From assembly GCA_965215185.1 (NCBI GenBank), contig OZ244034.1, positions 2,208,001 to 2,272,000 on the forward strand: a DNA stretch of 64,000 nt, written 5' to 3'. The DNA is from Acidimicrobiia bacterium. GTDB lineage: Bacteria > Actinomycetota > Acidimicrobiia > Spongiisociales > ZC4RG35. Below, one piece after another: positions 1-64,000 of the stretch (the first letter of the stretch is position 1; every line of letters starts with the position of its first letter). Below the pieces are notes generated by a model that did not search any database, was not told where the DNA came from, and saw only the letters and a program-made list of their open reading frames with translations. Both the position numbers and the translations under genes were made by a program.

Positions 1-784
1 GCGTTCCGATGTCATCTTCCTTCTCGTCCCCGACGAGGTGATGCCCCAAGTCTTCGAGCAGGATATCGCCCCGAACCTGGATTCGGGCAACATGTTGGTT
101 TTCGCCAGCGGCTACAACATCACTTTCGGCCTTATCAAGGCCCCCTCCGACGTAGACGTGGTTTTGATCGCCCCTCGAATGATCGGCGCAGGAGTCAGGG
201 ACACCTTTTTGAGCGGTGAGGGCTTCCCTAGTCTCATTGCCGTTCACCACTCCGCCACCGAGACGGCATTCGAGCGGATGCTGGCACTTTGCGAAGGGAT
301 CGGATCCACAAAGATGGGGGTGATCGAATCCAGTTTCCTCGAGGAGACGACAGTAGATCTATTCGCGGAGCAGGTGGGTTTTCTCTACGCGGTGCGCCGT
401 TACTGCGAAGTGCTGGTGGAGGCCGGGTGCAGTCCCGAGGCGGTCATGCTGGAATTCTATGCCTCGGGGGAGGGCATCGAGACCGCCAAGGCATATCGTG
501 ACATCGGGCTTTGGGACCAGATTACGCTACATTCCCGTACCAGCCAGTACGGGCAGGAAGTGACCAGCATGCTCTCTCCCGAGGAGGAGGAAACCGAGCG
601 GGCCAGGCTGAGAGGGATCATCTCCCATATCCAAGACGGTTCTTTCGCCCGGGAGTGGACAGGGGAACAGCAGGCTGGATTCCCGGAGTTCAACCGGGCG
701 AGGGCACTGAACATGGCCCATGAAATGCGAGCCTCGGAAAGAAAACTTTACAAGGTGCTGGGACGGATACCGGACAACGACTAA
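1..784 (+). CDS. Ketol-acid reductoisomerase (IlvC family) paralog, 5' truncated by window edge
   Basis: Motifs LVFASGYNI, DVVLIAPRMIG, EETTVDLFAEQ, HSRTSQYG and IQDGSFAREW are typical of KARI. It has APRMIG instead of the canonical APKxPG. Confidence 0.8.
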   Translation, partial: RSDVIFLLVPDEVMPQVFEQDIAPNLDSGNMLVFASGYNITFGLIKAPSDVDVVLIAPRMIGAGVRDTFLSGEGFPSLIAVHHSATETAFERMLALCEGIGSTKMGVIESSFLEETTVDLFAEQVGFLYAVRRYCEVLVEAGCSPEAVMLEFYASGEGIETAKAYRDIGLWDQITLHSRTSQYGQEVTSMLSPEEEETERARLRGIISHIQDGSFAREWTGEQQAGFPEFNRARALNMAHEMRASERKLYKVLGRIPDND

Positions 785-1662
785 GACAACCCTGTCCAAC
801 CTCCGGAGGGGCGGTCGAACCAGACGTGCACCTGCCCGGTGCCTGTCGCGTTCTCGTAGTCGGAGAATTGCCGACCCGGCGCCGAGCACTTCTCTCCACC
901 GACCGACGCCACCATAGCAAGGTAATGGCCGAACCCGGCCTCCGGCTCATGGGGCAGATAATCGGGCATGGCCCTGATGATCCTGGCATGGTCTCCCGAC
1001 GCCATCCACTCCAGTCGCACCTCGTCGGCGGCTCGGGCCTGCGGAGTAAAAATGTGAATCGGATCGGAAGCCTCGTGCTCGACCAATTGGCGCAACGGCC
1101 AGAAATGATGGGTCATACCCCCCGAAGCCAGCACCACCACCCGGCGGTCCACTGAAGCCACCGCTTCACCAACAGCTTCTCCCAGCTGCAGGAAGTCGTC
1201 GGTTTCTCCGGTTTGGACCATGCTCACCGACATCACCCGTTCACTGCGGCACAGGTAGTGGACCAGGTTGATGGTCCCGTAGTGGACCGGCAGGTACGGA
1301 TCGCAGATGGGAGTTCCCTGCACCCCCCGGCCGGTAATCGCCTGGGCTGCCGCTTCGGCCAATTCCGGGTCCCCGCGGTAGTCGTAGGGAAGCTGGGAGA
1401 TGCCGCGGGGAAGTTCCTCGGAGGTGTATTTGCCGCTGCGACGCTCGTGCGAGGAAAATACGTGTTCCACCGTGGTGTGCCAATGGGTGTCGAAGATCAC
1501 GATCGTGTCCGCAGCAAGGACATCCAGCACCTCGGTGCGCAGCCTTCTCAGCCCGGGCACCAGACTGATTTCCTTGCCCTCATTCAACTGGTAACGCACC
1601 TCGCGGGAAAGCATCACCGTCGGCGAGTGGGATATCAATCCCACTCCAACGATCTCACCCAT
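781..1662 (-). CDS. Extradiol ring-cleavage dioxygenase, LigB family (HpaD-like 3,4-dihydroxyphenylacetate 2,3-dioxygenase)
   Basis: SHSPT, IFDTHW, YRGDPELA, PVHYGT, VLASGGMTH and TGTGQV motifs. Overlaps the upstream ALDH. Confidence 0.8.
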   Translation of the reverse strand: MGEIVGVGLISHSPTVMLSREVRYQLNEGKEISLVPGLRRLRTEVLDVLAADTIVIFDTHWHTTVEHVFSSHERRSGKYTSEELPRGISQLPYDYRGDPELAEAAAQAITGRGVQGTPICDPYLPVHYGTINLVHYLCRSERVMSVSMVQTGETDDFLQLGEAVGEAVASVDRRVVVLASGGMTHHFWPLRQLVEHEASDPIHIFTPQARAADEVRLEWMASGDHARIIRAMPDYLPHEPEAGFGHYLAMVASVGGEKCSAPGRQFSDYENATGTGQVHVWFDRPSGGWTGLS

Positions 1663-3130
1663 GGTCCTTCTCCTCTCTCCAGCCTCGGGGACCGAGAACC
1701 GTGTTATTCAGATCACTGTAGAAGTCAAAACTCCAGGCGCCCCCCTCTCGGCCGATCCCCGAATGGCGGCTTCCGCCGAAGGGGGCTCGAAGGTCTCGCA
1801 CATAGAAGCAATTGATCCAGGTCGTCCCGGAAACGATCTGTGCCGCAAGCCGCTCGGCCCGGCCGGGATCACCGGTGACCACTGCCGCCGCCAAACCGAA
1901 CCGGGTGGAATTGGCCATCTCCACTACCTGCGAATCCGTGCGGAACGCCTGCAGGGTGAGCACCGGACCGAACACCTCCTCGGTGAGGATCTCCGAGCCG
2001 GGGGTGGCGTCCACAAATAGTGTGGGCCGATAGTACAGGCCACCCAGATCCCGGTTCGGGCCTCCTCCCAGCACCGCCCGCGCCCCGTTCCCGGTCGCTC
2101 GACGGACATAGCCATCCACCCGCTCCAGGTGCGGCCGGGAAATGAGCGGACCCAAATCGGTGTCGCCCAAACGGGGATCGCCCTGCACCAAAGCACCCGC
2201 TTTCTCCAAAAACCCTTCCAGGAAATCGTCGAGGATCCGCTCTTGAACGAGAAGCCGAGTGGCCGCCAGGCAGACCTGTCCGGCGTTGTCGTACTGTTCC
2301 ACCGCCATGCAGATCGCCATGTCCAGATCAGCATCTTCCAATATCACCAGTGGGGATTTTCCTCCCAACTCCAAGCTGAACGGCACCAGGTTGGCGCCCG
2401 CCACCCCGCCGATCAGCCGAGCGGTCTCCACCGAACCGGTGAAACTGATCCTGGCCACCTCCGGGTTGGAAACCAATGCCGCGCCGGCTTCCTCCCCATA
2501 CCCTTGCACGACGTTGAACACCCCCGCTGGAAGACCGGCCTCCTCGGTTATCTCGGCCAGAAGCGAGGCGGTGAGCGGTGACCATTCGGCCGGTTTGAGC
2601 ACCACGGTATTACCGGCCGCCAAGGCCGGCGCCGTCTTCCAGGTGGCCAGCATCAGCGGAGCGTTCCAGGGTGTGATCAACACCGTCACTCCCGAAGGTT
2701 GATGGGACACCCGGTTGCGGTGACCGCGGGTGTCGAACTCAGGATGGCCCAATTCCAAGAGGTTATCGGCAAAGAACCGGAAATTGTGCGCCGACCGGGG
2801 CATCAGGCCCGCCAAGTTGGACCGAAGCAACGATCCATTGTCTACCGTCTCCACCGCCGCAAGTTCCTCTGTCCGCCTGTCGATCCCCTCAGCAATCCGA
2901 TACAGAATCTCCGCCCGCTCCCGCCGGGAGGTGCGGCCCCACACAGAGAATGCCTCGGTGGCGGCTGACACCGCGGCCGAGGCTTCGGCTTCTCCACCCC
3001 GGGCGGGGGAAGCCATGTGGGACTCGTCGATGGGGGAAAGGTCGGGAAAGGTGTGGGCGGAGGGAACTCTTCTGCCTCCTATCCAATGGTCGAGGGCCAC
3101 CTCCACCCCCGCCACCATGGCGGTTCTCAT
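1655..3130 (-). CDS. Aldehyde dehydrogenase, HpaE/2-hydroxymuconic semialdehyde dehydrogenase-like
   Basis: ITPWNAPLML, LKPAEWSP, FTGS, LELGGKSP, GQVCLA, EEVFGPV and PFGG motifs. Coupled to the LigB dioxygenase. Confidence 0.85.
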   Translation of the reverse strand: MRTAMVAGVEVALDHWIGGRRVPSAHTFPDLSPIDESHMASPARGGEAEASAAVSAATEAFSVWGRTSRRERAEILYRIAEGIDRRTEELAAVETVDNGSLLRSNLAGLMPRSAHNFRFFADNLLELGHPEFDTRGHRNRVSHQPSGVTVLITPWNAPLMLATWKTAPALAAGNTVVLKPAEWSPLTASLLAEITEEAGLPAGVFNVVQGYGEEAGAALVSNPEVARISFTGSVETARLIGGVAGANLVPFSLELGGKSPLVILEDADLDMAICMAVEQYDNAGQVCLAATRLLVQERILDDFLEGFLEKAGALVQGDPRLGDTDLGPLISRPHLERVDGYVRRATGNGARAVLGGGPNRDLGGLYYRPTLFVDATPGSEILTEEVFGPVLTLQAFRTDSQVVEMANSTRFGLAAAVVTGDPGRAERLAAQIVSGTTWINCFYVRDLRAPFGGSRHSGIGREGGAWSFDFYSDLNNTVLGPRGWREEKDHG

Positions 3131-3146
3131 CTACACCCCGTAGCCC

Positions 3147-4337
3147 TCAAAACGAGATAGCCCTTGCCGCCTCCAGAGAGGAGCGGACTTCCTCTCCCGC
3201 GGTTTCCAAGGCGCGCTGTTCTTCCTCGGAGAGAGTCATCTCCACTACCTCGATCAATCCGCCCTTGCCCAACAAAGCGGGGACGCCCAGCACCATCCCC
3301 TCCATTCCATATTCGCCCTCCAATAACACCGAGACCGGTATCGCCCCGGCTCTTTGGCCTCGCAGACCGTCCAGCACTTCGCAGATCGCATGCCCAGGCG
3401 CGAGATACGCCGATCCAGTCCGGCGGAGCGAAACCACCGCCCCTCCACCGCCCACCGTGCCCTCCACGCACCGTTGGATCTGTTCGGTAGAGAGGACCCT
3501 TTGCACCGGACGTCCTTTGATGGTGGCCCTCGATAGCACCGGCACCATCTGGGGACCGTGGCGTCCCAGACAGAAGGCTTGAACATCTTTGGGGGAAACC
3601 CCCGCTTCGCGAGCCAGCAGATAACGGAATCGACTGGAGTCGAGCGTCCCGGCCATCCCCAGCACCTGCCGGCGTGGGAATCCCGAAGCAGAAAGCGCCT
3701 CATAGGTCATCTCATCCAGCGGATTGGTCACCACCACAATCACTGCGTCGGGAGCATGAGCCGCCACCTCCTCGGCCACCGAGCGAACCACCCTCCCGTT
3801 GATGGATATCAACCCCGCCCGGTCCATCCCCGGGGACCGTGGACGCCCGGCGGTGATCACCACCACCTCGGCGCCGGTAAGCAATCCTGATTCCGAACCG
3901 CCCGTCACCCTCACCGAAGAGCCGGTGATCCCCGAGGTGTGCTCCACATCGAGCGCCACCGAGGCGGCCAGCCCGGCTACCACATCCATCAAAGTGATCT
4001 CGGAGGCCATGTCGGAAGCGGCAGCCAGATGTGCCACCGTGGTGCCCACGTTTCCAGCTCCCACCACCGCCAGGCGGGCCAAACGCCGGGGTCGCCCTAC
4101 CGGGGGATCAGGCGCCATCCAGCGGGGGGAGCTTCTGTAGAGCACGCGCCGGATGGCAGTGGCCGGATCGGCGGCCCGCGGCTCGGGGACTGGTAGAGGG
4201 CCCTCCACCAGTTCTAGGCCGAGCGTCCCGATCGTTTCCCGGGCCTGGGGGGTGATGATGTCCCCGGGGAGAAAAACGATTTGGCGGCGTCCCTTCTTTG
4301 CTTCCTCCCGAACCTGGTACTCGCCGATTACTGTCAT
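3147..4337 (-). CDS. mdh: LDH-like malate dehydrogenase with ~85-aa N-terminal extension (BMC-associated)
   Basis: GAGNVG, VITAGRPRSPGMDR (Arg at the MDH specificity position), VTNPLD, GTLDSSRF and LGRHG. Start taken at ATG 4337 (MTVIGEY); the upstream part of the ORF overlaps the BMC-T gene. Confidence 0.8.
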   Translation of the reverse strand: MTVIGEYQVREEAKKGRRQIVFLPGDIITPQARETIGTLGLELVEGPLPVPEPRAADPATAIRRVLYRSSPRWMAPDPPVGRPRRLARLAVVGAGNVGTTVAHLAAASDMASEITLMDVVAGLAASVALDVEHTSGITGSSVRVTGGSESGLLTGAEVVVITAGRPRSPGMDRAGLISINGRVVRSVAEEVAAHAPDAVIVVVTNPLDEMTYEALSASGFPRRQVLGMAGTLDSSRFRYLLAREAGVSPKDVQAFCLGRHGPQMVPVLSRATIKGRPVQRVLSTEQIQRCVEGTVGGGGAVVSLRRTGSAYLAPGHAICEVLDGLRGQRAGAIPVSVLLEGEYGMEGMVLGVPALLGKGGLIEVVEMTLSEEEQRALETAGEEVRSSLEAARAISF

Positions 4338-4345
4338 AATCCCGG

Positions 4346-4969
4346 CTAGCGACCCTCTACCGCCTCCACCGCCTCCACCGCCGCATCCAAGGCGGTGACC
4401 ACGTTCTCTTCGGATCCACTGATGAACAGCCGCCCGTATCGCCCAACAGCTCTTACCTGCACCATGCTGATCAGCGCCGCCTTTTCCGCAGTGTTGGCGC
4501 CGATGGCAATATAGGCCGCCGGAGCGCACTCCAAGATGCCCAACGTCTCCCCTGGCACGACCATGCTGCCCCGCCGCCACTTGTTGAGCAACTGTGCCTG
4601 ATATGGTTCCACCGAGTTAATACGCTGGACGCTCTCGATTTGGGGCTTTATACGGTCATAGAGCGACATCCCCAAGTAACCGAGAATGCTCTCCCGGGCG
4701 ACGGTGATCTCCGACGGAACTCGGGAGCGGAGAATAAAAAACCCGAACTCTCGCTCTACGATCTGGCTGGTGGCTTCCACCGAGGAAGCTTTGAGGGCCA
4801 CGTCCACCAATCGGAACACCTCGTTACCCGGCGCCATTTCCCCCACCAGCACCGAATCGCCAGCCAGAGGAATCGATCCCTGCACGGTGGCCCCGTTGTA
4901 GGCCGCGAATTTGGGCTGTAGCCCGTCCAACTGGAAAAATGCCCGGATGGTCAGGGAGTTGTTGTTCAT
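4346..4969 (-). CDS. BMC shell trimer protein, BMC-T(dp) (CcmP/CsoS1D-like)
   Basis: LDGLQPKFAAY, EMAPG, VDVALKA, VEREFG, PYQAQLLNKWRRGSM, ANTAEKAA and GRYGRL. ATGA overlap with the AldDH stop. Confidence 0.85.
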   Translation of the reverse strand: MNNNSLTIRAFFQLDGLQPKFAAYNGATVQGSIPLAGDSVLVGEMAPGNEVFRLVDVALKASSVEATSQIVEREFGFFILRSRVPSEITVARESILGYLGMSLYDRIKPQIESVQRINSVEPYQAQLLNKWRRGSMVVPGETLGILECAPAAYIAIGANTAEKAALISMVQVRAVGRYGRLFISGSEENVVTALDAAVEAVEAVEGR

Positions 4970-6351
4970 CCGGACCTGCCGAACTCGTCCCACAGGCCTC
5001 GCCAGGGACGGTTCTGATAGGCAATCCGCTTTATGTTGATCAGGTGCAGGGCAGTTATGTTGTCCGAGGATATCGAACCCGACCAGGTGCCGGTGCCCAG
5101 CATGAAACTCGGCTCCAGATCCACCGAGTACCCCATACCTCCGTACAGACAAGGGGTGTTGACCAGGATGCGACCGGCGGGCAGCCTCCCGAATTCCGCC
5201 ACATCATCGGCATCATGGGAGTGAATCGCCAGCGTGTGCCCTATCCCCCCGAAGTTGAGGACCTCTTCGCACCTGCGGTAGCCGGCCGCCCGATCGGCCA
5301 CCACATAGAAGGCCAGCACCGGATTCAGTTTCTCGTGGGAGAGCGGATGTTCGCGACCCACCGCATCCAGTTCCGCCAGCAAGACTCGGGTGCGGGGCGG
5401 TGTGTCGAACCCGGCCAGTTGAGCCAGGCGAGCCGCCGACTGTCCCACCGTGGAAGGGATGATGCTCCCCCGCTGCCCAAAGATCACCCGTCCCAAACGG
5501 GCTGTCTCTTGGGGGGTGCAGAAATATCCGCCCGCCAGCCGCATTTCGTTGCGCAGGGCGGGCGCTATTTGCCGATGGGCGACTATGGCCTGCTCGGCGA
5601 CACAGGCGGTGCCATAGTCGAAGGACTTGGAGTTGATAATCTGCTCGGCCACTTCGTCCAATTCGTTGACCATAGAGGGACCCACGTACACGGGCACATT
5701 ACCAGGCCCCACCGCCAGAGTGGGCTTTCCTGATGAGTAGGCGGCTCTCACCATGGCGGTCCCACCCGTTGCCATCACCACCGATGTCCGCCGGTGACGC
5801 ATCAACTCTCCGCTCCCCTCCAAAGTCACCTCGGTGAGACAACTGATCAAACCCTTGGGCGCCCCGGCCGCCTCGGCCGCCTCGGCCATGATGCGGGCCG
5901 TCTCCGCACAACACCGCACCGCGCGGGGATGGGGGGCGCACACGATGGCGTTCCCGGCTTTGACCGCCGACAGCACTTTGAAGATCACAGTGGAAGTGGG
6001 GTTGGTGACCGGAATCAGGGCGGCCACCACCCCCATCGGTTCGCCCACTGCCATCACCTTGGTGGCCTGGTCATGCCACAGCACCCCCACACAGCGGACA
6101 TTGCGCAGCCATTCCCACACCCCAAGGGCGTTGAAGAGATTCTTGTACAGTTTGTCCTCGGCGTTGCCGTACTCGGTCTCGACGGCGGCCATCTCTCCCA
6201 ATCGGCCGCATTCGGGCTCGATGGCCACCACCATCGCCTCCACGATCCGGTCGATGGTCTCCTGTGATGTGCCCCGGAATTTGTCAAAGGCCGCCCGGGC
6301 GGCGGTCACCGTCTGGCGAGCCTGGGCGATGCTGCGAAGATCTGCATCCAT
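4966..6351 (-). CDS. Acylating (CoA-dependent) aldehyde dehydrogenase, EutE/PduP family
   Basis: MDADLRSIAQAR start, IPVTNPTST, PHPRA, ATGG, GPGNVP, SKSFDYGTACVAEQ, EKLNPVL and LGTGTWSG. Confidence 0.9.
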   Translation of the reverse strand: MDADLRSIAQARQTVTAARAAFDKFRGTSQETIDRIVEAMVVAIEPECGRLGEMAAVETEYGNAEDKLYKNLFNALGVWEWLRNVRCVGVLWHDQATKVMAVGEPMGVVAALIPVTNPTSTVIFKVLSAVKAGNAIVCAPHPRAVRCCAETARIMAEAAEAAGAPKGLISCLTEVTLEGSGELMRHRRTSVVMATGGTAMVRAAYSSGKPTLAVGPGNVPVYVGPSMVNELDEVAEQIINSKSFDYGTACVAEQAIVAHRQIAPALRNEMRLAGGYFCTPQETARLGRVIFGQRGSIIPSTVGQSAARLAQLAGFDTPPRTRVLLAELDAVGREHPLSHEKLNPVLAFYVVADRAAGYRRCEEVLNFGGIGHTLAIHSHDADDVAEFGRLPAGRILVNTPCLYGGMGYSVDLEPSFMLGTGTWSGSISSDNITALHLINIKRIAYQNRPWRGLWDEFGRSG

Positions 6352-6353
6352 GT

Positions 6354-7484
6354 CTATTCCGCTCTTCCCACCGCTCGGCGCACCGCGTCGAGATCGGCGT
6401 TGGCCCACCCCAAAGCCTCCAAGCGACGACCTTCCGCCCACAGGTCGCGCCCACACATGGCCGACACCACAGTCACCACTGAAGAGGTAACCGGCACGGG
6501 AACAGAAGCCATGGCCGCGGCTGAGCAGAGTGCCACCAGCGATCCCGCCGTCCCGTCCAATACCAGACCACTGAGCGTCTCCTTATCGGAGCCCGGTCTT
6601 GTATCACCAACCGGGGCAAGCGGGGTGCGCACCCCCCAGCGGGCGGCCACCGCCGCTCTTTCTTCCCCAAGCGCCCCCAGGAGGGATTCCATTTGCGGGG
6701 AAGGAACCGCCGGGTGGGGAAGGGGAGTGGCGCCGGGCAGTAGCTCTCTGGGTGTTTGGCGGGCGATAGGTCCGTCCAGTATCCCCGCGGGGACCACCGA
6801 CCAGGAACTCTCCGTAAGACTGGTGTGCAGCACGGTCGGCAAGAGTTTCATGGCCGGGAAGTAAGCGGCCAAAGACTCCCTCACGCCTTGGCCCCGGTCA
6901 GCCGGGTAGGCGGCCAAGGCTGCTTCCGAAGTGGATTCTGCCCATTGCAACCGCCCGGTTCCCACGGCCGCCACCGAAAACGGGCAGGCTTGCAACTCGA
7001 TCAGGGTTATCCCTTCAGATGCCCCGCCCGCCCTGAGCCACCAAGCCATCTCTAGAGCGCCGAAGGTTCGACCGGGTGAGATCGCCACCATCTGTCCCTC
7101 GTCCAGCAGTCCCGCCAACCGCATTCCCACCGCCCGCTGGTCGGTGAGCGACCCCACCACCACCACTAGATCCGCGCCAGCCACGGCTTGGTCGATCCAG
7201 GGAACGGGGCGGATGGCGTGTTCGGCATCGGGGTCCACCCGGTAGTTTCCCACCGGACCCCCGCCGCGTACCGAAATACCAGAGGTGGCCACCCGGGCGG
7301 CTTCCTCCCCTCTGGCCACCCACCAGCGAACCTGGGCGCCCCCGGCTAAGAATCCGGCCGCAAAAGCCCACGCCTGAAGACCTGATCCCAACACCGTCAC
7401 CTGGCCCCAGTGAGGGGCGGGAACCCGATGTTCGGAAGTAGATTCGCTCAGGGCGGCGACGACTGCCTCGAAGTCAGACAACAC
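6354..7484 (-). CDS. NAD/NADP opine (octopine/nopaline) dehydrogenase family protein, degenerate
   Basis: Rossmann-like VTVLGSG, ISPGRTFGALE, and C-terminal VPVPVTSSVV...GRDLWAEGRRLEALG. The family His-Pro motif appears replaced. Confidence 0.65.
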   Translation of the reverse strand: MLSDFEAVVAALSESTSEHRVPAPHWGQVTVLGSGLQAWAFAAGFLAGGAQVRWWVARGEEAARVATSGISVRGGGPVGNYRVDPDAEHAIRPVPWIDQAVAGADLVVVVGSLTDQRAVGMRLAGLLDEGQMVAISPGRTFGALEMAWWLRAGGASEGITLIELQACPFSVAAVGTGRLQWAESTSEAALAAYPADRGQGVRESLAAYFPAMKLLPTVLHTSLTESSWSVVPAGILDGPIARQTPRELLPGATPLPHPAVPSPQMESLLGALGEERAAVAARWGVRTPLAPVGDTRPGSDKETLSGLVLDGTAGSLVALCSAAAMASVPVPVTSSVVTVVSAMCGRDLWAEGRRLEALGWANADLDAVRRAVGRAE

Positions 7485-7501
7485 TCAATTCCGATTGCAG
7501 T

Positions 7502-7786
7502 CTAGGACCTTCCGCCGAGTTGTGGGAGCATTTCGACCCCCGCATCGGGGCGGGCGATCACATGCACTGCGACTACTTCGCCAACCTTGTTGGCGGCGAC
7601 GGCTCCAGCATCGGTGGCGGCCTTGACCGCCCCTACTTCTCCTCGAACGAAGACCGTCACCAAGCCTCCTCCGATCTTTTCCAGTGCCACCAAATCGACA
7701 TTGGCCGATTTCAACATGGCGTCTGCGGCTTCCACCGAGGCAACCATGCCCCGGGTCTCGATCATGCCTAAAGCTATTTTGTCCAA
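7502..7786 (-). CDS. BMC shell hexamer protein (BMC-H, PduA/EutM/CcmK family)
   Basis: [40 protein letters not shown] and VHVIARP. Confidence 0.97.
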
Positions 7787-7850
7787 GGTCTCTCTCCTTA
7801 GTGTTTGGCTATTGGCGGGACCCTTTCGGGTCCCGGTTTCGGTCTTTCAT

Positions 7851-8111
7851 TTACTTGGGAATCTGCACTTCGTCAACAATCATCACCGCCGCCGCGTCAG
7901 TGGGAAGACCCCGAAGCGACACAGCCTGACGGGCCGCTGAGCCCTCCGCGACCAAAACCAACTCCCCGACCCCGGCCCCCACCGCGTCGGCCACCACAGT
8001 GTCTTTTCCGCCCTCCTCGTCAATCGGCGCCACCAGCAGCAGGGTCACTCCCTGTAGCCCGGGATCTTTGATGGTCCCGGTCACCTTCCCTCTGACCCTG
8101 CACAGGCGCAT
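7851..8111 (-). CDS. BMC vertex protein (BMC-P, EutN/CcmL family)
   Basis: MRLCRVRGKVTGTIKDPGL, VVADAVGAGVGELVL, GSAAR and DAAAVMIVD. Confidence 0.95.
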   Translation of the reverse strand: MRLCRVRGKVTGTIKDPGLQGVTLLLVAPIDEEGGKDTVVADAVGAGVGELVLVAEGSAARQAVSLRGLPTDAAAVMIVDEVQIPK

Positions 8112-8114
8112 GGC

Positions 8115-9428
8115 TCAGAATGCTTCCAGATAACGGTCCCGCTCCAACTGCGTAACCGTGTCGCGCCACCCATCCGGATCCGACTCCACCATGAAGTTGT
8201 GCTCACGCTCGGCCTGCTGGGCAAGGGTGAGGCGCAGCTCCTCGGAAAGAACCTCGGCAATCAACTCGGATTTGGAGAACAACTCCAAAGCGGTAGGAAT
8301 GTCGGTGGGAAGAGCCTGGTGACGAGAGGCGGCATAACCGTCGCTCACCTCTTTATCGGTGGGCTGGGCGCCGGTGGCCATGCCCTTCAAACCCGACGCC
8401 AACTGCACGGCGGTCAAAAGGTAAGGGTTGGCGTCCGAGGAACCGTCCCGCTGCTCGATGCGCACCGCCGAGTCGCTGCCCCCCTCAATCACCCTCAATC
8501 CCACCGTGCGGTTGTCCCCGCCCCAGGCGTTGCTGGTTGGACAGAAGGTGTACCCCTGACGACGTTTCATGGAGTTAGGGGTGGGGGCGGAAATCAACGC
8601 CGTCTCCGCCATGTGCTGCTGCAGCCCTCCCAGATAGGAACGTCCCAGCGCCGAGAGACGGCCCCCGTCGGCAAAGACGTTCTTTCCGTCTTTCCACAAT
8701 GACTGGTGGAGATGGAAACTGTTGCCGGACTCCCCGAAGAAGGGCTTCGCCATGAATGAGGCCAGCATTCCGTGGTTATAGGCGATCTCTTTGACCGAGT
8801 TTCGGAACAACATGGCGTTGTCGGCCGAGGTGAGGGCTTCCCCGTAGCGGAGGTTTATCTCGATCTGCCCGGGGGCGTATTCGGGATTGGACATCTCCAC
8901 TTGGATACCCATTTCGCTGCAGAGATTGCGGATCGGCCCCACCACATGCTCGAACATCGCTCCCCGCGCCAACCCGTATACAGAGATTCCCGAGTCCACC
9001 AGCTGCTTGGTCTCCAGATCAAGCAGGTAGAACTCGAACTCCACTCCGGTCTTTACCTCGTAACCCTGGTCCGCGGCCTTGGTGACCTGCTCCACCAACA
9101 CATTGCGGGGATCGCAGCATACTGGGCTGCCGTCTATCTCCTCCGCACGTCCCAACACCAGCACCACCCCCTCCTCCCAGGGAACCGGCCTCATGGTTTC
9201 CAGCATCGGAATGATGTGGACATCGGCGTAGCCGTTCGCAAAATTCGCATAGGGGGTATCCCAGATGTCGTTAGTCACGTCCATCTGAAAAATGGCGTTG
9301 CACATTCCAACGCCATGCTTGAATTCTTCCCAAACCCCAGCCTGAACCCGCTTGCCCCGGGCGATGGCGTTCAAGTCCCCTAGTGCCAAAACTACCGTGT
9401 GAGTGCCTTCCGGCAACGACTGCGCCAC
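8115..9428 (-). CDS. Glutamine synthetase-like gamma-glutamyl-amine ligase (PuuA/GlnA3/GlnA4 type)
   Basis: ARGKRV, GVEFEFYL, EYAPGQIEINL, FMAKPF, GNSFHLHQSL, WGGDNRT and RIEQR..DANPYL. Confidence 0.85.
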   Translation of the reverse strand: MAQSLPEGTHTVVLALGDLNAIARGKRVQAGVWEEFKHGVGMCNAIFQMDVTNDIWDTPYANFANGYADVHIIPMLETMRPVPWEEGVVLVLGRAEEIDGSPVCCDPRNVLVEQVTKAADQGYEVKTGVEFEFYLLDLETKQLVDSGISVYGLARGAMFEHVVGPIRNLCSEMGIQVEMSNPEYAPGQIEINLRYGEALTSADNAMLFRNSVKEIAYNHGMLASFMAKPFFGESGNSFHLHQSLWKDGKNVFADGGRLSALGRSYLGGLQQHMAETALISAPTPNSMKRRQGYTFCPTSNAWGGDNRTVGLRVIEGGSDSAVRIEQRDGSSDANPYLLTAVQLASGLKGMATGAQPTDKEVSDGYAASRHQALPTDIPTALELFSKSELIAEVLSEELRLTLAQQAEREHNFMVESDPDGWRDTVTQLERDRYLEAF

Positions 9429-9527
9429 GGGATTCTCCTCTCTGTACCGTACTCTGATTCTTGTGGTCGGCTTAGCTGCTTTGCCCTTACTCCTAGCAGA
9501 AGCGGCGGTATAACATCATAGTGGAAG

Positions 9528-10700
9528 ATGTCCCGATCCCGGGTTGGAGGAACAACTTTGAGTAGAGCCAGGGAGGCAGTGGTGGTAGGCGCGGGGATCG
9601 CCGGTGCCATGACCGCCCTGCATCTGCGCCGCGCCGGGCTTTCGGTGCGTCTGGTCGACGCGTGGGATCCCGGCCATGCCCGAGCCGCTTCCGCCGGGAC
9701 CCATCGGCTGATTCGCTCCACCCATGGAACCGATGAGTTGTACACCCTGTGGAGTCGGGAAGCCCGCTTGCGTTGGATGGAGCTGTCTCAACACGTCGGC
9801 CGGCGTTTCTACTACGAATCGGGAGTGGTGATCCTGGCCGCGGAGGGGCACTCGAAATGGGAGGACGCCACCCAGGTCACCCTATCGAAACTGGGGATAC
9901 CCTTTTTCGTCGTTCCCCCCCGAGAGCTTCCCACCCGGCTGCCGGTGGTCAACCCACGGGGGATAGCCTATGGGTTGTGGGAGCCCGAGGCAGGCTTCAT
10001 CCTCTCCAGAGACGCCCTGGTAGCGACGGTGCAGTTGTTTTGCGCCGAGGGCGGGGAGTTGGTCCGAGGCAGGGCGCAGACCAATGAGAACGAATGGCCG
10101 ACCCTCAATGGAAAGCCCATCCGGGCCGACCTGGTGGTTATGGCATGTGGGGCTTGGATGGGCAGCCTTTTCCCCCGCACCCTGGGCAGGATCCTGTCGA
10201 TCGTCCGCCAGGATGTAATCCTCGTCTCCCCACCGGTTGGTGACACCCGCTACGACTGGGAGAACATGCCGGGCTGGATAGATCACGGCTATCCCGCCTA
10301 TGGCGTGCCTGCCGTGAATGGCCACGGCTTCAAGGCGGCTTTTGCCTGGCATCACGGCATGATGGACATCGACCGCTCCGATCGAGTCACCGATCCCTCC
10401 ACCGTGGCGCGCTGTCGTCGCTATCTGGCCACTCGCTTTCCGGAGTTAGCGGATTCGGTGATAACCGACCAGAAGGTATGCCAGATAGTCAACACCCCCG
10501 ACCGCCACTTCATCATCGACCGCCATCCCGACCATGAGAATCTGGTGCTGGTCACGGGAGGATCGGGACATCTCTACAAGCACGGGCCGGTGTTGGGAGA
10601 ATTCGTAGCGGACTTTTCCTTGGGTCGGCATGGAACCAACCAGCGTTTTCGCCTAGACCGCCCTCGCACCGCTTCATCAGCCATTGACGATCCCCAGTAA
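9528..10700 (+). CDS. FAD-dependent amine oxidase, monomeric sarcosine oxidase / N-methyltryptophan oxidase family
   Basis: VVGAGIAG, ASAGTHRLIR, ACGAW, CQIVNTPDRHFIIDRHP and GGSGHLYKHGP. Divergent from the BMC operon. Confidence 0.8.
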   Translation: MSRSRVGGTTLSRAREAVVVGAGIAGAMTALHLRRAGLSVRLVDAWDPGHARAASAGTHRLIRSTHGTDELYTLWSREARLRWMELSQHVGRRFYYESGVVILAAEGHSKWEDATQVTLSKLGIPFFVVPPRELPTRLPVVNPRGIAYGLWEPEAGFILSRDALVATVQLFCAEGGELVRGRAQTNENEWPTLNGKPIRADLVVMACGAWMGSLFPRTLGRILSIVRQDVILVSPPVGDTRYDWENMPGWIDHGYPAYGVPAVNGHGFKAAFAWHHGMMDIDRSDRVTDPSTVARCRRYLATRFPELADSVITDQKVCQIVNTPDRHFIIDRHPDHENLVLVTGGSGHLYKHGPVLGEFVADFSLGRHGTNQRFRLDRPRTASSAIDDPQ

Positions 10701-10903
10701 CGCCGCCGGCCTTGGAAAGTGTGTTGACCGGCCAGTGTCACAGCCTGGGTTTAGAGTTGGATTTGTGAAAAAAATTCCTCATATCAACAAAAAACCTCCT
10801 AAACCGTGAAAAAGCGGAAAGCACCTGCTAGATGGGGAATCGCACCTTTAGAACGCGAAAACCTCGACTAGATCGCTAAAAACCACTCTTTACCTTTTCG
10901 TAA

Positions 10904-10943
10904 TAGACCAGTCCTCCCACCAGTAGACCAGTCCTCCCACCAG
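10904..10943. repeat. Perfect 20-bp tandem duplication upstream of dnaB
   Basis: TAGACCAGTCCTCCCACCAG at 10904-10923 and 10924-10943. Confidence 0.9.
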
Positions 10944-10969
10944 TCCCCCGCTACCAGAAGGCCTCCGGC

Positions 10970-12409
10970 ATGGCGTATGACCGATTTCAGGACGGCGAAT
11001 TCCTAGATCAGGCTCCCCCTGAGCAGGAACGCGTACGGGTGGGGAGGGTGCCTCCTCACTCCCGGGAAGCCGAGCAGTCGGTGTTGGGCGCCATTCTGCT
11101 GAGCAGAACCGCCACCAACGAGGTGATGGAACGATTGGAAGCCGACGACTTCTACGAGCCAATCCACGGGTTGGTGTTCGAAGCTGCCCGTCGGCTTTAC
11201 GATGAGAGTCGGGCCATCGACGTCCTCACCCTCGCCGAGGAACTACGCCGTACCAACTCCCTGGAGAAGATCGGAGGGCATGAGCGACTGGCGGATCTGA
11301 GCCAAAGGGTCCCCAACATCACCCACGTCGACCGGTATGCCGCAATAGTGGCGGAGCACGCCCAACGCAGGCGCCTGATAGAGGTCAGTCATCGGGTAAC
11401 GGATCTGGCCATGAATCTCGATCAGAACACTGATGCTGTGATCGATCAGGCCGAGCGGATGATGCTGGAAGTGAACGACGAGTCGGCGGATGACGGACTC
11501 CAACCGGTCAGCAGTCTTTTGAGAAGCGTCTTCGAAACCATCGAGCGGCAAGGAGACCAATTCCCCGGCCTCCCCACCGGGCTAACCGATCTCGACGAGA
11601 TGCTGATGGGCCTCAAGCCGGGAACATTTATGGTGGTGGCGGGACGGCCTTCGATGGGCAAGTCGGCCCTTGCTCAAACCCTGGCTTCCAACACCGCTCA
11701 AGACGGCGGGGTGGTCGCTCTGTTTTCTCTGGAAATGTCCAAGGAGGAGGTGCTCACTCGCCTGCTGTCCATGGTGGGGGAAGTCAACTCCAGCCGTATC
11801 CGTTCAGGAGTGGCCAACAACCAACAACTTTGGGACAGACTGTTGGACGCGGGTGGCAAGATTCACGAATGGAAGCTGTACGTGGACGACTCCCCGGAGC
11901 CGACCATAACTGAGATCCGGGCGAAATGCCGCAGGTTGCGCCATGAGGAGGGCCTCGACCTGGTAATACTGGACTACCTGCAGTTGATGCCCTCTTCAAG
12001 CGGCCCCTCTTCACGCAACTCCGATAACCGGCAACAAGAAATCGCTGATGTTTCGCGCTCTTTGAAAGGTCTGGCCAGGGAATTGGAGGTTCCGGTGATC
12101 GGCGTATCTCAGCTCAATCGGGCGGTTGAGCTTCGCAGGGACAAGAAACCCATGCTTTCGGACCTCCGTGAATCCGGAGCCATCGAACAGGACGCCGACA
12201 TCGTGCTGTTGCTCTACCGGGCGGATTACTACGAAAACACGGACAAGAAAGAGGCAGAGAACCCCGCCACCAAGAACCTGGCCGAGATCCACATAGCCAA
12301 GAACCGCTCCGGGCCGACCGGAACAGTGCGAACCACCTTCGCCAAAGAATTCACCCTCTTCCGCAATTACACAGGGGCCCCCGCACCCAACCGAGACGCG
12401 ACGTACTGA
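10970..12409 (+). CDS. dnaB: Replicative DNA helicase
   Basis: PPHSREAEQSVLG, AGRPSMGKS, FSLEM, LDYLQLM, SQLNR, DLRESGAIEQDAD and IAKNRSGPTG. Confidence 0.97.
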   Translation: MAYDRFQDGEFLDQAPPEQERVRVGRVPPHSREAEQSVLGAILLSRTATNEVMERLEADDFYEPIHGLVFEAARRLYDESRAIDVLTLAEELRRTNSLEKIGGHERLADLSQRVPNITHVDRYAAIVAEHAQRRRLIEVSHRVTDLAMNLDQNTDAVIDQAERMMLEVNDESADDGLQPVSSLLRSVFETIERQGDQFPGLPTGLTDLDEMLMGLKPGTFMVVAGRPSMGKSALAQTLASNTAQDGGVVALFSLEMSKEEVLTRLLSMVGEVNSSRIRSGVANNQQLWDRLLDAGGKIHEWKLYVDDSPEPTITEIRAKCRRLRHEEGLDLVILDYLQLMPSSSGPSSRNSDNRQQEIADVSRSLKGLARELEVPVIGVSQLNRAVELRRDKKPMLSDLRESGAIEQDADIVLLLYRADYYENTDKKEAENPATKNLAEIHIAKNRSGPTGTVRTTFAKEFTLFRNYTGAPAPNRDATY

Positions 12410-12524
12410 CCCATCCGGTGGGCGCTGCTTCCACCGTGCCCACTTGGTCAGAGCCAAGAACGGCTCCCTGTATTTCGGGACCTCCTCGGTAGAAGCCGCA
12501 GGCAAATACCAGCCCGGCTCGGTT

Positions 12525-14801
12525 TCAACCCGCCGTGGTCGGGGTCGTCTCCTCGGGAGTCTCGGGAGTGGTGTCCTCCGTGGTATCGGTCTCAGGCGCC
12601 TCGGTGGTCGGGGTAGCGTCCCCGGTTCCTGTCTCAGGCGCCTCGGTAGTGGGGGTAGTGTCCTCCGGACCCTGGGACACCACTACCACCACTTCACTAC
12701 CGGCATCCACCCCCTCACCCGGACCGGGTTCGGTCCTGATCACCCCACCCGCCGGCACCGTCTCAGACGCCTCGGTGGTCTCCACCCACCCCAGTCCGGC
12801 ATCCCCCAGAACCACAAACGCCTCACTGCTGGTCAAACCAACCACATCCGGAACAACCACCGCTCCCAATCCTTCGGAGATGACAACAACAATTTCACTA
12901 CCGGCATCCACCCTCCCACCCCTTCCAGGTTCGGTCCTGATCACCCCACCGGTCAGGACCGTGTCGGACACCTCGGTGGTCTCCACCCACCTCAAGCCGG
13001 ACTGAGCCAGGATGACCAGTGCTTCGCTGCTGGGCAAACCCACAACATCCGGAACAACCACCGCTCCCGAATCCACCTCTGTCTGCGACCCTCCCGAAAT
13101 CACTACCACCACCCGGTCGGTGGGCGCGATGCCTCCCCCAGCGCCCGGTTCGGTCCTCATCACCTGACCCACCACCACGGTGTCAGACTCTTCGATGGTT
13201 TCCACCCATCTCAGACCGGACTGCGCCAAGATCGAGAGGGCTTCGCTGCTGGGTAGACCCACAACATCCGGAATCACCTGCAGCCCGGGACCGGTGGCCA
13301 CCACCAAGTCGATCCGGGTTCCGGTCGGCAGGAGCGGCCCCGGCAAAGGGTCCTGATCGACGACGGTTCCCACCTGTCGGCCACTGTCCTCTACAAACTC
13401 AACACTGCCCACCAAAAAACCCTGGGCCAGTATGAGATTCTCGGCGGTGCCTTGCGTCTGCCCAATTACCAGAGGAATATCGAACTTCTCCAAACCGCTG
13501 GAGACCACCACTTCCACCTCGGTACGAGTTTCCACCCGTTCCCCGGCAGGCGGATTGATGGCGATTACTCTCCCTTCGGGCATCTCCTGGCTGCTTTGAC
13601 GGACTACCCGCACAATGAGCTCCGACTCCTGGATGGAGGCGAAGGCATCGGTCTCCCACCTTCCCACCACATCGGGGATGGCTACCACCACTGCTCCGGG
13701 CTGTGGGGTAGGCGCTTGCAGCAAATTCCATACCACCCAACTCAATCCGGCCAAGGCCGCCAAGAGCACCAACACTCCCATTACAAAAGGCAAGGGGACC
13801 GAGCGATGCTCCGCCATATGCGGGTAGTAGCGTTGGGGAAGGATCCGTCCTCCCGGGGAAGCTCCTCTGGAAACCCGAGATGGCGGAACCGGATGCCTCA
13901 CCACCACTTGGCTTTGTGCGGAGGCCGGAGCCGGCGGGGATGGTTGATCCGTAATGGCGCGGGGCACCATCTCTCCCCTCAGCCATGCCTCCAAATCCTG
14001 GAGGAAGGGTTCGGTGTCCTGATAGCGGCCATCGGGATCTTTGACCAGCGCCCGCAACACGATGGCGTCCAATTCGGGGGGCACATCGGGGTTTCGGGAA
14101 GAAGGGGGTGGGACTGCGGTGGAGACATGCTGATAGGCCACCGCCATAGCGGTCTCTCCCTGGAAAGGGGGTCGGCCTACCAGCATCTCGTACAACACCA
14201 CCCCCAGGGAATAGATGTCAGATCGCAGGTCAGCCGACCGGCCCTGCGCTTGCTCGGGGCTGAAATAAGTGGCGGTTCCGATGACCGAACCGGTCTGGGT
14301 AAGTTCTGTGGAGTGATTCCAGGCTCGGGCGATACCGAAGTCGGCCACCTTAACCGATCCATCGGGAGTGAGCATGATGTTTCCCGGTTTCACATCCCTA
14401 TGGATCACTCCCAAGCGGTGGGCGATGGCCAGAGCCAAGACCACTTGGCGGACTATCTCCACCGCCCGCCGGGGGGGCAAAGACCTTCCCTCACCGGTTA
14501 TGTCGCGCAGGCAATCGCCTTCCACCAACTCCATAACCATGAAGTAGGCTCCCTCGGCCTCTCCCCAGTCATAAATACCCACGATGTTGGGATGGTTGAG
14601 ATTGGCGGCAGATTGCGCCTCACGGCGAAACCGTCTCACAAATGACTCGTCGTCGCTGTGCGATCTGGGAAGAAGCTTCACGGCCACCCTTCTCCCCAAG
14701 GCAAGATCGACCGCCAGATACACATCAGACATACCCCCTCTAGCCAAATGGCTTACCAATCGGTAACGATCGGCCAGGGTGTAAGGGAGTTCCATCTCCA
14801 T
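12525..14801 (-). CDS. pknB: Ser/Thr protein kinase with five PASTA domains
   Basis: LARGGM, VAVK, HRDVKPGN, DFGIA and GTATYFSPEQ, then a TM helix, five PD/PL-V-x-G PASTA units and a Thr/Glu/Pro tail. Start is uncertain (14795-14822). Confidence 0.92.
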   Translation of the reverse strand: MEMELPYTLADRYRLVSHLARGGMSDVYLAVDLALGRRVAVKLLPRSHSDDESFVRRFRREAQSAANLNHPNIVGIYDWGEAEGAYFMVMELVEGDCLRDITGEGRSLPPRRAVEIVRQVVLALAIAHRLGVIHRDVKPGNIMLTPDGSVKVADFGIARAWNHSTELTQTGSVIGTATYFSPEQAQGRSADLRSDIYSLGVVLYEMLVGRPPFQGETAMAVAYQHVSTAVPPPSSRNPDVPPELDAIVLRALVKDPDGRYQDTEPFLQDLEAWLRGEMVPRAITDQPSPPAPASAQSQVVVRHPVPPSRVSRGASPGGRILPQRYYPHMAEHRSVPLPFVMGVLVLLAALAGLSWVVWNLLQAPTPQPGAVVVAIPDVVGRWETDAFASIQESELIVRVVRQSSQEMPEGRVIAINPPAGERVETRTEVEVVVSSGLEKFDIPLVIGQTQGTAENLILAQGFLVGSVEFVEDSGRQVGTVVDQDPLPGPLLPTGTRIDLVVATGPGLQVIPDVVGLPSSEALSILAQSGLRWVETIEESDTVVVGQVMRTEPGAGGGIAPTDRVVVVISGGSQTEVDSGAVVVPDVVGLPSSEALVILAQSGLRWVETTEVSDTVLTGGVIRTEPGRGGRVDAGSEIVVVISEGLGAVVVPDVVGLTSSEAFVVLGDAGLGWVETTEASETVPAGGVIRTEPGPGEGVDAGSEVVVVVSQGPEDTTPTTEAPETGTGDATPTTEAPETDTTEDTTPETPEETTPTTAG
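12670..13280. repeat. Three near-identical ~200-bp PASTA-coding tandem repeats in pknB
   Basis: Repeated V(I/V)PDVVGL(P/T)SSEA...GL.WVET.E.S.TV..G.V.RTEPG, also similar at DNA level. Boundaries approximate. Confidence 0.8.
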
Positions 14802-14859
14802 GAACGATGATAGAAAACCCATGGGTGCTAGTTGCCGCTCTTCAGAGCCAGCCTTTCGA

Positions 14860-16230
14860 CTAACCCCTCTGCAACCAGTAGGAAAACAGCTCCGAAGCCA
14901 CCGCAGCCGCGGCCGTTCCTCCGGTGACAGACTCCCCGAAATCCCCTCCGGGTTCAATCATCACCGCCAATGTGATCGCGGGACTCTCCACCGGCGCGAA
15001 CCCGACGAACCAGGCATGATTTCGTCCCTGCGCATCCCGTCCGGTGCCAGTCTTGCCAGCTATCCGGTGTCCGGCCACCGCGGCCTCCCGACCAGTGCCC
15101 TCGGTCACCACCCGCTCCATCATCCGGGCCAGCTCCGTAGCCGCCTGCGCAGATATCACCCCCACTCCTGAAGGTGTTTCTGTGTGCTCTATTAAATCAC
15201 CATCGGCGTTCATCCAACTATCGGTCAGATAGGGCGCAAAGTATTGTCCGCCATTGGCCACCACCGCCGCCACCGCCGCCATGTGCAGAGGAGAAGACGA
15301 CGCCAATCCGCCCGTTCCGGCAGACGCCACCAAACCGGGATCCGACGATCGGTCGGCGCCGAAACTCGGGGTAGCTGCGTAGAGAGGAAACTCCATCTCC
15401 GTGCCGAATCCGAAGGCTATGGCATAGTTCTCCAGGATCTCAGCACCCATCTGGAAGGCCAACTCGGCGAAGGCCAGGTTGCAGGACAGTACGAAAGAGG
15501 TGAGCAAGCTGACCTGTGCCGAATCTGCACAGGGGGCATTTGCGGGATTGACGATCGTCGTCGAAGCATCGGGAATCTGCCATACGGCGCGGTCTTCGAA
15601 CAGACTCTGAATATCGGCGGTGTCCGTCTCCACCGCCGCCGCGGCGGTAACGATCTTGAACGCCGACCCCAGCGGATATGTCACTGCGGCGGCCCTTTCC
15701 GTAACCGGAGATGCGCGTGAGGAAACCAACGCCAGCACTTCCCCCGTGTCAGGACGGACCGCAGCCACTGCGCCCCGACGGCCGCTCAGGATCTCGTAGG
15801 CTCTCTGCTGCAAATCAGGATCCAGGGTTACGGTGAGTCTCCGAGGGCGAAGATCTTCACCGAAGAAAGCCGCCATCAGGTCGGAGACACTGAGATCCCG
15901 CCGGGAACGCAGCTCGTCGACAAAGGCATTCTCCAAGCCGCCTGAGGACGTCTCGGTACCCACCACCGATGCGAAGGCTTCTCCTGCCGGGTATTTTCTG
16001 ACATAGGAACGGGGGATGTCGGGATCCTGCTCGGAAAAGGCCAAGACAGTGCCCGAAACGGTGGTGATCAACCCTCGTTCCTTACCGGCCTGAAAAAGGG
16101 CGATCCGGCGGTTATCGGGATGAGCCCGGTAGCGGTCGGCAACCACCCCTTGGTGCCAGGTGGCGCCCACTACCAAAACAGCCATTCCCACCAGCAACAG
16201 CAAGGCAACCCTGCGGATGGGACCGTTCAC
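14860..16230 (-). CDS. pbpA: Class B penicillin-binding protein
   Basis: SxxK (GSAFK), SxN (SCN) and KTG motifs, N-terminal TM, and position in the pknB operon. Confidence 0.88.
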   Translation of the reverse strand: MNGPIRRVALLLLVGMAVLVVGATWHQGVVADRYRAHPDNRRIALFQAGKERGLITTVSGTVLAFSEQDPDIPRSYVRKYPAGEAFASVVGTETSSGGLENAFVDELRSRRDLSVSDLMAAFFGEDLRPRRLTVTLDPDLQQRAYEILSGRRGAVAAVRPDTGEVLALVSSRASPVTERAAAVTYPLGSAFKIVTAAAAVETDTADIQSLFEDRAVWQIPDASTTIVNPANAPCADSAQVSLLTSFVLSCNLAFAELAFQMGAEILENYAIAFGFGTEMEFPLYAATPSFGADRSSDPGLVASAGTGGLASSSPLHMAAVAAVVANGGQYFAPYLTDSWMNADGDLIEHTETPSGVGVISAQAATELARMMERVVTEGTGREAAVAGHRIAGKTGTGRDAQGRNHAWFVGFAPVESPAITLAVMIEPGGDFGESVTGGTAAAAVASELFSYWLQRG

Positions 16231-17525
16231 AACAGACCCTTCTCTTGATGGCTGATTATCAGCAGTAACCCCATAGCCACCCAACCCGCCAGCAGTGGAA
16301 AACCACCATAGGCCAAGAACGGCAGACCCATTCGGGTGGGCGGTAGCAGACGTTCCAATCCACCGGCCCCGGCCAGAAACATCAGCCCCAGGGCAGCAGA
16401 CAGTGCGGCGGAGGTCACCTTGCAGAAAAGATCGCGGGAACCCAGCGCCACTCCCATCCCCGTCGCCACCACCAGCGCGTGGAGCGATATCATCGCCACC
16501 GTTCCCGCCAGACCCAGTTCTTCACCCAAGGCAGCCAAGATCCAATCGCTGGTGGCATGGGGCACAAACCCAGGGTCGCCCATTCCCAATCCTGATCCCG
16601 ACAAATTACCGGTGCCCAGCGCCAGAAGACTCTCTCTCAGCCCGGCACCACTCTCACCCGCGGTGAACGGATCCAACCAAACCTCGACCGTCTCCCGCAC
16701 CCGGGGAGAGGCCAGCCCCAACACCGCCCCGCCCACCCCCAGGGCCAATCCCGCCCAGACCACGTGCGATTCCCCAGTCGTCACATAGACAACAATCGCC
16801 GACAGGACGAAGACAACCAGCCAAGCCGTGATATCACCAGTGGCCCAGAGCAACGGAAGGGTAACCACCCACACGGCGGCCATGATCACCATGTGTCGCC
16901 AAGAGACCCACCAAGACTCCGCTCGTATATCCCACCAGTCGATGGTTCGGAAAGCAACCGTTGAGGACAGTGCCCATCGGGAAAGGATCCCCGCCAAACC
17001 TACGGCAAAGAGCACCAGTCCCAACCCGAAGGGCTGGATTAGAAACCTGACCTCCCCCTGGCCCACCCCCAACCACAGACCTGTCCCCCGGTCAGGCAGA
17101 CCCTGCAGCAGGCGAGGCAGAAAAGGCAGGACGATCAGACACAGCCCACTGATGGCCAGCGTGTATCCAATGGACATCAGCCTTCCTACTCCCCAGCGAA
17201 ACGCCACCAGCACACCCATGGCGATCACCATCCCCGCCACAACCCACCACAGGTGGAAAGAAGCCTGACCGGAGTCGATGCGATAGATTTCCACCAGGCC
17301 CAAGGCCACCAACAAGGCGGCTGGCGGAAGCAGGAAAGGTGAAGCGCCGGTAGCCCAACGGCGCATGACCGCCCACATACCAGCCAGACAGGACCCAAAT
17401 ACCACCAGGAAAAACAACGGCGTCCAACTGAATTGTCCGGTCTTGCCGAAGTCGACCAACGCCGCGCCCAAGCCGGCAGCCGCCGCCGAACCGGCCAACA
17501 AGGCCGCCTCGGTAATCCGCTTCAT
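16227..17525 (-). CDS. rodA: FtsW/RodA/SpoVE family SEDS protein
   Basis: Multi-TM with WLDPF, GSGLGMGDP..VP...SDWILAALGEELG and PFLAYGG. Confidence 0.88.
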   Translation of the reverse strand: MKRITEAALLAGSAAAAGLGAALVDFGKTGQFSWTPLFFLVVFGSCLAGMWAVMRRWATGASPFLLPPAALLVALGLVEIYRIDSGQASFHLWWVVAGMVIAMGVLVAFRWGVGRLMSIGYTLAISGLCLIVLPFLPRLLQGLPDRGTGLWLGVGQGEVRFLIQPFGLGLVLFAVGLAGILSRWALSSTVAFRTIDWWDIRAESWWVSWRHMVIMAAVWVVTLPLLWATGDITAWLVVFVLSAIVVYVTTGESHVVWAGLALGVGGAVLGLASPRVRETVEVWLDPFTAGESGAGLRESLLALGTGNLSGSGLGMGDPGFVPHATSDWILAALGEELGLAGTVAMISLHALVVATGMGVALGSRDLFCKVTSAALSAALGLMFLAGAGGLERLLPPTRMGLPFLAYGGFPLLAGWVAMGLLLIISHQEKGLL

Positions 17526-18223
17526 GAGGAGATATCAGCGACTACTGCTGTGATGTTGTCCGAAGCCCCCCTACCCAGCGCAGTCTCCACCAGGCTCCAG
17601 ACACATTCTTCGGCGTCCCCCCTCTTCAGAATCCTCCTCATGTCCTGATCCGAGAGCATCCTGTAAAGACCGTCGGAACACACCAGCCATCGGTCCCCTT
17701 CGCCAAGGGGGACTTCTGCTTCCTCCACCTTCAACGACCCATCAAACCCGAGCACCCTCACCAAGCTCCCCGCCTTGGGCATGCTGTACGCCATCTGCGG
17801 TTCCACCCCCTGCCGGATCCTCTGCCAGGCCACCGTGTGGTCGTTGGTCAGCACCGTGACACGGTTTCGCCGGTACAAATAGGCCCTGGTGTCCCCCACA
17901 TGGGCCACCCGGGCCATCCCACCCTCGAATTCCACCAAAGTGAGCGTGGTGTAAGTACCTTCCCAACGAGGTTCCCTACTCACCAGGTCCAAAATGGCCT
18001 GATTGGCGGCTCTTACCCGATCAGCAGGCGACCCCGTGGCATTCTGAGCAGTGTCCACCGCCAAATCCGCGGACACGTGCCCAAACTTTTCTCCTCCCAA
18101 CCCGTCAGCCACCATGATCACCACCGGCCCCACAGCACTGCCCGCGCCGGTGGGATACATGCGGTCCTGGTTGATTTCGGGGCCGAACCCCAAGTGGGTG
18201 GCGGCGGCCCAGGTGCAGATCAT
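17522..18223 (-). CDS. pstP: PP2C-family Ser/Thr phosphatase
   Basis: NQD, VADGLGG, AHVGDTRAY, LTNDH, CSDGL and GASDNIT. Confidence 0.9.
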   Translation of the reverse strand: MICTWAAATHLGFGPEINQDRMYPTGAGSAVGPVVIMVADGLGGEKFGHVSADLAVDTAQNATGSPADRVRAANQAILDLVSREPRWEGTYTTLTLVEFEGGMARVAHVGDTRAYLYRRNRVTVLTNDHTVAWQRIRQGVEPQMAYSMPKAGSLVRVLGFDGSLKVEEAEVPLGEGDRWLVCSDGLYRMLSDQDMRRILKRGDAEECVWSLVETALGRGASDNITAVVADISS

Positions 18224-18633
18224 CGAACCTCCAAGACTGTTCGTCCCACCTGCAAAGCGTCTCCCCGGGCCAACTCGACCGGGTGGCGCATCTTGCGTCC
18301 GTTTAGATACGTGCCATTGGCGCTCCCCAAGTCACTGGCGGACAGCTTTCCCCTTCGGCGGCTGATACGAAGATGAAACTCCGATGCGTATGGGTCGTCT
18401 ATGGGTACGTCAGCATCGGGGCTCTTCCCCAGCACCACGGAGTCGGCCACCGTGAAATGGATGCCGGCCTGGGACTCCGAGCGGACGAACACCAGCCTTG
18501 ATCCCCGCCGAGAAACACCGGCGGGCAAACGAAGTCCCAGATAAACAGCGAGGGCCCGAGCTACATACCACACGAACAGGTAGATGAGCGCCAAAAAGAT
18601 AAACCGAAGAGCGGTGAGCACAAAATTTGTCAC
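18220..18633 (-). CDS. fhaB: FHA domain protein (FhaB/FipA-like)
   Basis: N-terminal TM (LRFIFLALIYLF), DDPYASEFH and DLGSANGTYLNG. Confidence 0.85.
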   Translation of the reverse strand: MTNFVLTALRFIFLALIYLFVWYVARALAVYLGLRLPAGVSRRGSRLVFVRSESQAGIHFTVADSVVLGKSPDADVPIDDPYASEFHLRISRRRGKLSASDLGSANGTYLNGRKMRHPVELARGDALQVGRTVLEVR

Positions 18634-18769
18634 CGATGGCGTCTCCCTGACAGGTCACCACGACGCATGCAGTTTAGTGTATGTCCCTCAGGCCGCCCAG
18701 TGTCCACACTATTGCCGTCTGTCTTTCCTTTTCCCGTCGAACATCGGAGTAGAATGAAAAGTCCCCCGG

Positions 18770-18858
18770 GGGCGAGTGGCGAAATTGGCAGACGCGCAGG
18801 ATTCAGGATCCTGTGGGCTTTAACACCCGTGGGGGTTCAAGTCCCCCCTCGCCCACCA
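18770..18858 (+). tRNA. tRNA-Leu(CAG)
   Basis: GGGCGAG/CTCGCCC acceptor stem, anticodon arm CAGGA-TTCAGGA-TCCTG, long variable arm, GGTTCAAGTCC and encoded CCA. Confidence 0.96.
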
Positions 18859-19034
18859 TGGCCTGTTAGTGACTTAGGGCCCTGTGTGTTAGCGATTTAG
18901 CGGCGGCCGCGCCGATTTGCCCCGATTTTCCCTGTTTTTGGGGGTTTATGACCGTTTCGAAGGGCGTTTAGGCTGGTCGGGGGCCGTGTTGTGGTTGCCC
19001 AGTGTCAGAGTTTGGTTTTTCGGGCGCGGTGAAA

Positions 19035-19058
19035 CCGACAGTAGGGGTTTACTGTCGG
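19035..19058 (-). terminator. Hairpin downstream of transposase stop (second copy at 20524-20547)
   Basis: CCGACAGTA-GGGGTT-TACTGTCGG, a perfect 9-bp stem identical in both arms, with a short T-run on the minus strand. Confidence 0.45.
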
Positions 19059-19080
19059 CGCAGGTGAGCGGGCGTGCTGT

Positions 19081-19326
19081 TTAGGGTGGCGCCCGGGGTG
19101 AATCGTTTGACGTGGAGTGTGGTTCGCTCGGAGGCGTGTCCGATGGTTCGGTCTCGAGAATGGGTTTGGGGCGTTGCGGTTGGGTTCTGCGGAAGCGGCT
19201 GGCTTCTGCGAGGTTGTGCGCTATGACTTTGGCGAGGGCACCTAGGGCGAAGGCCACCCGGTTGAAGACGCGGCACCACTCGACTGCGAAGTTGCCTTTC
19301 TTGCCGAGCATCGAGTTCTTGTTCTC
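19081..19326 (-). pseudogene. C-terminal transposase remnant
   Basis: ENKNSMLGKKGNFAVEWCRVF...SPRAPP* is near-identical to the end of the 20570-21890 transposase. Confidence 0.85.
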
Positions 19327-19441
19327 CCCAAGGGCGCCTCGGCCGGAGTGGAGGGTGCCTCGCTGGGAGGTGTGTCCGATGGTTCCGTCTCCGGGAATGG
19401 GGTTAGGGCGTCGCGGGCACCTTGGTCAGGGAGGTAAAGAC

Positions 19442-19738
19442 TCAGACATAGTCAGCGTGAAACACCAAGCACTCGTAGTCAGTCACATTGTTTTCATCAG
19501 CACGCAACACTATTCTCACTCGAACCCCCTCGTGAGTCGTCCCTATGCCGAAGGTGCTCCGGCTCCCAAAGAAATCGTCGTTTCTTTCGTGCTTATTGCC
19601 ATATCCGACCCTATCCAGACGGTGTTTGGGAATCCGCAGAACTTCTAAAATGTCCTCTCGAAGCACGCCCCAATCGTACGCCGAGGGCCTGATATTGATT
19701 TCTTGTTTCGATAGACGGTTCGGCCAATAGAGTGGCAC
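19442..19738 (-). CDS. Putative RelE/BrnT-like toxin (98 aa)
   Basis: Pattern IRPSA..GV..EDILEVL...IGTTHEG.RVRIV...LVFHA resembles small actinobacterial RNase toxins. Abuts the upstream ORF. Confidence 0.45.
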   Translation of the reverse strand: MPLYWPNRLSKQEINIRPSAYDWGVLREDILEVLRIPKHRLDRVGYGNKHERNDDFFGSRSTFGIGTTHEGVRVRIVLRADENNVTDYECLVFHADYV

Positions 19739-20080
19739 TCAGGCAACGCCAGCCTGAGCAGTCGGATCCAAGAGGGGAACGGCGCCATTTATAGGACCCT
19801 TGTAGTACTGGAGCAGGTGCTCCGCTATCCGCCTATGGGTCTCGGTGAGTTCGCCCCTCGCGCTCTCGGGGTATCCGCACTGGGTGATGATGTCGTCAAT
19901 AGCGACCGTGAGTAGATCGAACTCAACCACCCTATCTTCATACTGATGCGGAACCGAGTAGGTGGTGTCATAGGGACCCAGGGGTCCCTCTCGGCTTATC
20001 AGGGCGGCTTCAGCATCCAAACTGCGCAAAGCTTCGTCCCTCAGCCTGCTGCGCTCGGTTAGGTTGCTCTGATCTCTCAT
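19739..20080 (-). CDS. Hypothetical acidic protein, putative antitoxin (113 aa)
   Basis: Its stop directly abuts the GTG of the putative toxin. RBS-like GTAGGT upstream. Confidence 0.4.
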   Translation of the reverse strand: MRDQSNLTERSRLRDEALRSLDAEAALISREGPLGPYDTTYSVPHQYEDRVVEFDLLTVAIDDIITQCGYPESARGELTETHRRIAEHLLQYYKGPINGAVPLLDPTAQAGVA

Positions 20081-20280
20081 CTACCTACGGGATCCATATA
20101 TGCCCTTGCAGTATAAGGACGATTCGGCGTTGCCGAGGTGACAGTTGAGCAGGTTGCCGCGGAATGCGCGAGGCTTTTCGGACGATCTCGGCCTAAAGGT
20201 TGATGGCAAACGACTCGGCCCCCTACCCATGAACCCGCACCTCTGGTGGACTCTCAAGAATGTGGAGCACCACCCCTTTG

Positions 20281-20344
20281 AAATGTGGAGCCCCTTTAGA
20301 ACGCCTTACTGAGGTGCAGGTCAGAGGTGGTGCCTAACACCCCA
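20281..20344. repeat. 64-bp element right end, copy 1
   Basis: AAATGTGGAGCCC...GAAC...GCAGGTCA...TGGT..CTAACACCCCA, aligning without gaps to 22961-23024 and 26269-26332. Confidence 0.9.
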
Positions 20345-20347
20345 CCA

Positions 20348-20815
20348 TGGGCTGTTAGTGACTTAGTGCCTTCCGCGTTAGGGACTTAGCGGCGGCCGCG
20401 CCGTTTTTCCCCGTTTTTCCCTGTTTTTGGGGGTTTATGACCGTTTCGGAGGGCATTGAGGCTGGTCGGGAGCCGTGTTGTGGTTGCCCGGTGTCAGAGC
20501 TTGGTTTTTCGGGCGCGGTAAAACCGACAGTAGGGGTTTACTGTCGGCGCAGGTGAGCGGGTGTGCTGTTTAGGGTGGCGCCCGGGGTGAATCGTTCGAC
20601 GTGGAGTGTGGTTCGCTCGGGGGCGTGTCCGTCGGTTCGGTTTCGGGAATGGGTTTGGGGCGTTGCTTTTGGGTTTTACTGAAGCGGCTAGCTTCTGCGA
20701 GGTTGTGCGCTATGACTTTGGCGAGGGCACCTAGGGCGAAGGCCATTTGGTTGAAGACGCGGCACCACTCGACTGCGAAGTTGCCTTTCTTGCCGAGCAT
20801 CGAGTTCTTGTTCTC
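20348..20815. repeat. 468-bp left arm, copy 2
   Basis: Direct repeat of 18859-19326. Confidence 0.92.
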
Positions 20816-21890
20816 GCTGTTGTTGCGGCGGCCCTTGTAGCTCGCGTTCCACGCGGGGGTGCCCGCGGGGATGCGTTGGTAGCTGTCGAGTTTTTCGACT
20901 GGGACGGTTACTAGACCTTCACAGCAGTATTCGTCGTCGATGGCGAGGTACGGAACCGGGTTCTTGCTGGGGATTAGGTTGGTGTTGCGGGTCTTGGCGG
21001 AGGTTTTGACTCGTCCTGCACATTGGGGGCAGATGAGTTGCACAGCGCCGTCCTTGAGGTACCGGTGGACTGTCCACCGCCAGGGAGACCGGTCGACGCA
21101 CCACTCTTCGAATGCCTCGCCGGTAAGGTCCGGCGACGGCACCAGGAGTTCCTCGGGTAGCCATGTTGAGAAGAACGACCCCAGATGGCGCATGAGTTGC
21201 TGTCTGTCGTTCCTTCCGACGTTTACAGGGACAGGCCTTTCGATTTCGCCGGGGTTGTAGTCCATAACCACGTCCATGCCCTGCTTGTGGAGTTCTCGAC
21301 AGAAGGTCTTTCGTTTGTTGGTGTAGGCGCGGTCGGCGATTACCTCCTTGATCCCAGGAGCGATGTCCAATGCCCTGTCAACGAGATCCAGTCCAACAAG
21401 TCCGGGATTGGTGGCCCCTGGGACCACGGCCATGGCGAGGATGAACCTGGGTGGTGCCTTTTGGAAGGCGAGCTTACGGGGGTCGCCTGCCCACTTCGCA
21501 CTAGGAACCGCTGTAAGGAGATTCAGGTCGTATCCGAGCACAATGCGGGCTTTTTCTCTGTTTGTGGCGGTCTTGTATGTGAGACGGGCATAAGGATCAT
21601 GGCTACGGATCATCCTCTTGTCGGGACCGAAAGTGCCGATCTCATAGGTGAAGGGACCAGTCACGGTCGGGAGTTCCGGTTCGGCAAGATCGGCCTTGTC
21701 GCGTGCTGCACGCTCGTGCTCGGCCAGAGCGTCCTTTTCCTTCACAAAGATCTTGGACACCCCCCAAGATTCGAGGACCTTGGCATCTATAGAACAGGCG
21801 GTGATCATTCTCCGGAATCTCCTGGGAACGGTTGCCTTCACAAAGGTGTGGCAGATCCAGTCCAGATCGAAGATGGCTTCTATCTCTTCG
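20570..21890 (-). pseudogene. DDE transposase (IS4-superfamily-like), N-terminally truncated
   Basis: IDAK (D1), GYDLNL, VIADRAYT (D2), CPQC, YKGRRNNSENKNSMLGK (YREK-like, E) and C-terminal RAPP. The 5' end is replaced by an out-of-frame paralog fragment. Confidence 0.75.
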
Positions 21891-21988
21891 GCCGGCGGCC
21901 CTTGTAGCTTTTTCTCCACGCGGGCGTGCCCGCGGGGATGCGTTGCCAGCTGTCGAGTTTGTCGACCGGGACGGTTACCAGGCCGCGG

Positions 21989-22527
21989 TCAGTAGACGAC
22001 CATAGGCGGCCATCCCTTGACGACCTTTTCAAAAGCGAAACGGCCCACTAGGCGTTTTGGGAACACAACCAGAGTCCTGTCTCTTTCCTCGAAGTTCTCG
22101 ATGTCTTGAGCAGCGGACCGCGAAAGAATTGCTTCAAATCCATCACCGTATACCTCTTCTCCCAATCTTTGGCACCGTCTCTTGTCGCTTACTATCAAGT
22201 CCTGTCTGGATATGCCCAGACTCTCGGATGTTTTGAGGGAGGTCAGATCTAACACGCGGGATAGAAGAACCTGGCCTTCGTGAACATCCAAGGCAGGGAT
22301 GGGGATAGCGATGCCCTGGCTTCTGGCTTCGCGTCTCGCATTGTCTAGGTATCTGTGGTGCTCAGCGTATACACAGGCCAGAGAAGAGCAGAGGTATACA
22401 GCGTAGGTGCCAGGAAAGTTGAACCTCCCCCGTGCTCCCAAGCACCCGTACCGTCGTGGGGATCATATTCAACGCTACAAAACCGCCACACCGCACCTTC
22501 ATAAGGCACGGCACGTTCCAACCCCAA
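21989..22527 (-). pseudogene. RES-domain (NAD+ phosphorylase) toxin, frameshifted
   Basis: VWRF..DGTGAWEHG/GRFN...AVYL....VYAE...VLDLT...CQRLG...FEAIL.RSA...LVVF. Split at the 5-C run 22427-22431. Confidence 0.8.
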
Positions 22528-22535
22528 GTAACTCC

Positions 22536-22829
22536 TTAGGCCAAGGGGGGATTGCCGCTCAGGAGAAGATAGCTCCTGGCCGCCTCATAGTCACGGTTCT
22601 TGAGATGCGCTATCAGTGGAACGCCGTCTGATGAAGGAGGAGCCCCCTGCCAAGGGACATGTCGCTCGTGGGGGTGGTACATTCTGATAACCGTATTGAG
22701 AACCGACCTGAGTTCCTCAAAGTCGACTAGCGACATCTTGGGTGGGCGAGTCACACCACTGGGACCCTTTTCAAGCATATCGGACACTAAGCGATCAACG
22801 TCCACCTGTGCCTCTCTCGCTAGCGTCAT
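22536..22829 (-). CDS. Putative Xre/MbcA/ParS-type antitoxin
   Basis: C-terminal W..APP..DGVPLIAHL...DYEAAR pattern, immediately upstream of the RES toxin. Confidence 0.6.
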   Translation of the reverse strand: MTLAREAQVDVDRLVSDMLEKGPSGVTRPPKMSLVDFEELRSVLNTVIRMYHPHERHVPWQGAPPSSDGVPLIAHLKNRDYEAARSYLLLSGNPPLA

Positions 22830-22960
22830 GGCCTTGACGATAGCCCACCCGCCATGAATGACGGTAGGGAAAATGCGTTCAGCCTTGGCCCCTTTCCACC
22901 TTGAGGATCGCTCAAGCCAGGGGCGAGGTACCCCTAAGCCCTGCCTGGCGGAGCGTTCTC

Positions 22961-23024
22961 AAATGTGGAGCCCCCCGTGAACCTTGCGCTAAAGCGCAGG
23001 TCACGGATGGTCGCTAATGTACCA
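22961..23024. repeat. 64-bp element right end, copy 2 (diverged)
   Basis: AAATGTGGAGCCC...GCAGGTCA...CTAATGTACCA followed by CGA. Confidence 0.8.
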
Positions 23025-23161
23025 CGACGAATACTCCATACGCGCGTTCCTGAGCACGCCTGAGAGAAAGCGCTTTCGAAACCATAAGGGGCTGGAAGGC
23101 ACGAGTTCAAAGCACTAGAACTAAGGGATAACGACTTGAACCGAAAGATTATGATATCTCG

Positions 23162-25745
23162 ATGAACGGGACTGAGATTGGTGGACGAACCTTGGAGCGT
23201 GAAACCTCGAATCTCGATGCACTTCGAAGCTCGCTGGAACTTCCTTGTGGTGCCCTCCTAAAAAATCGACTCGCCAAGTCCGCGATGTCGGATTCGCTTG
23301 GAAACGGTGAAGGTGATCCCACCGAGGCTCAGATTCGACTATACGAAAGATGGGCGGAAGGCGGAGCAGCAGTTTCGATCATTGGTGAAGTTCAAGGTGA
23401 TCCTCGCTATCCGGAGAAACCTGGAAATCTGGGCCCTTCGCGAATTCGTGGGATTGTGGTCTGGCTGGTTGGTGGTGGGGTTCATGTTAGGAGGAGTCCT
23501 CGGGCGGCGTAGTTTTGGGGGTTTGTGAAGCCGTGGGCGGTTCTGCGGAGGGTTTGGATTAGGTTGTTGGTGCCTTCGAGGGGTCCGTTGGAACGGCGGC
23601 TGTGGTGCCAGTTGAGGATTTCGTCTGACCAGTTGAGGATGGTGTCCACGGTGTTGTGGTACTCGGGAATCTGGCCGGTTTCGTAGAGGTCGGCGAAGCG
23701 TTGGAGAGCGTCGAGGGCGCCTTGGAGGTCGTCGGCCTGATAGAGGCTGTAGAGCTCTTGTAGAGCGTCCCAGGCGACCCGAAGACGCGGATGGGCGGCG
23801 AATAGCCGGTCGAGGCGTTTCCGGTCCGAGGCGGTAAGGTGGTCGTGTCTTTTCAGGAGAGCGAACCGGGCGCGGAACAGGTCCGGTTCGAAGGCGGGTT
23901 TCACACCGGGCGGTTGGCGGCGTTGCAGTTCTCTGCGTACCAGGGTCAGTCCTTGGGCGAACCATCGGACGGCGTGGAAGCGGTCCAGGACGTGACGGGC
24001 TCCGGGAAGATAGCGATGGACGGCTGCGCGAACCGTCGGTGACCACAGTCTTCACGTTCGACACCATCGGGGTCCTTGCTCAATGAAAAACCTGCTCAGA
24101 GCAGCTTTGGACCGTCCTTCGATCATGTCCAACATCTCTCCGGTGTCACCGCTTGGGGATCACGGTCACATACCGATGCCGTTTGCGGATCGATGTCTCA
24201 TCAATCAACAACACCCGACAGGACTGTTTGCGACGATGATCTCCGACCAGCCCGGACCAGTCACAGAGCAGTCCCATGACCAGATGCCACCCCACCCCAT
24301 GATGTCGGGACACCGCACTGATCGGCATCACCTGAGCGTCCCGGACCAGCCGCCGGGCCAGCCGCCGGGTAATACTGCCTTCGAACTGGGGATGGTTTTC
24401 CATGTGCCGTTTCCCACAAGCACCGCACACGAACCGCCGCTGGGTCCATAACAACACCGTCGAGCGGCCGCCGTGCTCCAGATCGCGGATCTCCCGCCGG
24501 CGACGGTCATGCACCTGCTGGCAAGAAAGCCCACAAAACGGACACGATGACAACTTCCTGACAGAAACCACCCCCACCACCAACTCTGCGGGGGTGTCCA
24601 CCACCACACCGGTCACACGAACACCACGCAGGTGCAACCGCACCCTCATAACATCGAAACTCATTGAGGCCTCCTGGATAGGCAATGCTTACACCACCAA
24701 TTCCAGCGAGGCCTCAACCCCTATCCAACGACCCCCTCCCTACCCGAATCCCAACATATCGCGAAGCCTCGAAATCCGAAATCTGGTGTTCGGACCGCAT
24801 ACCGATCACCAGGCTATAGAGTCATTGGTCAGCCGTGCCGTGATTGAGGACGCTCATCTATGGCCGCAACTCGGTCACGCCGGTGCTCTTTCGCACCTGC
24901 CGATTAGTCAGCCGAAGGGGCCCTCTGCGCTGAATATCGAAGGTCTTCAATGTGTAGGTATGTCAGTTGAAGACATCCAGAAACTACCTGACATGTATGC
25001 AAGAACCGCAGCATACGCACAGAACATAGGATTTAGCGGCGTTCAAGTTCACGCTGGACACGGATTCCTGCTCAGTCAATTTCTATCTCCATTGTTCAAC
25101 CGCCGGGACGATAGCTACGGTGGTTCGATCGAAGCACGATGCCGGATAGTGCTCAAAGTGATCGATGAAGTACGGCGCGCCGTTGGTCCGTTGTTTCCCG
25201 TCGGGATCAAGATCAACTCGACGGACAAACTGGAAGGTGGATTGACAGAGGATGATGCTTTGGAGGTGGTTCGCCTTCTCGACCAAACCTCGGTCGATCT
25301 AATTGACATTAGTGGCGGGACCTATTTCCCCGGGGCGAAGGCAAGCTCCGACGGGTCATCGGATGGCGAACCATACTTTCTCAAATTTGCCCGACGCGCG
25401 AAAGGGGTAACCGATGTGCCGCTAATGCTGACAGGAGGCTTTAAAAGGCGTGAGCAGGCGGTGGATGCAGTGGTTAGTGGTGCTGTCGACATGGTGAGTT
25501 TAGCGCGTGCAATGGTTCTGAAGCCGCGGCTAGCAGAGGTCTGGTTGACCGAGGAAGGTGGCGATCCTGAGTTTCCGACATTCGACTCCCCACCTTGGGG
25601 TGGGGTAACGGCCTGGTATACGATGCGAATAACGGCACTGGCAAAGGATAGGGAGAAAACATTCACGCTGGACCCTCAGTCCGCCTTGCGTATTTATGAA
25701 GAACGTGATGCGCAACGTTGCATTAAGTGGCGAGAGAAGTTTTAG
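23162..25745 (+). pseudogene. NADH:flavin oxidoreductase (Old Yellow Enzyme family) interrupted by ISL3
   Basis: LKNRLAKSAMSD...PEKPGNL (to 23431) resumes as VFGPH...WPQLGHAG, VHAGHGFLLSQFLSP, YGGSIEAR and IDISGG after 24785. Confidence 0.88.
23432..24777 (-). mobile_element. ISL3-family insertion sequence, transposase fragmented
   Basis: 8-bp TSD GAAATCTG (23424-23431, 24778-24785). Left end GGCCCTTCGCGA. ORF pieces with CPFC..VHD, IDETS and SNGPLEGTNN..R.AHGF. Confidence 0.88.
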
Positions 25746-25832
25746 CGTCTACCAGAATCGGTCTGAAGATCATAACTCGGAGGGCAGATAGGCTCTATGT
25801 AAGCCCGCTGTCAAATATGGGCTTCACCCCTT

Positions 25833-25991
25833 CTGAAGGCCCGACTCGTGGGCGACACCATCGTGGCTGTGGGATCAAGTGAGGTGGTGTTCAGCGACTA
25901 CGGAGTGACCACCCCGACATCGGCCAGTGTCGTCTCGGTTGAGGACCCCGGCACCATGGAGTTTCTGCTCTACTTCACCCGCAGACCATAA
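25833..25991 (+). pseudogene. C-terminal fragment of YceI-family protein
   Basis: Manual translation LKARLVGDTIVAVGSSEVVFSDYGVTTPTSASVVSVEDPGTMEFLLYFTRRP*, with no start. Confidence 0.55.
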
Positions 25992-26268
25992 GCCGTTGAC
26001 ACCGCCAGAAGTTCTCATGGATACGATCTACGCCTTAGCGATAGGCGAACGGGAAGTTCTGTTGATGGGAAACATCACCCGCATTGGAGTGAAGACGTTC
26101 TGCGGTCACTATATCGACGCTCTAGAACCCTTTCCGCCACACCTTCCGCCCTACAGCGGGCGGGGATCCGGTGGTCGATCCGCCTAGCAGCTCCATAAGC
26201 AGAGCCAAAGTCGGTGTCATAGGCCGTGGAGCCGATAGGGGTGCGCTATTGGTCTGCCAATGGCGCTC

Positions 26269-26332
26269 AAATGTGGAGCCCTCCCAGAACACCCTGCTAA
26301 GGCGCAGGTCAGAGGTGGTGGCTAACACCCCA
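26269..26332. repeat. 64-bp element right end, copy 3
   Basis: AAATGTGGAGCCC...GCAGGTCAGAGGTGGTGGCTAACACCCCA followed by CCA. Confidence 0.9.
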
Positions 26333-26449
26333 CCAACCCAAACCACAGTGCAGATACCTTACAGAAGGCCCTGCGGTCGGCGCGAGGCTGGTAGTCAATG
26401 TGGTTGTCCATAACGCTAGTTTGACTATCTCGCCTTCAAAGGACAGGAG

Positions 26450-26770
26450 ATGATGATGGAGACAAGGAATTTCGGCAAGCACACCACGTGCGGCTCCGTT
26501 GCATTTAACGGCTGGAACGCAATCGGTGTGGCCGCGGCAGGCGGTGTGAACGCTTTCGGCTTGGCCGCCTTGAGTTTTCTGAACGCAATGGGACTCGTCT
26601 CAGTAGGTGTCGTCAATTCGATCGGTCTGGTGGCGGTAGGCGGCGTCAACGCCATCGGTCTGGTTGCGATAGGGGGTTTCAACTCCGTGGGCATTGTTGC
26701 AATAGGGGAAAACGCCACCGGTGTGATCGCCATGGGCGGGAACACCACCGGTCTTCTAACCGCTCCGTAA
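26450..26770 (+). CDS. Small Gly/Ala/Val-rich protein with ~11-aa repeats
   Basis: AGGAG RBS; N(A/S)(I/F/M/V)G(L/V/I)(A/V)(A/S)xGGx repeated about 7 times. Confidence 0.65.
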   Translation: MMMETRNFGKHTTCGSVAFNGWNAIGVAAAGGVNAFGLAALSFLNAMGLVSVGVVNSIGLVAVGGVNAIGLVAIGGFNSVGIVAIGENATGVIAMGGNTTGLLTAP

Positions 26771-26925
26771 CCGATAAGCCAAAGTCGCCCCAACCACTGC
26801 GGCTGGCTACCCACGAGGAGTAGCTGGGATTCAAACCCCAGGTGAATAACGGGATTTCGGAGCGCCGGACAGCCCCGTCTTGCCGTGCCCCGTGTACGAG
26901 AACCGAGAGTTCTGTTTGGGGGCTT

Positions 26926-27609
26926 TTAGAAGGGCAGGCCCACCCCGGTGGTCAGAAACCTCACATAAGGCACTGCCTGCTGGCAGAGATCAGTGAAGTC
27001 CTCCAAGAAACCCGGAGAGACCGCGTCGTCCTCGTCCAAATCGACCCATGCGATGTGGTCCTTGCGTTTGAGGTCTTCGACATAGGGGTGGTCCGCATCA
27101 AAACCCTTGGGTGGGCGTTTCAGCGAGTCCCCACCGATCGAGAACCCACCCAAAAGGACGGGGTCCTTTGCGGCCTTCTCCCATGCGCCGGGGTCCGAAA
27201 CAATAGCGTTGCGGATCTTGGTCAAAGCCGGCGTGTCAGGCCACCAGATTCCCACCCCCGCCCCCACCTCTCCAGGCGCCAGATGAAGGTAGAAGCCCGG
27301 AGCATGAGCCGTTTTGCCGGCCTCATGGCGAAAATGTGCGGCGGCCTGAGTCTTGTAAGGACTCTTGTCCTTTGAAAAACGGACATCCCGATAGATGCGA
27401 AACATCGAACCGCCATTAGCACGCGCATCGGCAACGAAGTGTGAGCTGATGGAAGAGAGCAACGGTCGGAAGTCCTCAATAAAGCCAAGCAACGGCTCCT
27501 TGACGTCCCGCTCATATCGATCTTTGTTGGCTTGAAACCATTCTCGGCTGTTGTTCGCCCGCAACTCGAGCAGAAACTCGAAAATTCGCGGAGTGAAATG
27601 CGCCCGCAT
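26926..27609 (-). CDS. DUF2461 (TIGR02453) family protein
   Basis: LRANNSREWF..NK..YE, SMFRIYRDVRFSKDKSPYKT, PGFYLH and LKRPPKGF. Confidence 0.9.
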   Translation of the reverse strand: MRAHFTPRIFEFLLELRANNSREWFQANKDRYERDVKEPLLGFIEDFRPLLSSISSHFVADARANGGSMFRIYRDVRFSKDKSPYKTQAAAHFRHEAGKTAHAPGFYLHLAPGEVGAGVGIWWPDTPALTKIRNAIVSDPGAWEKAAKDPVLLGGFSIGGDSLKRPPKGFDADHPYVEDLKRKDHIAWVDLDEDDAVSPGFLEDFTDLCQQAVPYVRFLTTGVGLPF

Positions 27610-27788
27610 TGTCGCCGCTCCTTGGTGATCAGATTTTGATGAACTGTCACACTTTAACACCTCGACGGGAGAGCAACAGCGCTGCCCCACTGCATGCTCT
27701 GGCCTCTTGTGCCTCTTTTCTCAAACGAGCGAGACATCAACCGCAAGTGCGGTGGACCCACAACCCCCATAACCTAGAAAGCGAGAGA

Positions 27789-28775
27789 ATGACGTCATAT
27801 CGCTCCCAACCAAGACCATCCCGCCTCAAATGGTGGCTATTGGCGATTGCCGCTGTCTTGAGCCTGGGTTGGGCATTCAACTCGCTGATCAATACCTCGC
27901 GGGCCGAAACCACACTTGCGGACCAACTGCACAGTCACACCATCACCTTGGATCGGGCCGCTCGATCCTTCGTTAGGCTGATCGAGCAGATCGACACTCC
28001 GGACCGATCCGAATTGGCATCGATCATCACTCAATCCAGAGATTCGGTTGGCGCGGTGACCGCCGCCCTGAGCGAACCCGCCGAACCGGATAGCAGCCTG
28101 GTTGTCCTGCTTCAGACTGCCCTTGACCTGTGGGACGAGGGCCTGGAGAGTTTTGAGGACGCTTTCCTGTCAGCTGTGGACGATCCCTTCAACTACGTGG
28201 TGGAGGAGCAACTCATCGCCGCGTTGGTCAGTATCCGCAGCGGCGATCGACTCTATCGGGTCTTCTTGGACAAGACAGCCACCGATCCCCGCATCCAGTC
28301 TTTCTCGGACTTCCGAACAGTTGTTTTCCTACCGCCCGAATATCCGGTGGTGGACACCGCCCAGTTCCTGACCACCTACGCCCGCTTGTCCCGTCCTTCA
28401 CTGGAGTTCAACACCGATTTAGCCATAGAACAGATCACCTCCTTCCCCGAGTGGATCTCCGACTTGGAAGGCCGCCCGGTAATCACCACCACCGACAACT
28501 TCGACCTGCTGGTGGTGGTGGCCAACCGGGGCAATGTGGAAATAACCACCGAAACCTCTTTGGAGTTGAGCATGTGGCCCCCGGGAGAGGCGATTCAAAC
28601 CCGGGTCTTGGCGATGCCGCCTCTGGCACCGGGAGACAAAACCACGCTCACCTTTTACGAATTGGCGGTGACCCCCGGCACGTCCTACCAGGTGGAGGCG
28701 CGCCTCAGTTACGTCGAAGGAGATCAAAACCCCGATAACAACAACTACGGCTTTACCTTGCAGGTCAGCGAGTGA
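27789..28775 (+). CDS. Membrane-anchored hypothetical protein with C-terminal CARDB/Ig-like domain
   Basis: N-terminal TM, VVVANRGN, LAPGDKTTLTF and GDQNPDNN. Confidence 0.65.
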   Translation: MTSYRSQPRPSRLKWWLLAIAAVLSLGWAFNSLINTSRAETTLADQLHSHTITLDRAARSFVRLIEQIDTPDRSELASIITQSRDSVGAVTAALSEPAEPDSSLVVLLQTALDLWDEGLESFEDAFLSAVDDPFNYVVEEQLIAALVSIRSGDRLYRVFLDKTATDPRIQSFSDFRTVVFLPPEYPVVDTAQFLTTYARLSRPSLEFNTDLAIEQITSFPEWISDLEGRPVITTTDNFDLLVVVANRGNVEITTETSLELSMWPPGEAIQTRVLAMPPLAPGDKTTLTFYELAVTPGTSYQVEARLSYVEGDQNPDNNNYGFTLQVSE

Positions 28776-28825
28776 AATGTAAGCCAGATAGCTGATTCTG
28801 GTTTCTCGGTAGCATCTCCTTTGCA

Positions 28826-30085
28826 ATGCTCGATGTCGCCCTGCTCCGGTCCTCTCCAGAGGTGATTCGCCAATCCATGGCCCGCCGAGGCTTGGACTTT
28901 TCCCTGCAAGATCTGTTTGATGCAGAAGCCCGGATACGGGGACTGCGTCATGAAGCCGACCAATGTCGAGCCTCCCAACGCTCACTGGGAAGGCAGATAG
29001 CGGAGTTGACGGGCGATGAGAAACGGCAGGCCATCCAACGGGCCGCTTTTCTGTCCGGCCGCATAAAGGAGATGAACTCCCAAGCCGGGACCCTCTCGGA
29101 CCGGTTCCTTCAGGAGTGGCACACCCTTCCCAATCTGGTCGATCCCACCGCGGGCGAGGGCCTCACCGAAGGGGACTCGCAGGAAGTGAAGCGGGTCGGT
29201 GAAATCCCAACTTTTGGTTTTGAACCCGCCGATCACGAAGCCCTGGGCGAGAGCCTGGATGTTATCGACACCAAGCGAGCCGCCAAGATGGCGGGATCCC
29301 GGTTCGGATACCTGAAGGGCAAGGGGGCGTTGCTGGAGTTCGGGCTGATCAAGTGGTCGATGGACCACCTAGTCGAAGCCGGCCTGGTTCCCATGGTCAC
29401 CCCGGTGCTTGTCCGGGAGATGGCGCTGTTCGGCACCGGGTTCTTTCCCGGAGATCGCCAACAGGTCTACGAAATCCCCGCCGACGAGTTATTCCTCGCC
29501 GCCACATCGGAGATCAGCCTGGCTGCCTATCACGCCGACGAGATACTATGTCCGGACGAGCTTCCCATCCGCTACGCCGGCTTCTCCACTTGTTTCCGTC
29601 GGGAAGCCGGAACACACGGCAAGGACACCGGAGGCATTTTCAGGGTGCACCAGTTTGACAAGGTGGAGATGTTCTCCTTCACCCGACCGGAGGAATCCGC
29701 CGATGAGCATGAGCGGATCTTGGGCCTGGAAGAAAAGCTGGTCAGGGAATTGGAGATTCCCTATCGGGTGGTCAATGTCGCCGCCGGCGACTTGGGCTCC
29801 TCCGCTGCCAAAAAGTACGACATCGAAGCCTGGTTCCCCTCCTGGAACGCCTACCGGGAGATAACTTCCTGCTCAAACACCACCGACTACCAGGCCAGAC
29901 GACTCAAGATCCGCATGAAAGCACCCGAAGGCAACCGATTGGTCCACACCCTGAACGGAACGGCGGTGGCAGTGGGAAGGGTGATCATCGCCCTGTTGGA
30001 GAACCATCAGCAGAGCGACGGATCGGTGGTGATGCCCAAAGCGCTCCGGCCCTATCTGGGCTTTGATCGAATCGACCCGCCGTAG
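28826..30085 (+). CDS. serS: Serine--tRNA ligase
   Basis: LAATSE, CFRREAG, GIFRVHQFDKVE, EITSCSNTTDYQARR and HTLNGT. Confidence 0.97.
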   Translation: MLDVALLRSSPEVIRQSMARRGLDFSLQDLFDAEARIRGLRHEADQCRASQRSLGRQIAELTGDEKRQAIQRAAFLSGRIKEMNSQAGTLSDRFLQEWHTLPNLVDPTAGEGLTEGDSQEVKRVGEIPTFGFEPADHEALGESLDVIDTKRAAKMAGSRFGYLKGKGALLEFGLIKWSMDHLVEAGLVPMVTPVLVREMALFGTGFFPGDRQQVYEIPADELFLAATSEISLAAYHADEILCPDELPIRYAGFSTCFRREAGTHGKDTGGIFRVHQFDKVEMFSFTRPEESADEHERILGLEEKLVRELEIPYRVVNVAAGDLGSSAAKKYDIEAWFPSWNAYREITSCSNTTDYQARRLKIRMKAPEGNRLVHTLNGTAVAVGRVIIALLENHQQSDGSVVMPKALRPYLGFDRIDPP

Positions 30086-30099
30086 AGGACAATCCTGGC

Positions 30100-30738
30100 G
30101 TGGCAGCATCTTCTCCCGACCACATTTTCTCGCGCATCTCCGGAAGGTACGACCGACTCAACCGGATCCTATCCCTGGGTCAGGACCGGACTTGGAGAAA
30201 ACGGGGTATCGCCCATCTTCCCGATGGCCTCATACTGGATCTGGGAGCAGGGACCGGCGCGGCCATGCCGCTGTTCGGCGAAGCTCAACAGGTGATGGCG
30301 CTTGATCCGGTTTGGCCGATGCTGGCCATCAACCCCGCACCGCTGCGGGTAGTGGGAAAAGGCGAGCACCTCCCTTTTGCAGACAATACCTTTGACGGAA
30401 TATGGTCTGCCTTTGTGTTCCGCAATCTCCGGTCGGTGGAGAAAACCCTGGCCGAGACCGCCCGGGTGCTTCGCCCGGGAGGCGTGATGGTGGTGGTGGA
30501 CGCGGGACGGCCCGTTGGCCGCTTGGCGACCGCGTTGCACCGGGTGGGAACCGCCATAGTAACCCCGCTGGTGGGCATCCTGGCCGGCGCGGTCCGCGAA
30601 TACTGGTATCTGCATCGCTCTTTGGACAAGTTGCCTCCTCCTGAAGAGCTGTTTCAAGACCGGGCGCTCGGTATCGAGAAGCTGTTGAGAATGGGAACCT
30701 GGGGATTCGTCTATGGAGTGGTGCTCACCAAGCCATAG
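30100..30738 (+). CDS. UbiE/MenG-family SAM-dependent methyltransferase
   Basis: FSRISGRYDRLNRILSLGQD..WR, LDLGAGTG, LPFADNTFD and RVLRPGG. Confidence 0.85.
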   Translation: MAASSPDHIFSRISGRYDRLNRILSLGQDRTWRKRGIAHLPDGLILDLGAGTGAAMPLFGEAQQVMALDPVWPMLAINPAPLRVVGKGEHLPFADNTFDGIWSAFVFRNLRSVEKTLAETARVLRPGGVMVVVDAGRPVGRLATALHRVGTAIVTPLVGILAGAVREYWYLHRSLDKLPPPEELFQDRALGIEKLLRMGTWGFVYGVVLTKP

Positions 30739-30775
30739 CCGTGCGGCGGAAAAATCCGCCGTCGTCCCGCTTAAA

Positions 30776-31044
30776 GCGTGCACCCCGCCTTCGAACTCGA
30801 CACACCGGTCGGTAGACAAACCGCCTGCTCAGACTAGGCACCCCCGTGGCACCAGGACAACCCGCTTAGGGCTGCTTCCTTCCGGATCTGACCCGGTTCA
30901 CGACCACCCCGACTCACGGGACCCAGCCGTCATCACCGCGCATTTTGCCTCCTACCGGAGCTCGGTCGTCCTCAGGCGGGGAGTTCGGCCCCGCATGTAG
31001 AGGATTTCAGGTTCAGGGAACCCCTAACGCCCCGCTTAGCACGC
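30776..31044 (-). ncRNA. ffs: SRP RNA, large (Alu-domain-containing) bacterial type
   Basis: Minus-strand GGTCAGATCCGGAAGGAAGCAGC helix-8 motif (30871-30893), 5' GCGTGCTAAGCGGGG.. Alu-like region, and 5'/3' GCGTGC/GCACGC pairing. Directly downstream of tadA. Confidence 0.85.
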
Positions 31045-31070
31045 ATCCCGACCTTAGCAAACCCGAAAGG

Positions 31071-31553
31071 CTATCTCAACCCGTTATCGCCGCCCCTTTT
31101 GCTGCTGAAAAACGCCCTGAGCAACTCGGCGCTCTGGCCAGCGCCCACCCCCGCAATTATCTCACACTGATGATTGAGACGCCGATCGCCGGGAATGTTG
31201 TAGAGACTCAACACCGCGCCGGCTTTGGGATCGGCGGCACCGTAGACGATCCGCTCAATCCGACCGGAAACCGCCGCTCCCGCACACATCGAACAAGGCT
31301 CCAGGGTCACATACAGGGTGTGGCGCAGCAAACGCCACGATCCCAGCCGGCGGGCGGCTTCGGCCAACACCAGAACCTCGGCATGAGCGGTGGGATCCCC
31401 CCGCTCCTCCCGACGGTTGTGGTCGGCAGCCACCACCCGTCCGGCGGAGTCGACAACGACCGCCCCCACCGGCACATCGCCATGCGCCGACGCATGGGCC
31501 GCCTCGCGAAGGGCCAGTTCCATGAATCGATGGTGGTCTGCAGCGTCGAGCAT
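31071..31553 (-). CDS. tadA: tRNA adenosine(34) deaminase
   Basis: VPVGAV, DPTAHAE, LYVTLEPCSMCAGA and LNH. Confidence 0.95.
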   Translation of the reverse strand: MLDAADHHRFMELALREAAHASAHGDVPVGAVVVDSAGRVVAADHNRREERGDPTAHAEVLVLAEAARRLGSWRLLRHTLYVTLEPCSMCAGAAVSGRIERIVYGAADPKAGAVLSLYNIPGDRRLNHQCEIIAGVGAGQSAELLRAFFSSKRGGDNGLR

Positions 31554-31636
31554 GTTCCTTGTGTTTCTCCGTTGAGCGGTTTGCTAAAGTCTGAGCGAAC
31601 CAGCGTTTCTTAACTTATCCAATTATTGTGGATATT

Positions 31637-31725
31637 GGAGGGATCGCATAGTCTGGTCTAGTGCGCGGCACTGGAAATGCCGTTGGGGGTTACCCCCCTC
31701 GTGGGTTCAAATCCCACTCCCTCCG
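31637..31725 (+). tRNA. tRNA-Ser(GGA)
   Basis: GGAGGGA/TCCCTCC stem, CGGCA-CTGGAAA-TGCCG and long variable arm. CCA not encoded. Confidence 0.95.
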
Positions 31726-31767
31726 CCCGCGTCGGGAGACGTTTTCGTCGCCCAGCGCAACCCAAAA

Positions 31768-31860
<93 letters not shown>

Positions 31861-31870
31861 AGGACATAGC

Positions 31871-31933
31871 GACACCGCTTTCGACGCGGCGGCCTGCATC
31901 GGTTGCGGCGCCTGCGTGGCGGTCTGCCCCAAC
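31871..31933 (+). pseudogene. 21-codon fragment of SdhB/FrdB Fe-S subunit
   Basis: Translates to DTAFDAAACIGCGACVAVCPN. Confidence 0.6.
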
Positions 31934-32010
31934 GACGGAGAGCGAGAAGCAGCCTATCCACAACGGCCCAATTCTCTACACGCCGCTGGAAACAGCCGGG
32001 TACCCTCGAG

Positions 32011-33760
32011 CTACGAACGGTCCACCTTCACCGTGACTATGTCTGCGGCATGGTATTTCTGGTGCCGAACCTGCGAGGCGTAATGTCGCAGAAGACGAAA
32101 GGAGATCTCTCGCTCGTCCCATGCTTCAATCTCTTCGCCCAAGTAGGCAAGCCGGTCTTCCAGGTTCTCCTCATCTAGGACCGTCATGAACTCCATTTCG
32201 ATGACATTGGCTTCGGGGTAGGCAAGAAGGATCAACATCGGCGTTCGTTCTCCCTGGGGCAGATTGGCTGGTTGCAACAGACTGGACAGCGTTTCTTCCC
32301 CCGCTGAACGCAATCGCTGGGTGGATGGACCGTCCCAGCCTTTGTCTGCGGCCACCTCCTGAAGGAAACCATCGATCAGAGGAAAAGCCGAAGTATCCAT
32401 GACTGCCTGCATCCGCTTGGGCCGGGCACGGGTCACTTTCATGAACACCGACAGGCCTATCGCAGTGACAGTGCCCAGAGTAAGGCCATCTCCCAGCAAC
32501 AGGTCCCAGGGCTTTTGCAGGAGCCCTTCTAGGACGTTGTGCTGCAGCATTCCAACTCCCACCGCATAGGCCACGCCGACTATCACGATGTTCTGCGAAT
32601 TGAGACCGGCCTGAGAGACGGTACGCAGACCTTCCATGAAGAGGGTGCCGATCATGAACAACAACACCGCTCCCATAACCGGACTGGGTATGGCCACGAG
32701 AACGGCCGTCGCCTTGGTAAGCAAAGCCAACGCAACCAGGATCGCTCCCATCGCATACCCGACTCGGCGGGCCGCCACTCCCGTGATGTGCACGAGCGAC
32801 ACCGTGGGTGACGTATAGGCGGTGGTGGGAGGAGTCCCGGCGATGCCCGACAGCAGCATCCCCACCCCGTTGGCGTAGATCGCCCCCTGGATCGAACGGA
32901 AATCGATCGCCTTTCGTCTCCGGTAAGACACCTGCTGGACCGCCATGTTGCCGCCGATAGTCTTGATGGCCTGCACGAGGGTCACTATCAGAAACATCGG
33001 CAACAGTGCCCCTGCGCCGGGGCTCAGGGTGAAATCCACTCCAGGAAACCCACTCTCGGGGACACCGAACCAGGGCGCCGAAAGCACCCTTTCATAGTCG
33101 TAGAGTCCGAAGGGAACAGCCACCGCGCAACCGGATCCGACCCCGATCAGCAGTGACCACAACCGCCACGTCCCGGTGGCGCGGAGGAACCAGACCGTGA
33201 TTGCCGCCAGTGTCACTGCCGCCACAACCAGTCCGCTGGCTTTGTTTGCGTCCTCGGGCACTTCGGAGAGGCGATCTATCGAGAATGGGAGAACCATGGT
33301 GGCGATCAGCATCAGTACCGTGCCGGAAACAACCGGGGTGATGACTTTGCGTAAAAAGGGCAGCCACGTCGCCACCACGAGATAGAAGACCGAGGACAGA
33401 ATGATGAGGCTGGCCAATACCGTCGGCCCTCCCACCTCCAACGCCAGGACTGAGACTGCAATGTAGCTGGGAGTCACACCTGTGATCAGGATGTGCCCTC
33501 CACCCAGGCGGCGCAACCTGGCCGCCTGCAAACCACAAACCATTCCGCATATGATCAGCACCGCGAAGACAGACCACTCCAGAGTGTCTTCGTCCTGACC
33601 GGCCGCCAGGACCGTGATGGCCGTTATCAAAACTTGACCGGCCGCCAGGACCGAGTGAGCCGATTGTCGCCAGCACGGTTATCACACCTTGCATCCCCAC
33701 CCCGGCGGCCAGCCACGGAGGGCACCTCTCGTCCGGCTCGTACCTGATTTGTTCGTTCAC
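32011..33760 (-). pseudogene. Xanthine/uracil (NCS2) permease with C-terminal cytoplasmic domain, frameshifted
   Basis: YEPDERCP start, ITPVVSGTV and GTPP.TAY. A 28-nt insertion at 33634-33661 shifts the frame. Confidence 0.8.
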
Positions 33761-34189
33761 TCCGGAGGACAACGATCACCGCCTTCGAGTCTCAGCGCCC
33801 CATTGGTATTAGTAATCACAAAACCTCCCAGTGCCGGAGCAGAGGTAACCAAAGATACTCCCTGGTCACAGAGGGTCAACGGGAGATCGTCCTGCCGCGT
33901 GTCAATCCAGCCTGGTGGCTTCGGGACTCGCTTCATAAGCCACGGCGGCAGCCAAATCGCTGCTCCTTCGGGATGTTTTCCAGTTTTCCAGCCGCCATGT
34001 GGCTTTTGATAGACGCGGGCGTCTCAATGTGCCGGTTAGCTCCCCCCGTAGCATGTCCGGCGGCGCCTGGAACCGGGAAAAGCCGGTACGAAGACCCATT
34101 CCCCAAGCTTTGGCCCACTCAACCCGATTACCCGCACCGGATTGACCTGACGGGCGCGCCCGGGGAACGGAACAGAATCAGATCGGGGC

Positions 34190-36517
34190 TTAGAGAGGGA
34201 ATATGACCGGTACGAGCGCTACCACAATGCCTAGGACGATAAAGGTCAGGGGGGTGCCCACCCGTGCGTAGTCCATCGAGCGGTAACCTCCCGCGCCCAT
34301 GACCAGGAGGTTGGCCTTGTGGCTGAAGGGGGTCATGAATGCTGCGGATGCCGCCAAGCTCACACCCATCATGACTGCGTAAGGGTTCATGCCCAGTTGA
34401 GCGGCCGTTTCCAGTGCGACCGGCGCCATTAGGACGACCGAGGGAGCTCCGTCGAGAGCTTGACTGAGGAGGCTGGCCAGCAGGACCAGGGCGATGAGGA
34501 TGGCGTAGTTTCCCAGCGGTCCGAGAATGTTTATGACCTGGTCCACCATCAGTTTGGCGGCGCCGGTGCTCTCCATGGCAAAACCCACCGGTAGGACGGC
34601 CGCTACCAGGAAGATTGTCCGCCATTCAATAGCCCGGTAGGCCTCCTCCATAGTAACCGTGCGGAACAGAAGAACCAGGCTGGCGGAGATGAAGGCTGCC
34701 ACATGGATGGGCTGGATCCCGAACACCACCAGACCGACCATCAGCAGGAGGGCGCCCAGGGCAAACGGCGCCTTGTTGTGTCGTCGCGGACGGAGGCCTT
34801 CGGGAGAAAGAACCACAAAGTCGGGATTGGTGCCCAGGAGGCGGATCCGTTCCCAGGGACCTTGGACCAGCAGCGCATCACCCAACTGGAAGCGCAGCGA
34901 GGTCAAACCGGTGCAAATCGGTCGTCCGTCTCGCCAGACGGCCAGCAACTGCAGACCGTAGCGACTCCGAAACTCCAAGTCGTGCACCGTCTTCCGTACC
35001 GCAGCAGATCGAGGCGCCAGCGCCACCTCGACTATGCCGAACTCCTCGGACTCGAGGTCCGCCGCGTCCACCTGAGAATGCACCTCGATATCCCCGATGC
35101 CCACCAGATGCTCAACCCGGGACGTGTCACAAGCAACCAGCAGGCCATCGCCTGCTTCAATCACATCATCGGGAGACGCCACCATACGGATGACGTCATC
35201 GTGGACGATGGCGCCGATGGTTAATCCAACCAGTTCCCCCAGGCGACTCTCCCTTATCGTCGAACCGGCCAGAGATGATCCTGAGGGAACCCTCATAACC
35301 GAGAGGTGATCTTCCAGAGACTTCAAGGCGGATAGTCCCAGGTTTTTGACGCGGAAATCACGGTTGTCCTGCATCCTGTGCAGTTCAGTGCGGGTGCCCA
35401 GGCCGATCAACTTGTCTCCGGGCTGTAGGGCCTCCGACGCCAGTCCTCCCCGGATGGTCTCCCTGCCTCGCTCGATCCCGACCACCACGACGTGGTAACG
35501 CTGACGGAAACCTACTTCTTTCAGGCTTTTCCCCACCAGCCCCGAGGTTTCAGGGATTTCGGCCCTGATCGCCGTGAACCCCCTGACCCGTGGGATTTGG
35601 CGGGTGGTGGTTGGTCTCAGCTCCACACCACCCACACGCAAGATGTCCTCCAGATCGGGCAGGCGCCCTTCCACAAGCAATACATCCCCGCCTTTCAGGA
35701 GGGTCTCCGCTTGCGGAACGAAGTTCTTGGCCCCGGTCCGGTGAATCGAAACCACCTGAATGTCTAGGGCCTCTGACAGATTCGCCTCGGCCAGGGTCAC
35801 GTTGTCGAGAGGAGACATCTTCGGGATAGTGATCGTGAAAAGCCGGTCCTCCAAGTGGTAGATGTGGGTCAGATCGGCGGAATCGGCCACGCCAGGGCCG
35901 GTCAGACGATCGGGCAGGAGTTTTCTTCCCAGCGAGATCATGAACAGGACTCCCCCGGCCAACAGCAGCGCACCGATCGGAGTGAAGTCGAAGAGACCGA
36001 ATGGCTCCAGGCCTCGTTCGGCGAGAATCTGGGCTGCCACGATGTTGGGCGGGGTTCCGATCATGGTGGTGGTTCCGCCCAGGATCGATCCGAAAGCCAG
36101 TGGCATCATCAGACGGGACGCTGACAACCCGGCCCGCCGGGCGATTGCCGCCACGGCCGGCATCAGCACCGCAGTGGCGGCGATGTTGTTCATGAACGCC
36201 GACAGAATCCCTGACACCAGCATCAATGTGATGACCAGCGGTATCTCCTTGCTGCCGACCAGCCTGTAGATATTCGAAGCCACTATGTCGGCCATACCGG
36301 TGTACAGCAGCGATGCGCTGATGATGAAGATCGACAGCATGGTGATCACCGCCGGCGAGGCAAACCCGGTGAAGGCCTCCGTCGGTCCTACGTACCCCCC
36401 CAGGATCAGCACCACCAGTCCCAGAAACGCCGTAAGGTCCACAGGTAGCTTGGCTGTCAGGAACAGGTAGGCCATCCCAACCAGCAGCAAGATCAGGAAC
36501 GCAATCTGCCAGGTCAT
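34190..36517 (-). CDS. SLC13/DASS-family permease with multiple TrkA-C domains
   Basis: SAFMNNIAA, LGGTTTMIGTPPN and FMTPFSHKAN...GGYRSMD, with about four TrkA-C repeats. Confidence 0.9.
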   Translation of the reverse strand: MTWQIAFLILLLVGMAYLFLTAKLPVDLTAFLGLVVLILGGYVGPTEAFTGFASPAVITMLSIFIISASLLYTGMADIVASNIYRLVGSKEIPLVITLMLVSGILSAFMNNIAATAVLMPAVAAIARRAGLSASRLMMPLAFGSILGGTTTMIGTPPNIVAAQILAERGLEPFGLFDFTPIGALLLAGGVLFMISLGRKLLPDRLTGPGVADSADLTHIYHLEDRLFTITIPKMSPLDNVTLAEANLSEALDIQVVSIHRTGAKNFVPQAETLLKGGDVLLVEGRLPDLEDILRVGGVELRPTTTRQIPRVRGFTAIRAEIPETSGLVGKSLKEVGFRQRYHVVVVGIERGRETIRGGLASEALQPGDKLIGLGTRTELHRMQDNRDFRVKNLGLSALKSLEDHLSVMRVPSGSSLAGSTIRESRLGELVGLTIGAIVHDDVIRMVASPDDVIEAGDGLLVACDTSRVEHLVGIGDIEVHSQVDAADLESEEFGIVEVALAPRSAAVRKTVHDLEFRSRYGLQLLAVWRDGRPICTGLTSLRFQLGDALLVQGPWERIRLLGTNPDFVVLSPEGLRPRRHNKAPFALGALLLMVGLVVFGIQPIHVAAFISASLVLLFRTVTMEEAYRAIEWRTIFLVAAVLPVGFAMESTGAAKLMVDQVINILGPLGNYAILIALVLLASLLSQALDGAPSVVLMAPVALETAAQLGMNPYAVMMGVSLAASAAFMTPFSHKANLLVMGAGGYRSMDYARVGTPLTFIVLGIVVALVPVIFPL

Positions 36518-36624
36518 TGGGCGACTCGCTCGACCGGCATCATCGGGGTGCCGGCGCGGCAGCGGGCCGGAGGTGCGGCATCATCCCGGCTTCAGTAGCT
36601 GGCCACCTTGGGTCATCCGTGCGA

Positions 36625-38391
36625 TCAGAACGCCCAAAAGCGGGGGATGAAGATTACAGACAGTATCCAGAACAGGATACTGAGAGGCACGCCAGTGCGA
36701 AGGAAGTCCGTGTACTTGTAGCCGCCCGGGTTGTAAATCATCGTGTTGGTCTGGTATCCGACCGGCGTGGAGAATCCGGTCGAGGCGGCAAAGCTGATAG
36801 CCATCAGGAACGGCCTGGGATCGACCCCGATCTGCTCCGCGGTGGAGATCGCGATCGGTGCCAGCAGCACGGCCGCGGCGGCGTTGCTCATGGTGTCGGT
36901 CAGGATTGACGTCATCAAATAGATAACCGCCAGCACGGCGACCGGTCCCATGTCACCGACCATCCCCACCGCCCGCTCGGCGATGAAACCGGCGGCGCCG
37001 CTTTTCTGCATGGCGGCACCGAGGGGAAGGATCCCGGCGAGCAGAAAGATGACCTGCCAGTTGATGGCGTGGTAGGCCTCTTCCAGTCGAAGCACCCGAG
37101 TCACCAGCAATGTGACGCAACCGAGCACCGCGGTGACAAGGATCGGGAAGACGTTGAACGCGGCCAGACCCACCACCGCCAGGAGGATGCCGAGGACGAG
37201 TGGCACTCTATGCCGGAGAACGGTGCCCGGCACTTCGTTGAGGACGATGAAGTCCGTGTTGCGACGCAGGGTGGTTATCTCTTCTTCGTGCGCTTGAATC
37301 AGCAGGCCATCCCCCAGGTTGAGCACGATCGCACTGAGCTTGTCGTCGATCGGATGACCTCTTCGTTGCATAGCCAGCACCAGCGCCTTGTAACGGTTTT
37401 GGAAGTCCAGCTCTTTGAGGGTGTGGCCGATGAGATGAGAATGGGGTGCGACCACGGCCTGAACAAATCGCAAATCCTCGGTCTGCAGGCTCTCATCGCG
37501 GAGTTTGACGTCAACGTTCATCTCCAGCCTCATGGAGCCCCGGATACGCATGAGCGCGGCTATCGGACCGCGCAGGAGCAGCACGTCGTTGACTTGGACA
37601 ACCTGATCCATTGGCGCCAACCCGGTGCCGTCGGTGTGCATCACCCCCAGGACCGTGATGTCGGGTACCTCTCCAAGATCGCCTTCGAGCAAAGATTTGC
37701 CGACTAATGGTGAGTTGCGACGGACCCTCATCTCTGAGGTGTAAGGGCCGAGGTGATATAGCGCACCAAACTCCCCGACCTGGCGGTCGGGAAGCAACCA
37801 TCGTCCGAACACCAGGAAGAAAGTGACCCCGGCCCCAAAGAGAATCAGCCCCATCCGACTGAATTCGAACAGGCTGAATGCGCCGTAGCCAGCCTGTTCC
37901 GAGATCGAACTGACCAGGAGGTTTGTAGATGTGCCGATGAGGGTGCACACCCCACCGAACTGGGAGGCGTAAGAGAGGGGAATCAGCAGCTTGGACGCCG
38001 ATATCCTGCGCCGGGCGGCGAGGATCGTCACCAAGGGGATGAACACGGCGACCGCGGCTGTGTTGTTCACGAAGGCCGACATGACGGTGACCGTCCCCAT
38101 GATGACCACCAACACCGTGTAGTAGTTGCGACCGAACCGCACCATCAGACGTCCCACCGCCGCCGTCGCTCCCGTCTTTTGCAATCCGGCACTGAGGATG
38201 AACATCGCCGCAACCGTCACCGTAGCCGGATTGCTGAATCCGGCTAACCCCTCCTGGGGGGTGACCAGACCGAAAACCAGCAGCACCCCCAGCCCGATCA
38301 TGGCTACCAGATCAAGCGGGTACTTCTCAGAGATGAACAGGATGATGGTCCCAACCATGATGCCCAGCACCAGGATGGCTTCAATGGTCAT
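36625..38391 (-). CDS. SLC13/DASS-family permease with two TrkA-C domains
   Basis: SAFVNNTAAV, GGVCTLIGTSTN and TPVGYQTN...PGGYKYTDF. Confidence 0.9.
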   Translation of the reverse strand: MTIEAILVLGIMVGTIILFISEKYPLDLVAMIGLGVLLVFGLVTPQEGLAGFSNPATVTVAAMFILSAGLQKTGATAAVGRLMVRFGRNYYTVLVVIMGTVTVMSAFVNNTAAVAVFIPLVTILAARRRISASKLLIPLSYASQFGGVCTLIGTSTNLLVSSISEQAGYGAFSLFEFSRMGLILFGAGVTFFLVFGRWLLPDRQVGEFGALYHLGPYTSEMRVRRNSPLVGKSLLEGDLGEVPDITVLGVMHTDGTGLAPMDQVVQVNDVLLLRGPIAALMRIRGSMRLEMNVDVKLRDESLQTEDLRFVQAVVAPHSHLIGHTLKELDFQNRYKALVLAMQRRGHPIDDKLSAIVLNLGDGLLIQAHEEEITTLRRNTDFIVLNEVPGTVLRHRVPLVLGILLAVVGLAAFNVFPILVTAVLGCVTLLVTRVLRLEEAYHAINWQVIFLLAGILPLGAAMQKSGAAGFIAERAVGMVGDMGPVAVLAVIYLMTSILTDTMSNAAAAVLLAPIAISTAEQIGVDPRPFLMAISFAASTGFSTPVGYQTNTMIYNPGGYKYTDFLRTGVPLSILFWILSVIFIPRFWAF

Positions 38392-38614
38392 CTTTGGCCT
38401 CCCATCGGAACTCGCTTCTCTCCGCTGAATGGAGAATACTCCAAGTCCGGGAAGACAACCCGGCCATACAGGGCAGTTTCTCGGGACGTCAGCCACCTTT
38501 GGGCAATCTCAGTCTTTGTAAGTGATCCCTAGCCGCGCGGTTGGATTTGCTCCGCTAACCCCGTGCCAGGGCTTTCTCAAATCCGATTAGGCTTAACCTT
38601 TGTCACAAGGCCCT

Positions 38615-38689
38615 GCGCCCGTAGCTCAATTTGGACAGAGCGTCTGACTACGGATCAGAAGGTTGGGGGTTCGAGTCCCTCCGGGCGTG
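38615..38689 (+). tRNA. tRNA-Arg(ACG)
   Basis: GCGCCCG/CGGGCGT stem, TCTGA-CTACGGA-TCAGA and GGTTCGAGTCC. Confidence 0.96.
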
Positions 38690-38736
38690 CCGACTAGACG
38701 TTATTCCCCAGCGCGACCAGGTTCAAGGAGCAACAC

Positions 38737-39507
38737 ATGCAACACCCCCACGGCACTTTCTGTTGGATGGACATCTATCTGCCCGATCCCGAGCGGGGTA
38801 AGGCCTTTTATAGCAACATGTTCGGTTGGGAGTGGACGGATGTTCCCATGGGCGGTTCTGGGATGTCATACACCATGTTCAGCCTGGACGGGAAGACCGT
38901 TGGGGCGCTCGGACCACAGATGCCGGGCATGTTTCCCGAAGGTGTGCCGCCCTGCTGGTTCTCTTACATCGCCACCGACAATTTGGACGCCACTGCCGAA
39001 CGGGCAAGAGATCTGGGAGCAACCTTCCTCATGGGCCCGGCCGACGTGGGCAACGGACGGGTGGCCTTGTTGCAGGATTCGGGCGGGGCCGCCGTCTTTC
39101 TATGGCAGGCGCTGGAATTCGGCGGAGCACAAGTCGTCCGTGCTCCAGGCGCCATGGCTTGGAACGAGCTCTACACCAAGGATCTGCAAGCCACAAAAGA
39201 CTTTTACGGTGGCTTGTTCGGCTGGGAGTGGACCAGCATGCCCATCCCTCAAGGTGGCGCATACCATGTGGCCAACCTGGGAGACACACACGTGGCCGGT
39301 GTGTTGGTCATGGATGAGAGTTGGGGCGAGATCCCCCCTCACTGGATGGTCTACATCCAGGTGGAGGACGCCGATGCGGCGGCCGCCAAGGTGACGAGCC
39401 TCGGAGGAGATGTCTGCGTCCCGGTGACGGAGATCGCGGTTGGCAGGTTCGCGGTGGTCAACGACGACCAAAAGGGAACATTCACCATCTTCGAACCGAT
39501 GGGTTGA
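38737..39507 (+). CDS. Two-domain VOC/glyoxalase family protein (CFP32-like)
   Basis: GTFCWMD..PD....FY..MFGW and WNELYTKD....FY..LFGW; AAGGAG RBS. Confidence 0.88.
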   Translation: MQHPHGTFCWMDIYLPDPERGKAFYSNMFGWEWTDVPMGGSGMSYTMFSLDGKTVGALGPQMPGMFPEGVPPCWFSYIATDNLDATAERARDLGATFLMGPADVGNGRVALLQDSGGAAVFLWQALEFGGAQVVRAPGAMAWNELYTKDLQATKDFYGGLFGWEWTSMPIPQGGAYHVANLGDTHVAGVLVMDESWGEIPPHWMVYIQVEDADAAAAKVTSLGGDVCVPVTEIAVGRFAVVNDDQKGTFTIFEPMG

Positions 39508-39840
39508 ACCTTCCCCGAGACTGAGCGAAGCGGCTTCGCAAGTCGGGAAAACTGGCTAAAAGGGCGGCCCGGCAGGGTTAACTTCTTCCAGACCACTGCC
39601 CCATACTGTCAGAACTGCACAAATCCCTCCAGGCCGGTAAGAGCTCTCCGCGGCTGAACTCCCAGAGGTCATAAGAATCCGATTCAGCCCCCATCAAGGC
39701 TGTTTTTAGCGACTTCGACAACGGAACGGTGGCGGTGGGGGAGGGCTCGACAGGGGCCATCGCGGGGTTAACAATCGCGGCATAGTCTTCTCATTTCGCG
39801 ATCTTGCGGGTGGTGATTCTCAAGCAGGGGGCCGATAGGT

Positions 39841-41259
39841 TCAGGCAGACCTTATCCGTCTTAGAGCAGCCTGGGCGGCGTGATAGCCGCACATTCCGTG
39901 GACCCCTCCTCCTGGAGGAGTCGAAGAAGAACACAAATACACTCCTTCGATACCCGTCGCGTAGGGTGATAATCCTGGGAAGGGACCTCTGAGCACCCGC
40001 CTCACCCCCAGGGCGCCGCCTCCGATGTCGCCCCCCACGTAGTTGGGGTTGTAACCCTCCCACTGAGAGGCGACCATGGCGCTGCAGGCCAGGATGGTTT
40101 CCCGAAATCCCGGAGCATGCCGCTCGATCTCGGCCTCCACTGCCGAACGCATATCAACCGAGCTGCCGGAGGGGACATGCGCGTAGGCCCAAAGGGTGTG
40201 TTGACCCTCCGGTGCACGAGAGGGGTCGAACCGAGATGGTTGAGCGGCCACCACAAAGGGTCGATCAGGAATCTCTCCTCTCCACACCTTTCGTTCCGTG
40301 GCGACTATCTGTCGAGATCCGCCCCCCAGATGAAGGACCCCAGCCATCTCCATCCGAGCATCGCTCCAAGGCACCGGCCGCGAAAGGGCCCAATCCAGCT
40401 TGGCCACCCCCGGTCCGTGGTGGAAACCCCGGCCCACCCGCACCTGCCGGCTCAGACTCCCATCCCCCAGCATGTTGGCCAACACCGAGGGGGCGACGTC
40501 GGCCAACACCACCCGAGACGAAGGAAGATCCGCCAAATTCGCCACCCGCCGCCCCGTTTCGATTTCACCGCCCATCGCCATAAAGCAGGAAGCCAATGCA
40601 TCCGCCAAACCTTGGGATCCCCCTGCCACGAAAGGCCAGCCGTACCGATGGCCTGCCACCAACAACAACCACCCCACCCCGGCCGTGAACGGCTTGTGAA
40701 GGGGCATCACCGGATGGGCAGCCGCGCCGGCCACGAGAGCGCGGGCCGCCGCACCTCTGAACCGCCGGATGTCCCAGGAGGCCGGACGAGCAAAAGAAAC
40801 CAGCTTCAATCCCGCCGCGATACCCGGTGGCCGTCGGAGGGCCGGCCCCAAGAGCGGTTGCTCGAGCCGGGACCAGATCCGGTCGATGCTTTCCACCCTC
40901 TTTCGGTAGTGGTCGCCATCGGCTCCCAGACCCTCGGCGGTCTCCCGGATCGAACGCTTCAGCAGCACCACCTCCCCATCGTCAAGTGGATGAGCCAGCG
41001 CCGCTGGTGGATGAATCCAGCGCAGTCCGTGCTCCGCTAACCGAAGGCGACGAAACACAGGAGATCCCCGACCCAGAGGGTGGGCCGTGGCGCACACATC
41101 ATGACGGAACCCCGAAAGAGTCAATTCCGAAGTCCGGCACCCACCCCCGACGGTCTGCATAGCCTCCACCAATAGCGTTGAACACCCCGCCTCCGCCAAG
41201 GTAATGGCCGCGGCCAACCCGTTCGGACCTGCTCCGATTACTACCGCGTCATAGCGCAT
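39841..41259 (-). CDS. Phytoene-dehydrogenase-like FAD-dependent oxidoreductase
   Basis: VIGAGPNGL, VGGG.R, NPNYVGGDI and YLCSSSTPPGGGVHGMCG. Confidence 0.88.
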   Translation of the reverse strand: MRYDAVVIGAGPNGLAAAITLAEAGCSTLLVEAMQTVGGGCRTSELTLSGFRHDVCATAHPLGRGSPVFRRLRLAEHGLRWIHPPAALAHPLDDGEVVLLKRSIRETAEGLGADGDHYRKRVESIDRIWSRLEQPLLGPALRRPPGIAAGLKLVSFARPASWDIRRFRGAAARALVAGAAAHPVMPLHKPFTAGVGWLLLVAGHRYGWPFVAGGSQGLADALASCFMAMGGEIETGRRVANLADLPSSRVVLADVAPSVLANMLGDGSLSRQVRVGRGFHHGPGVAKLDWALSRPVPWSDARMEMAGVLHLGGGSRQIVATERKVWRGEIPDRPFVVAAQPSRFDPSRAPEGQHTLWAYAHVPSGSSVDMRSAVEAEIERHAPGFRETILACSAMVASQWEGYNPNYVGGDIGGGALGVRRVLRGPFPGLSPYATGIEGVYLCSSSTPPGGGVHGMCGYHAAQAALRRIRSA

Positions 41260-41313
41260 ATCCGCAACTGACGGTAGCTAGAAGTTCCCCCTTGCAACGA
41301 GGTCGTGAACAGA

Positions 41314-42669
41314 TCAAGAGGGAAGCGTCGGTTTCTCCATACTGGGAACCCGCAGGATGAAAGAGGACCCCTCCCCCAGCAAACTCTTCACCGTCACCTT
41401 GCCTCCGTGCCGCTCGACCACGTGTTTGACGATCGCCAAACCCAATCCGGTGCCGCCGGTTCGCCGGGAGCGGGCTACATCCACTCGATAGAACCGCTCG
41501 AAGATCCGACCCAGATCGCGCCCGGGAATTCCCATCCCGGTGTCGGTAACCATCAGGATCGCATCACCGCCCGACACATCCAGTGACACCTCGATTCTCC
41601 CGCCTTCCTCGGTATAGCGAAGGGCGTTGTCACAGAGATTTCGAATGGCCAAACCCAGTTCGGCGGAGGACCCTTTAACCTCCACAGGCGCCGTGTGCAG
41701 CAACAGATCGATGCTCTTGCCCTGGGCGGCTCCCATAAAAGACTCGACCTCGGTCTGCACCACTTCCTCCAGATCGATTTCTTCCGCGCTCGGATCCTGA
41801 CTCTCCAGGCGAGATAGATCCAAGAGATCTGTGATCAATCGGGACATACGCAACCCCGCGGAGGAAATCTGCTCGGCAAACATTCGGCTTGACTCCGGGT
41901 CTCGATCCAAGGCAATCTCCAGTGCCTCGGCGGAGGCGAGAATGGAGGCGAGGGGAGTCTTGAGTTCGTGGGAGGCATCGGTTACAAAGTCGCGTCGCAT
42001 GGTCTCCACCCGCCGCGTTTCGGTTAGATCCAAAATGATGACCAGCGCCCGACCCTTGGTGTCCATGGCAATGGCTCTGACCCCCAAGGTCCGCTGCGGA
42101 TAGCCGCGGGTCATCGTCTCTTCAAAGGGTTCATCGCTTTGTCGGACCTTTCGTACCAAAGCCTCTATCGAACGCAACGCCAGACGACCTGACGGGTCTG
42201 CGACCATGCCCAGCATCTGACGGCAGGCCGAGTTGGAATATGCCACCCGGTTGTCTGCCTCCACCAGCAACACTCCCCCAGGTAAGGCCTCCAGCACCAC
42301 CTCCAATAGCGACCGCTCGCTGAGAAGGGCCTCTTCGCTGCTGCGGAAGCGTTGTCTGGCATCGTGAAGGGATACCGCCAAGCTGTCCAACTCTTCAATG
42401 CCCACCGGGACCGGTGGAGATTCAGGGCCGTCTCCCAAAAGGTCGGATGCCGTCCTGCCCAATCCGATCATGGCGCTGCGGAGCCTGAAAAGCGCCAGAC
42501 CGTAGATGGTCAGAAACACGCCTGCACAGATAATGCCGGCCAGCCACCCCGACAGTTCCAGGATCCCTCCCAGCACCACCCACAGAGCCGCTGACACTCC
42601 CATAGCCAACGCCATCCTCACCACCAGATGGCGAGTCAACCGGTAACACCGACGCCCGCTAGGACGCAC
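41314..42669 (-). CDS. senX3: Sensor histidine kinase (SenX3/PhoR-like)
   Basis: RRDFVTDASHELKTP, NLCDNA.RY, DTGMGIP, IFERFYRVD and GTGLGL. Start uncertain. Confidence 0.85.
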   Translation of the reverse strand: MRPSGRRCYRLTRHLVVRMALAMGVSAALWVVLGGILELSGWLAGIICAGVFLTIYGLALFRLRSAMIGLGRTASDLLGDGPESPPVPVGIEELDSLAVSLHDARQRFRSSEEALLSERSLLEVVLEALPGGVLLVEADNRVAYSNSACRQMLGMVADPSGRLALRSIEALVRKVRQSDEPFEETMTRGYPQRTLGVRAIAMDTKGRALVIILDLTETRRVETMRRDFVTDASHELKTPLASILASAEALEIALDRDPESSRMFAEQISSAGLRMSRLITDLLDLSRLESQDPSAEEIDLEEVVQTEVESFMGAAQGKSIDLLLHTAPVEVKGSSAELGLAIRNLCDNALRYTEEGGRIEVSLDVSGGDAILMVTDTGMGIPGRDLGRIFERFYRVDVARSRRTGGTGLGLAIVKHVVERHGGKVTVKSLLGEGSSFILRVPSMEKPTLPS

Positions 42670-43372
42670 TTACAAACTTGTAGCCGAGGCCTCGCACGGT
42701 GAGCAGGTAGCAAGGCTTTGAGTAGTCTGCTTCGATCTTGTGACGAAGCCGCTTGACGTGAACGTCCAAGGTTCTGGTGTCGCCATAGAAGGAGACGCCC
42801 CACACCTCATCCAACAACTGTTCCCGGGTAACCAGCCGATCCTTGCGACGCAGCAAAGACTCCAGAAGATCGAACTCCTTGGGTCGCAGAGACACCACCT
42901 CACCTTTGACTCTCACTTCGTGGGCATCCACATCCAACTCCACGGGCCCACCTCGCAGCACCTCGTTGGTGTCGGACATCAAACCCGAACGCGCCGCTCG
43001 GCGTAAGTGGGAACGGACCCGAGCGATCAACTCTCTCATGGAAAACGGCTTGGTTACATAGTCGTCGGCGCCCAATTCCAGACCTGCCACTTTGTCGGCT
43101 TCGGAATCGCGGGCGCTCAAAACGATGATGGGTACATCACAAAACGTCCTGATCTCTCTACACACATCCAGGCCCGAACCGCCGGGAAGCATCACATCCA
43201 GCAACACCAGCGATGGAGGGCGACGCCTCACCAAGGCAAGGGCCTCACGAACGGTATGTGCCACTTCCACCGACATCCCCTCCGTTTGCAGAGCGTAGGA
43301 GACGGATTCGGCGATGGCGGGTTCATCCTCCACCACCAAAATGCGGTGGGTTACCTCAGTTGTCTGAACCAT
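42659..43372 (-). CDS. regX3: OmpR-family response regulator (RegX3/PhoP-like)
   Basis: VVEDE, LLDVMLPG, GADDYVTKPF and DTRTLDVHVKRLR. Confidence 0.88.
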   Translation of the reverse strand: MVQTTEVTHRILVVEDEPAIAESVSYALQTEGMSVEVAHTVREALALVRRRPPSLVLLDVMLPGGSGLDVCREIRTFCDVPIIVLSARDSEADKVAGLELGADDYVTKPFSMRELIARVRSHLRRAARSGLMSDTNEVLRGGPVELDVDAHEVRVKGEVVSLRPKEFDLLESLLRRKDRLVTREQLLDEVWGVSFYGDTRTLDVHVKRLRHKIEADYSKPCYLLTVRGLGYKFVSAS

Positions 43373-44042
43373 TATCGGGAATGCGCAGGAACTCCTGATG
43401 ATCGCCGGTCATCAGAAAGGCCACCTGCTCTCCGATGTCAACCGCCTGGTCGCCAACCCTCTCCAAGGCGCGGGACACCAAAATCATGCGGGTAGCCCAC
43501 TCCAGAAGTTGTGAGTCATGTCCGCAGGCTACCACATGCTTCCACATCCCTCGGTTCAGAACATCCACCGGAACATCCATGGCAGGCAGCAGGAGACATT
43601 CATCGGCGTCCCGACGGACGAAGGCATCGATGGCAGTGCGGATCATCGGCTTCAGCAAATCGCCCATCTCCTGCACCTTGGCCAAGATGGTCTCCTCCCG
43701 TGGCAGACCGGCGGTGACGCGGGCGATGCGAGCGATGTTGACCGACTGGTCGCCCATCCGCTCCAAAGTGTTGTTGAGTTCCAAGATGGCGGCCATCATT
43801 CGCAGGTCCCTTCCCATGGGCTGCTGGCGAGCCATGATCTGCATCCACCGGGCCCGGATGTCCATGTAGAGACCGTCGACGATGTCATCGGAGGCAATCA
43901 CCTCCGAAACCAGATCCTGATCGGAAGTCACCAGCGCACGGACCGCCATGCCCACCATCGTTTCCACCCGATCGGCCATGCTCAAGGTGGTCTCTTCGAG
44001 ACTCTTGAGAGCAGCGTGGAAAGCGGGGCGCTGATCGGTCAT
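43356..44042 (-). CDS. phoU: Phosphate transport regulator
   Basis: [17 protein letters not shown] and RALERVGD. Confidence 0.93.
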
Positions 44043-44902
44043 CCGAACCGTCCTGTGATGTAATCCTCGGTTTCCTTCTTGGAGGGGGCGGTGAAAACCC
44101 GATCGGTCAAGTCGTATTCGACCAGCCGGCCGGTGCGCTGGCCCGTCTCTCCCACATCCACCGAGAAAAACGCCGTGCGGTCGCTGACCCGGGCGGCCTG
44201 TTGCATGTTGTGCGTGACCACCACCAGGGTGTAATGCTCCTTCAACTCCCTCATAAGGGTCTCGATCCGATAAGTGGCGATCGGATCAAGCGCCGAGCAC
44301 GGCTCGTCCATCAGCACCACATCCGGGCTGGTGGCGATGGCGCGGGCAATGCACAGCCTCTGCTGCTGGCCACCACTTAGCTCTAAGGCCGAATTGTGCA
44401 ATTCGTCCTTGACCTCATCCCACAGGGCGGCCTTAACCAGGGTTTCTTCCACCAAATCGTCGAAATTTCCCTTCCAGCCGGCCACCTTCGGGCCGAACAC
44501 GACGTTCTCGTAAACGGACTTGGGGAAGGGGTTGGGCTTTTGAAACACCATCCCGATACGACGACGCACCTCTACCGCGTCCACTGCCGACCCGTATAGG
44601 TCGATCCCGTGGTATCGAACCTTGCCCTCAACCCTCGCTCCGTCGATCAGATCGTTCATCCTGTTCAGACAACGCAGAACCGTGGACTTTCCGCATCCCG
44701 ACGGGCCGATGAGAGCGGTGATCTCGTGTTCAATGATGTCCAGCGAAGTATCCGCCACTGCATGAAAAGCACGGTAGTAAACATTCAAGTCGCTGATCGC
44801 AAAGATGACGGGTGAGCCCACCAAAGTACCTGAACTGGAGGGCGGACCGGGTGAAACCGCACCTTTTACCACAGTGGGCAGCGTTTCCATGAGGGTTGAC
44901 AT
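44039..44902 (-). CDS. pstB: Phosphate ABC transporter ATPase
   Basis: [29 protein letters not shown] and EDYITGRFG. Confidence 0.96.
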
Positions 44903-44945
44903 TTCTTCTCCCTGATCAAGAGTCGTCTTGCATCTTTTGTGGCAT

Positions 44946-45914
44946 TCACTTTATTCTGCGTCGTTCCACCGCGTCGCGGGCCAGGATCGTCCCGGTGTTC
45001 ACCACCAGCAAAATTACCAGCAACGCCACGATCGCAGCCGCCGTCAAGGCAACATATTCCTGTTGGGGCTGGCGAGACCAGTTGTAGATAATGATGGGCA
45101 AAGCGGTGTATTTCTCCCCGAAAACCAGTCCGGTTATCGGCGTGCCCTCGGGGGCGGCAAAAAAGGTGGACAGCACGGCGCCCGCCAAGAGCAACGGCGC
45201 CGACTCTCCGAAAGCTCTGGCCAGGGTAAGCACCGAACCGGTGAAAATCGCCGGGGTGGCCACCGGCAACACATGGTGACGGATAGTCTGCCAGGATGTG
45301 GCGCCCACCCCATAGGAGGCCTCGCGAAGGGCCATTGGGACCGCCCGCAACGCTTCCTGGGTGGTGATCACCATTATCGACAGCACCAGCATCGACAGGG
45401 TAAGACCTCCGGCGATCAGGGTCCGCCCGCTGACCTGCCCCACCAGTCCCTCCAAGATCAGCTTCACGAAAACGGTCAACCCCAAAAGGCCGTAGACGAT
45501 AGAGGGAACTCCGGCAAGGTTGCGAACGTTGGCAACCAGTAGGCGGGTGAGTCGGGTATCCCGAGCGTATTCCTCAAGGTAAATGGCGGCAGCCACCCCC
45601 AGCGGGAAAGAAAGCACCACCACGATCAGGGTCAGCATCACCGACCCGAAGATCCCTTGGATGATTCCCGTCTCGGCCGGCCGGGGCGAGAGATCGTTGG
45701 TGATCACCGACCACCCCCGCTCTTGCCAGACCGGCATCGACTTGCTCACCACATCCCACAGCAAAACCACCAGAATCGCCAGGGACGCCAACATGGCAAT
45801 CAGCAGCGTCAGCGCCACCAGGGGATTGATGATGTTGATCTTGCGGCCTTCCAACGCTCTGCGAAGCATCTCCTGGGTAACGGCGGGACCGGAACCTATG
45901 GTGCGAGCAGCCAC
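44946..45914 (-). CDS. pstA: Phosphate ABC transporter permease
   Basis: [21 protein letters not shown] and [10 protein letters not shown]. Confidence 0.95.
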
Positions 45915-45933
45915 TCTTCCTCCTTCAACAGTT

Positions 45934-46884
45934 CTAGTACTTCTGCCGGAAACGGCGCACCAGCCGCTCGCTTCCGATGTTGAGAACCAGCGTCATCAAA
46001 AACAGCAGGAGACCCACAAAAAAGAGGCTCTGAAAGGCTCCCACTCCCCCGACCACCTGATCGGAACCGATGGCTAGAGAAGCCATGGCGCCGGTCATGG
46101 TCTGACCCCCGTTCAGCGGGTTCAGCTGCAAAAGCGACCCGCCGGTCGCCCCGGCGGCGATCGCCACCACCATCGTCTCTCCGATCGACCGGGACAGACC
46201 CAGTATCAGAGCGGCCACAATCCCGGACAGAGCGGCGGGAAACACCACCCGCAATGAGGTGTGCCACTTCTTGGCGCCCAATCCATAGGAGGCTTCACGA
46301 AGTGCTCGCGGCACCGCCTGCATGGCGTCCTCGGAAACCGACGACACCAGGGGAATTATCAGTATTCCCACCCCGATCCCCGCCGCCATCAGGTTCGACT
46401 GCTGTGTCGTATCCCAAATGTTGCGGAGTAGGTCAGGGGTGATGAAACGAAGCGCGAAATATCCGAGCACCACACTTGGAATCCCGGCCAGAATCTCCAG
46501 GACCGGTTTGAGCACCCGCCTGACTCCAGGCTTGGCGTATTCGCTCAGATACACCGCCGCGCCCAAGCCGAGCGGGGTGGCAACCACCATGGCGATGGCC
46601 GAAACCACCAAGGTATGCCAGATGACGGTTCTCAGATCGAATCGATCCCGACGGGGAAACCACCCATCGGCGAACAGCGAACCCAGACCTTCATCTGCCT
46701 CGGAGGCGATGCTTTGCAAGAAGGCCACCGCCTCCCCAAGCAAGCTGAGCACGATGGTGATGCTCACCAAGATTGTGAAGACGGCGGCCGACAGGAACAC
46801 CCACCTCACGTTGCGCTCCCGGCGCAGCCGCCGGGGATCACCGGACAAATCCAGTTCGCCCTGAATACTGGGCATCTCCTCCAA
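45934..46884 (-). CDS. pstC: Phosphate ABC transporter permease
   Basis: LEILAGIPSVV, REASYGLGA and SRSIGETM. Confidence 0.95.
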   Translation of the reverse strand: MEEMPSIQGELDLSGDPRRLRRERNVRWVFLSAAVFTILVSITIVLSLLGEAVAFLQSIASEADEGLGSLFADGWFPRRDRFDLRTVIWHTLVVSAIAMVVATPLGLGAAVYLSEYAKPGVRRVLKPVLEILAGIPSVVLGYFALRFITPDLLRNIWDTTQQSNLMAAGIGVGILIIPLVSSVSEDAMQAVPRALREASYGLGAKKWHTSLRVVFPAALSGIVAALILGLSRSIGETMVVAIAAGATGGSLLQLNPLNGGQTMTGAMASLAIGSDQVVGGVGAFQSLFFVGLLLFLMTLVLNIGSERLVRRFRQKY

Positions 46885-46914
46885 ACTCTATCTCCTGAAG
46901 TACCGGCCTAAACC

Positions 46915-48003
46915 CTACCCAATGGCGCCCCAGGCGGCCTTGGTCGCGGCGATCTCGTCGTCGGGGAGGGTTACGTAGCCTGCTTCGGCGACCGATGAGA
47001 ATCCATCACCCAGGTAGTGGTCCACGAACGAACCCAACGCCGGGTTGTCGACCATACGGTTCAACGAAACATAAATGAACAGAGGACGAGACAACGGATA
47101 AGACCCGTCAGCGATCGACTGGATGGAGGGTGCCATACAACCGTCGCCATCATCGACCTCGATCGCCTTCAACACATCACTGTTCTCAACAAAGAACGCA
47201 AACCCCACCCAACCAAACGAAGTCGGGTTGGAACTGATGTTGTCCACAATCACATTGTCATTGGCCGAAGCCTGATAGTCAGCGCGGGTCGGCTCATCCT
47301 GACCACGCTCCTCAATGATGTCCTCCAACGCCAACTCAACAAAAGCGTCGAACGTGCCCGACTCCTCACCAGGAGCGGTAATCACCAACGAAGCATCCGG
47401 ATAGGGAGCGCCCGAACCGCCCAAACCGGCCGCAGCCAACTCTCCGGCCAGACCGTTGGCGTCCGACCAGGACTGGAAGCCCTCGGACTCCGGACCCACC
47501 AGCGCATACAAGTCACCGGTGTCCAAGCAATTCACAGCAGTGTTGTCAGGCGACGTCAGAACACTGATACCGTCGAAAGCCACTTTCAACTCGACCCATT
47601 CGACACCAGCCTCAGCGCAAGCATCGATCTCCTTTTGCTTTATGGCCCGGGAAGCGTCCGAGACATCGGTCTCACCAGCACAGAACCTCTGGAAACCATC
47701 ACCCGTACCAGGACCCTCAACCGAAATACCCACACCAGGATTAGCAGCGTTGAACTGCTCCGCCACCAAAGCCGTGATCTGCTCCACCGTCGAAGAACCC
47801 GACACCTCAATCGAACCCGAGAGCTGCGTCGTCGCCTCGGTATTGGCCGTACCGGTATCACCACCGGACGCGGTGGTGGCCGACGTAGTTTCCGCGGCGG
47901 CAGAAGCGCCACCACCGTCGTCTCCTCCACAGGCCGCGGCCGTCAACAGCACCGCAACCAGGACTGCTCCTAAGCGGAGAGCATTTTTCTTAGCTGACTT
48001 CAT
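46915..48003 (-). CDS. pstS: Phosphate-binding lipoprotein
   Basis: Lipobox LTAAAC, SGSSTV, GTGDGF, ASR, SGTFD and YPLSRPLF. Confidence 0.93.
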   Translation of the reverse strand: MKSAKKNALRLGAVLVAVLLTAAACGGDDGGGASAAAETTSATTASGGDTGTANTEATTQLSGSIEVSGSSTVEQITALVAEQFNAANPGVGISVEGPGTGDGFQRFCAGETDVSDASRAIKQKEIDACAEAGVEWVELKVAFDGISVLTSPDNTAVNCLDTGDLYALVGPESEGFQSWSDANGLAGELAAAGLGGSGAPYPDASLVITAPGEESGTFDAFVELALEDIIEERGQDEPTRADYQASANDNVIVDNISSNPTSFGWVGFAFFVENSDVLKAIEVDDGDGCMAPSIQSIADGSYPLSRPLFIYVSLNRMVDNPALGSFVDHYLGDGFSSVAEAGYVTLPDDEIAATKAAWGAIG

Positions 48004-48106
48004 CGGAATTCCGACTCCTGTAATCGCCGAATGCGTTGCGGCCCGCAGGATGTTTGGCGGTTTGCGGGGGCGGGTCAACCCATGGCTTCAAAGCTACGGG
48101 AGGTGT

Positions 48107-48146
48107 GTGAACACAGATCTTCGCTCTTTGTGAACGGAACGTGAAT
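48107..48146 (-). promoter_or_regulatory. Putative PHO box upstream of pstS
   Basis: Minus-strand ATTCAC (48146-48141) and GTTCAC (48135-48130) are 11 nt apart, with a third GTTCAC at 48112-48107. Matches the actinobacterial GTTCAC direct-repeat PHO box. Confidence 0.6.
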
Positions 48147-48166
48147 TCTTCGGTTATTTCACAGAG

Positions 48167-50235
48167 TCAGAATCGGGCCCGCGCCCTCGCCTCGGCCAAG
48201 GTCTGCAGTTCCAAGTGGGCAACGCGGCCCCGGGTACCCTTCACCTTCGCCCACTGGGCGTCCGGGCCCAACTCCCAGGCCAGGGTGTCGTCGGCCAATA
48301 ACACTTCGAACATCTCGTCAATGCGGAACCGCAGGTCGGGATCTTCAACCGACACCATCACTTCCACCCGAGAGTCGAGGTTGCGGGGCATCATGTCGGC
48401 CGAACCAATGTAATAGACGACCCGGTCCTCCCTGCTTCCGAACCGGTAGACCCGCGAGTGCTCCAGATATTTGCCTACCAGAGAACGGACCCTGATGTTC
48501 TCCGACATTCCTTTGACACCCGGCACCAGGCAACAAATGCCCCGGACCACCAGATCGATCTGCGCTCCAGCGTTCGAAGCCTGATACAAAGCCTCGATCA
48601 TCGCCTTGTCCAGCAGGGAATTCATCTTCATGGTGATCTCTCCCCCCGGACGGGCCTGAGCCTCGATGAGCTTGAGGAAGCGGGGACGGGTGAAGACGGG
48701 AGAGACCAGGAGCTTGCGGTAATTCGGGTGGCGGCTGTATCCGGTCAGGAAGTTGAAGAGAAAGCTCAAGTCGGCGCCCACCTGTTGATCGCAGGTGAAC
48801 AGGCCCAGATCCTCATAGATGCGGGCGGTCTGCTCGTTGTAATTGCCGGTGCCGATATGGGAGTAACGGCGAATCATCCCCTCCTCCTGTCTCACCACCA
48901 GCGTGATCTTGGTGTGGGTCTTCAAGCCCACCACCCCGTAGACGACGTGAACACCGGTTTCCTCCAGTCGCTGTGCCCAGGTGATGTTGCGGTCTTCGTC
49001 AAAGCGGGCCTTCAACTCCACCAGCGCCACCACTTGCTTGCCCCGGGAGGCGGCCTCCATCAGCGCATTCATGATCACCGAGTGGCTGGAGGTGCGATAC
49101 AAGGTCTGCTTGATGGCCAGTACATCCGGATCGACCGCCGCCTGAGCGATGAACTCCTCCGCTGACGTGGCGAAGGACTCGTAGGGATGATGGACCAGGA
49201 TGTCACCCTCCCGCATGACCTCGAAGAAGTCCAGCTTTTCGCTAAGGCGTCCCGCCAGTCGGGGGTGGGTCACCCATGTCCATGGGGCATACAGCAACTC
49301 CGGTCGGGGGAGGGAAGCCAGGAACCCCAGGTCGGCCAGGTTGAGCACGCCGTCCATGACATACACATCGGCCTCGGTGATCTGCAATTCGCGGGTGAGC
49401 AGATCCAACACCTCGGCGGTCATGGATCCTGCCACCTCCAGACGGATCGCCCGGCCGAACCGTCTCCGGGTCAACTCCGATTCGATGGCGGCCAGAAGAT
49501 CCCCGCCGGCGTCCTCCTCAAGTTCGAAGTCGGCGTTGCGAGTCACCCGAAAGAGGTGATAGTCCCGAATCACCATTCCGGGGAACAGTTGCTCGAGGTG
49601 GGCCGCTATCACCTCATCCAGAGGAACGAACCATCCGGGCTGGGACAGGGGGACGAAAGCCGGCAGGATGGGAGGAATCTTGACGCGGGCAAACCGTAAT
49701 ACCTTGCTTTTCTCCTCCTGCACCTGAATCGCGAGGTTGAGCGACAGGCTGGAGATGTGAGGGAAAGGATGAGCGGGATCCACCGCCAAGGGCGTCAATA
49801 CGGGAAAGACGGTGTCGCGGAAGTATTCATGGAGATGGGAGACCGATTCGTCCTCCAACTCAGCGTAGGTCTTCAGCCCTATCCCCGCCTCCGCCAAGGC
49901 CGGCTCCAAGAGGTTCCGGTAGATCTTGGAGGCGCGCAGGTACTGTTCGGAGGTCTCGGCGCTGATGGCGGAGAGTGTCTGGGCGGCCGTGCGGCCGTCG
50001 GGAGTCGTTACCACCACCCCGTGGGCGATCTGTTCCTTGAGCCCCGCCACTCTCACCTGGAAGAATTCGTCCAGGTTGTTAGCCCAGATGGAAAGAAACC
50101 GAACCTTCTCCAGCAGAGGCATCTCTTCCTGTTCGCACAGGGAAAGTACCCGGCTATTGAAATCCAGCCAGGAGAGCGGCGGCGACGGAGCTCACGGTTC
50201 AGAACACGGGGCGAGGTATCGAGCGGCGGCGTCAG
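48167..50235 (-). pseudogene. ppk1: Polyphosphate kinase 1, frameshifted near N-terminus
   Basis: NLDEFFQVRVAGL, PAHPFP, LVHHPY, ELKARFDE, KTHTK and GSADMMPRNL. A 14-nt insertion at 50174-50187 breaks NREL|SWLDFN. Start uncertain. Confidence 0.85.
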
Positions 50236-50359
50236 AATGTTTCCCTTTGATTTAAGACAATAGAGCCTAGCCTGCGCGGCGATCCGGCACCATAATAGAG
50301 CCGGGCCCGCGGAGACCCTTTCTGGGTATTGCAATGTCTTTGATATTCTTTGTACTGGT

Positions 50360-52168
50360 ATGAGTGTCTATCAGCCACCCCTCCGTGACATCGACTTTGT
50401 CTTGGAGCATATCGTCGATTTGGAGTCATTCTCCAAGCTCAACGGATATCAACATGCCGATCCGGCCACCGTGAGCTACCTCCTGGAAGAAGCCGGACGC
50501 TTTTTCTCCGAGGTGGTGGCGCCCCTCAATCCGGTTGGTGACGCCGAGGGCTCGATTCTCACCGAGGACGGAACTGTCAGGACACCCAGCGGGTTCTCCG
50601 AGGCGTATCGGCAGTTGGTCGACGCCGGATGGCAGGGCATCTCGCTTGCCGCCGAGTGGGGAGGCGGTGGAATGCCCCTGGCGGTGGGATTTGCGGTTGA
50701 TGAGTTGATGATCTCCTCTAGTCTTGCTTTCTCACTGTGTTCCACTCTCACCGCCGGGACCGTGCACCTGCTGAGCATGCACGGATCCGAGGAGCAGAAG
50801 AGTCAGTACCTGGAAAAATTGATCTCCGGCGAGTGGTCGGGAACCATGAACCTCACCGAGCCCCATGCAGGGTCTGATGTCGGAGCTCTCACTTCCAAGG
50901 CCATCCCACAGCCTGATGGAACCTATCGGATCAGTGGGACCAAGATTTTCATCACCTGGGGTGATCATGACATGGCGGGCAACATCGTTCATACCGTCTT
51001 GGCGCGCATCCCGGGCGCTCCCCCGGGAACCAAGGGCATTTCTCTTTTCGTAGTTCCCAAGCGGATTGTGGGACCTGACGGAGAGCCGGGAGAACTCAAC
51101 GACATCCGCACTGTCTCACTGGAACACAAGCTGGGTATCCACGGCAGCCCCACCTGCATGCTCTCTTATGGGGAAAACGACGGTGCGGTTGGATATTTAG
51201 TGGGGCCCGAACATGGAGGAATGGCCCGTATGTTCACCATGATGAACGCCGCCCGCATTGCGGTGGGACAAGGTGGACTGGCGGTTGCCGAGCGCGCCTA
51301 CCAGAAAGCTTTGGAATTCTCCTGGCAGCGCCGCCAGGGAAGAGCGGTTGGCGCCCCGCCGGGAGAGCAGTCTCTGATCGTTGAGCACCCCGACATTCGC
51401 CGGATGCTGGCCACCATGAGGGCGCAGATCGAAGCGATGAGAGCCCTTCTCTTCTACTGCGTAGCGGCGGCCGACCGCGCTCACCACGCGGAGAGCGAGC
51501 AGGAACGGACCCAAAACGACGAATTGGTGGCGTTGCTCACCCCCATCGCCAAGGCATGGTCCAGTGATCTGGGGGTGGAGATCGCCTCACAGGGCATTCA
51601 GATTCACGGTGGTATGGGATTCGTGGAGGAGACCGGCGCTGCTCAGTTCTTCCGGGATTCCCGAATCAGCCCCATCTATGAGGGAACCAACGGCATTCAG
51701 GCCATTGACCTGGTGATGAGAAAGCTCCCCCTCCGGTCGGGAGCGGTGGTCAAAGAACTCCTGGGTAAGGTGATGGCCACTGCCGCGGAAGCGTCCTCGG
51801 TGGAAGAATTGCGGTCAGCCGGAGAAGAGTTGCAGCGATCGGCGCACAGTCTCGGTCGCTCCAGTATGGCCCTTGGGTCACTGCTGGCCAGGGACTCCTA
51901 TCGCGACGCCCTGGCCGGCGCTTATCCGTACCTGACCATGTTCGGGACAGTGATAGGAGGGTGGCTGATGGTTCGATCGGCCCAGGCCGCCCTACGACGT
52001 ATCGGAACCGCCGGGGCAGACGATGACTGGCTACGCCAAAAGATCACCACCGCCCGCTTTTACTGCCAGCAGATTCTGCCGCAGGCTTCGTCTTTAGAGA
52101 CCGCCGCATCGGCCGGGTCCGATCTGCTTTATGAGCTGGATTTCAGGCCACAAGTGGCTGCCAGTTGA
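50360..52168 (+). CDS. Acyl-CoA dehydrogenase (long DmdC-like subfamily)
   Basis: GTMNLTEPHAGSD, GTKIFIT, EHKLGIHGSPT, MFTMMN, QIHGGMG and IYEGTNGIQ. Confidence 0.9.
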   Translation: MSVYQPPLRDIDFVLEHIVDLESFSKLNGYQHADPATVSYLLEEAGRFFSEVVAPLNPVGDAEGSILTEDGTVRTPSGFSEAYRQLVDAGWQGISLAAEWGGGGMPLAVGFAVDELMISSSLAFSLCSTLTAGTVHLLSMHGSEEQKSQYLEKLISGEWSGTMNLTEPHAGSDVGALTSKAIPQPDGTYRISGTKIFITWGDHDMAGNIVHTVLARIPGAPPGTKGISLFVVPKRIVGPDGEPGELNDIRTVSLEHKLGIHGSPTCMLSYGENDGAVGYLVGPEHGGMARMFTMMNAARIAVGQGGLAVAERAYQKALEFSWQRRQGRAVGAPPGEQSLIVEHPDIRRMLATMRAQIEAMRALLFYCVAAADRAHHAESEQERTQNDELVALLTPIAKAWSSDLGVEIASQGIQIHGGMGFVEETGAAQFFRDSRISPIYEGTNGIQAIDLVMRKLPLRSGAVVKELLGKVMATAAEASSVEELRSAGEELQRSAHSLGRSSMALGSLLARDSYRDALAGAYPYLTMFGTVIGGWLMVRSAQAALRRIGTAGADDDWLRQKITTARFYCQQILPQASSLETAASAGSDLLYELDFRPQVAAS

Positions 52169-52190
52169 CGGCTTGATGGATAGACAAGCC

Positions 52191-52571
52191 ATGCGACCGG
52201 TTCACTTCGAATGTCAAAGTCCTGACCCGGCATCCAGCCGGGAGTTCTTTTCAAGGGTCTTGGGCTGGCAATTCCAACAGTGGAATGACTTTCCCTATTG
52301 GCTGGCCACCACCGGCCCCGATGAGCAACCCGGAATCCACGGAGCCCTGATGCCCTCGCCCGACGGAGAGCCCCGAACCGTGATCACCGTGGATGTGCCA
52401 GACGTAGCCGACGCCCTGGAAAGGGTCTCCGAAGCCGGCGGGGAGATGGTGTTGCCCATCCAAGACATACCCGAGGTGGGAAAGGTCGCCTATTCCCGCG
52501 ACCCCCAGGGAATTGTCTTCGGTCTCTTTCAAACCGCCGACTCCACCCATAGCGAGGAAGTGACATCGTGA
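52191..52571 (+). CDS. VOC/glyoxalase family protein
   Basis: PVHFE...DP....FF..VLGW and DPQGIVFGL. Confidence 0.85.
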   Translation: MRPVHFECQSPDPASSREFFSRVLGWQFQQWNDFPYWLATTGPDEQPGIHGALMPSPDGEPRTVITVDVPDVADALERVSEAGGEMVLPIQDIPEVGKVAYSRDPQGIVFGLFQTADSTHSEEVTS

Positions 52572-52596
52572 CGCATCTTCCCGACCCAGGAAACCT

Positions 52597-53766
52597 ATGA
52601 AAAGGCGAAGAGTTGCCGTGACCGGCCTGGGGGTGGTCGCCGGTCCGGGCTTGGGGGTGGAGGCCTTTTGGGAAGGCTTGACCAAGGATCCCGGGAAGGG
52701 GCCCTTCACCATCGACAACTGGGATCCCTCGGCATGGATACCTCGCCGCGAGGCCCGACGGCTGGACCTGTTTTCCCAATACGCGCGGGTAGCCGCCCAC
52801 GAAGCGCTGGAGATGGCGGGAGACCATGGGACCGACCCCTCGCGGTCGGGAGCTTGCGTGGGGACCGGAATCGGAGGGATGCAATCGTTCGAGGATTTGG
52901 TGAACGCGGTCTACCACAGTGAAAAGCCGCGTCCCTCGCCGCTGTCCATTCCCATGATGATGGGCAACGCCGCCGCCGCCGCCATTTCCATCACCTTCGG
53001 GTTTCTGGGGCCGGCCACCACCCAAACCCTGGCCTGCGCGGCGGGCGCCCAGGCGATCTGCGATGCTCTGCGCCAAGTGCAATGGGGTTATACCGACCTG
53101 ATGGTGGCGGGCGGATCCGAAGCAGCCGTTCGTCCGGCTACCATCGCCGGTTTCCGAGTCGCCCGTGCCCTCTCCCCAACCGACGAATCCCGACCCTTCG
53201 ACGCCAACCGCAACGGATTCGTGGTGGGGGAAGGCGCCGCCATGATGGTTCTGGAGGAGTGGGAGCAAGCTCGAAGGCGAGGCGCCCACATCCTGGCCGA
53301 ATTGCTGGGAGGGGGAACCAGTTCCGACGCACACCACATCACCGCTCCCCACCCCGAGGGGGACGGAGCCCGCCGAGCGATCCTGTGGGCTTTGGAGGAC
53401 GCTGGAGCCACTCCCGATCAGGTGGGCTACATCAACGCCCATGGCACCGCCACTCCGCTCAACGATGTGGGCGAGGGGCGAGTTGTCTCCGCCATCTGGG
53501 GTGACGACCAACCGTTGGTCTCCTCTATCAAGGGAACTACCGGCCACGCCTTGGGCGCCAGCGGAGGGATCGAGGCAGTGGCGTCGGTGCTGGCCATCAA
53601 TCGAAAGCAAGTCCCCCCCAACATCGGCCTGCGGGAACCCGATCCCCAGATACCCCTGCGGCGAATCGTGACGGAGCGGCAGAGTTGGGAGCCAGGTTTG
53701 GCAGTCTCCAATTCTTTCGGTTTCGGGGGCCACAACACGGTGTTGGTGTTCGGTCCGGGATCCTGA
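52597..53766 (+). CDS. fabF: Beta-ketoacyl-ACP synthase II family
   Basis: RVAVTGLG, ACAAG, RPFD..RNGFV.GEG, INAHGT, GHALGA and SNSFGFGG. Confidence 0.9.
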   Translation: MKRRRVAVTGLGVVAGPGLGVEAFWEGLTKDPGKGPFTIDNWDPSAWIPRREARRLDLFSQYARVAAHEALEMAGDHGTDPSRSGACVGTGIGGMQSFEDLVNAVYHSEKPRPSPLSIPMMMGNAAAAAISITFGFLGPATTQTLACAAGAQAICDALRQVQWGYTDLMVAGGSEAAVRPATIAGFRVARALSPTDESRPFDANRNGFVVGEGAAMMVLEEWEQARRRGAHILAELLGGGTSSDAHHITAPHPEGDGARRAILWALEDAGATPDQVGYINAHGTATPLNDVGEGRVVSAIWGDDQPLVSSIKGTTGHALGASGGIEAVASVLAINRKQVPPNIGLREPDPQIPLRRIVTERQSWEPGLAVSNSFGFGGHNTVLVFGPGS

Positions 53767-53788
53767 AAGCCCGGCCGGGAGACGGCCA

Positions 53789-54253
53789 TTGTTTTTCATC
53801 GTCCTCTACCAACCCGAGATTCCCCCCAACACCGGCGCCATCATGCGGCTGGCCGCTAACACCGGCTGCCGGCTCCATCTGATCGAGCCACTGGGTTTCG
53901 AAATGTCCGATGCCCGGTTACGGCGAGCAGGCATGGACTATCGGGATAAGGCGGTGACAAAGGTTCACGAAAGCGTGTCAGACTGGTTGGAAGCCACCCG
54001 ACCGCCTCGGGTGATCGCCTTTTCACCCCATGGCAGCCGGTGGCATTCCGACTTGGACTATCAATCGGGCGACGCCCTGCTGTTCGGTCCCGAATCGGTG
54101 GGCCTACCACCCGAAGTGCTATCGGCCCCCTGGGTGGATCACACAGTCCGCATCCCTATGCTGCCCGACGTGCGAAGCCTAAACCTGGCCAACTCAGCAG
54201 CCATCGCCGTCTACGAAGCCTGGCGTCAACAGCACCATCGAGGAGCAATCTGA
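53789..54253 (+). CDS. trmL: tRNA (cytidine/uridine(34)-2'-O)-methyltransferase
   Basis: PEIPPNTG, LRRAGMDY, FGPESVGLP and RSLNLANS. Confidence 0.93.
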   Translation: MFFIVLYQPEIPPNTGAIMRLAANTGCRLHLIEPLGFEMSDARLRRAGMDYRDKAVTKVHESVSDWLEATRPPRVIAFSPHGSRWHSDLDYQSGDALLFGPESVGLPPEVLSAPWVDHTVRIPMLPDVRSLNLANSAAIAVYEAWRQQHHRGAI

Positions 54254-54299
54254 TCCCCACCACCAACTGAAGTCGGCAAAAGCGGGACTGTGTCGCGAA

Positions 54300-54890
54300 A
54301 GTCGGGGTGGGTTTGTTTCCTGTTGGGTTCCCTCCCCCGCCGCCTCCTTGCCGTTGTTTTCGCGAATTGTCCAGGTTTGGGTGGGGCTGGTGTTTCGCGG
54401 TTTGGGTTGTTCCGGTCCGAGTTGAGCTCGGGTTTTCGGGTCCGGTGGGTGTTTGGTAGCTGTTGATTAGTGTGGGTTGGTAGGAGGGTGAGGTTCCCCA
54501 CGCCCGTGCGCAACGCTCTTGGAGTTGCTGCTCCAACCTCGACACACCATCATCACCCGAACGATCCCGCTCACGCTTACGCGCAGCACCAGCGAACACA
54601 TCAACCGGCTGCCTTTTGGCCAGGTCCACCAACTCTTCCTCGTCTATGTTCACCCACTCAGCAGCCTTGGCGATGATCCGCGCGTGGTCATAAGAAACCT
54701 CACCCTTCCCGACAGCTCCCGCAACGCCCTTTCGGATTCGGCCTCGGCCTTCACCTCACTGGCGGTGCGCATCAACTCTTCCAAACCCGCCAACGAAGCC
54801 CCCACCACCGGCGCCGACGGCAACACCACCCGCATCCGATAGCCACACAAGCCATCACGGAGGAACCCTGCTTGGACTGTTCACTTCCCG
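54300..54890 (-). pseudogene. Internally deleted DUF222/HNH (13E12-like) repeat-gene remnant
   Basis: Broken frames containing EEELVDLAKRQPVDVFA...RERDRSGDDGVSRLEQQ, a Pro/Thr-rich tail and a strand-skew switch. Boundaries approximate. Confidence 0.45.
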
Positions 54891-54897
54891 TACACCC

Positions 54898-54919
54898 AAC
54901 ATACAACAGGCCTGTGATA
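54898..54919 (-). promoter_or_regulatory. Possible PafBC/RecA-NDp-like promoter
   Basis: Minus strand TATCAC-N10-TATGTT, similar spacing to the TGTC..-N10-TAnnnT motif. Confidence 0.3.
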
Positions 54920-54992
54920 AACCTGTCGCTAACTAATGCTATATGGTATCAAAACCCTACATCACACTGGATAGGGGTGACAATTCGGTGAT

Positions 54993-56525
54993 CTACATCG
55001 GGAATTCTCGGTCGATCTCCTCCTGCGTCCAATACCCCTCGATGGGACGGGAGCCGTCTTCTCTTCCATAGTGCCCCAACCGCACGCTGTCCCACTGGTC
55101 AAATATTTCGACCGCGTCGAAAACGCTCCTGGGACCGACCGCCTTGAGAACCTTCCAGCCCTCGCTGCCCAGCTTGGGAAGATTGGAAGTCAGGATCAAC
55201 AGTTGTGGCTCCAACTGGGCCACACGGAGAACGTGTGCCCTACCCAGCGCCTTCCACAGCGTGTCGGTGCGTTGCAGGCCCGGCCTGACGGTGGTGAAAG
55301 CCCCTGACACATCCACATACCACTGCTGGCCTCGCCGATTGGCAACCAGAAATTTGTACTGAATACCCACCATGGCAATCTTCGGGTTGGTTGTGATGAT
55401 CCTAAAACCCGCATTCTCCAAAGCCGCCCGCGCCAAATCCTGCACCTTCTTGCCCTCTCGCACCGCCCGAGCCTGAAAATCCTCGCTGGAAGCGCGAATC
55501 CGGGAGGCATTGCCCGACCGTGGGGTTCCCTTGACTGTCCCATACTGGTCAGGCTCCTGGTCCAACAGTGTTGGCCGCCGTTGGGCCCGCTCCAGCCTGG
55601 CGCGGGCCATGTCCACGTATTCGGACTTAATATCGTATCCGACCCCTCGCCGCCAAGCCTTGTGAGCAGCCACCAAGGTCGTTCCCGATCCCATGAAGGG
55701 GTCCAACACCAAGTCATCCTCATAGGTGTAGAGATCAATGAGTCGCAAAGGCAGTTCCACAGGGAATGGAGCGGGGTGGGAAACGCGACGGGCGCTCTCC
55801 GCGGGAATCTCCCACACATCGAGGGTGGCTTCCACAAACTCGTCGTTGGGAAGCGAGGCAACACTGGGAAGGCCTGCCTTCTGGCGGGCGGAACGAGTCT
55901 TGGCCCGGTCGAACCGGCCCTTGCTGGCCACGATGATCCTCTCGGTGGTGTCACGAAGCACCGGATTGGATGGCTGCCGAAAAGAACCCCAGGCGACCAC
56001 CCCTCCCATCGCCTTGGACTTTCGCCAGATGATCTCCCCCCGCATGAGCAGACCCAGGTCCTCGAATATCTTGATGACATCGGCCGAGAGGCTGCGGTAG
56101 GGCTTGCGGCCCAGATTGGCCACATTGACAGCAATCCGCCCTCCCGGTTCCAGCACCCGGATGCATTCATAGAAAGAGTCATACAGCAGTTGGAGGTATT
56201 CCCGATAAGTCCTCGGCAACCCGGCGACCACCGAGTTGGGCTGCGCCGCCTGAAGAATCTCGTTCTCATATGTTTTCCCCACGAAGTAAGGAGGTGAGGT
56301 AACCACCAGGGCGACAGACCGATCAGGAATCTGCTGCATCCTCCGCGCATCGCCCAGAATCGGTCCTTCGGTTTCCGGACGAGAGCCGATCCGATCGTCC
56401 TTATCGATAACAGGCGGGTTAAAACGCGCGTAGAAAGCCGACGAATCGTGGCTTTCTCTACGGCCTGCACCAAAAGCAGAGGTGCTGGTGGGGCGTCGTC
56501 GAGGTCGGGTATCTCGATCTGCCAT
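54993..56525 (-). CDS. Site-specific DNA methyltransferase (beta class, SPPY; likely N4-cytosine) with C-terminal nuclease-like domain
   Basis: VVTSPPY precedes HPAPFP and VLDPFMGSGTT. There is an extra ~170-aa C-terminal domain. Confidence 0.85.
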   Translation of the reverse strand: MADRDTRPRRRPTSTSAFGAGRRESHDSSAFYARFNPPVIDKDDRIGSRPETEGPILGDARRMQQIPDRSVALVVTSPPYFVGKTYENEILQAAQPNSVVAGLPRTYREYLQLLYDSFYECIRVLEPGGRIAVNVANLGRKPYRSLSADVIKIFEDLGLLMRGEIIWRKSKAMGGVVAWGSFRQPSNPVLRDTTERIIVASKGRFDRAKTRSARQKAGLPSVASLPNDEFVEATLDVWEIPAESARRVSHPAPFPVELPLRLIDLYTYEDDLVLDPFMGSGTTLVAAHKAWRRGVGYDIKSEYVDMARARLERAQRRPTLLDQEPDQYGTVKGTPRSGNASRIRASSEDFQARAVREGKKVQDLARAALENAGFRIITTNPKIAMVGIQYKFLVANRRGQQWYVDVSGAFTTVRPGLQRTDTLWKALGRAHVLRVAQLEPQLLILTSNLPKLGSEGWKVLKAVGPRSVFDAVEIFDQWDSVRLGHYGREDGSRPIEGYWTQEEIDREFPM

Positions 56526-56704
56526 ATCCCAAATCCTAAGAGACAGCCTCGCCCAGCCGAGGGAACCTCTTATCGGTGTCCCCTTTGCCATACGATAAGA
56601 TCCTTCTCTCCCGAATCCAGTAAGTTTCGGATTGTCCCGGAAAAGGGGAAATTCTGCGAACAGGACTGGACCACATTAGAAGGCAATCGGCCTGGCTGGC
56701 GATC

Positions 56705-57991
56705 ATGTTGGTGGTTGCAGCCTGCTCGTCCCCATCGGACCAGATCTCCACCATTGCAACACCGCCAAGTGAAGACCTCCCGAGGCCATCCTCCGCCGCC
56801 ACTGCTCCTGCAACCACCCAGGCGGTGGCCACCGACAAACCGTCTACGGAACGACCCAACAACACCTCATCCAGGGACGCTGCCGAAGAAACTACCAATT
56901 CATCTGCCTCCACTTCCTCAGCCACCGCCACTCTTGCAACCGAGCCAGACCAGGTTCTGTCGACCACCATCATCCAGGCAGAGCCTCCCAAGACTCTGCG
57001 ATTCGTCGAAGTCGCCAAAGGAGCGCGAAACCCGATCTTCCTCACCGCTTCCCCAGGCGCCGGTCATTCCTATCTGGCTGAACAGGGGGGACGAATCCAC
57101 TACATGACCAACGACCAGCTAGCCGACCGCCCGGTCTTGGACATCACCGGAAAGGTGACCTTCCGTGGAGAGCAGGGTCTACTGGGCATAGCGCTCCACC
57201 CGCTCCAGCCCACCCGTCTGTTCGTCCACTACAGCGATCGGATCGGCCACACCGTGGTCTCCGAGTTCTCTTTGTCCAATAACGGGAAGATAGCCGACCC
57301 CGACTCGGAGACGATCATCTTCACCGCCACCCAACCAGCCACCAACCACAACGGCGGAATGATCCAGTTCGGACCCGACGGCTACCTATATCTGGGGCTG
57401 GGCGACGGCGGCCGAGGCGGTGACTACTACGGCCATGGCCAACGCCCCGACACACCTTTGGCGGCCTTGGTCCGTATAGACCCCGATCAAGCAACTTCGC
57501 AGGTGTGGTGGTACGGCCTCCGCAATCCCTGGCGGTTCTGGATAGACGAGCCGACCGGCTTGACCTACATAGCCGATGTCGGCCAGGACGCCTATGAAGA
57601 GATAGATGTAGCACCGCTGTCCGAGCAAAGCCTCAACTTCGGATGGCCCATCACCGAGGGCCTGCATTGCTACAACCCAGCCAAGGGCTGCGACACCACC
57701 GAGCTCACAATGCCGGTGTTGGAGATCGCCCACCACGACTCCGGAACCTGCTCGATAACCGGCGGAGTCGTCTACCGAGGACCGCTCATGCCCGGCCTCT
57801 GGGGCCACTATTTCTACTCCGACTACTGCGGCAGCTACCTCCGCAGCTTCCACTGGAACGGTACTCTGGCCACCGACCTGCAGGAATGGGCCCCCGACCT
57901 GGGCGCCGTGGTCTCTTTCGGAACCGACGGCTTCGCAGAGATGTACGTCCTTACCACCGACAGAGTTTACCGTATCGAGCCCGGGTCTTGA
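56705..57991 (+). CDS. PQQ-dependent (glucose/sorbosone) sugar dehydrogenase lipoprotein
   Basis: AAC lipobox, Thr-rich linker, GEQGLLG, NHNGG..FGPDGYLY..GDGG, GLRNPWR and DVGQ. Confidence 0.88.
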   Translation: MLVVAACSSPSDQISTIATPPSEDLPRPSSAATAPATTQAVATDKPSTERPNNTSSRDAAEETTNSSASTSSATATLATEPDQVLSTTIIQAEPPKTLRFVEVAKGARNPIFLTASPGAGHSYLAEQGGRIHYMTNDQLADRPVLDITGKVTFRGEQGLLGIALHPLQPTRLFVHYSDRIGHTVVSEFSLSNNGKIADPDSETIIFTATQPATNHNGGMIQFGPDGYLYLGLGDGGRGGDYYGHGQRPDTPLAALVRIDPDQATSQVWWYGLRNPWRFWIDEPTGLTYIADVGQDAYEEIDVAPLSEQSLNFGWPITEGLHCYNPAKGCDTTELTMPVLEIAHHDSGTCSITGGVVYRGPLMPGLWGHYFYSDYCGSYLRSFHWNGTLATDLQEWAPDLGAVVSFGTDGFAEMYVLTTDRVYRIEPGS

Positions 57992-58129
57992 GTTCCGCGG
58001 GGGAAGGTGTTTGATCAGGGGCTGGTTTAGCCGCGAGTGGAGCGCCCCGTTGACGGAGCGAACAGAACCCGGTGCGGGGCTACTGCGGCAGTACCTACGC
58101 CCCCACACCCTCTCCATCATCGCTCTCAC

Positions 58130-58530
58130 CGTGCGAGCTTCGATTGCGACAGTGTGCACACGTTGTTTCCACATGGCTTGGTTGGCGAACCGGAAGGCAT
58201 CAAACGCGTCAGCGTCGTTGCACATGAGGTCGATCCCGTCCGCAATGGCGTTGGCGACCTTCTCAGCTTGGGCGATGGCGTCTCGGGCGGTCTGCTCATG
58301 TCCGGCGAGTCGGGCATCAGGGTCGCCGATCTGGGACAGTTGCCCTTTGAGCCATGTCCGATAGCCCTCGGCTAGCGGCAATAGAGCCAGGCGCAGTGGC
58401 TCAGGATCCAGCTCAGCTAGCACCTGCATGTCGGTGACCAACCCGGCGCGTTGTGGCACCAACTCGGGGCGGGGAGCGTCAGTGCGCCACACCTCATGTC
58501 TAGGGAGGACGGCTGTCCCGGTGCGCACGC
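58130..58530 (-). pseudogene. Internal fragment of DISARM-type helicase DrmA
   Basis: LPRHEV...DMQVLA...LLPLAEGY..W...H...A...I..GIDL..D..AFDAFRFANQAMWKQR.H, with no start and no helicase motifs. Confidence 0.6.
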
Positions 58531-58533
58531 CCG

Positions 58534-59212
58534 GTGAGGATCACCAGCGGAGGGTTTGTGGATCATTCCCTGTACCTGCCCCAAGCTGACCGCACTCGTT
58601 TCTTCGACGGCCTGCTGAGATCCGTTGGGTTAGCCAGCAGGACGGAACCCAACACTTACGTCAGGCTCTTCTTGGACATCTTTGTGCTCGGAGCACCTCA
58701 CATGAGCCTTCGCGATATAGAACAGGCCATATACCACCTCGGCATAGTCCTGCATACAATCCCAAGCGATCCTAACCCATTCGAGATACCTCTGGACATC
58801 CTCGCCGCGACCCTGATGGTGTTCCGCATGGTTGCCTCGGACACTTATCAGGCAGTTCACCCGAGGCGAAACCTCCGACTTTGACGCCCTGAACGCCTTG
58901 GGTGCTCTCATCAAGCACGCCGACGACTACTGGTGGCAGAACCCGAATTGCTCCTATTTGAGGGTCTGGATCAAAATGGAAGCCATCTTGATTGGCTGGG
59001 GTAGACACATAAGCGGCTCATGGCAGGCAGATACGCCGCTGCTGCAACACCGCCGCGCGGAGGCAGAAGACTCAGACAACACTTACGCAGCTGCTGTGGT
59101 CAGACAGGCCCAGGCCGTAGTGAGCAACAGTCAGTATTCTCGTGTATTGTCGCTCATAGACATGATCGCCTACGACCCCCCGAGTCAGAAACGAGCCGCT
59201 TTTCCTATGTAG
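58534..59212 (+). pseudogene. C-terminal fragment of KAP-family P-loop NTPase, frameshifted
   Basis: LPQADRTRFF..LL, SLRDIEQAIYHLG and Y.QF.RGE.SD. Frameshift near 58850; N-terminus absent. Confidence 0.5.
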
Positions 59213-59411
59213 TTGCCTGGGCCAGTCCTGTTTGTGGCTCTAGAGCGGCAACACAACCTCCCATTCAGGGATGCTATCCGGGAAAGTACATGCGGAGACC
59301 TTCTCAACACAGTGTTTCGGGTTCTTGATCTCACCATGGGTGACCCCTAACTCCACAACTGGCTTTCGAGTTCGCCTCCCTCGCCCAGGGGTCGGTGTTT
59401 AGCGCCAACTC

Positions 59412-61406
59412 TTATGGGGTGAGCCTTCGCCACCGGCTTTTTGGGCGTAGGGCCTGTTTGAGGAAGTCTTCCAGGGGCCTTTTGTGCAACACGGTTCGGT
59501 CGCCGCCGGTCGAGGCTTCATTGATAAGCGTGGAGGGCAGATCGTCCCATCCGAAGCGGCGCCTGCCGAAGGCGTCACGTTGCTCCCACACGATGACATG
59601 GTTGCCGTCGATGGTCCAGCCGTTGGGGGCATCGCCTTCCTTTCGGGTGTAGGCTGAAGGCCGAAGGAGGGCGAGGATCCGATCTCTCACCCGATCGTAG
59701 CGTTTGTCGGCGTAATCTATCCAGGACAGTTCCCGACACCAGGGAGGGGCAGCTCCGTCTGATGCCTCCGCCAGGATGCCGCCGAGCGCGGCCGAGGAGA
59801 CCGCCAACCAGTCTTCGGGAAGACTCTCCTCTTCCAGGCGAGCCATGACATCCACCAAATAGCGTCGATAGAGGTGGCCGGTTAGGTCTCTACGGATTTG
59901 CTGGACACGACTGTGCAGACGTTGCCGCAGGCCTTCGTTGTGGGCGGGCAGGGCGGTGGTGGTGTAGATCATCATGCTGCGTTTGGTGACCTCGTCAGGG
60001 AAGGAATGAGGCTCGGCGTTCATCGACAACACGATCCCCGGATACTCAGTGACCGCGGGCGGGAAGTCGTTTTTGATCATGTCTTTGCCGTGTTGATTAA
60101 AGGCTCTCCGCCCAATGTCGTCGAAGACCACCGGGTGACGCCGGTAAGCGTGCTGCAGACCGCGCAGACGGGCGGCGGTGAAACTGCTCTTGTCGACAGT
60201 GTGGGGGCGACCGAACATAGAGGTGGTCAAAGTGTCCACCAGGCTGGTCTTGCCACAGTTGGACTTGCCGAAGATAATGGCGAAACAGGGGTAACGAACC
60301 ACATCGCTGTCCCGCAGGAAAGCCAGCGAACGCAGGTCGCACATGAAAGGCGAGAAATACAGCCAGCCCATTAGCGTGAAATAGTCCCGTTGGAGGGTCG
60401 GTACATCTCCCTCGAAGGCCTCTTCGTAGTTGCCGAAGAAATCCATTATCAATCTGGCGTCGGTACCAACCGAGGTGTCGTTCCAACGCAACGAGAACTC
60501 CTCTCCGGAAAGCGACGCCTTACCGGTGGCTCTGTCGATGGAGAAATAGCGATGGTCTACTTCGTCGCTGGTTTTCACCAGTTGGATGCGGCTCAACTCC
60601 CGCTTGATTTTGGGTGTGATCCTCTGTTTGCCGCCTCGGAAATTGGGTATGGCTGCGGACAGACGCGGTTTCAATATAGCCGCAACCTTCTCAACGCGCT
60701 CGATCTGCGCCGGGGCAGACATCTCAACCTCTGCAGGCTCGGGAGCGTCAATTATCACAGTGGACGAAGAGTCCGACAGCACCGGCGTCTCCGGTATCTC
60801 AATCTCGGCTTGGACAATCCGGTCCCTGGGCAGCGGTATCTCGTCGGAGCCCATGTCACGGATGGCCTCGAACATGCGGCTGTAATGACTCCAAGCGCCC
60901 TCGTCGTTGTCGAAAACGACCAGAGTTTCGGGCTGGATCCCCGAGAAGGCCCGTTCGGACAGGTTGGCGGAACCGACCACGACCCTAGTACGGCGGCCGC
61001 TGGACAGCAGGTACAACTTGGCGTGTGCTACCGAGTTGCGAAGCACCCAAAACCTGGCCTCGCCAGCGACGATACTTTCCAAGATACGGTGGTGCCGGCT
61101 GTCTTCAAGTCCCATGATCGCCGCCCGCGTCTGTCCAGTCACTAACTTTTGAAAAGCGAGCACCTCCAAAAAGCCGCCGAGCGTGACCTCGCTCCCGAAA
61201 ACACACTCGAAGCTGCCGAAAGAAAAGTCGTCCAACATCCTGACAACGGCCGGGACGCTGGCCGAGAAAGTCAGCACCCGCAAGCTCTCAAACCCCTGGA
61301 ACAACTCCCAGTCGAACTTCTCCTCGTTTATGAAACTCGCCCGGACTACCCGAAGTCCGGCGCCGTCGTCCAATGCGAGACTCTGCGAAAGTGTTGGCGG
61401 TGGCAT
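59412..61406 (-). CDS. Phospholipase D-family nuclease (NgoFVII-like) fused to P-loop ATPase
   Basis: HAKLYLL...VVVGSANLS..AF.G.Q.E, Walker A GKSNCGKT and Walker B VVFDDI; AGGAGG RBS. Confidence 0.8.
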   Translation of the reverse strand: MPPPTLSQSLALDDGAGLRVVRASFINEEKFDWELFQGFESLRVLTFSASVPAVVRMLDDFSFGSFECVFGSEVTLGGFLEVLAFQKLVTGQTRAAIMGLEDSRHHRILESIVAGEARFWVLRNSVAHAKLYLLSSGRRTRVVVGSANLSERAFSGIQPETLVVFDNDEGAWSHYSRMFEAIRDMGSDEIPLPRDRIVQAEIEIPETPVLSDSSSTVIIDAPEPAEVEMSAPAQIERVEKVAAILKPRLSAAIPNFRGGKQRITPKIKRELSRIQLVKTSDEVDHRYFSIDRATGKASLSGEEFSLRWNDTSVGTDARLIMDFFGNYEEAFEGDVPTLQRDYFTLMGWLYFSPFMCDLRSLAFLRDSDVVRYPCFAIIFGKSNCGKTSLVDTLTTSMFGRPHTVDKSSFTAARLRGLQHAYRRHPVVFDDIGRRAFNQHGKDMIKNDFPPAVTEYPGIVLSMNAEPHSFPDEVTKRSMMIYTTTALPAHNEGLRQRLHSRVQQIRRDLTGHLYRRYLVDVMARLEEESLPEDWLAVSSAALGGILAEASDGAAPPWCRELSWIDYADKRYDRVRDRILALLRPSAYTRKEGDAPNGWTIDGNHVIVWEQRDAFGRRRFGWDDLPSTLINEASTGGDRTVLHKRPLEDFLKQALRPKSRWRRLTP

Positions 61407-61471
61407 CAGAGTGGGTTACTACCTCCTTGACAGCAGACAGTAATAGGCGACATTCCCGGAATCGGCGGACC

Positions 61472-61849
61472 CTACGAACAGAGTATCCCTCTGCTTGCTG
61501 GGCGACTGTCCGGCGAAGTAAAAACCGGAGACATTTCCGAACACGATGTTTCGGAATGCCGAATCGGACCAGGGCTTCTCCCTGACAGCGAAGAACAGGC
61601 CCACTGTCTCAAGAGACAGACCATCGGGCCAGAGGCAGCCAAAGACCAGATGGGATCATGACATGGAGCGGGGTGTTCGTAGTAAAGGGGACATCGAGCG
61701 ATGAACCGGCCGGTCTTCGGACCACGCAAGCGTCCGGTGTTCAGGTAATCCCTCCCGTAGGGATAATCAGGATGGAGGCGCGGATGTGGAGAAGAGGGTC
61801 GGTTCTCGGGTGCGGGACTTCCGGGCATCCTGTTCGTTTCCTGTATCAT
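61472..61849 (-). CDS. Hypothetical protein, possibly leaderless or degenerate
   Basis: ATG lies 7 nt after a TGTCAC-N10-CAGAAT promoter-like motif (61878-61857). No recognisable domain. Confidence 0.3.
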   Translation of the reverse strand: MIQETNRMPGSPAPENRPSSPHPRLHPDYPYGRDYLNTGRLRGPKTGRFIARCPLYYEHPAPCHDPIWSLAASGPMVCLLRQWACSSLSGRSPGPIRHSETSCSEMSPVFTSPDSRPASRGILCS

Positions 61850-61949
61850 GTCGCTCATTCTGCCCAGGGGGTGTGACAGTTTCACCCGCCACCAGATCGG
61901 ACCTGTTTAAACCCAGCCAGAGCCCTCTTGTCCCTGGTGGTTGCGGTGC

Positions 61950-63566
61950 TCAGGTAGAAGGGTGGCGGGGTTGGGAGAGGACGCGGCGGACCATGGGCTC
62001 GAAGAATTCGAGGGGTTCGGTGGGATAGTCGGGGTCGAATGACACTTGGTCGTAATCGGCGCAGAAGCGCACCGTGGCCTCGTACAGGGGATGGTCCCGG
62101 TAACGGTCGCGGGCGTCGGGGTCGCGTTGGTAGTGATGGGCGTAGTACTTCTCTTGAAATATCCCGTGGTGCTTGACTATCCAGTAGTTGTCCTCCGACA
62201 CGTAGGGACGCAGCAGCGCGGCAGCCACTTGCGAATGGTTGGCTGGACTTAGAACGTCTCCCACATCGTGCAGGAGCGCTACCACCATCATCTCCTCGTC
62301 CTCCCCTGCTCGGTGGGCGCGGGTGGCGGCTTGCAGTGAATGGCCGAGTCGGGTGATCTTGTATCCGGTGTGTTCGTCCATCGATCGAAGCCACTCGAGC
62401 ACCCGGTCCGGGAACTCGTCCAACTCCTCCTGTTCGTACTCGGATAGGAGTGCGTAGTCCTCGGCGGTGCCGTCTGACATTTTCGTGAAAGAGACCGTTC
62501 CGTCCAAGATCACTCCCTTTCGAAGAGCCCGCGTGGCAGCTGCAACCCTGCCTCCTGTTCCTAACCGCATTGTATCGCAGGGGACCTGAGTGCCCTGCGG
62601 GCAATCATCTAGGGACCTTGTTCGCCGACGGAACTTTTTGAGTTCCGGGCGGTAATGAAGAGTCAAACCTCCCACTACCACAACCGCGATACCCACGGTT
62701 TGCATCCAACTCAGGCTCTCTCCCAGCACCAACCAGGCCACCGCCGAGGATATGACCGGCTGAGCGGTGAGGACCGTCCCTACAGTGCCCGGACCGGCAC
62801 GGGACACCGCAGCTATTTCCAGCAGAATTCCCGCCGCGCTAGCCGCGGCGGCGATGCCCAGGACCAACCACTTCGACAATGGCAGGTCGATGGGTCCTAT
62901 CCCGGCGATTGGCAGTATCAGCACCGCGGCGGAGGCCCTCATCCACACCCCGATGGTTACTGGTGGGAGGCCGCCAAGGCGATCTACCAAAAGCAGATAG
63001 CCCCCCATGAACACTGCCGAGCCGATTCCGGCAGTGATGCCGATCGGGTCAGCCCGTTCCCAAGTCCAAGTCTCGGTCGCCAGGGAAACACCCAGGAAAA
63101 CGATGCCCGCCGCGGCCCACGCCCGCAACGGCACGGGGACATTCTGTTTCACCTGCGTCCAGATGAGCACTGTGGGGACCATGATGAACGCGAACGTGGC
63201 CGAAGGACCTGGGCCCAGACGGGAGAGGCTCACGTAATACAACACCGTGGCAGCTACGACGCACCCCCCCAGCAGGAAAAGTGTTCCCAGACGGCCCCGC
63301 GGGCGCAAAGCCTTCCTCCACCACCCGATGACCATGAAAATCACAAAGCCCGCCAGGTTCATCCGAAAGGTCATCTCCAAAGTGGTGTGGTGAGAGAACA
63401 GGTCAAACACGGCCACGGATACCACGGCGAACAGGACAGTGGAGATGGCCGCCATGGCCATCCCCCTTCCCGCGTGGGCACGGGTATAAGACTCGGTCGG
63501 TCGGATGGACCCTGCGGCCTGGGCCGCCGCGTCGCTGGGTTTTCTGATAGGGAGGCTCCTTGCCAA
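61950..63566 (-). CDS. EamA/DMT transporter in frame with HD-domain metalloprotein (HD part probably starts at TTG 62507)
   Basis: About 10 TM EamA region, then RLGHSLQAATRA, ALLHDVGD and VKHHG. Internal RBS AAGGGAG lies before TTG 62507. Confidence 0.75.
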   Translation of the reverse strand: MARSLPIRKPSDAAAQAAGSIRPTESYTRAHAGRGMAMAAISTVLFAVVSVAVFDLFSHHTTLEMTFRMNLAGFVIFMVIGWWRKALRPRGRLGTLFLLGGCVVAATVLYYVSLSRLGPGPSATFAFIMVPTVLIWTQVKQNVPVPLRAWAAAGIVFLGVSLATETWTWERADPIGITAGIGSAVFMGGYLLLVDRLGGLPPVTIGVWMRASAAVLILPIAGIGPIDLPLSKWLVLGIAAAASAAGILLEIAAVSRAGPGTVGTVLTAQPVISSAVAWLVLGESLSWMQTVGIAVVVVGGLTLHYRPELKKFRRRTRSLDDCPQGTQVPCDTMRLGTGGRVAAATRALRKGVILDGTVSFTKMSDGTAEDYALLSEYEQEELDEFPDRVLEWLRSMDEHTGYKITRLGHSLQAATRAHRAGEDEEMMVVALLHDVGDVLSPANHSQVAAALLRPYVSEDNYWIVKHHGIFQEKYYAHHYQRDPDARDRYRDHPLYEATVRFCADYDQVSFDPDYPTEPLEFFEPMVRRVLSQPRHPST

Positions 63567-63622
63567 CTTGGGAAACGACGACCGTTTGCCCGCTGGACAC
63601 TCAGGTATTTAGAACCCTATCG

Positions 63623-64000
63623 CTAGGTGGATAGCTCCGCGGTGCGAAGCGGCAAGCCTTGGGGGCCGTTGAGCATGACAGTAAGCGGCGCCACCTCCTT
63701 CTCATAGCCGGGACTGGCCAGAATCCCCAGGCGATCGGCGGTGGGCGTGAGGTAAAAGCCCTGCTCCTGGTCGGCTTCAAACCGGTCTCGGTCTAAGAAC
63801 AGCCTCGGCTTGATCACGGCTGGATCCCCTTCCTCCGGACAGAAGGTAAGGCAGTTTCCACACTCGTTGCACAACTCGGCCAGGATGAAATACTGCCAGC
63901 GGTCGGTCATCTCATCCTTGAGTTCGGGCACCGTGGCCAGGCGGATCACCGCATCGTTGGGGCAAACCGTGACGCAGAAGTTGCAGGCCACACACCCCCA
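63623..64000 (-). CDS. C-terminus of YgfK-like Fe-S oxidoreductase (partial)
   Basis: ACNFCVTVCPN and LCNECGNCLTFCPEEGDP...KPRLF. Confidence 0.7.
   Translation of the reverse strand, partial: WGCVACNFCVTVCPNDAVIRLATVPELKDEMTDRWQYFILAELCNECGNCLTFCPEEGDPAVIKPRLFLDRDRFEADQEQGFYLTPTADRLGILASPGYEKEVAPLTVMLNGPQGLPLRTAELST

Follow-up and report, generated by a model that had tools for sequence, protein, structure and literature searches.

The locus described here is very probably a MIC2-type metabolosome (“metabolosome with incomplete core, type 2”) lying in the chromosome of a member of the Acidimicrobiia, and the best overall explanation, to which we attribute a probability of about 0.6, is that this MIC2 metabolosome serves the breakdown of amines via glutamate-linked intermediates. 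The locus does not represent a new class of organelle; its sets of shell proteins and enzymes match MIC2 item by item. This type was catalogued in 2021 by Sutter, Melnicki, Schulz, Woyke, and Kerfeld (Nat Commun, Supplementary Data 2; PMC8217296), whose entry for it assigns no function. What is newly noted here is that a sarcosine-oxidase-like gene and an N-methylglutamate-synthase-like (Mgs-like) trio with a transporter are near-constant partners of MIC2.

Organization of the Locus

In the window, i.e., the whole stretch of 64,000 nucleotides that was analysed, the open reading frames and their Pfam and NCBIfam matches define nine tightly packed minus-strand genes (781-9428), with intergenic distances from -8 to 64 nt, and a divergent flavin oxidase gene (9528-10700). 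All ten genes were found in the order and on the strands given in the original prediction. The first gene of the operon, with a GTG start, codes for a GS-like ligase (8115-9428; PF00120, 279 bits) and is followed by those for a BMC-P pentamer (vertex) shell protein (7851-8111; PF03319 EutN_CcmL, 88.5 bits, full length), a BMC-H hexamer shell protein with a TTG start (7502-7786; PF00936, 95.7 bits), an opine-dehydrogenase-family protein of 376 aa (6354-7484; profile match to PDB 1bg6), and a CoA-acylating aldehyde dehydrogenase (AldDH) of 461 aa (4966-6351; TIGR02518, 500 bits). Further downstream on the same strand lie the genes for a tandem-domain, CcmP-like (double-stacking, “dp”) BMC-T of 207 aa (4346-4969; NF053796), an N-extended malate-dehydrogenase-type enzyme (MDH) of 396 aa (3147-4337; PF00056 and PF02866), an HpaE-like non-acylating NAD(P)-dependent aldehyde dehydrogenase (1655-3130; PF00171, 493 bits), and a single-subunit LigB-type extradiol ring-cleavage dioxygenase (781-1662; PF02900, 89 bits). 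The plus-strand gene (9528-10700) encodes an MSOX/MTOX-like flavoenzyme of the DAO family (PF01266, 151 bits). Since in three cases the longest open reading frame runs into a neighbouring gene, the starts of MDH (ATG at 4337), BMC-T (4969), and AldDH (6351) were set further in.

The comparison drew on six relatives from the window's family and on 67 distant metagenome loci; the latter do not count as independent, falling into 44 clusters at 90% identity and 7 single-linkage clusters at 70%. The order of the core genes is identical in four related genome loci and was also found in 40 of the 67 metagenome loci (those long enough for all six core genes) and in four further genomes of the family; the recurrence of the same order in all these loci argues that the arrangement is not due to chance. 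The close relatives keep their housekeeping flanks too, so that their synteny says little. Two metatranscriptome runs, both from one study, yielded contigs with 95-99% identity to the window, which between them partly cover nine of the ten genes and span the AldDH/opine-DH, opine-DH/BMC-H, and BMC-P/GS junctions. They are weak evidence for expression of the locus: they do not show a single transcript, and DNA carry-over is possible.

Assignment to MIC2 and Structure of the Shell

The assignment is based on the fact that every item in the catalogue entry (PMC8217296) is present at the locus, namely an AldDh lacking an encapsulation peptide, a pfam00120 GS, a pfam02866 LDH/MDH whose N-terminus is extended by ~70 aa, a feature confined to BMC loci, and a protein of the 6-phosphogluconate-DH-like superfamily with a possible N-terminal helical peptide of ~10 aa; the entry records two actinobacterial members. 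The divergent MSOX-like oxidase, the Mgs-like trio, the transporter, RidA, and the hydrolase genes, all linked to MIC2 loci in our data, are additional to these catalogue items (PMC8217296). The window's genus differs further in that the 3' end bears additional genes for an HpaE-like ALDH and a LigB dioxygenase and in that the Mgs-like genes lie elsewhere in the genome, unlike the loci in which they are linked. The original prediction had foreseen an overlap with an uncharacterised MIC class, which is borne out by the fit to MIC2, and its concern that the locus might belong to an already characterised BMC type applies by half, as MIC2 had been catalogued but had received no function. It had also described the BMC locus as being of the metabolosome type, with a shell that is minimal, an acylating AldDH, and neither the classical signature enzymes nor PTAC, and the Pfam analysis of every gene of the locus agrees with this. 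Indeed, a search of the whole genome found no PTAC, EutB, or PFL-like protein and only one, distant copy of Pta, hence the incomplete core.

Concerning the shell, PF00936 has only two matches in the 3.12-Mb genome, of which BMC-H is one; the protein is 93-97% identical in close relatives. BMC-T scores 198.5 bits with the CcmP model NF053796, a match that takes in 201 residues (68-268 of the long open reading frame) and stays below the cut-off of 340, its second domain scores 29 bits with PF00936, and its identity to the metagenome proteins is 69-76%. The ARO microcompartment (Doron, Sutter, and Kerfeld 2023; PMC10470539) is also actinobacterial and likewise has a LigB-family dioxygenase and a semialdehyde-dehydrogenase-like ALDH near the shell genes; its locus carries two pfam02900 subunits, a pair of BMC-H, a single BMC-P, no BMC-T, and an AldDh that is an outlier, whereas in the window there is one LigB, together with a BMC-T and an acylating AldDH. 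The ARO class was rejected on these grounds and because the single LigB is closer to 8iq8 than to 7txy_B.

AldDH reaches 500 bits with the model for acetaldehyde dehydrogenase (acetylating), TIGR02518, under the cut-off of 620. Its identity is 60-68% across phyla and 90-93% in close relatives, an invariant Cys lies within the conserved core (alignment A5), and there is no long terminal extension, the C-terminal tail of ~12 residues being conserved. MDH exceeds the cut-off of the “malate dehydrogenase” model NF004863 (329.6 bits vs 283). Its N-terminal extension of ~85 residues, made up of a folded unit of ~45 aa (pLDDT ~88-93 for residues 1-47 of the AF2 model) and a linker, occurs in BMC contexts only and is kept from Acidimicrobiia to marine loci with 16 invariant columns; it found no match in Pfam, PDB sequences, or Foldseek. 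A 2024 paper (PMC11626177) counts MIC2 as one of the types for which NAD+ regeneration “has yet to be determined”; we give even odds to the idea that MDH regenerates NAD+ inside the shell.

Conserved Partners of the MIC2 Core

The best NCBIfam match of the GS-like ligase is type III GS (TIGR03105; 216 bits vs a cut-off of 470), the family under which GmaS is annotated (PMC6237917), and the protein reaches 191 bits with the gamma-glutamylputrescine synthetase (PuuA-type) model, whose cut-off is 650. Its PDB matches are 5dm3, 7cql (type III GS), 9qur (glutamate-methylamine ligase), and 4hpp. We infer from these similarities a gamma-glutamyl-amine synthetase, with scores under both the GmaS-type and the PuuA-type cut-offs. 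The flavoenzyme scores 192 bits with the MTOX model NF008425, under the cut-off of 257, and its nearest solved structures are MSOX 1el5 (E 1e-31) and MTOX 2uzz. The residues opposite Cys315, Arg49, Arg52, and Lys348 of 1el5 are identical; we take these four to be functional in MSOX, the carboxylate-binding Arg and Lys included. The oxidase carries no terminal extension resembling an encapsulation peptide, so that any aldehyde formed by it would arise outside the shell. Wherever a metagenome locus extends at least 1.4 kb upstream (39 loci), a homologue is present, divergent from and upstream of the GS-like gene, and the same holds for three genomes of the family (G186, G086, and G430); none was found within 20 kb of the locus in a fourth, G174.

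In the metagenome loci that reach at least 6 kb upstream (24 in all), genes for class-II GATase-like, GXGXG, and FMN glutamate-synthase-like proteins are present in 21, 21, and 22, respectively, and a GntR regulator in 21; downstream, at least 3 kb are available for 31 loci, of which 30 have RidA and 23 an ABC binding protein. The domain types and sizes of the trio are those of MgsA, MgsB, and MgsC (PMC6237917), and its identification is by domain types, sizes, and order alone, NCBIfam having no MgsABC model. Within the window's family, the MIC2 core has genes for a permease, a 197-aa protein, and the Mgs-like trio as linked neighbours, and three layouts occur: the module is convergent in G186 and G430, in G086 it lies on the opposite strand ~4 kb downstream, and in G174 it forms part of one co-directional run (permease-197aa-MgsABC-GS-BMCP-BMCH-opineDH-AldDH-BMCT-MDH). 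In the 61-genome family sample, an MgsB-like orthologue (E<=1e-94) is found in exactly the seven genomes, spanning five genera, that have a MIC2-like two-hit BMC pattern, and in none of the 54 others. The window's genome holds a G186-type module (L076:6489-11748; 61-80% identical to that of G186), and its Mgs-like trio lies ~450 kb from the MIC2 locus (at about G000:C1:1,760,711-1,763,747). Class-I GATase/Peptidase_C26 genes, in or beside many MIC2 loci, are candidates for gamma-glutamyl hydrolases.

The Opine-Dehydrogenase-Like Protein

The 376-aa protein has no Pfam or NCBIfam match at E<=0.001, scoring under Pfam's Octopine_DH threshold. Its description as opine-DH-like is supported: a profile matches PDB 1bg6 (Arthrobacter N-(1-D-carboxyethyl)-L-norvaline dehydrogenase) near full length (residues 27-372; E 7e-27), 1bg6 is also the top Foldseek match (E 1e-12, with a poor AF2 model of pLDDT only 59), and the nearest Atlas clusters are octopine/nopaline DH. 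With opine dehydrogenases (1bg6 and octopine DH 3c7a) it shares full-length profile and fold similarity, the Rossmann motif, and several invariant pairs; it differs from them by an N-terminal amphipathic helix plus linker (about residues 1-27), a segment that is similar to an encapsulation peptide, restricted to the BMC-linked clade, and absent from ordinary opine DHs of ~360 aa. The site opposite His202 of 1bg6 is a gap or Val in the window and is occupied by Glu, Asp, Ser, or Gly in most other members of the BMC clade (His also occurs), and the counterpart of Arg292 is shifted or lost, the window's protein having no Arg near it. For octopine DH, PMC2924402 ascribes function to a His-Asp dyad and an Arg “sensor”. 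Since the counterparts of His202 and Arg292 are missing, the protein may not be a working dehydrogenase; it is also the least conserved of the locus (71-93% in close relatives vs 90-93% for AldDH). It is a candidate for either an encapsulated aldehyde-generating enzyme or a non-catalytic core scaffold; that it might be the lumenal aldehyde generator is a tentative idea, with somewhat less than an even chance of being correct.

A Possible Route for Amine Breakdown

The comparative data favour the amine, gamma-glutamylation, and MDH-recycling idea of the original prediction, and the balance inclines slightly towards amine catabolism by gamma-glutamyl/N-alkylglutamate chemistry as the probable function. 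According to this scheme, a small primary amine would be taken up by an APC permease (Acidimicrobiia) or a LivJ-type ABC system (marine loci) and ligated to glutamate by the GS-like enzyme with ATP; the three-subunit N-methylglutamate-synthase-like enzyme would convert the gamma-glutamyl product into an N-alkyl-L-glutamate, whose N-alkyl C-N bond would be cleaved oxidatively to glutamate and an aldehyde, with the opine-DH-like protein targeted to the shell, the MSOX-like oxidase, or both as catalyst. The aldehyde would be trapped in the minimal shell and converted to an acyl-CoA by AldDH, and the lumenal NADH would be reoxidised by MDH (oxaloacetate to malate), replacing the usual alcohol dehydrogenase, while the HpaE-like ALDH and the LigB dioxygenase would be a separate two-gene module at the operon's 3' end in this genus. 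A CoA-acylating AldDH in the shell suggests an aldehyde of C2 or larger rather than folate-bound formaldehyde. Given that there is no phosphotransacylase, CoA turnover is unexplained in the scheme, which also leaves the shell crossing of CoA, NAD+, oxaloacetate, and malate unaccounted for. The lack of linkage between the Mgs-like genes and the MIC2 locus in the window's genome speaks against it.

A closely related known system is the N-methylglutamate pathway (gmaS, mgsABC, mgdABCD), for which the description in PMC6237917 includes, in M. extorquens, an mgsABC-gmaS operon beside a divergent NMG dehydrogenase operon. As in the MIC2 loci, a GS-like ligase stands beside a three-subunit enzyme with class-II amidotransferase-like, GXGXG, and FMN glutamate-synthase-like subunits, an N-alkyl amino acid oxidoreductase is divergently encoded, and the end products, as in our scheme, are an aldehyde and glutamate (PMC6237917). 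In contrast to the pathway described there, the four-subunit NMG dehydrogenase is absent from our locus, which has a monomeric MSOX-like oxidase and the opine-DH-like protein instead; the ligase lies under the type III GS cut-off, and the aldehyde would be passed to a CoA-acylating AldDH within a protein shell.

Alternative Explanations

One might suppose that the opine-DH-like protein is a pseudoenzyme, i.e., an NAD(P)- or cargo-binding scaffold with an encapsulation peptide, and that the flavin oxidase alone makes the aldehyde. The dyad His, which the window's genus has lost and which varies across the BMC clade, the fastest evolution in the locus, and an AldDH that lacks an encapsulation peptide and must be recruited by another protein all point this way, but many columns are (near-)invariant across the clade and the enzymatic outgroup, among them the Rossmann Gly motif, a Glu-Arg pair, and a Gly-Arg pair; moreover, G174 has the opine-DH-like protein with no oxidase within 20 kb, and the oxidase has no targeting signal, which together make the scaffold rather unlikely. 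Two other glutamyl-based routes concern the substrate. In the Puu pathway of E. coli, putrescine is gamma-glutamylated and then degraded with the aid of a flavin oxidase, an aldehyde dehydrogenase, and a hydrolase of the Peptidase_C26 family; MIC2 loci share these kinds of enzymes and, in our scheme, the gamma-glutamyl handle. A similar polyamine route, in which one amino group of a diamine would be gamma-glutamylated, the flavoenzyme would oxidise the other, the resulting gamma-glutamyl-aminoaldehyde would go to AldDH in the shell, and a Peptidase_C26 hydrolase would remove the glutamyl group, has in our estimate only a small probability. It accords with the 191-201 bits of the GS-like proteins on the gamma-glutamylputrescine synthetase model, with a PuuD-like hydrolase (NF008471, 222 bits vs a cut-off of 266) downstream in one group of marine loci, with class-I GATase genes at many others, and with carbon-nitrogen hydrolase genes after the MDH gene in G186 and G086; yet the PuuA score is far under 650, an oxidase of the MSOX/MTOX kind with the MSOX Arg/Lys positions identical is better suited to N-substituted amino acids than to a free terminal amine, and the co-occurring Mgs-like trio and the opine-DH-like protein are left with no role. 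Gamma-glutamyl pathways have also been described for ethanolamine and isopropylamine, and RMM1 is an amino-alcohol organelle; RMM1/AAUM resembles our proposal in that an amine-derived aldehyde is processed in an actinobacterial shell. The 6-phosphogluconate-DH-superfamily protein might accordingly oxidise the hydroxyl of a gamma-glutamyl amino alcohol (ethanolamine- or aminopropanol-like) to the aldehyde used by AldDH. The RMM1 AldDh is the nearest characterised relative in the comparison of Sutter et al. (PMC8217296), the Acidimicrobiia permease matches the ethanolamine permease model weakly (67 bits vs a cut-off of 382), the Foldseek list shows the superfamily of the opine-DH fold to be rich in hydroxy-acid and alcohol dehydrogenases, and a P450 adjoins the G086 locus. 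Against this stand the full-length profile match specifically to an opine (secondary-amine) dehydrogenase, an Mgs-like trio with no role, and the absence of an RMM-kind kinase or phospho-lyase, and we hold the amino-alcohol route to be quite improbable. The trio belongs to neither Puu nor RMM1/AAUM; further differences are that in MIC2 loci the oxidase is MSOX-like and the AldDH CoA-acylating and shell-associated.

An aryl- or catechol-amine organelle (tyramine- or dopamine-like), in which an arylacetaldehyde is sequestered and LigB and the HpaE-like enzyme perform meta-cleavage in one co-transcribed pathway, would account for several features of the 3' end. A spacer of 16 nt separates the HpaE-like gene from the MDH gene, the LigB start overlaps the end of the HpaE-like gene by 8 nt, the order MDH/HpaE-like/LigB is kept in 4/4 close relatives, and a metatranscriptome contig covers 814-961 within LigB; however, the gap before the HpaE-like gene is ~350 nt in two sister species, and synteny in close relatives is uninformative where housekeeping flanks are common to them. 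The closest solved relative of LigB is 3,4-dihydroxyphenylacetate 2,3-dioxygenase (8iq8; E 5e-22), followed by the aminophenol dioxygenase beta subunit (7txy_B), but both proteins are far under the equivalog cut-offs (LigB, 135 bits vs 316 for HpaD TIGR02298; the ALDH, 496 vs 638 for HpaE TIGR02299, and 442 vs 693 for 2-hydroxymuconic semialdehyde DH), and no other hpa-type genes were found in the 64-kb window. Homologues of the two are present in 0/67 distant MIC2 loci, and LigB orthologues (46-88% identity) occur in 31/61 family genomes, mostly devoid of MIC2, vs ~7 genomes with it, the usual layout being ALDH | MarR-LigB: outside the window's genus (62-68% identity), 24 of 26 loci have a divergent ALDH beside LigB, with MarR between them in 20 of the 24. 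Conversely, genus g13 (G186 and G430) has MIC2 with no LigB match in either sampled genome. The meta-cleavage genes, which the original prediction had counted in the enzyme set, are therefore not supported as members of the conserved one, and with their absence from the 67 distant loci its suggestion of catechol- or aryl-amines as core substrate loses support as well; we regard such an organelle as improbable.

For the breakdown of amines via glutamate-linked intermediates, which remains our preferred reading, the HpaE-like ALDH and LigB are probably not needed. The existence of an independent ALDH/MarR/LigB module in many family genomes lacking MIC2 indicates that the two are lineage-specific neighbours. 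LigB adjoins MIC2 in two different arrangements, one in the window's genus and the other in G086, where a 65%-identical LigB, in favour of the aryl-amine reading, directly adjoins the oxidase gene and has MarR, acetoacetate-decarboxylase-family, P450, and FAA-hydrolase genes as neighbours; there may be a lineage-specific functional tie between LigB and MIC2.

Organization of the Locus and Its Assignment to the MIC2 Type

The substrate is not known for about a third of the catalogued microcompartment types, and those with an "incomplete core" are the hardest ones, because no enzyme of the locus is an obvious aldehyde source. The analysis of the ten genes, whose originally predicted positions were confirmed by ORF listing and translation and by Pfam and NCBIfam searches, indicated that the locus is most probably a metabolosome-like member of one of these types, MIC2 (metabolosome with incomplete core, type 2), every MIC2 item read in the catalogue of Sutter et al. 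(PMC8217296, Supplementary Data 2) having a counterpart in it. The MIC2 entry of this catalogue comprises an AldDh (pfam00171) without an encapsulation peptide, a lactate/malate dehydrogenase (pfam02866) with an N-terminal extension of ~70 aa restricted to BMC loci, a protein of the 6-phosphogluconate-dehydrogenase-like superfamily with a short N-terminal helical peptide, and a glutamine synthetase (pfam00120), with neither a satellite locus nor a second BMC type.

In the window, the shell genes, all on the minus strand, encode a BMC-H (PF00936; 7502-7786), a BMC-P (PF03319; 7851-8111), and a CcmP-like BMC-T with tandem domains (start placed at 4969). On the same strand, the CoA-acylating AldDH (461 aa, start placed at 6351) has the N-terminus conserved in all its relatives, its sole addition being a conserved C-terminal tail of ~12 residues; the LDH/MDH-family protein (start placed at 4337) carries an extension of ~85 residues ahead of the Rossmann domain, conserved across loci; the opine dehydrogenase-like protein (376 aa; 6354-7484), which gave no Pfam or NCBIfam match at E ≤ 0.001, has an N-terminal helix (residues 4-13 in the model) whose hydrophobic pattern is conserved; and the GS-like ligase (8115-9428) matches PF00120 with 279 bits. 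The whole genome (95% complete, with the window in one 3.12-Mb contig) contains two PF00936 matches only, both at this single BMC locus. Three of the longest ORFs (those of MDH, BMC-T, and AldDH) overlap their neighbours, and hence their later starts were taken from the conserved N-termini of relatives. Successive minus-strand genes are spaced by -8 to 64 nt, and the GS-like gene lies 99 nt from the divergent DAO-family oxidase gene (9528-10700, plus strand).

The locus as such is a fresh member of an already known type without an assigned function. Indeed, MIC2 is catalogued without function in the entry of PMC8217296, and a paper of 2024 (PMC11626177), in its passage on this type, counts it among those whose NAD+ regeneration "has yet to be determined". 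In the open-access literature, we found neither a functional study of MIC2 nor a link of microcompartments to opine dehydrogenases or to N-methylglutamate or gamma-glutamyl amine pathways; PMC12180729 treats microcompartments in general terms only.

The original prediction had considered an overlap with a MIC or an ARO class, and only the former proved right. The ARO type has two pfam02900 subunits, two BMC-H and one BMC-P, no BMC-T, and an ARO-type AldDh, a set that differs from that of the locus, where we found a single LigB, a single BMC-H, a BMC-T, and an AldDH that is acylating and EutE-like. A carboxysome was rejected as well, the CcmP, CcmL, and CsoS1 scores being below cut-off and RuBisCO and carbonic anhydrase being absent from the locus. 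As had been foreseen, Pfam searches of the locus revealed none of the signature enzymes of the classical metabolosomes EUT, PDU, and GRM (EutBC, PduCDE, or a glycyl-radical enzyme) and no PduL-type phosphotransacylase. Genome searches, with positive controls, found no PF06751 (EutB), PF02901 (PFL-like), or PF06130 (PTAC) in the single contig; the search with PF02286 also gave no match, but neither did its control, and one ordinary Pta is encoded far from the locus. The locus is not of the ARO, EUT, PDU, GRM, or RMM type.

The HpaE-LigB Pair

The genes coding for the LigB-type dioxygenase (781-1662) and the HpaE-like non-acylating ALDH (1655-3130), both on the minus strand, had been regarded as partners of the locus and tentatively linked to the homoprotocatechuate meta pathway. 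The scores obtained do not support this pathway (135 vs. 316 bits with the HpaD model and 496 vs. 638 bits with the HpaE model), and no further hpa-type genes were found in the 64-kb window; nor is the partnership supported, tblastn having found HpaE-like and LigB genes in none of 67 distant loci and the pair having a distribution of its own in the family.

LigB orthologues (E ≤ 1e-30) occur in 31 of the 61 family genomes and in 20 of the 38 genera, which makes them far commoner than MIC2. At 26 loci outside the window's genus, with LigB identities of 62-68%, a divergent HpaE-like ALDH gene lies beside LigB in 24 cases (the exceptions being one MIC2-like genome, G086, and one short contig), its product being 49-58% identical to that of the window; a MarR gene lies ahead of LigB in 22, and both ALDH and MarR are present in 20. 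This module, a divergent ALDH gene facing MarR-LigB (loci L092-L117 of the family), is found in about half of the family genomes, with a microcompartment or without. Since LigB outnumbers MIC2, has this usual ALDH and MarR setting, and gave no match in two genomes with MIC2 (G186 and G430), the comparative analysis identifies HpaE-LigB as an independent module, usually under putative MarR control. In the window's genus, the MarR gene has been lost and the pair stands in line behind the MDH gene, where 16-24 nt separate the MDH and HpaE-like genes in the window and in two relatives, compared with ~350 nt in two further ones. The striking mix of enzymes at the locus is partly due to the juxtaposition of two modules that are unrelated, seen in a single genus.

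In G086, the MarR-LigB unit abuts the oxidase gene and its neighbours are P450, acetoacetate-decarboxylase-family, and FAA-hydrolase genes. Because two differing adjacencies are seen in two of the five MIC2-like genera, there is room for a local functional tie of the pair to MIC2, a tie that appears doubtful to us. The nearest solved structure of the LigB protein is the 3,4-dihydroxyphenylacetate 2,3-dioxygenase 8iq8 (E 5e-22), with which the conserved His-containing stretches align, and therefore the protein is probably an active extradiol dioxygenase. In one related MAG (L001:5807-7287), the HpaE-like gene was matched by tblastn in two overlapping pieces (residues 2-256 and 239-491), which may reflect a frameshift or an assembly error.

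Conserved Neighbours in Distant Metagenome Loci

The 67 distant loci, mostly marine by contig names, were obtained from a scan of metagenome contigs for which 11 distant opine-DH-like proteins had been aligned; they are not independent, falling into 44 clusters at 90% identity and, by single linkage at 70%, into 7. According to tblastn with the window proteins, all six larger core genes are present in 40 of them, the rest being short contigs. The identity to the window is 31-44% for the opine-DH-like protein, 49-56% for the GS-like ligase, 60-68% for AldDH, 69-76% for BMC-T, 49-57% for MDH, and 42-53% for the oxidase, whose gene is divergent and upstream of the GS-like gene in all the 39 loci with at least 1.4 kb of upstream sequence.

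Further neighbours were counted by tblastn after clustering the ORFs of the 24 longest loci and running Pfam on one representative per cluster. Upstream, we found a GntR/FCD regulator (21/24) and three genes coding for a class-II amidotransferase-like protein of ~314 aa (21/24), a GXGXG protein of ~230 aa (21/24), and an FMN glutamate-synthase-like protein (22/24), often together with a class-I amidotransferase/Peptidase_C26. Downstream are RidA (30/31), a Leu/Ile/Val-type ABC transporter (binding protein in 23/31), and sometimes an SDR or a PuuD-like hydrolase, the latter scoring 222 bits with NF008471 (cut-off 266). The marine binding protein has only generic Leu/Ile/Val-type PDB matches (best E 1e-7), from which no ligand can be deduced.

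The class-II amidotransferase-like, GXGXG, and FMN glutamate-synthase-like proteins have the domain types, sizes, and order of MgsA, MgsB, and MgsC of N-methylglutamate synthase as these are outlined in PMC6237917; we refer to them as the Mgs-like trio, a name given from domain architecture alone, since NCBIfam holds no curated MgsABC model. In its account of M. extorquens, the same paper reports an mgsABC-gmaS operon adjoining a divergent NMG dehydrogenase operon, with GmaS annotated under the type III GS family. The locus resembles the N-methylglutamate pathway in the front end, except that its ligase does not score as GmaS. Its best models, type III GS and gamma-glutamylputrescine synthetase, are both far under cut-off, and with the type III GS model TIGR03105 (cut-off 469.6) the window ligase reached 216 bits and a marine homologue 243 bits. 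A four-subunit NMG dehydrogenase (SoxBDAG-like) was not found in or beside the loci examined; genome searches with PF04267 and PF04268 gave no match, but neither did their controls.

The whole set of data defines a recurrent unit made up of a transporter, the GS-like ligase, the Mgs-like trio, the MSOX-like oxidase, the opine-DH-like protein, the acylating AldDH, and MDH, often joined by RidA and a candidate glutamyl-amide hydrolase.

Distribution of the Unit in the Window's Family

Four related Acidimicrobiia loci retain the full gene order, including HpaE-LigB and the oxidase; this says little, because the housekeeping flanks are also kept. The opine-DH-like marker (E ≤ 1e-20) was found in 5 of the 401 sampled genomes of the class, all belonging to one family. 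BMC-domain genes occur in 25 of the 61 sampled genomes of this family, seven of which (the window's own, G336, G086, G186, G430, G174, and, as fragments, G262) exhibit the MIC2-like pattern of one BMC-H and one weak BMC-T match. An MgsB-like orthologue (E ≤ 1e-94) is present in precisely these seven genomes and in none of the 54 others, with weaker paralogues (~1e-45) in G409 and G428; since the seven genomes fall into five genera and are kin, this co-occurrence is to be read as a pattern and not as a statistic.

In the window's own genome, the search for GXGXG revealed a stand-alone copy ~450 kb from the window, in a stretch (G000:C1:1758488-1763747, corresponding to L076:6489-11748) coding for an APC permease, a 197-aa protein, and the three Mgs-like proteins. 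For the 197-aa protein, the protein atlas suggested DUF3156, which is a lead only, and nothing relevant on this family was found in the open-access literature. The same five-gene module is convergent to the MIC2 core in G186 and G430. In G086, homologues of MgsC and MgsB are encoded on the other strand ~4 kb downstream, at the border of the region fetched. G174 harbors one co-directional run in the order permease, 197-aa protein, MgsA, MgsB, MgsC, GS, BMC-P, BMC-H, opine-DH, AldDH, BMC-T, and MDH; here, the opine-DH-like protein is matched only weakly (27% identity over 262 residues), and the 20 kb fetched contain no oxidase gene. Searches of the window's genome gave no clear orthologue of the carbon-nitrogen hydrolase (best 29% identity, E 1e-4) or of the class-I GATase, for which the best match (37% identity) is located 52 kb outside the window.

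The AldDH tree, which is unrooted, includes 22 rows (four of the window's genus, G186, G086, and 16 metagenome loci, the other loci being left out); the AldDH of the window's genus stands on a long branch (0.55), and the tree does not separate vertical descent from transfer.

Some other features of these genomes are worth reporting. A carbon-nitrogen hydrolase gene lies directly after MDH in G186 (L082:5085-5993) and G086 (L083:13754-15139), in the position held by HpaE-LigB in the window's genus. One genome of the latter genus (G333; 94% complete, 160 contigs) gave no match for the opine-DH-like marker, LigB, the BMC domain, or the MgsB-like protein, so that the whole set is either jointly missing or located in assembly gaps. 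The 18 remaining genomes with BMC genes show a single match (G407), a lone tandem-domain pair (G413), or, in most cases, three to four matches of another pattern, in which a BMC-H and an adjacent weak BMC-domain match accompany an ORF carrying two BMC domains in tandem (for example, G190:C18:9946-12806 and G414:C159:6741-9585); the genomes with this pattern may be of the actinobacterial MIC1 type.

Structure and Possible Role of the Enzymes

The opine-DH-like protein, searched with a 14-sequence profile, matches the Arthrobacter N-(1-D-carboxyethyl)-L-norvaline dehydrogenase 1bg6 over residues 27-372 (E 7e-27). Foldseek with its AlphaFold model (mean pLDDT 59), the C-terminal half of which is weak, also placed 1bg6 on top, followed by imine reductases and octopine dehydrogenase, and the protein-atlas neighbours are octopine/nopaline DH clusters. 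On the basis of this homology, the 376-aa protein is a member of the opine dehydrogenase family. An exhaustive profile search retrieved 1218 representatives at E ≤ 0.001, of which 40 reached E ≤ 1e-30; in the top-scoring ones, ~390-420 aa long, the match begins at residues 1-5, and in ordinary opine dehydrogenases (~360 aa) only at residues 27-29. In the extra N-terminus, a variable linker comes after a predicted short helix whose hydrophobic pattern is conserved, and BMC encapsulation peptides have this layout.

The alignments included 31 of the 150 representatives listed and a second set of 18 sequences. The site opposite His202 of 1bg6 is His-Pro in the four ordinary opine dehydrogenases of the 18-sequence alignment and mostly Glu, also Asp, Ser, Gly, and His, in the BMC clade; in the window's genus, it is a one-residue gap beside Val. 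The Arg opposite Arg292 is three positions off in most members of the clade and absent in the window's genus (1bg6 numbers are those of the profile-to-PDB match). We take His202 and Arg292 to be the equivalents of the dyad His and the Arg "sensor" of octopine dehydrogenase. The section of PMC2924402 on the latter enzyme describes a catalytic dyad formed by His and Asp and an Arg acting as a "sensor" of NADH. The changed His and Arg sites therefore imply that the protein departed from canonical opine-DH chemistry. Among close relatives, it shows the lowest identity at the locus (71-93%, vs. 90-93% for AldDH and 93-97% for BMC-H).

A main question concerns the source of the aldehyde. By family, two proteins are candidates for the oxidation of a C-N bond, the MSOX-like oxidase and the opine-DH-like protein; relatives of the former act on N-methyl amino acids and those of the latter on N-substituted amino acids with NAD(P)+. 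The nearest relatives of the oxidase are monomeric sarcosine oxidase and N-methyltryptophan oxidase, and its alignment with the MSOX structure 1el5 revealed identical residues at Cys315, presumably the flavin-linking one, and at Arg49, Arg52, and Lys348, presumably the binders of the substrate carboxylate. This enzyme might be a cytosolic alternative or act on a different (e.g., N-methylated) form. The opine-DH-like protein is favoured as the lumenal aldehyde generator, tentatively and at somewhat below even odds, because it is the sole carrier of a targeting peptide and the sole nearby candidate in G174. The loss of the dyad His speaks for the alternative of a protein serving as a scaffold, which we regard as rather unlikely.

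The MDH passed the NCBIfam cut-off of the malate dehydrogenase subfamily (329.6 vs. 283 bits). In the AF2 model, its first ~47 residues form a small alpha/beta unit (pLDDT 88-93), with 16 columns invariant from Acidimicrobiia through the marine loci. No Pfam family was matched by the N-terminal domain (95 aa) in any of 15 members at E ≤ 0.1, nor by the window's extension alone (87 aa); the profile search against PDB gave a single insignificant match (E 0.024), and Foldseek gave none at E ≤ 0.001. Hence, the EutQ/cupin-like homology given in the MIC2 part of PMC8217296 for the LDH/MDH extension was not reproduced by these three approaches. The complex prediction of AldDH with the MDH N-domain, run without controls, scored 0.00, which speaks neither for nor against an interaction. 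The C-terminal tail of AldDH (window 4966-5010; ~12 residues), which contains Arg-Pro-Trp-Arg, is conserved in all the MIC2 AldDHs and could be a short interaction motif.

A Possible Pathway

The chemistry that we infer for the recurrent unit is modelled on the N-methylglutamate pathway. Ligation of an amine onto the gamma-carboxyl of glutamate would be followed by its transfer, yielding an N-alkylglutamate, whose alkyl C-N bond would be oxidised to give back glutamate and an aldehyde. AldDH would convert the aldehyde into an acyl-CoA, and the encapsulated MDH would reoxidise NADH to NAD+, consuming oxaloacetate. RidA would be compatible with a pathway having imine intermediates. Since no phosphotransacylase was found, the recycling of CoA would not be accounted for. 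Among the shell components, only the BMC-T, being of the CcmP type, might let large cofactors through. The likeness of AldDH to acetaldehyde dehydrogenases suggests an aldehyde of at least two carbons.

In the most far-reaching reading, with a probability of roughly 0.3, MIC2 would be a widespread (marine Proteobacteria and Acidimicrobiia), oxygen-tolerant amine organelle without B12 or radical chemistry, generating its aldehyde by a chemistry unseen in microcompartments. The amine would be put on glutamate by the GS-like and NMG-synthase-like enzymes, the N-alkylglutamate would be cleaved inside the shell by a targeted and remodelled opine dehydrogenase (His changed to an acidic residue), and NAD+ would be recycled by the encapsulated malate dehydrogenase, with oxaloacetate and malate shuttling through the gated pore of BMC-T. 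In its boldest form, methylamine would be among the substrates and formaldehyde would be confined by the shell.

For MIC2, the comparative data point to a concrete candidate pathway, in which the proteins at issue are the ligase, the Mgs-like trio, the opine-DH-like protein, and the oxidase, and the encapsulated malate dehydrogenase is a suggested answer to the question of NAD+ regeneration. If this is true, organelle biochemistry would gain a glutamate-mediated amine pathway, and a minimal shell of three proteins with defined cargo tags would be available for engineering. Relative to the literature consulted, the constant linkage to the MSOX-like oxidase and the Mgs-like trio, the pathway hypothesis derived from it, and the independence of HpaE-LigB appear to be new, although these MIC2 neighbours may already be on display in the 2021 catalogue of Sutter et al.

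Expression and Genomic Surroundings

Among the 24 runs listed, two metatranscriptome runs of one study contain 12-15% of the sampled words. Their RNA contigs on 1-11000 are 95-99% identical to the window and cover pieces of the LigB, MDH, BMC-T, AldDH, opine-DH-like, BMC-H, BMC-P, GS-like, and oxidase genes; single contigs bridge the AldDH/opine-DH (6276-6519), opine-DH/BMC-H (7004-7828), and BMC-P/GS (8027-8274) junctions. There is no cover over 1102-3670, which includes the whole HpaE-like gene, or over the KARI gene, and such holes prove nothing. The cover obtained is a weak indication of expression of the locus in a close relative, since a contig is no proof of a single transcript and DNA may be present in an RNA library. 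A consensus scan of 1-11000 gave two promoter and four terminator sites, not above shuffle expectation.

According to Pfam, the genes flanking the locus are housekeeping ones; ketol-acid reductoisomerase is encoded on one side, DnaB, a PASTA kinase, and a penicillin-binding protein are encoded on the other, and the remainder of the 64-kb window contains no genes related to it. The kinase and penicillin-binding protein genes belong to a cell-wall/division cluster on the minus strand (12525-18223) that encodes a Ser/Thr kinase with five PASTA domains, the penicillin-binding protein, an FtsW/RodA-family protein, and a PP2C phosphatase; their order, with DnaB between them and the locus, is kept in three of the four related loci (L002-L004). 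Farther away, the window harbors two large CitMHS-family transporters with TrkA-C domains (34190-38496) and a phosphate regulon block (41314-50122) with a histidine kinase and a response regulator, PhoU, Pst-type ABC transporter genes, and a polyphosphate kinase.
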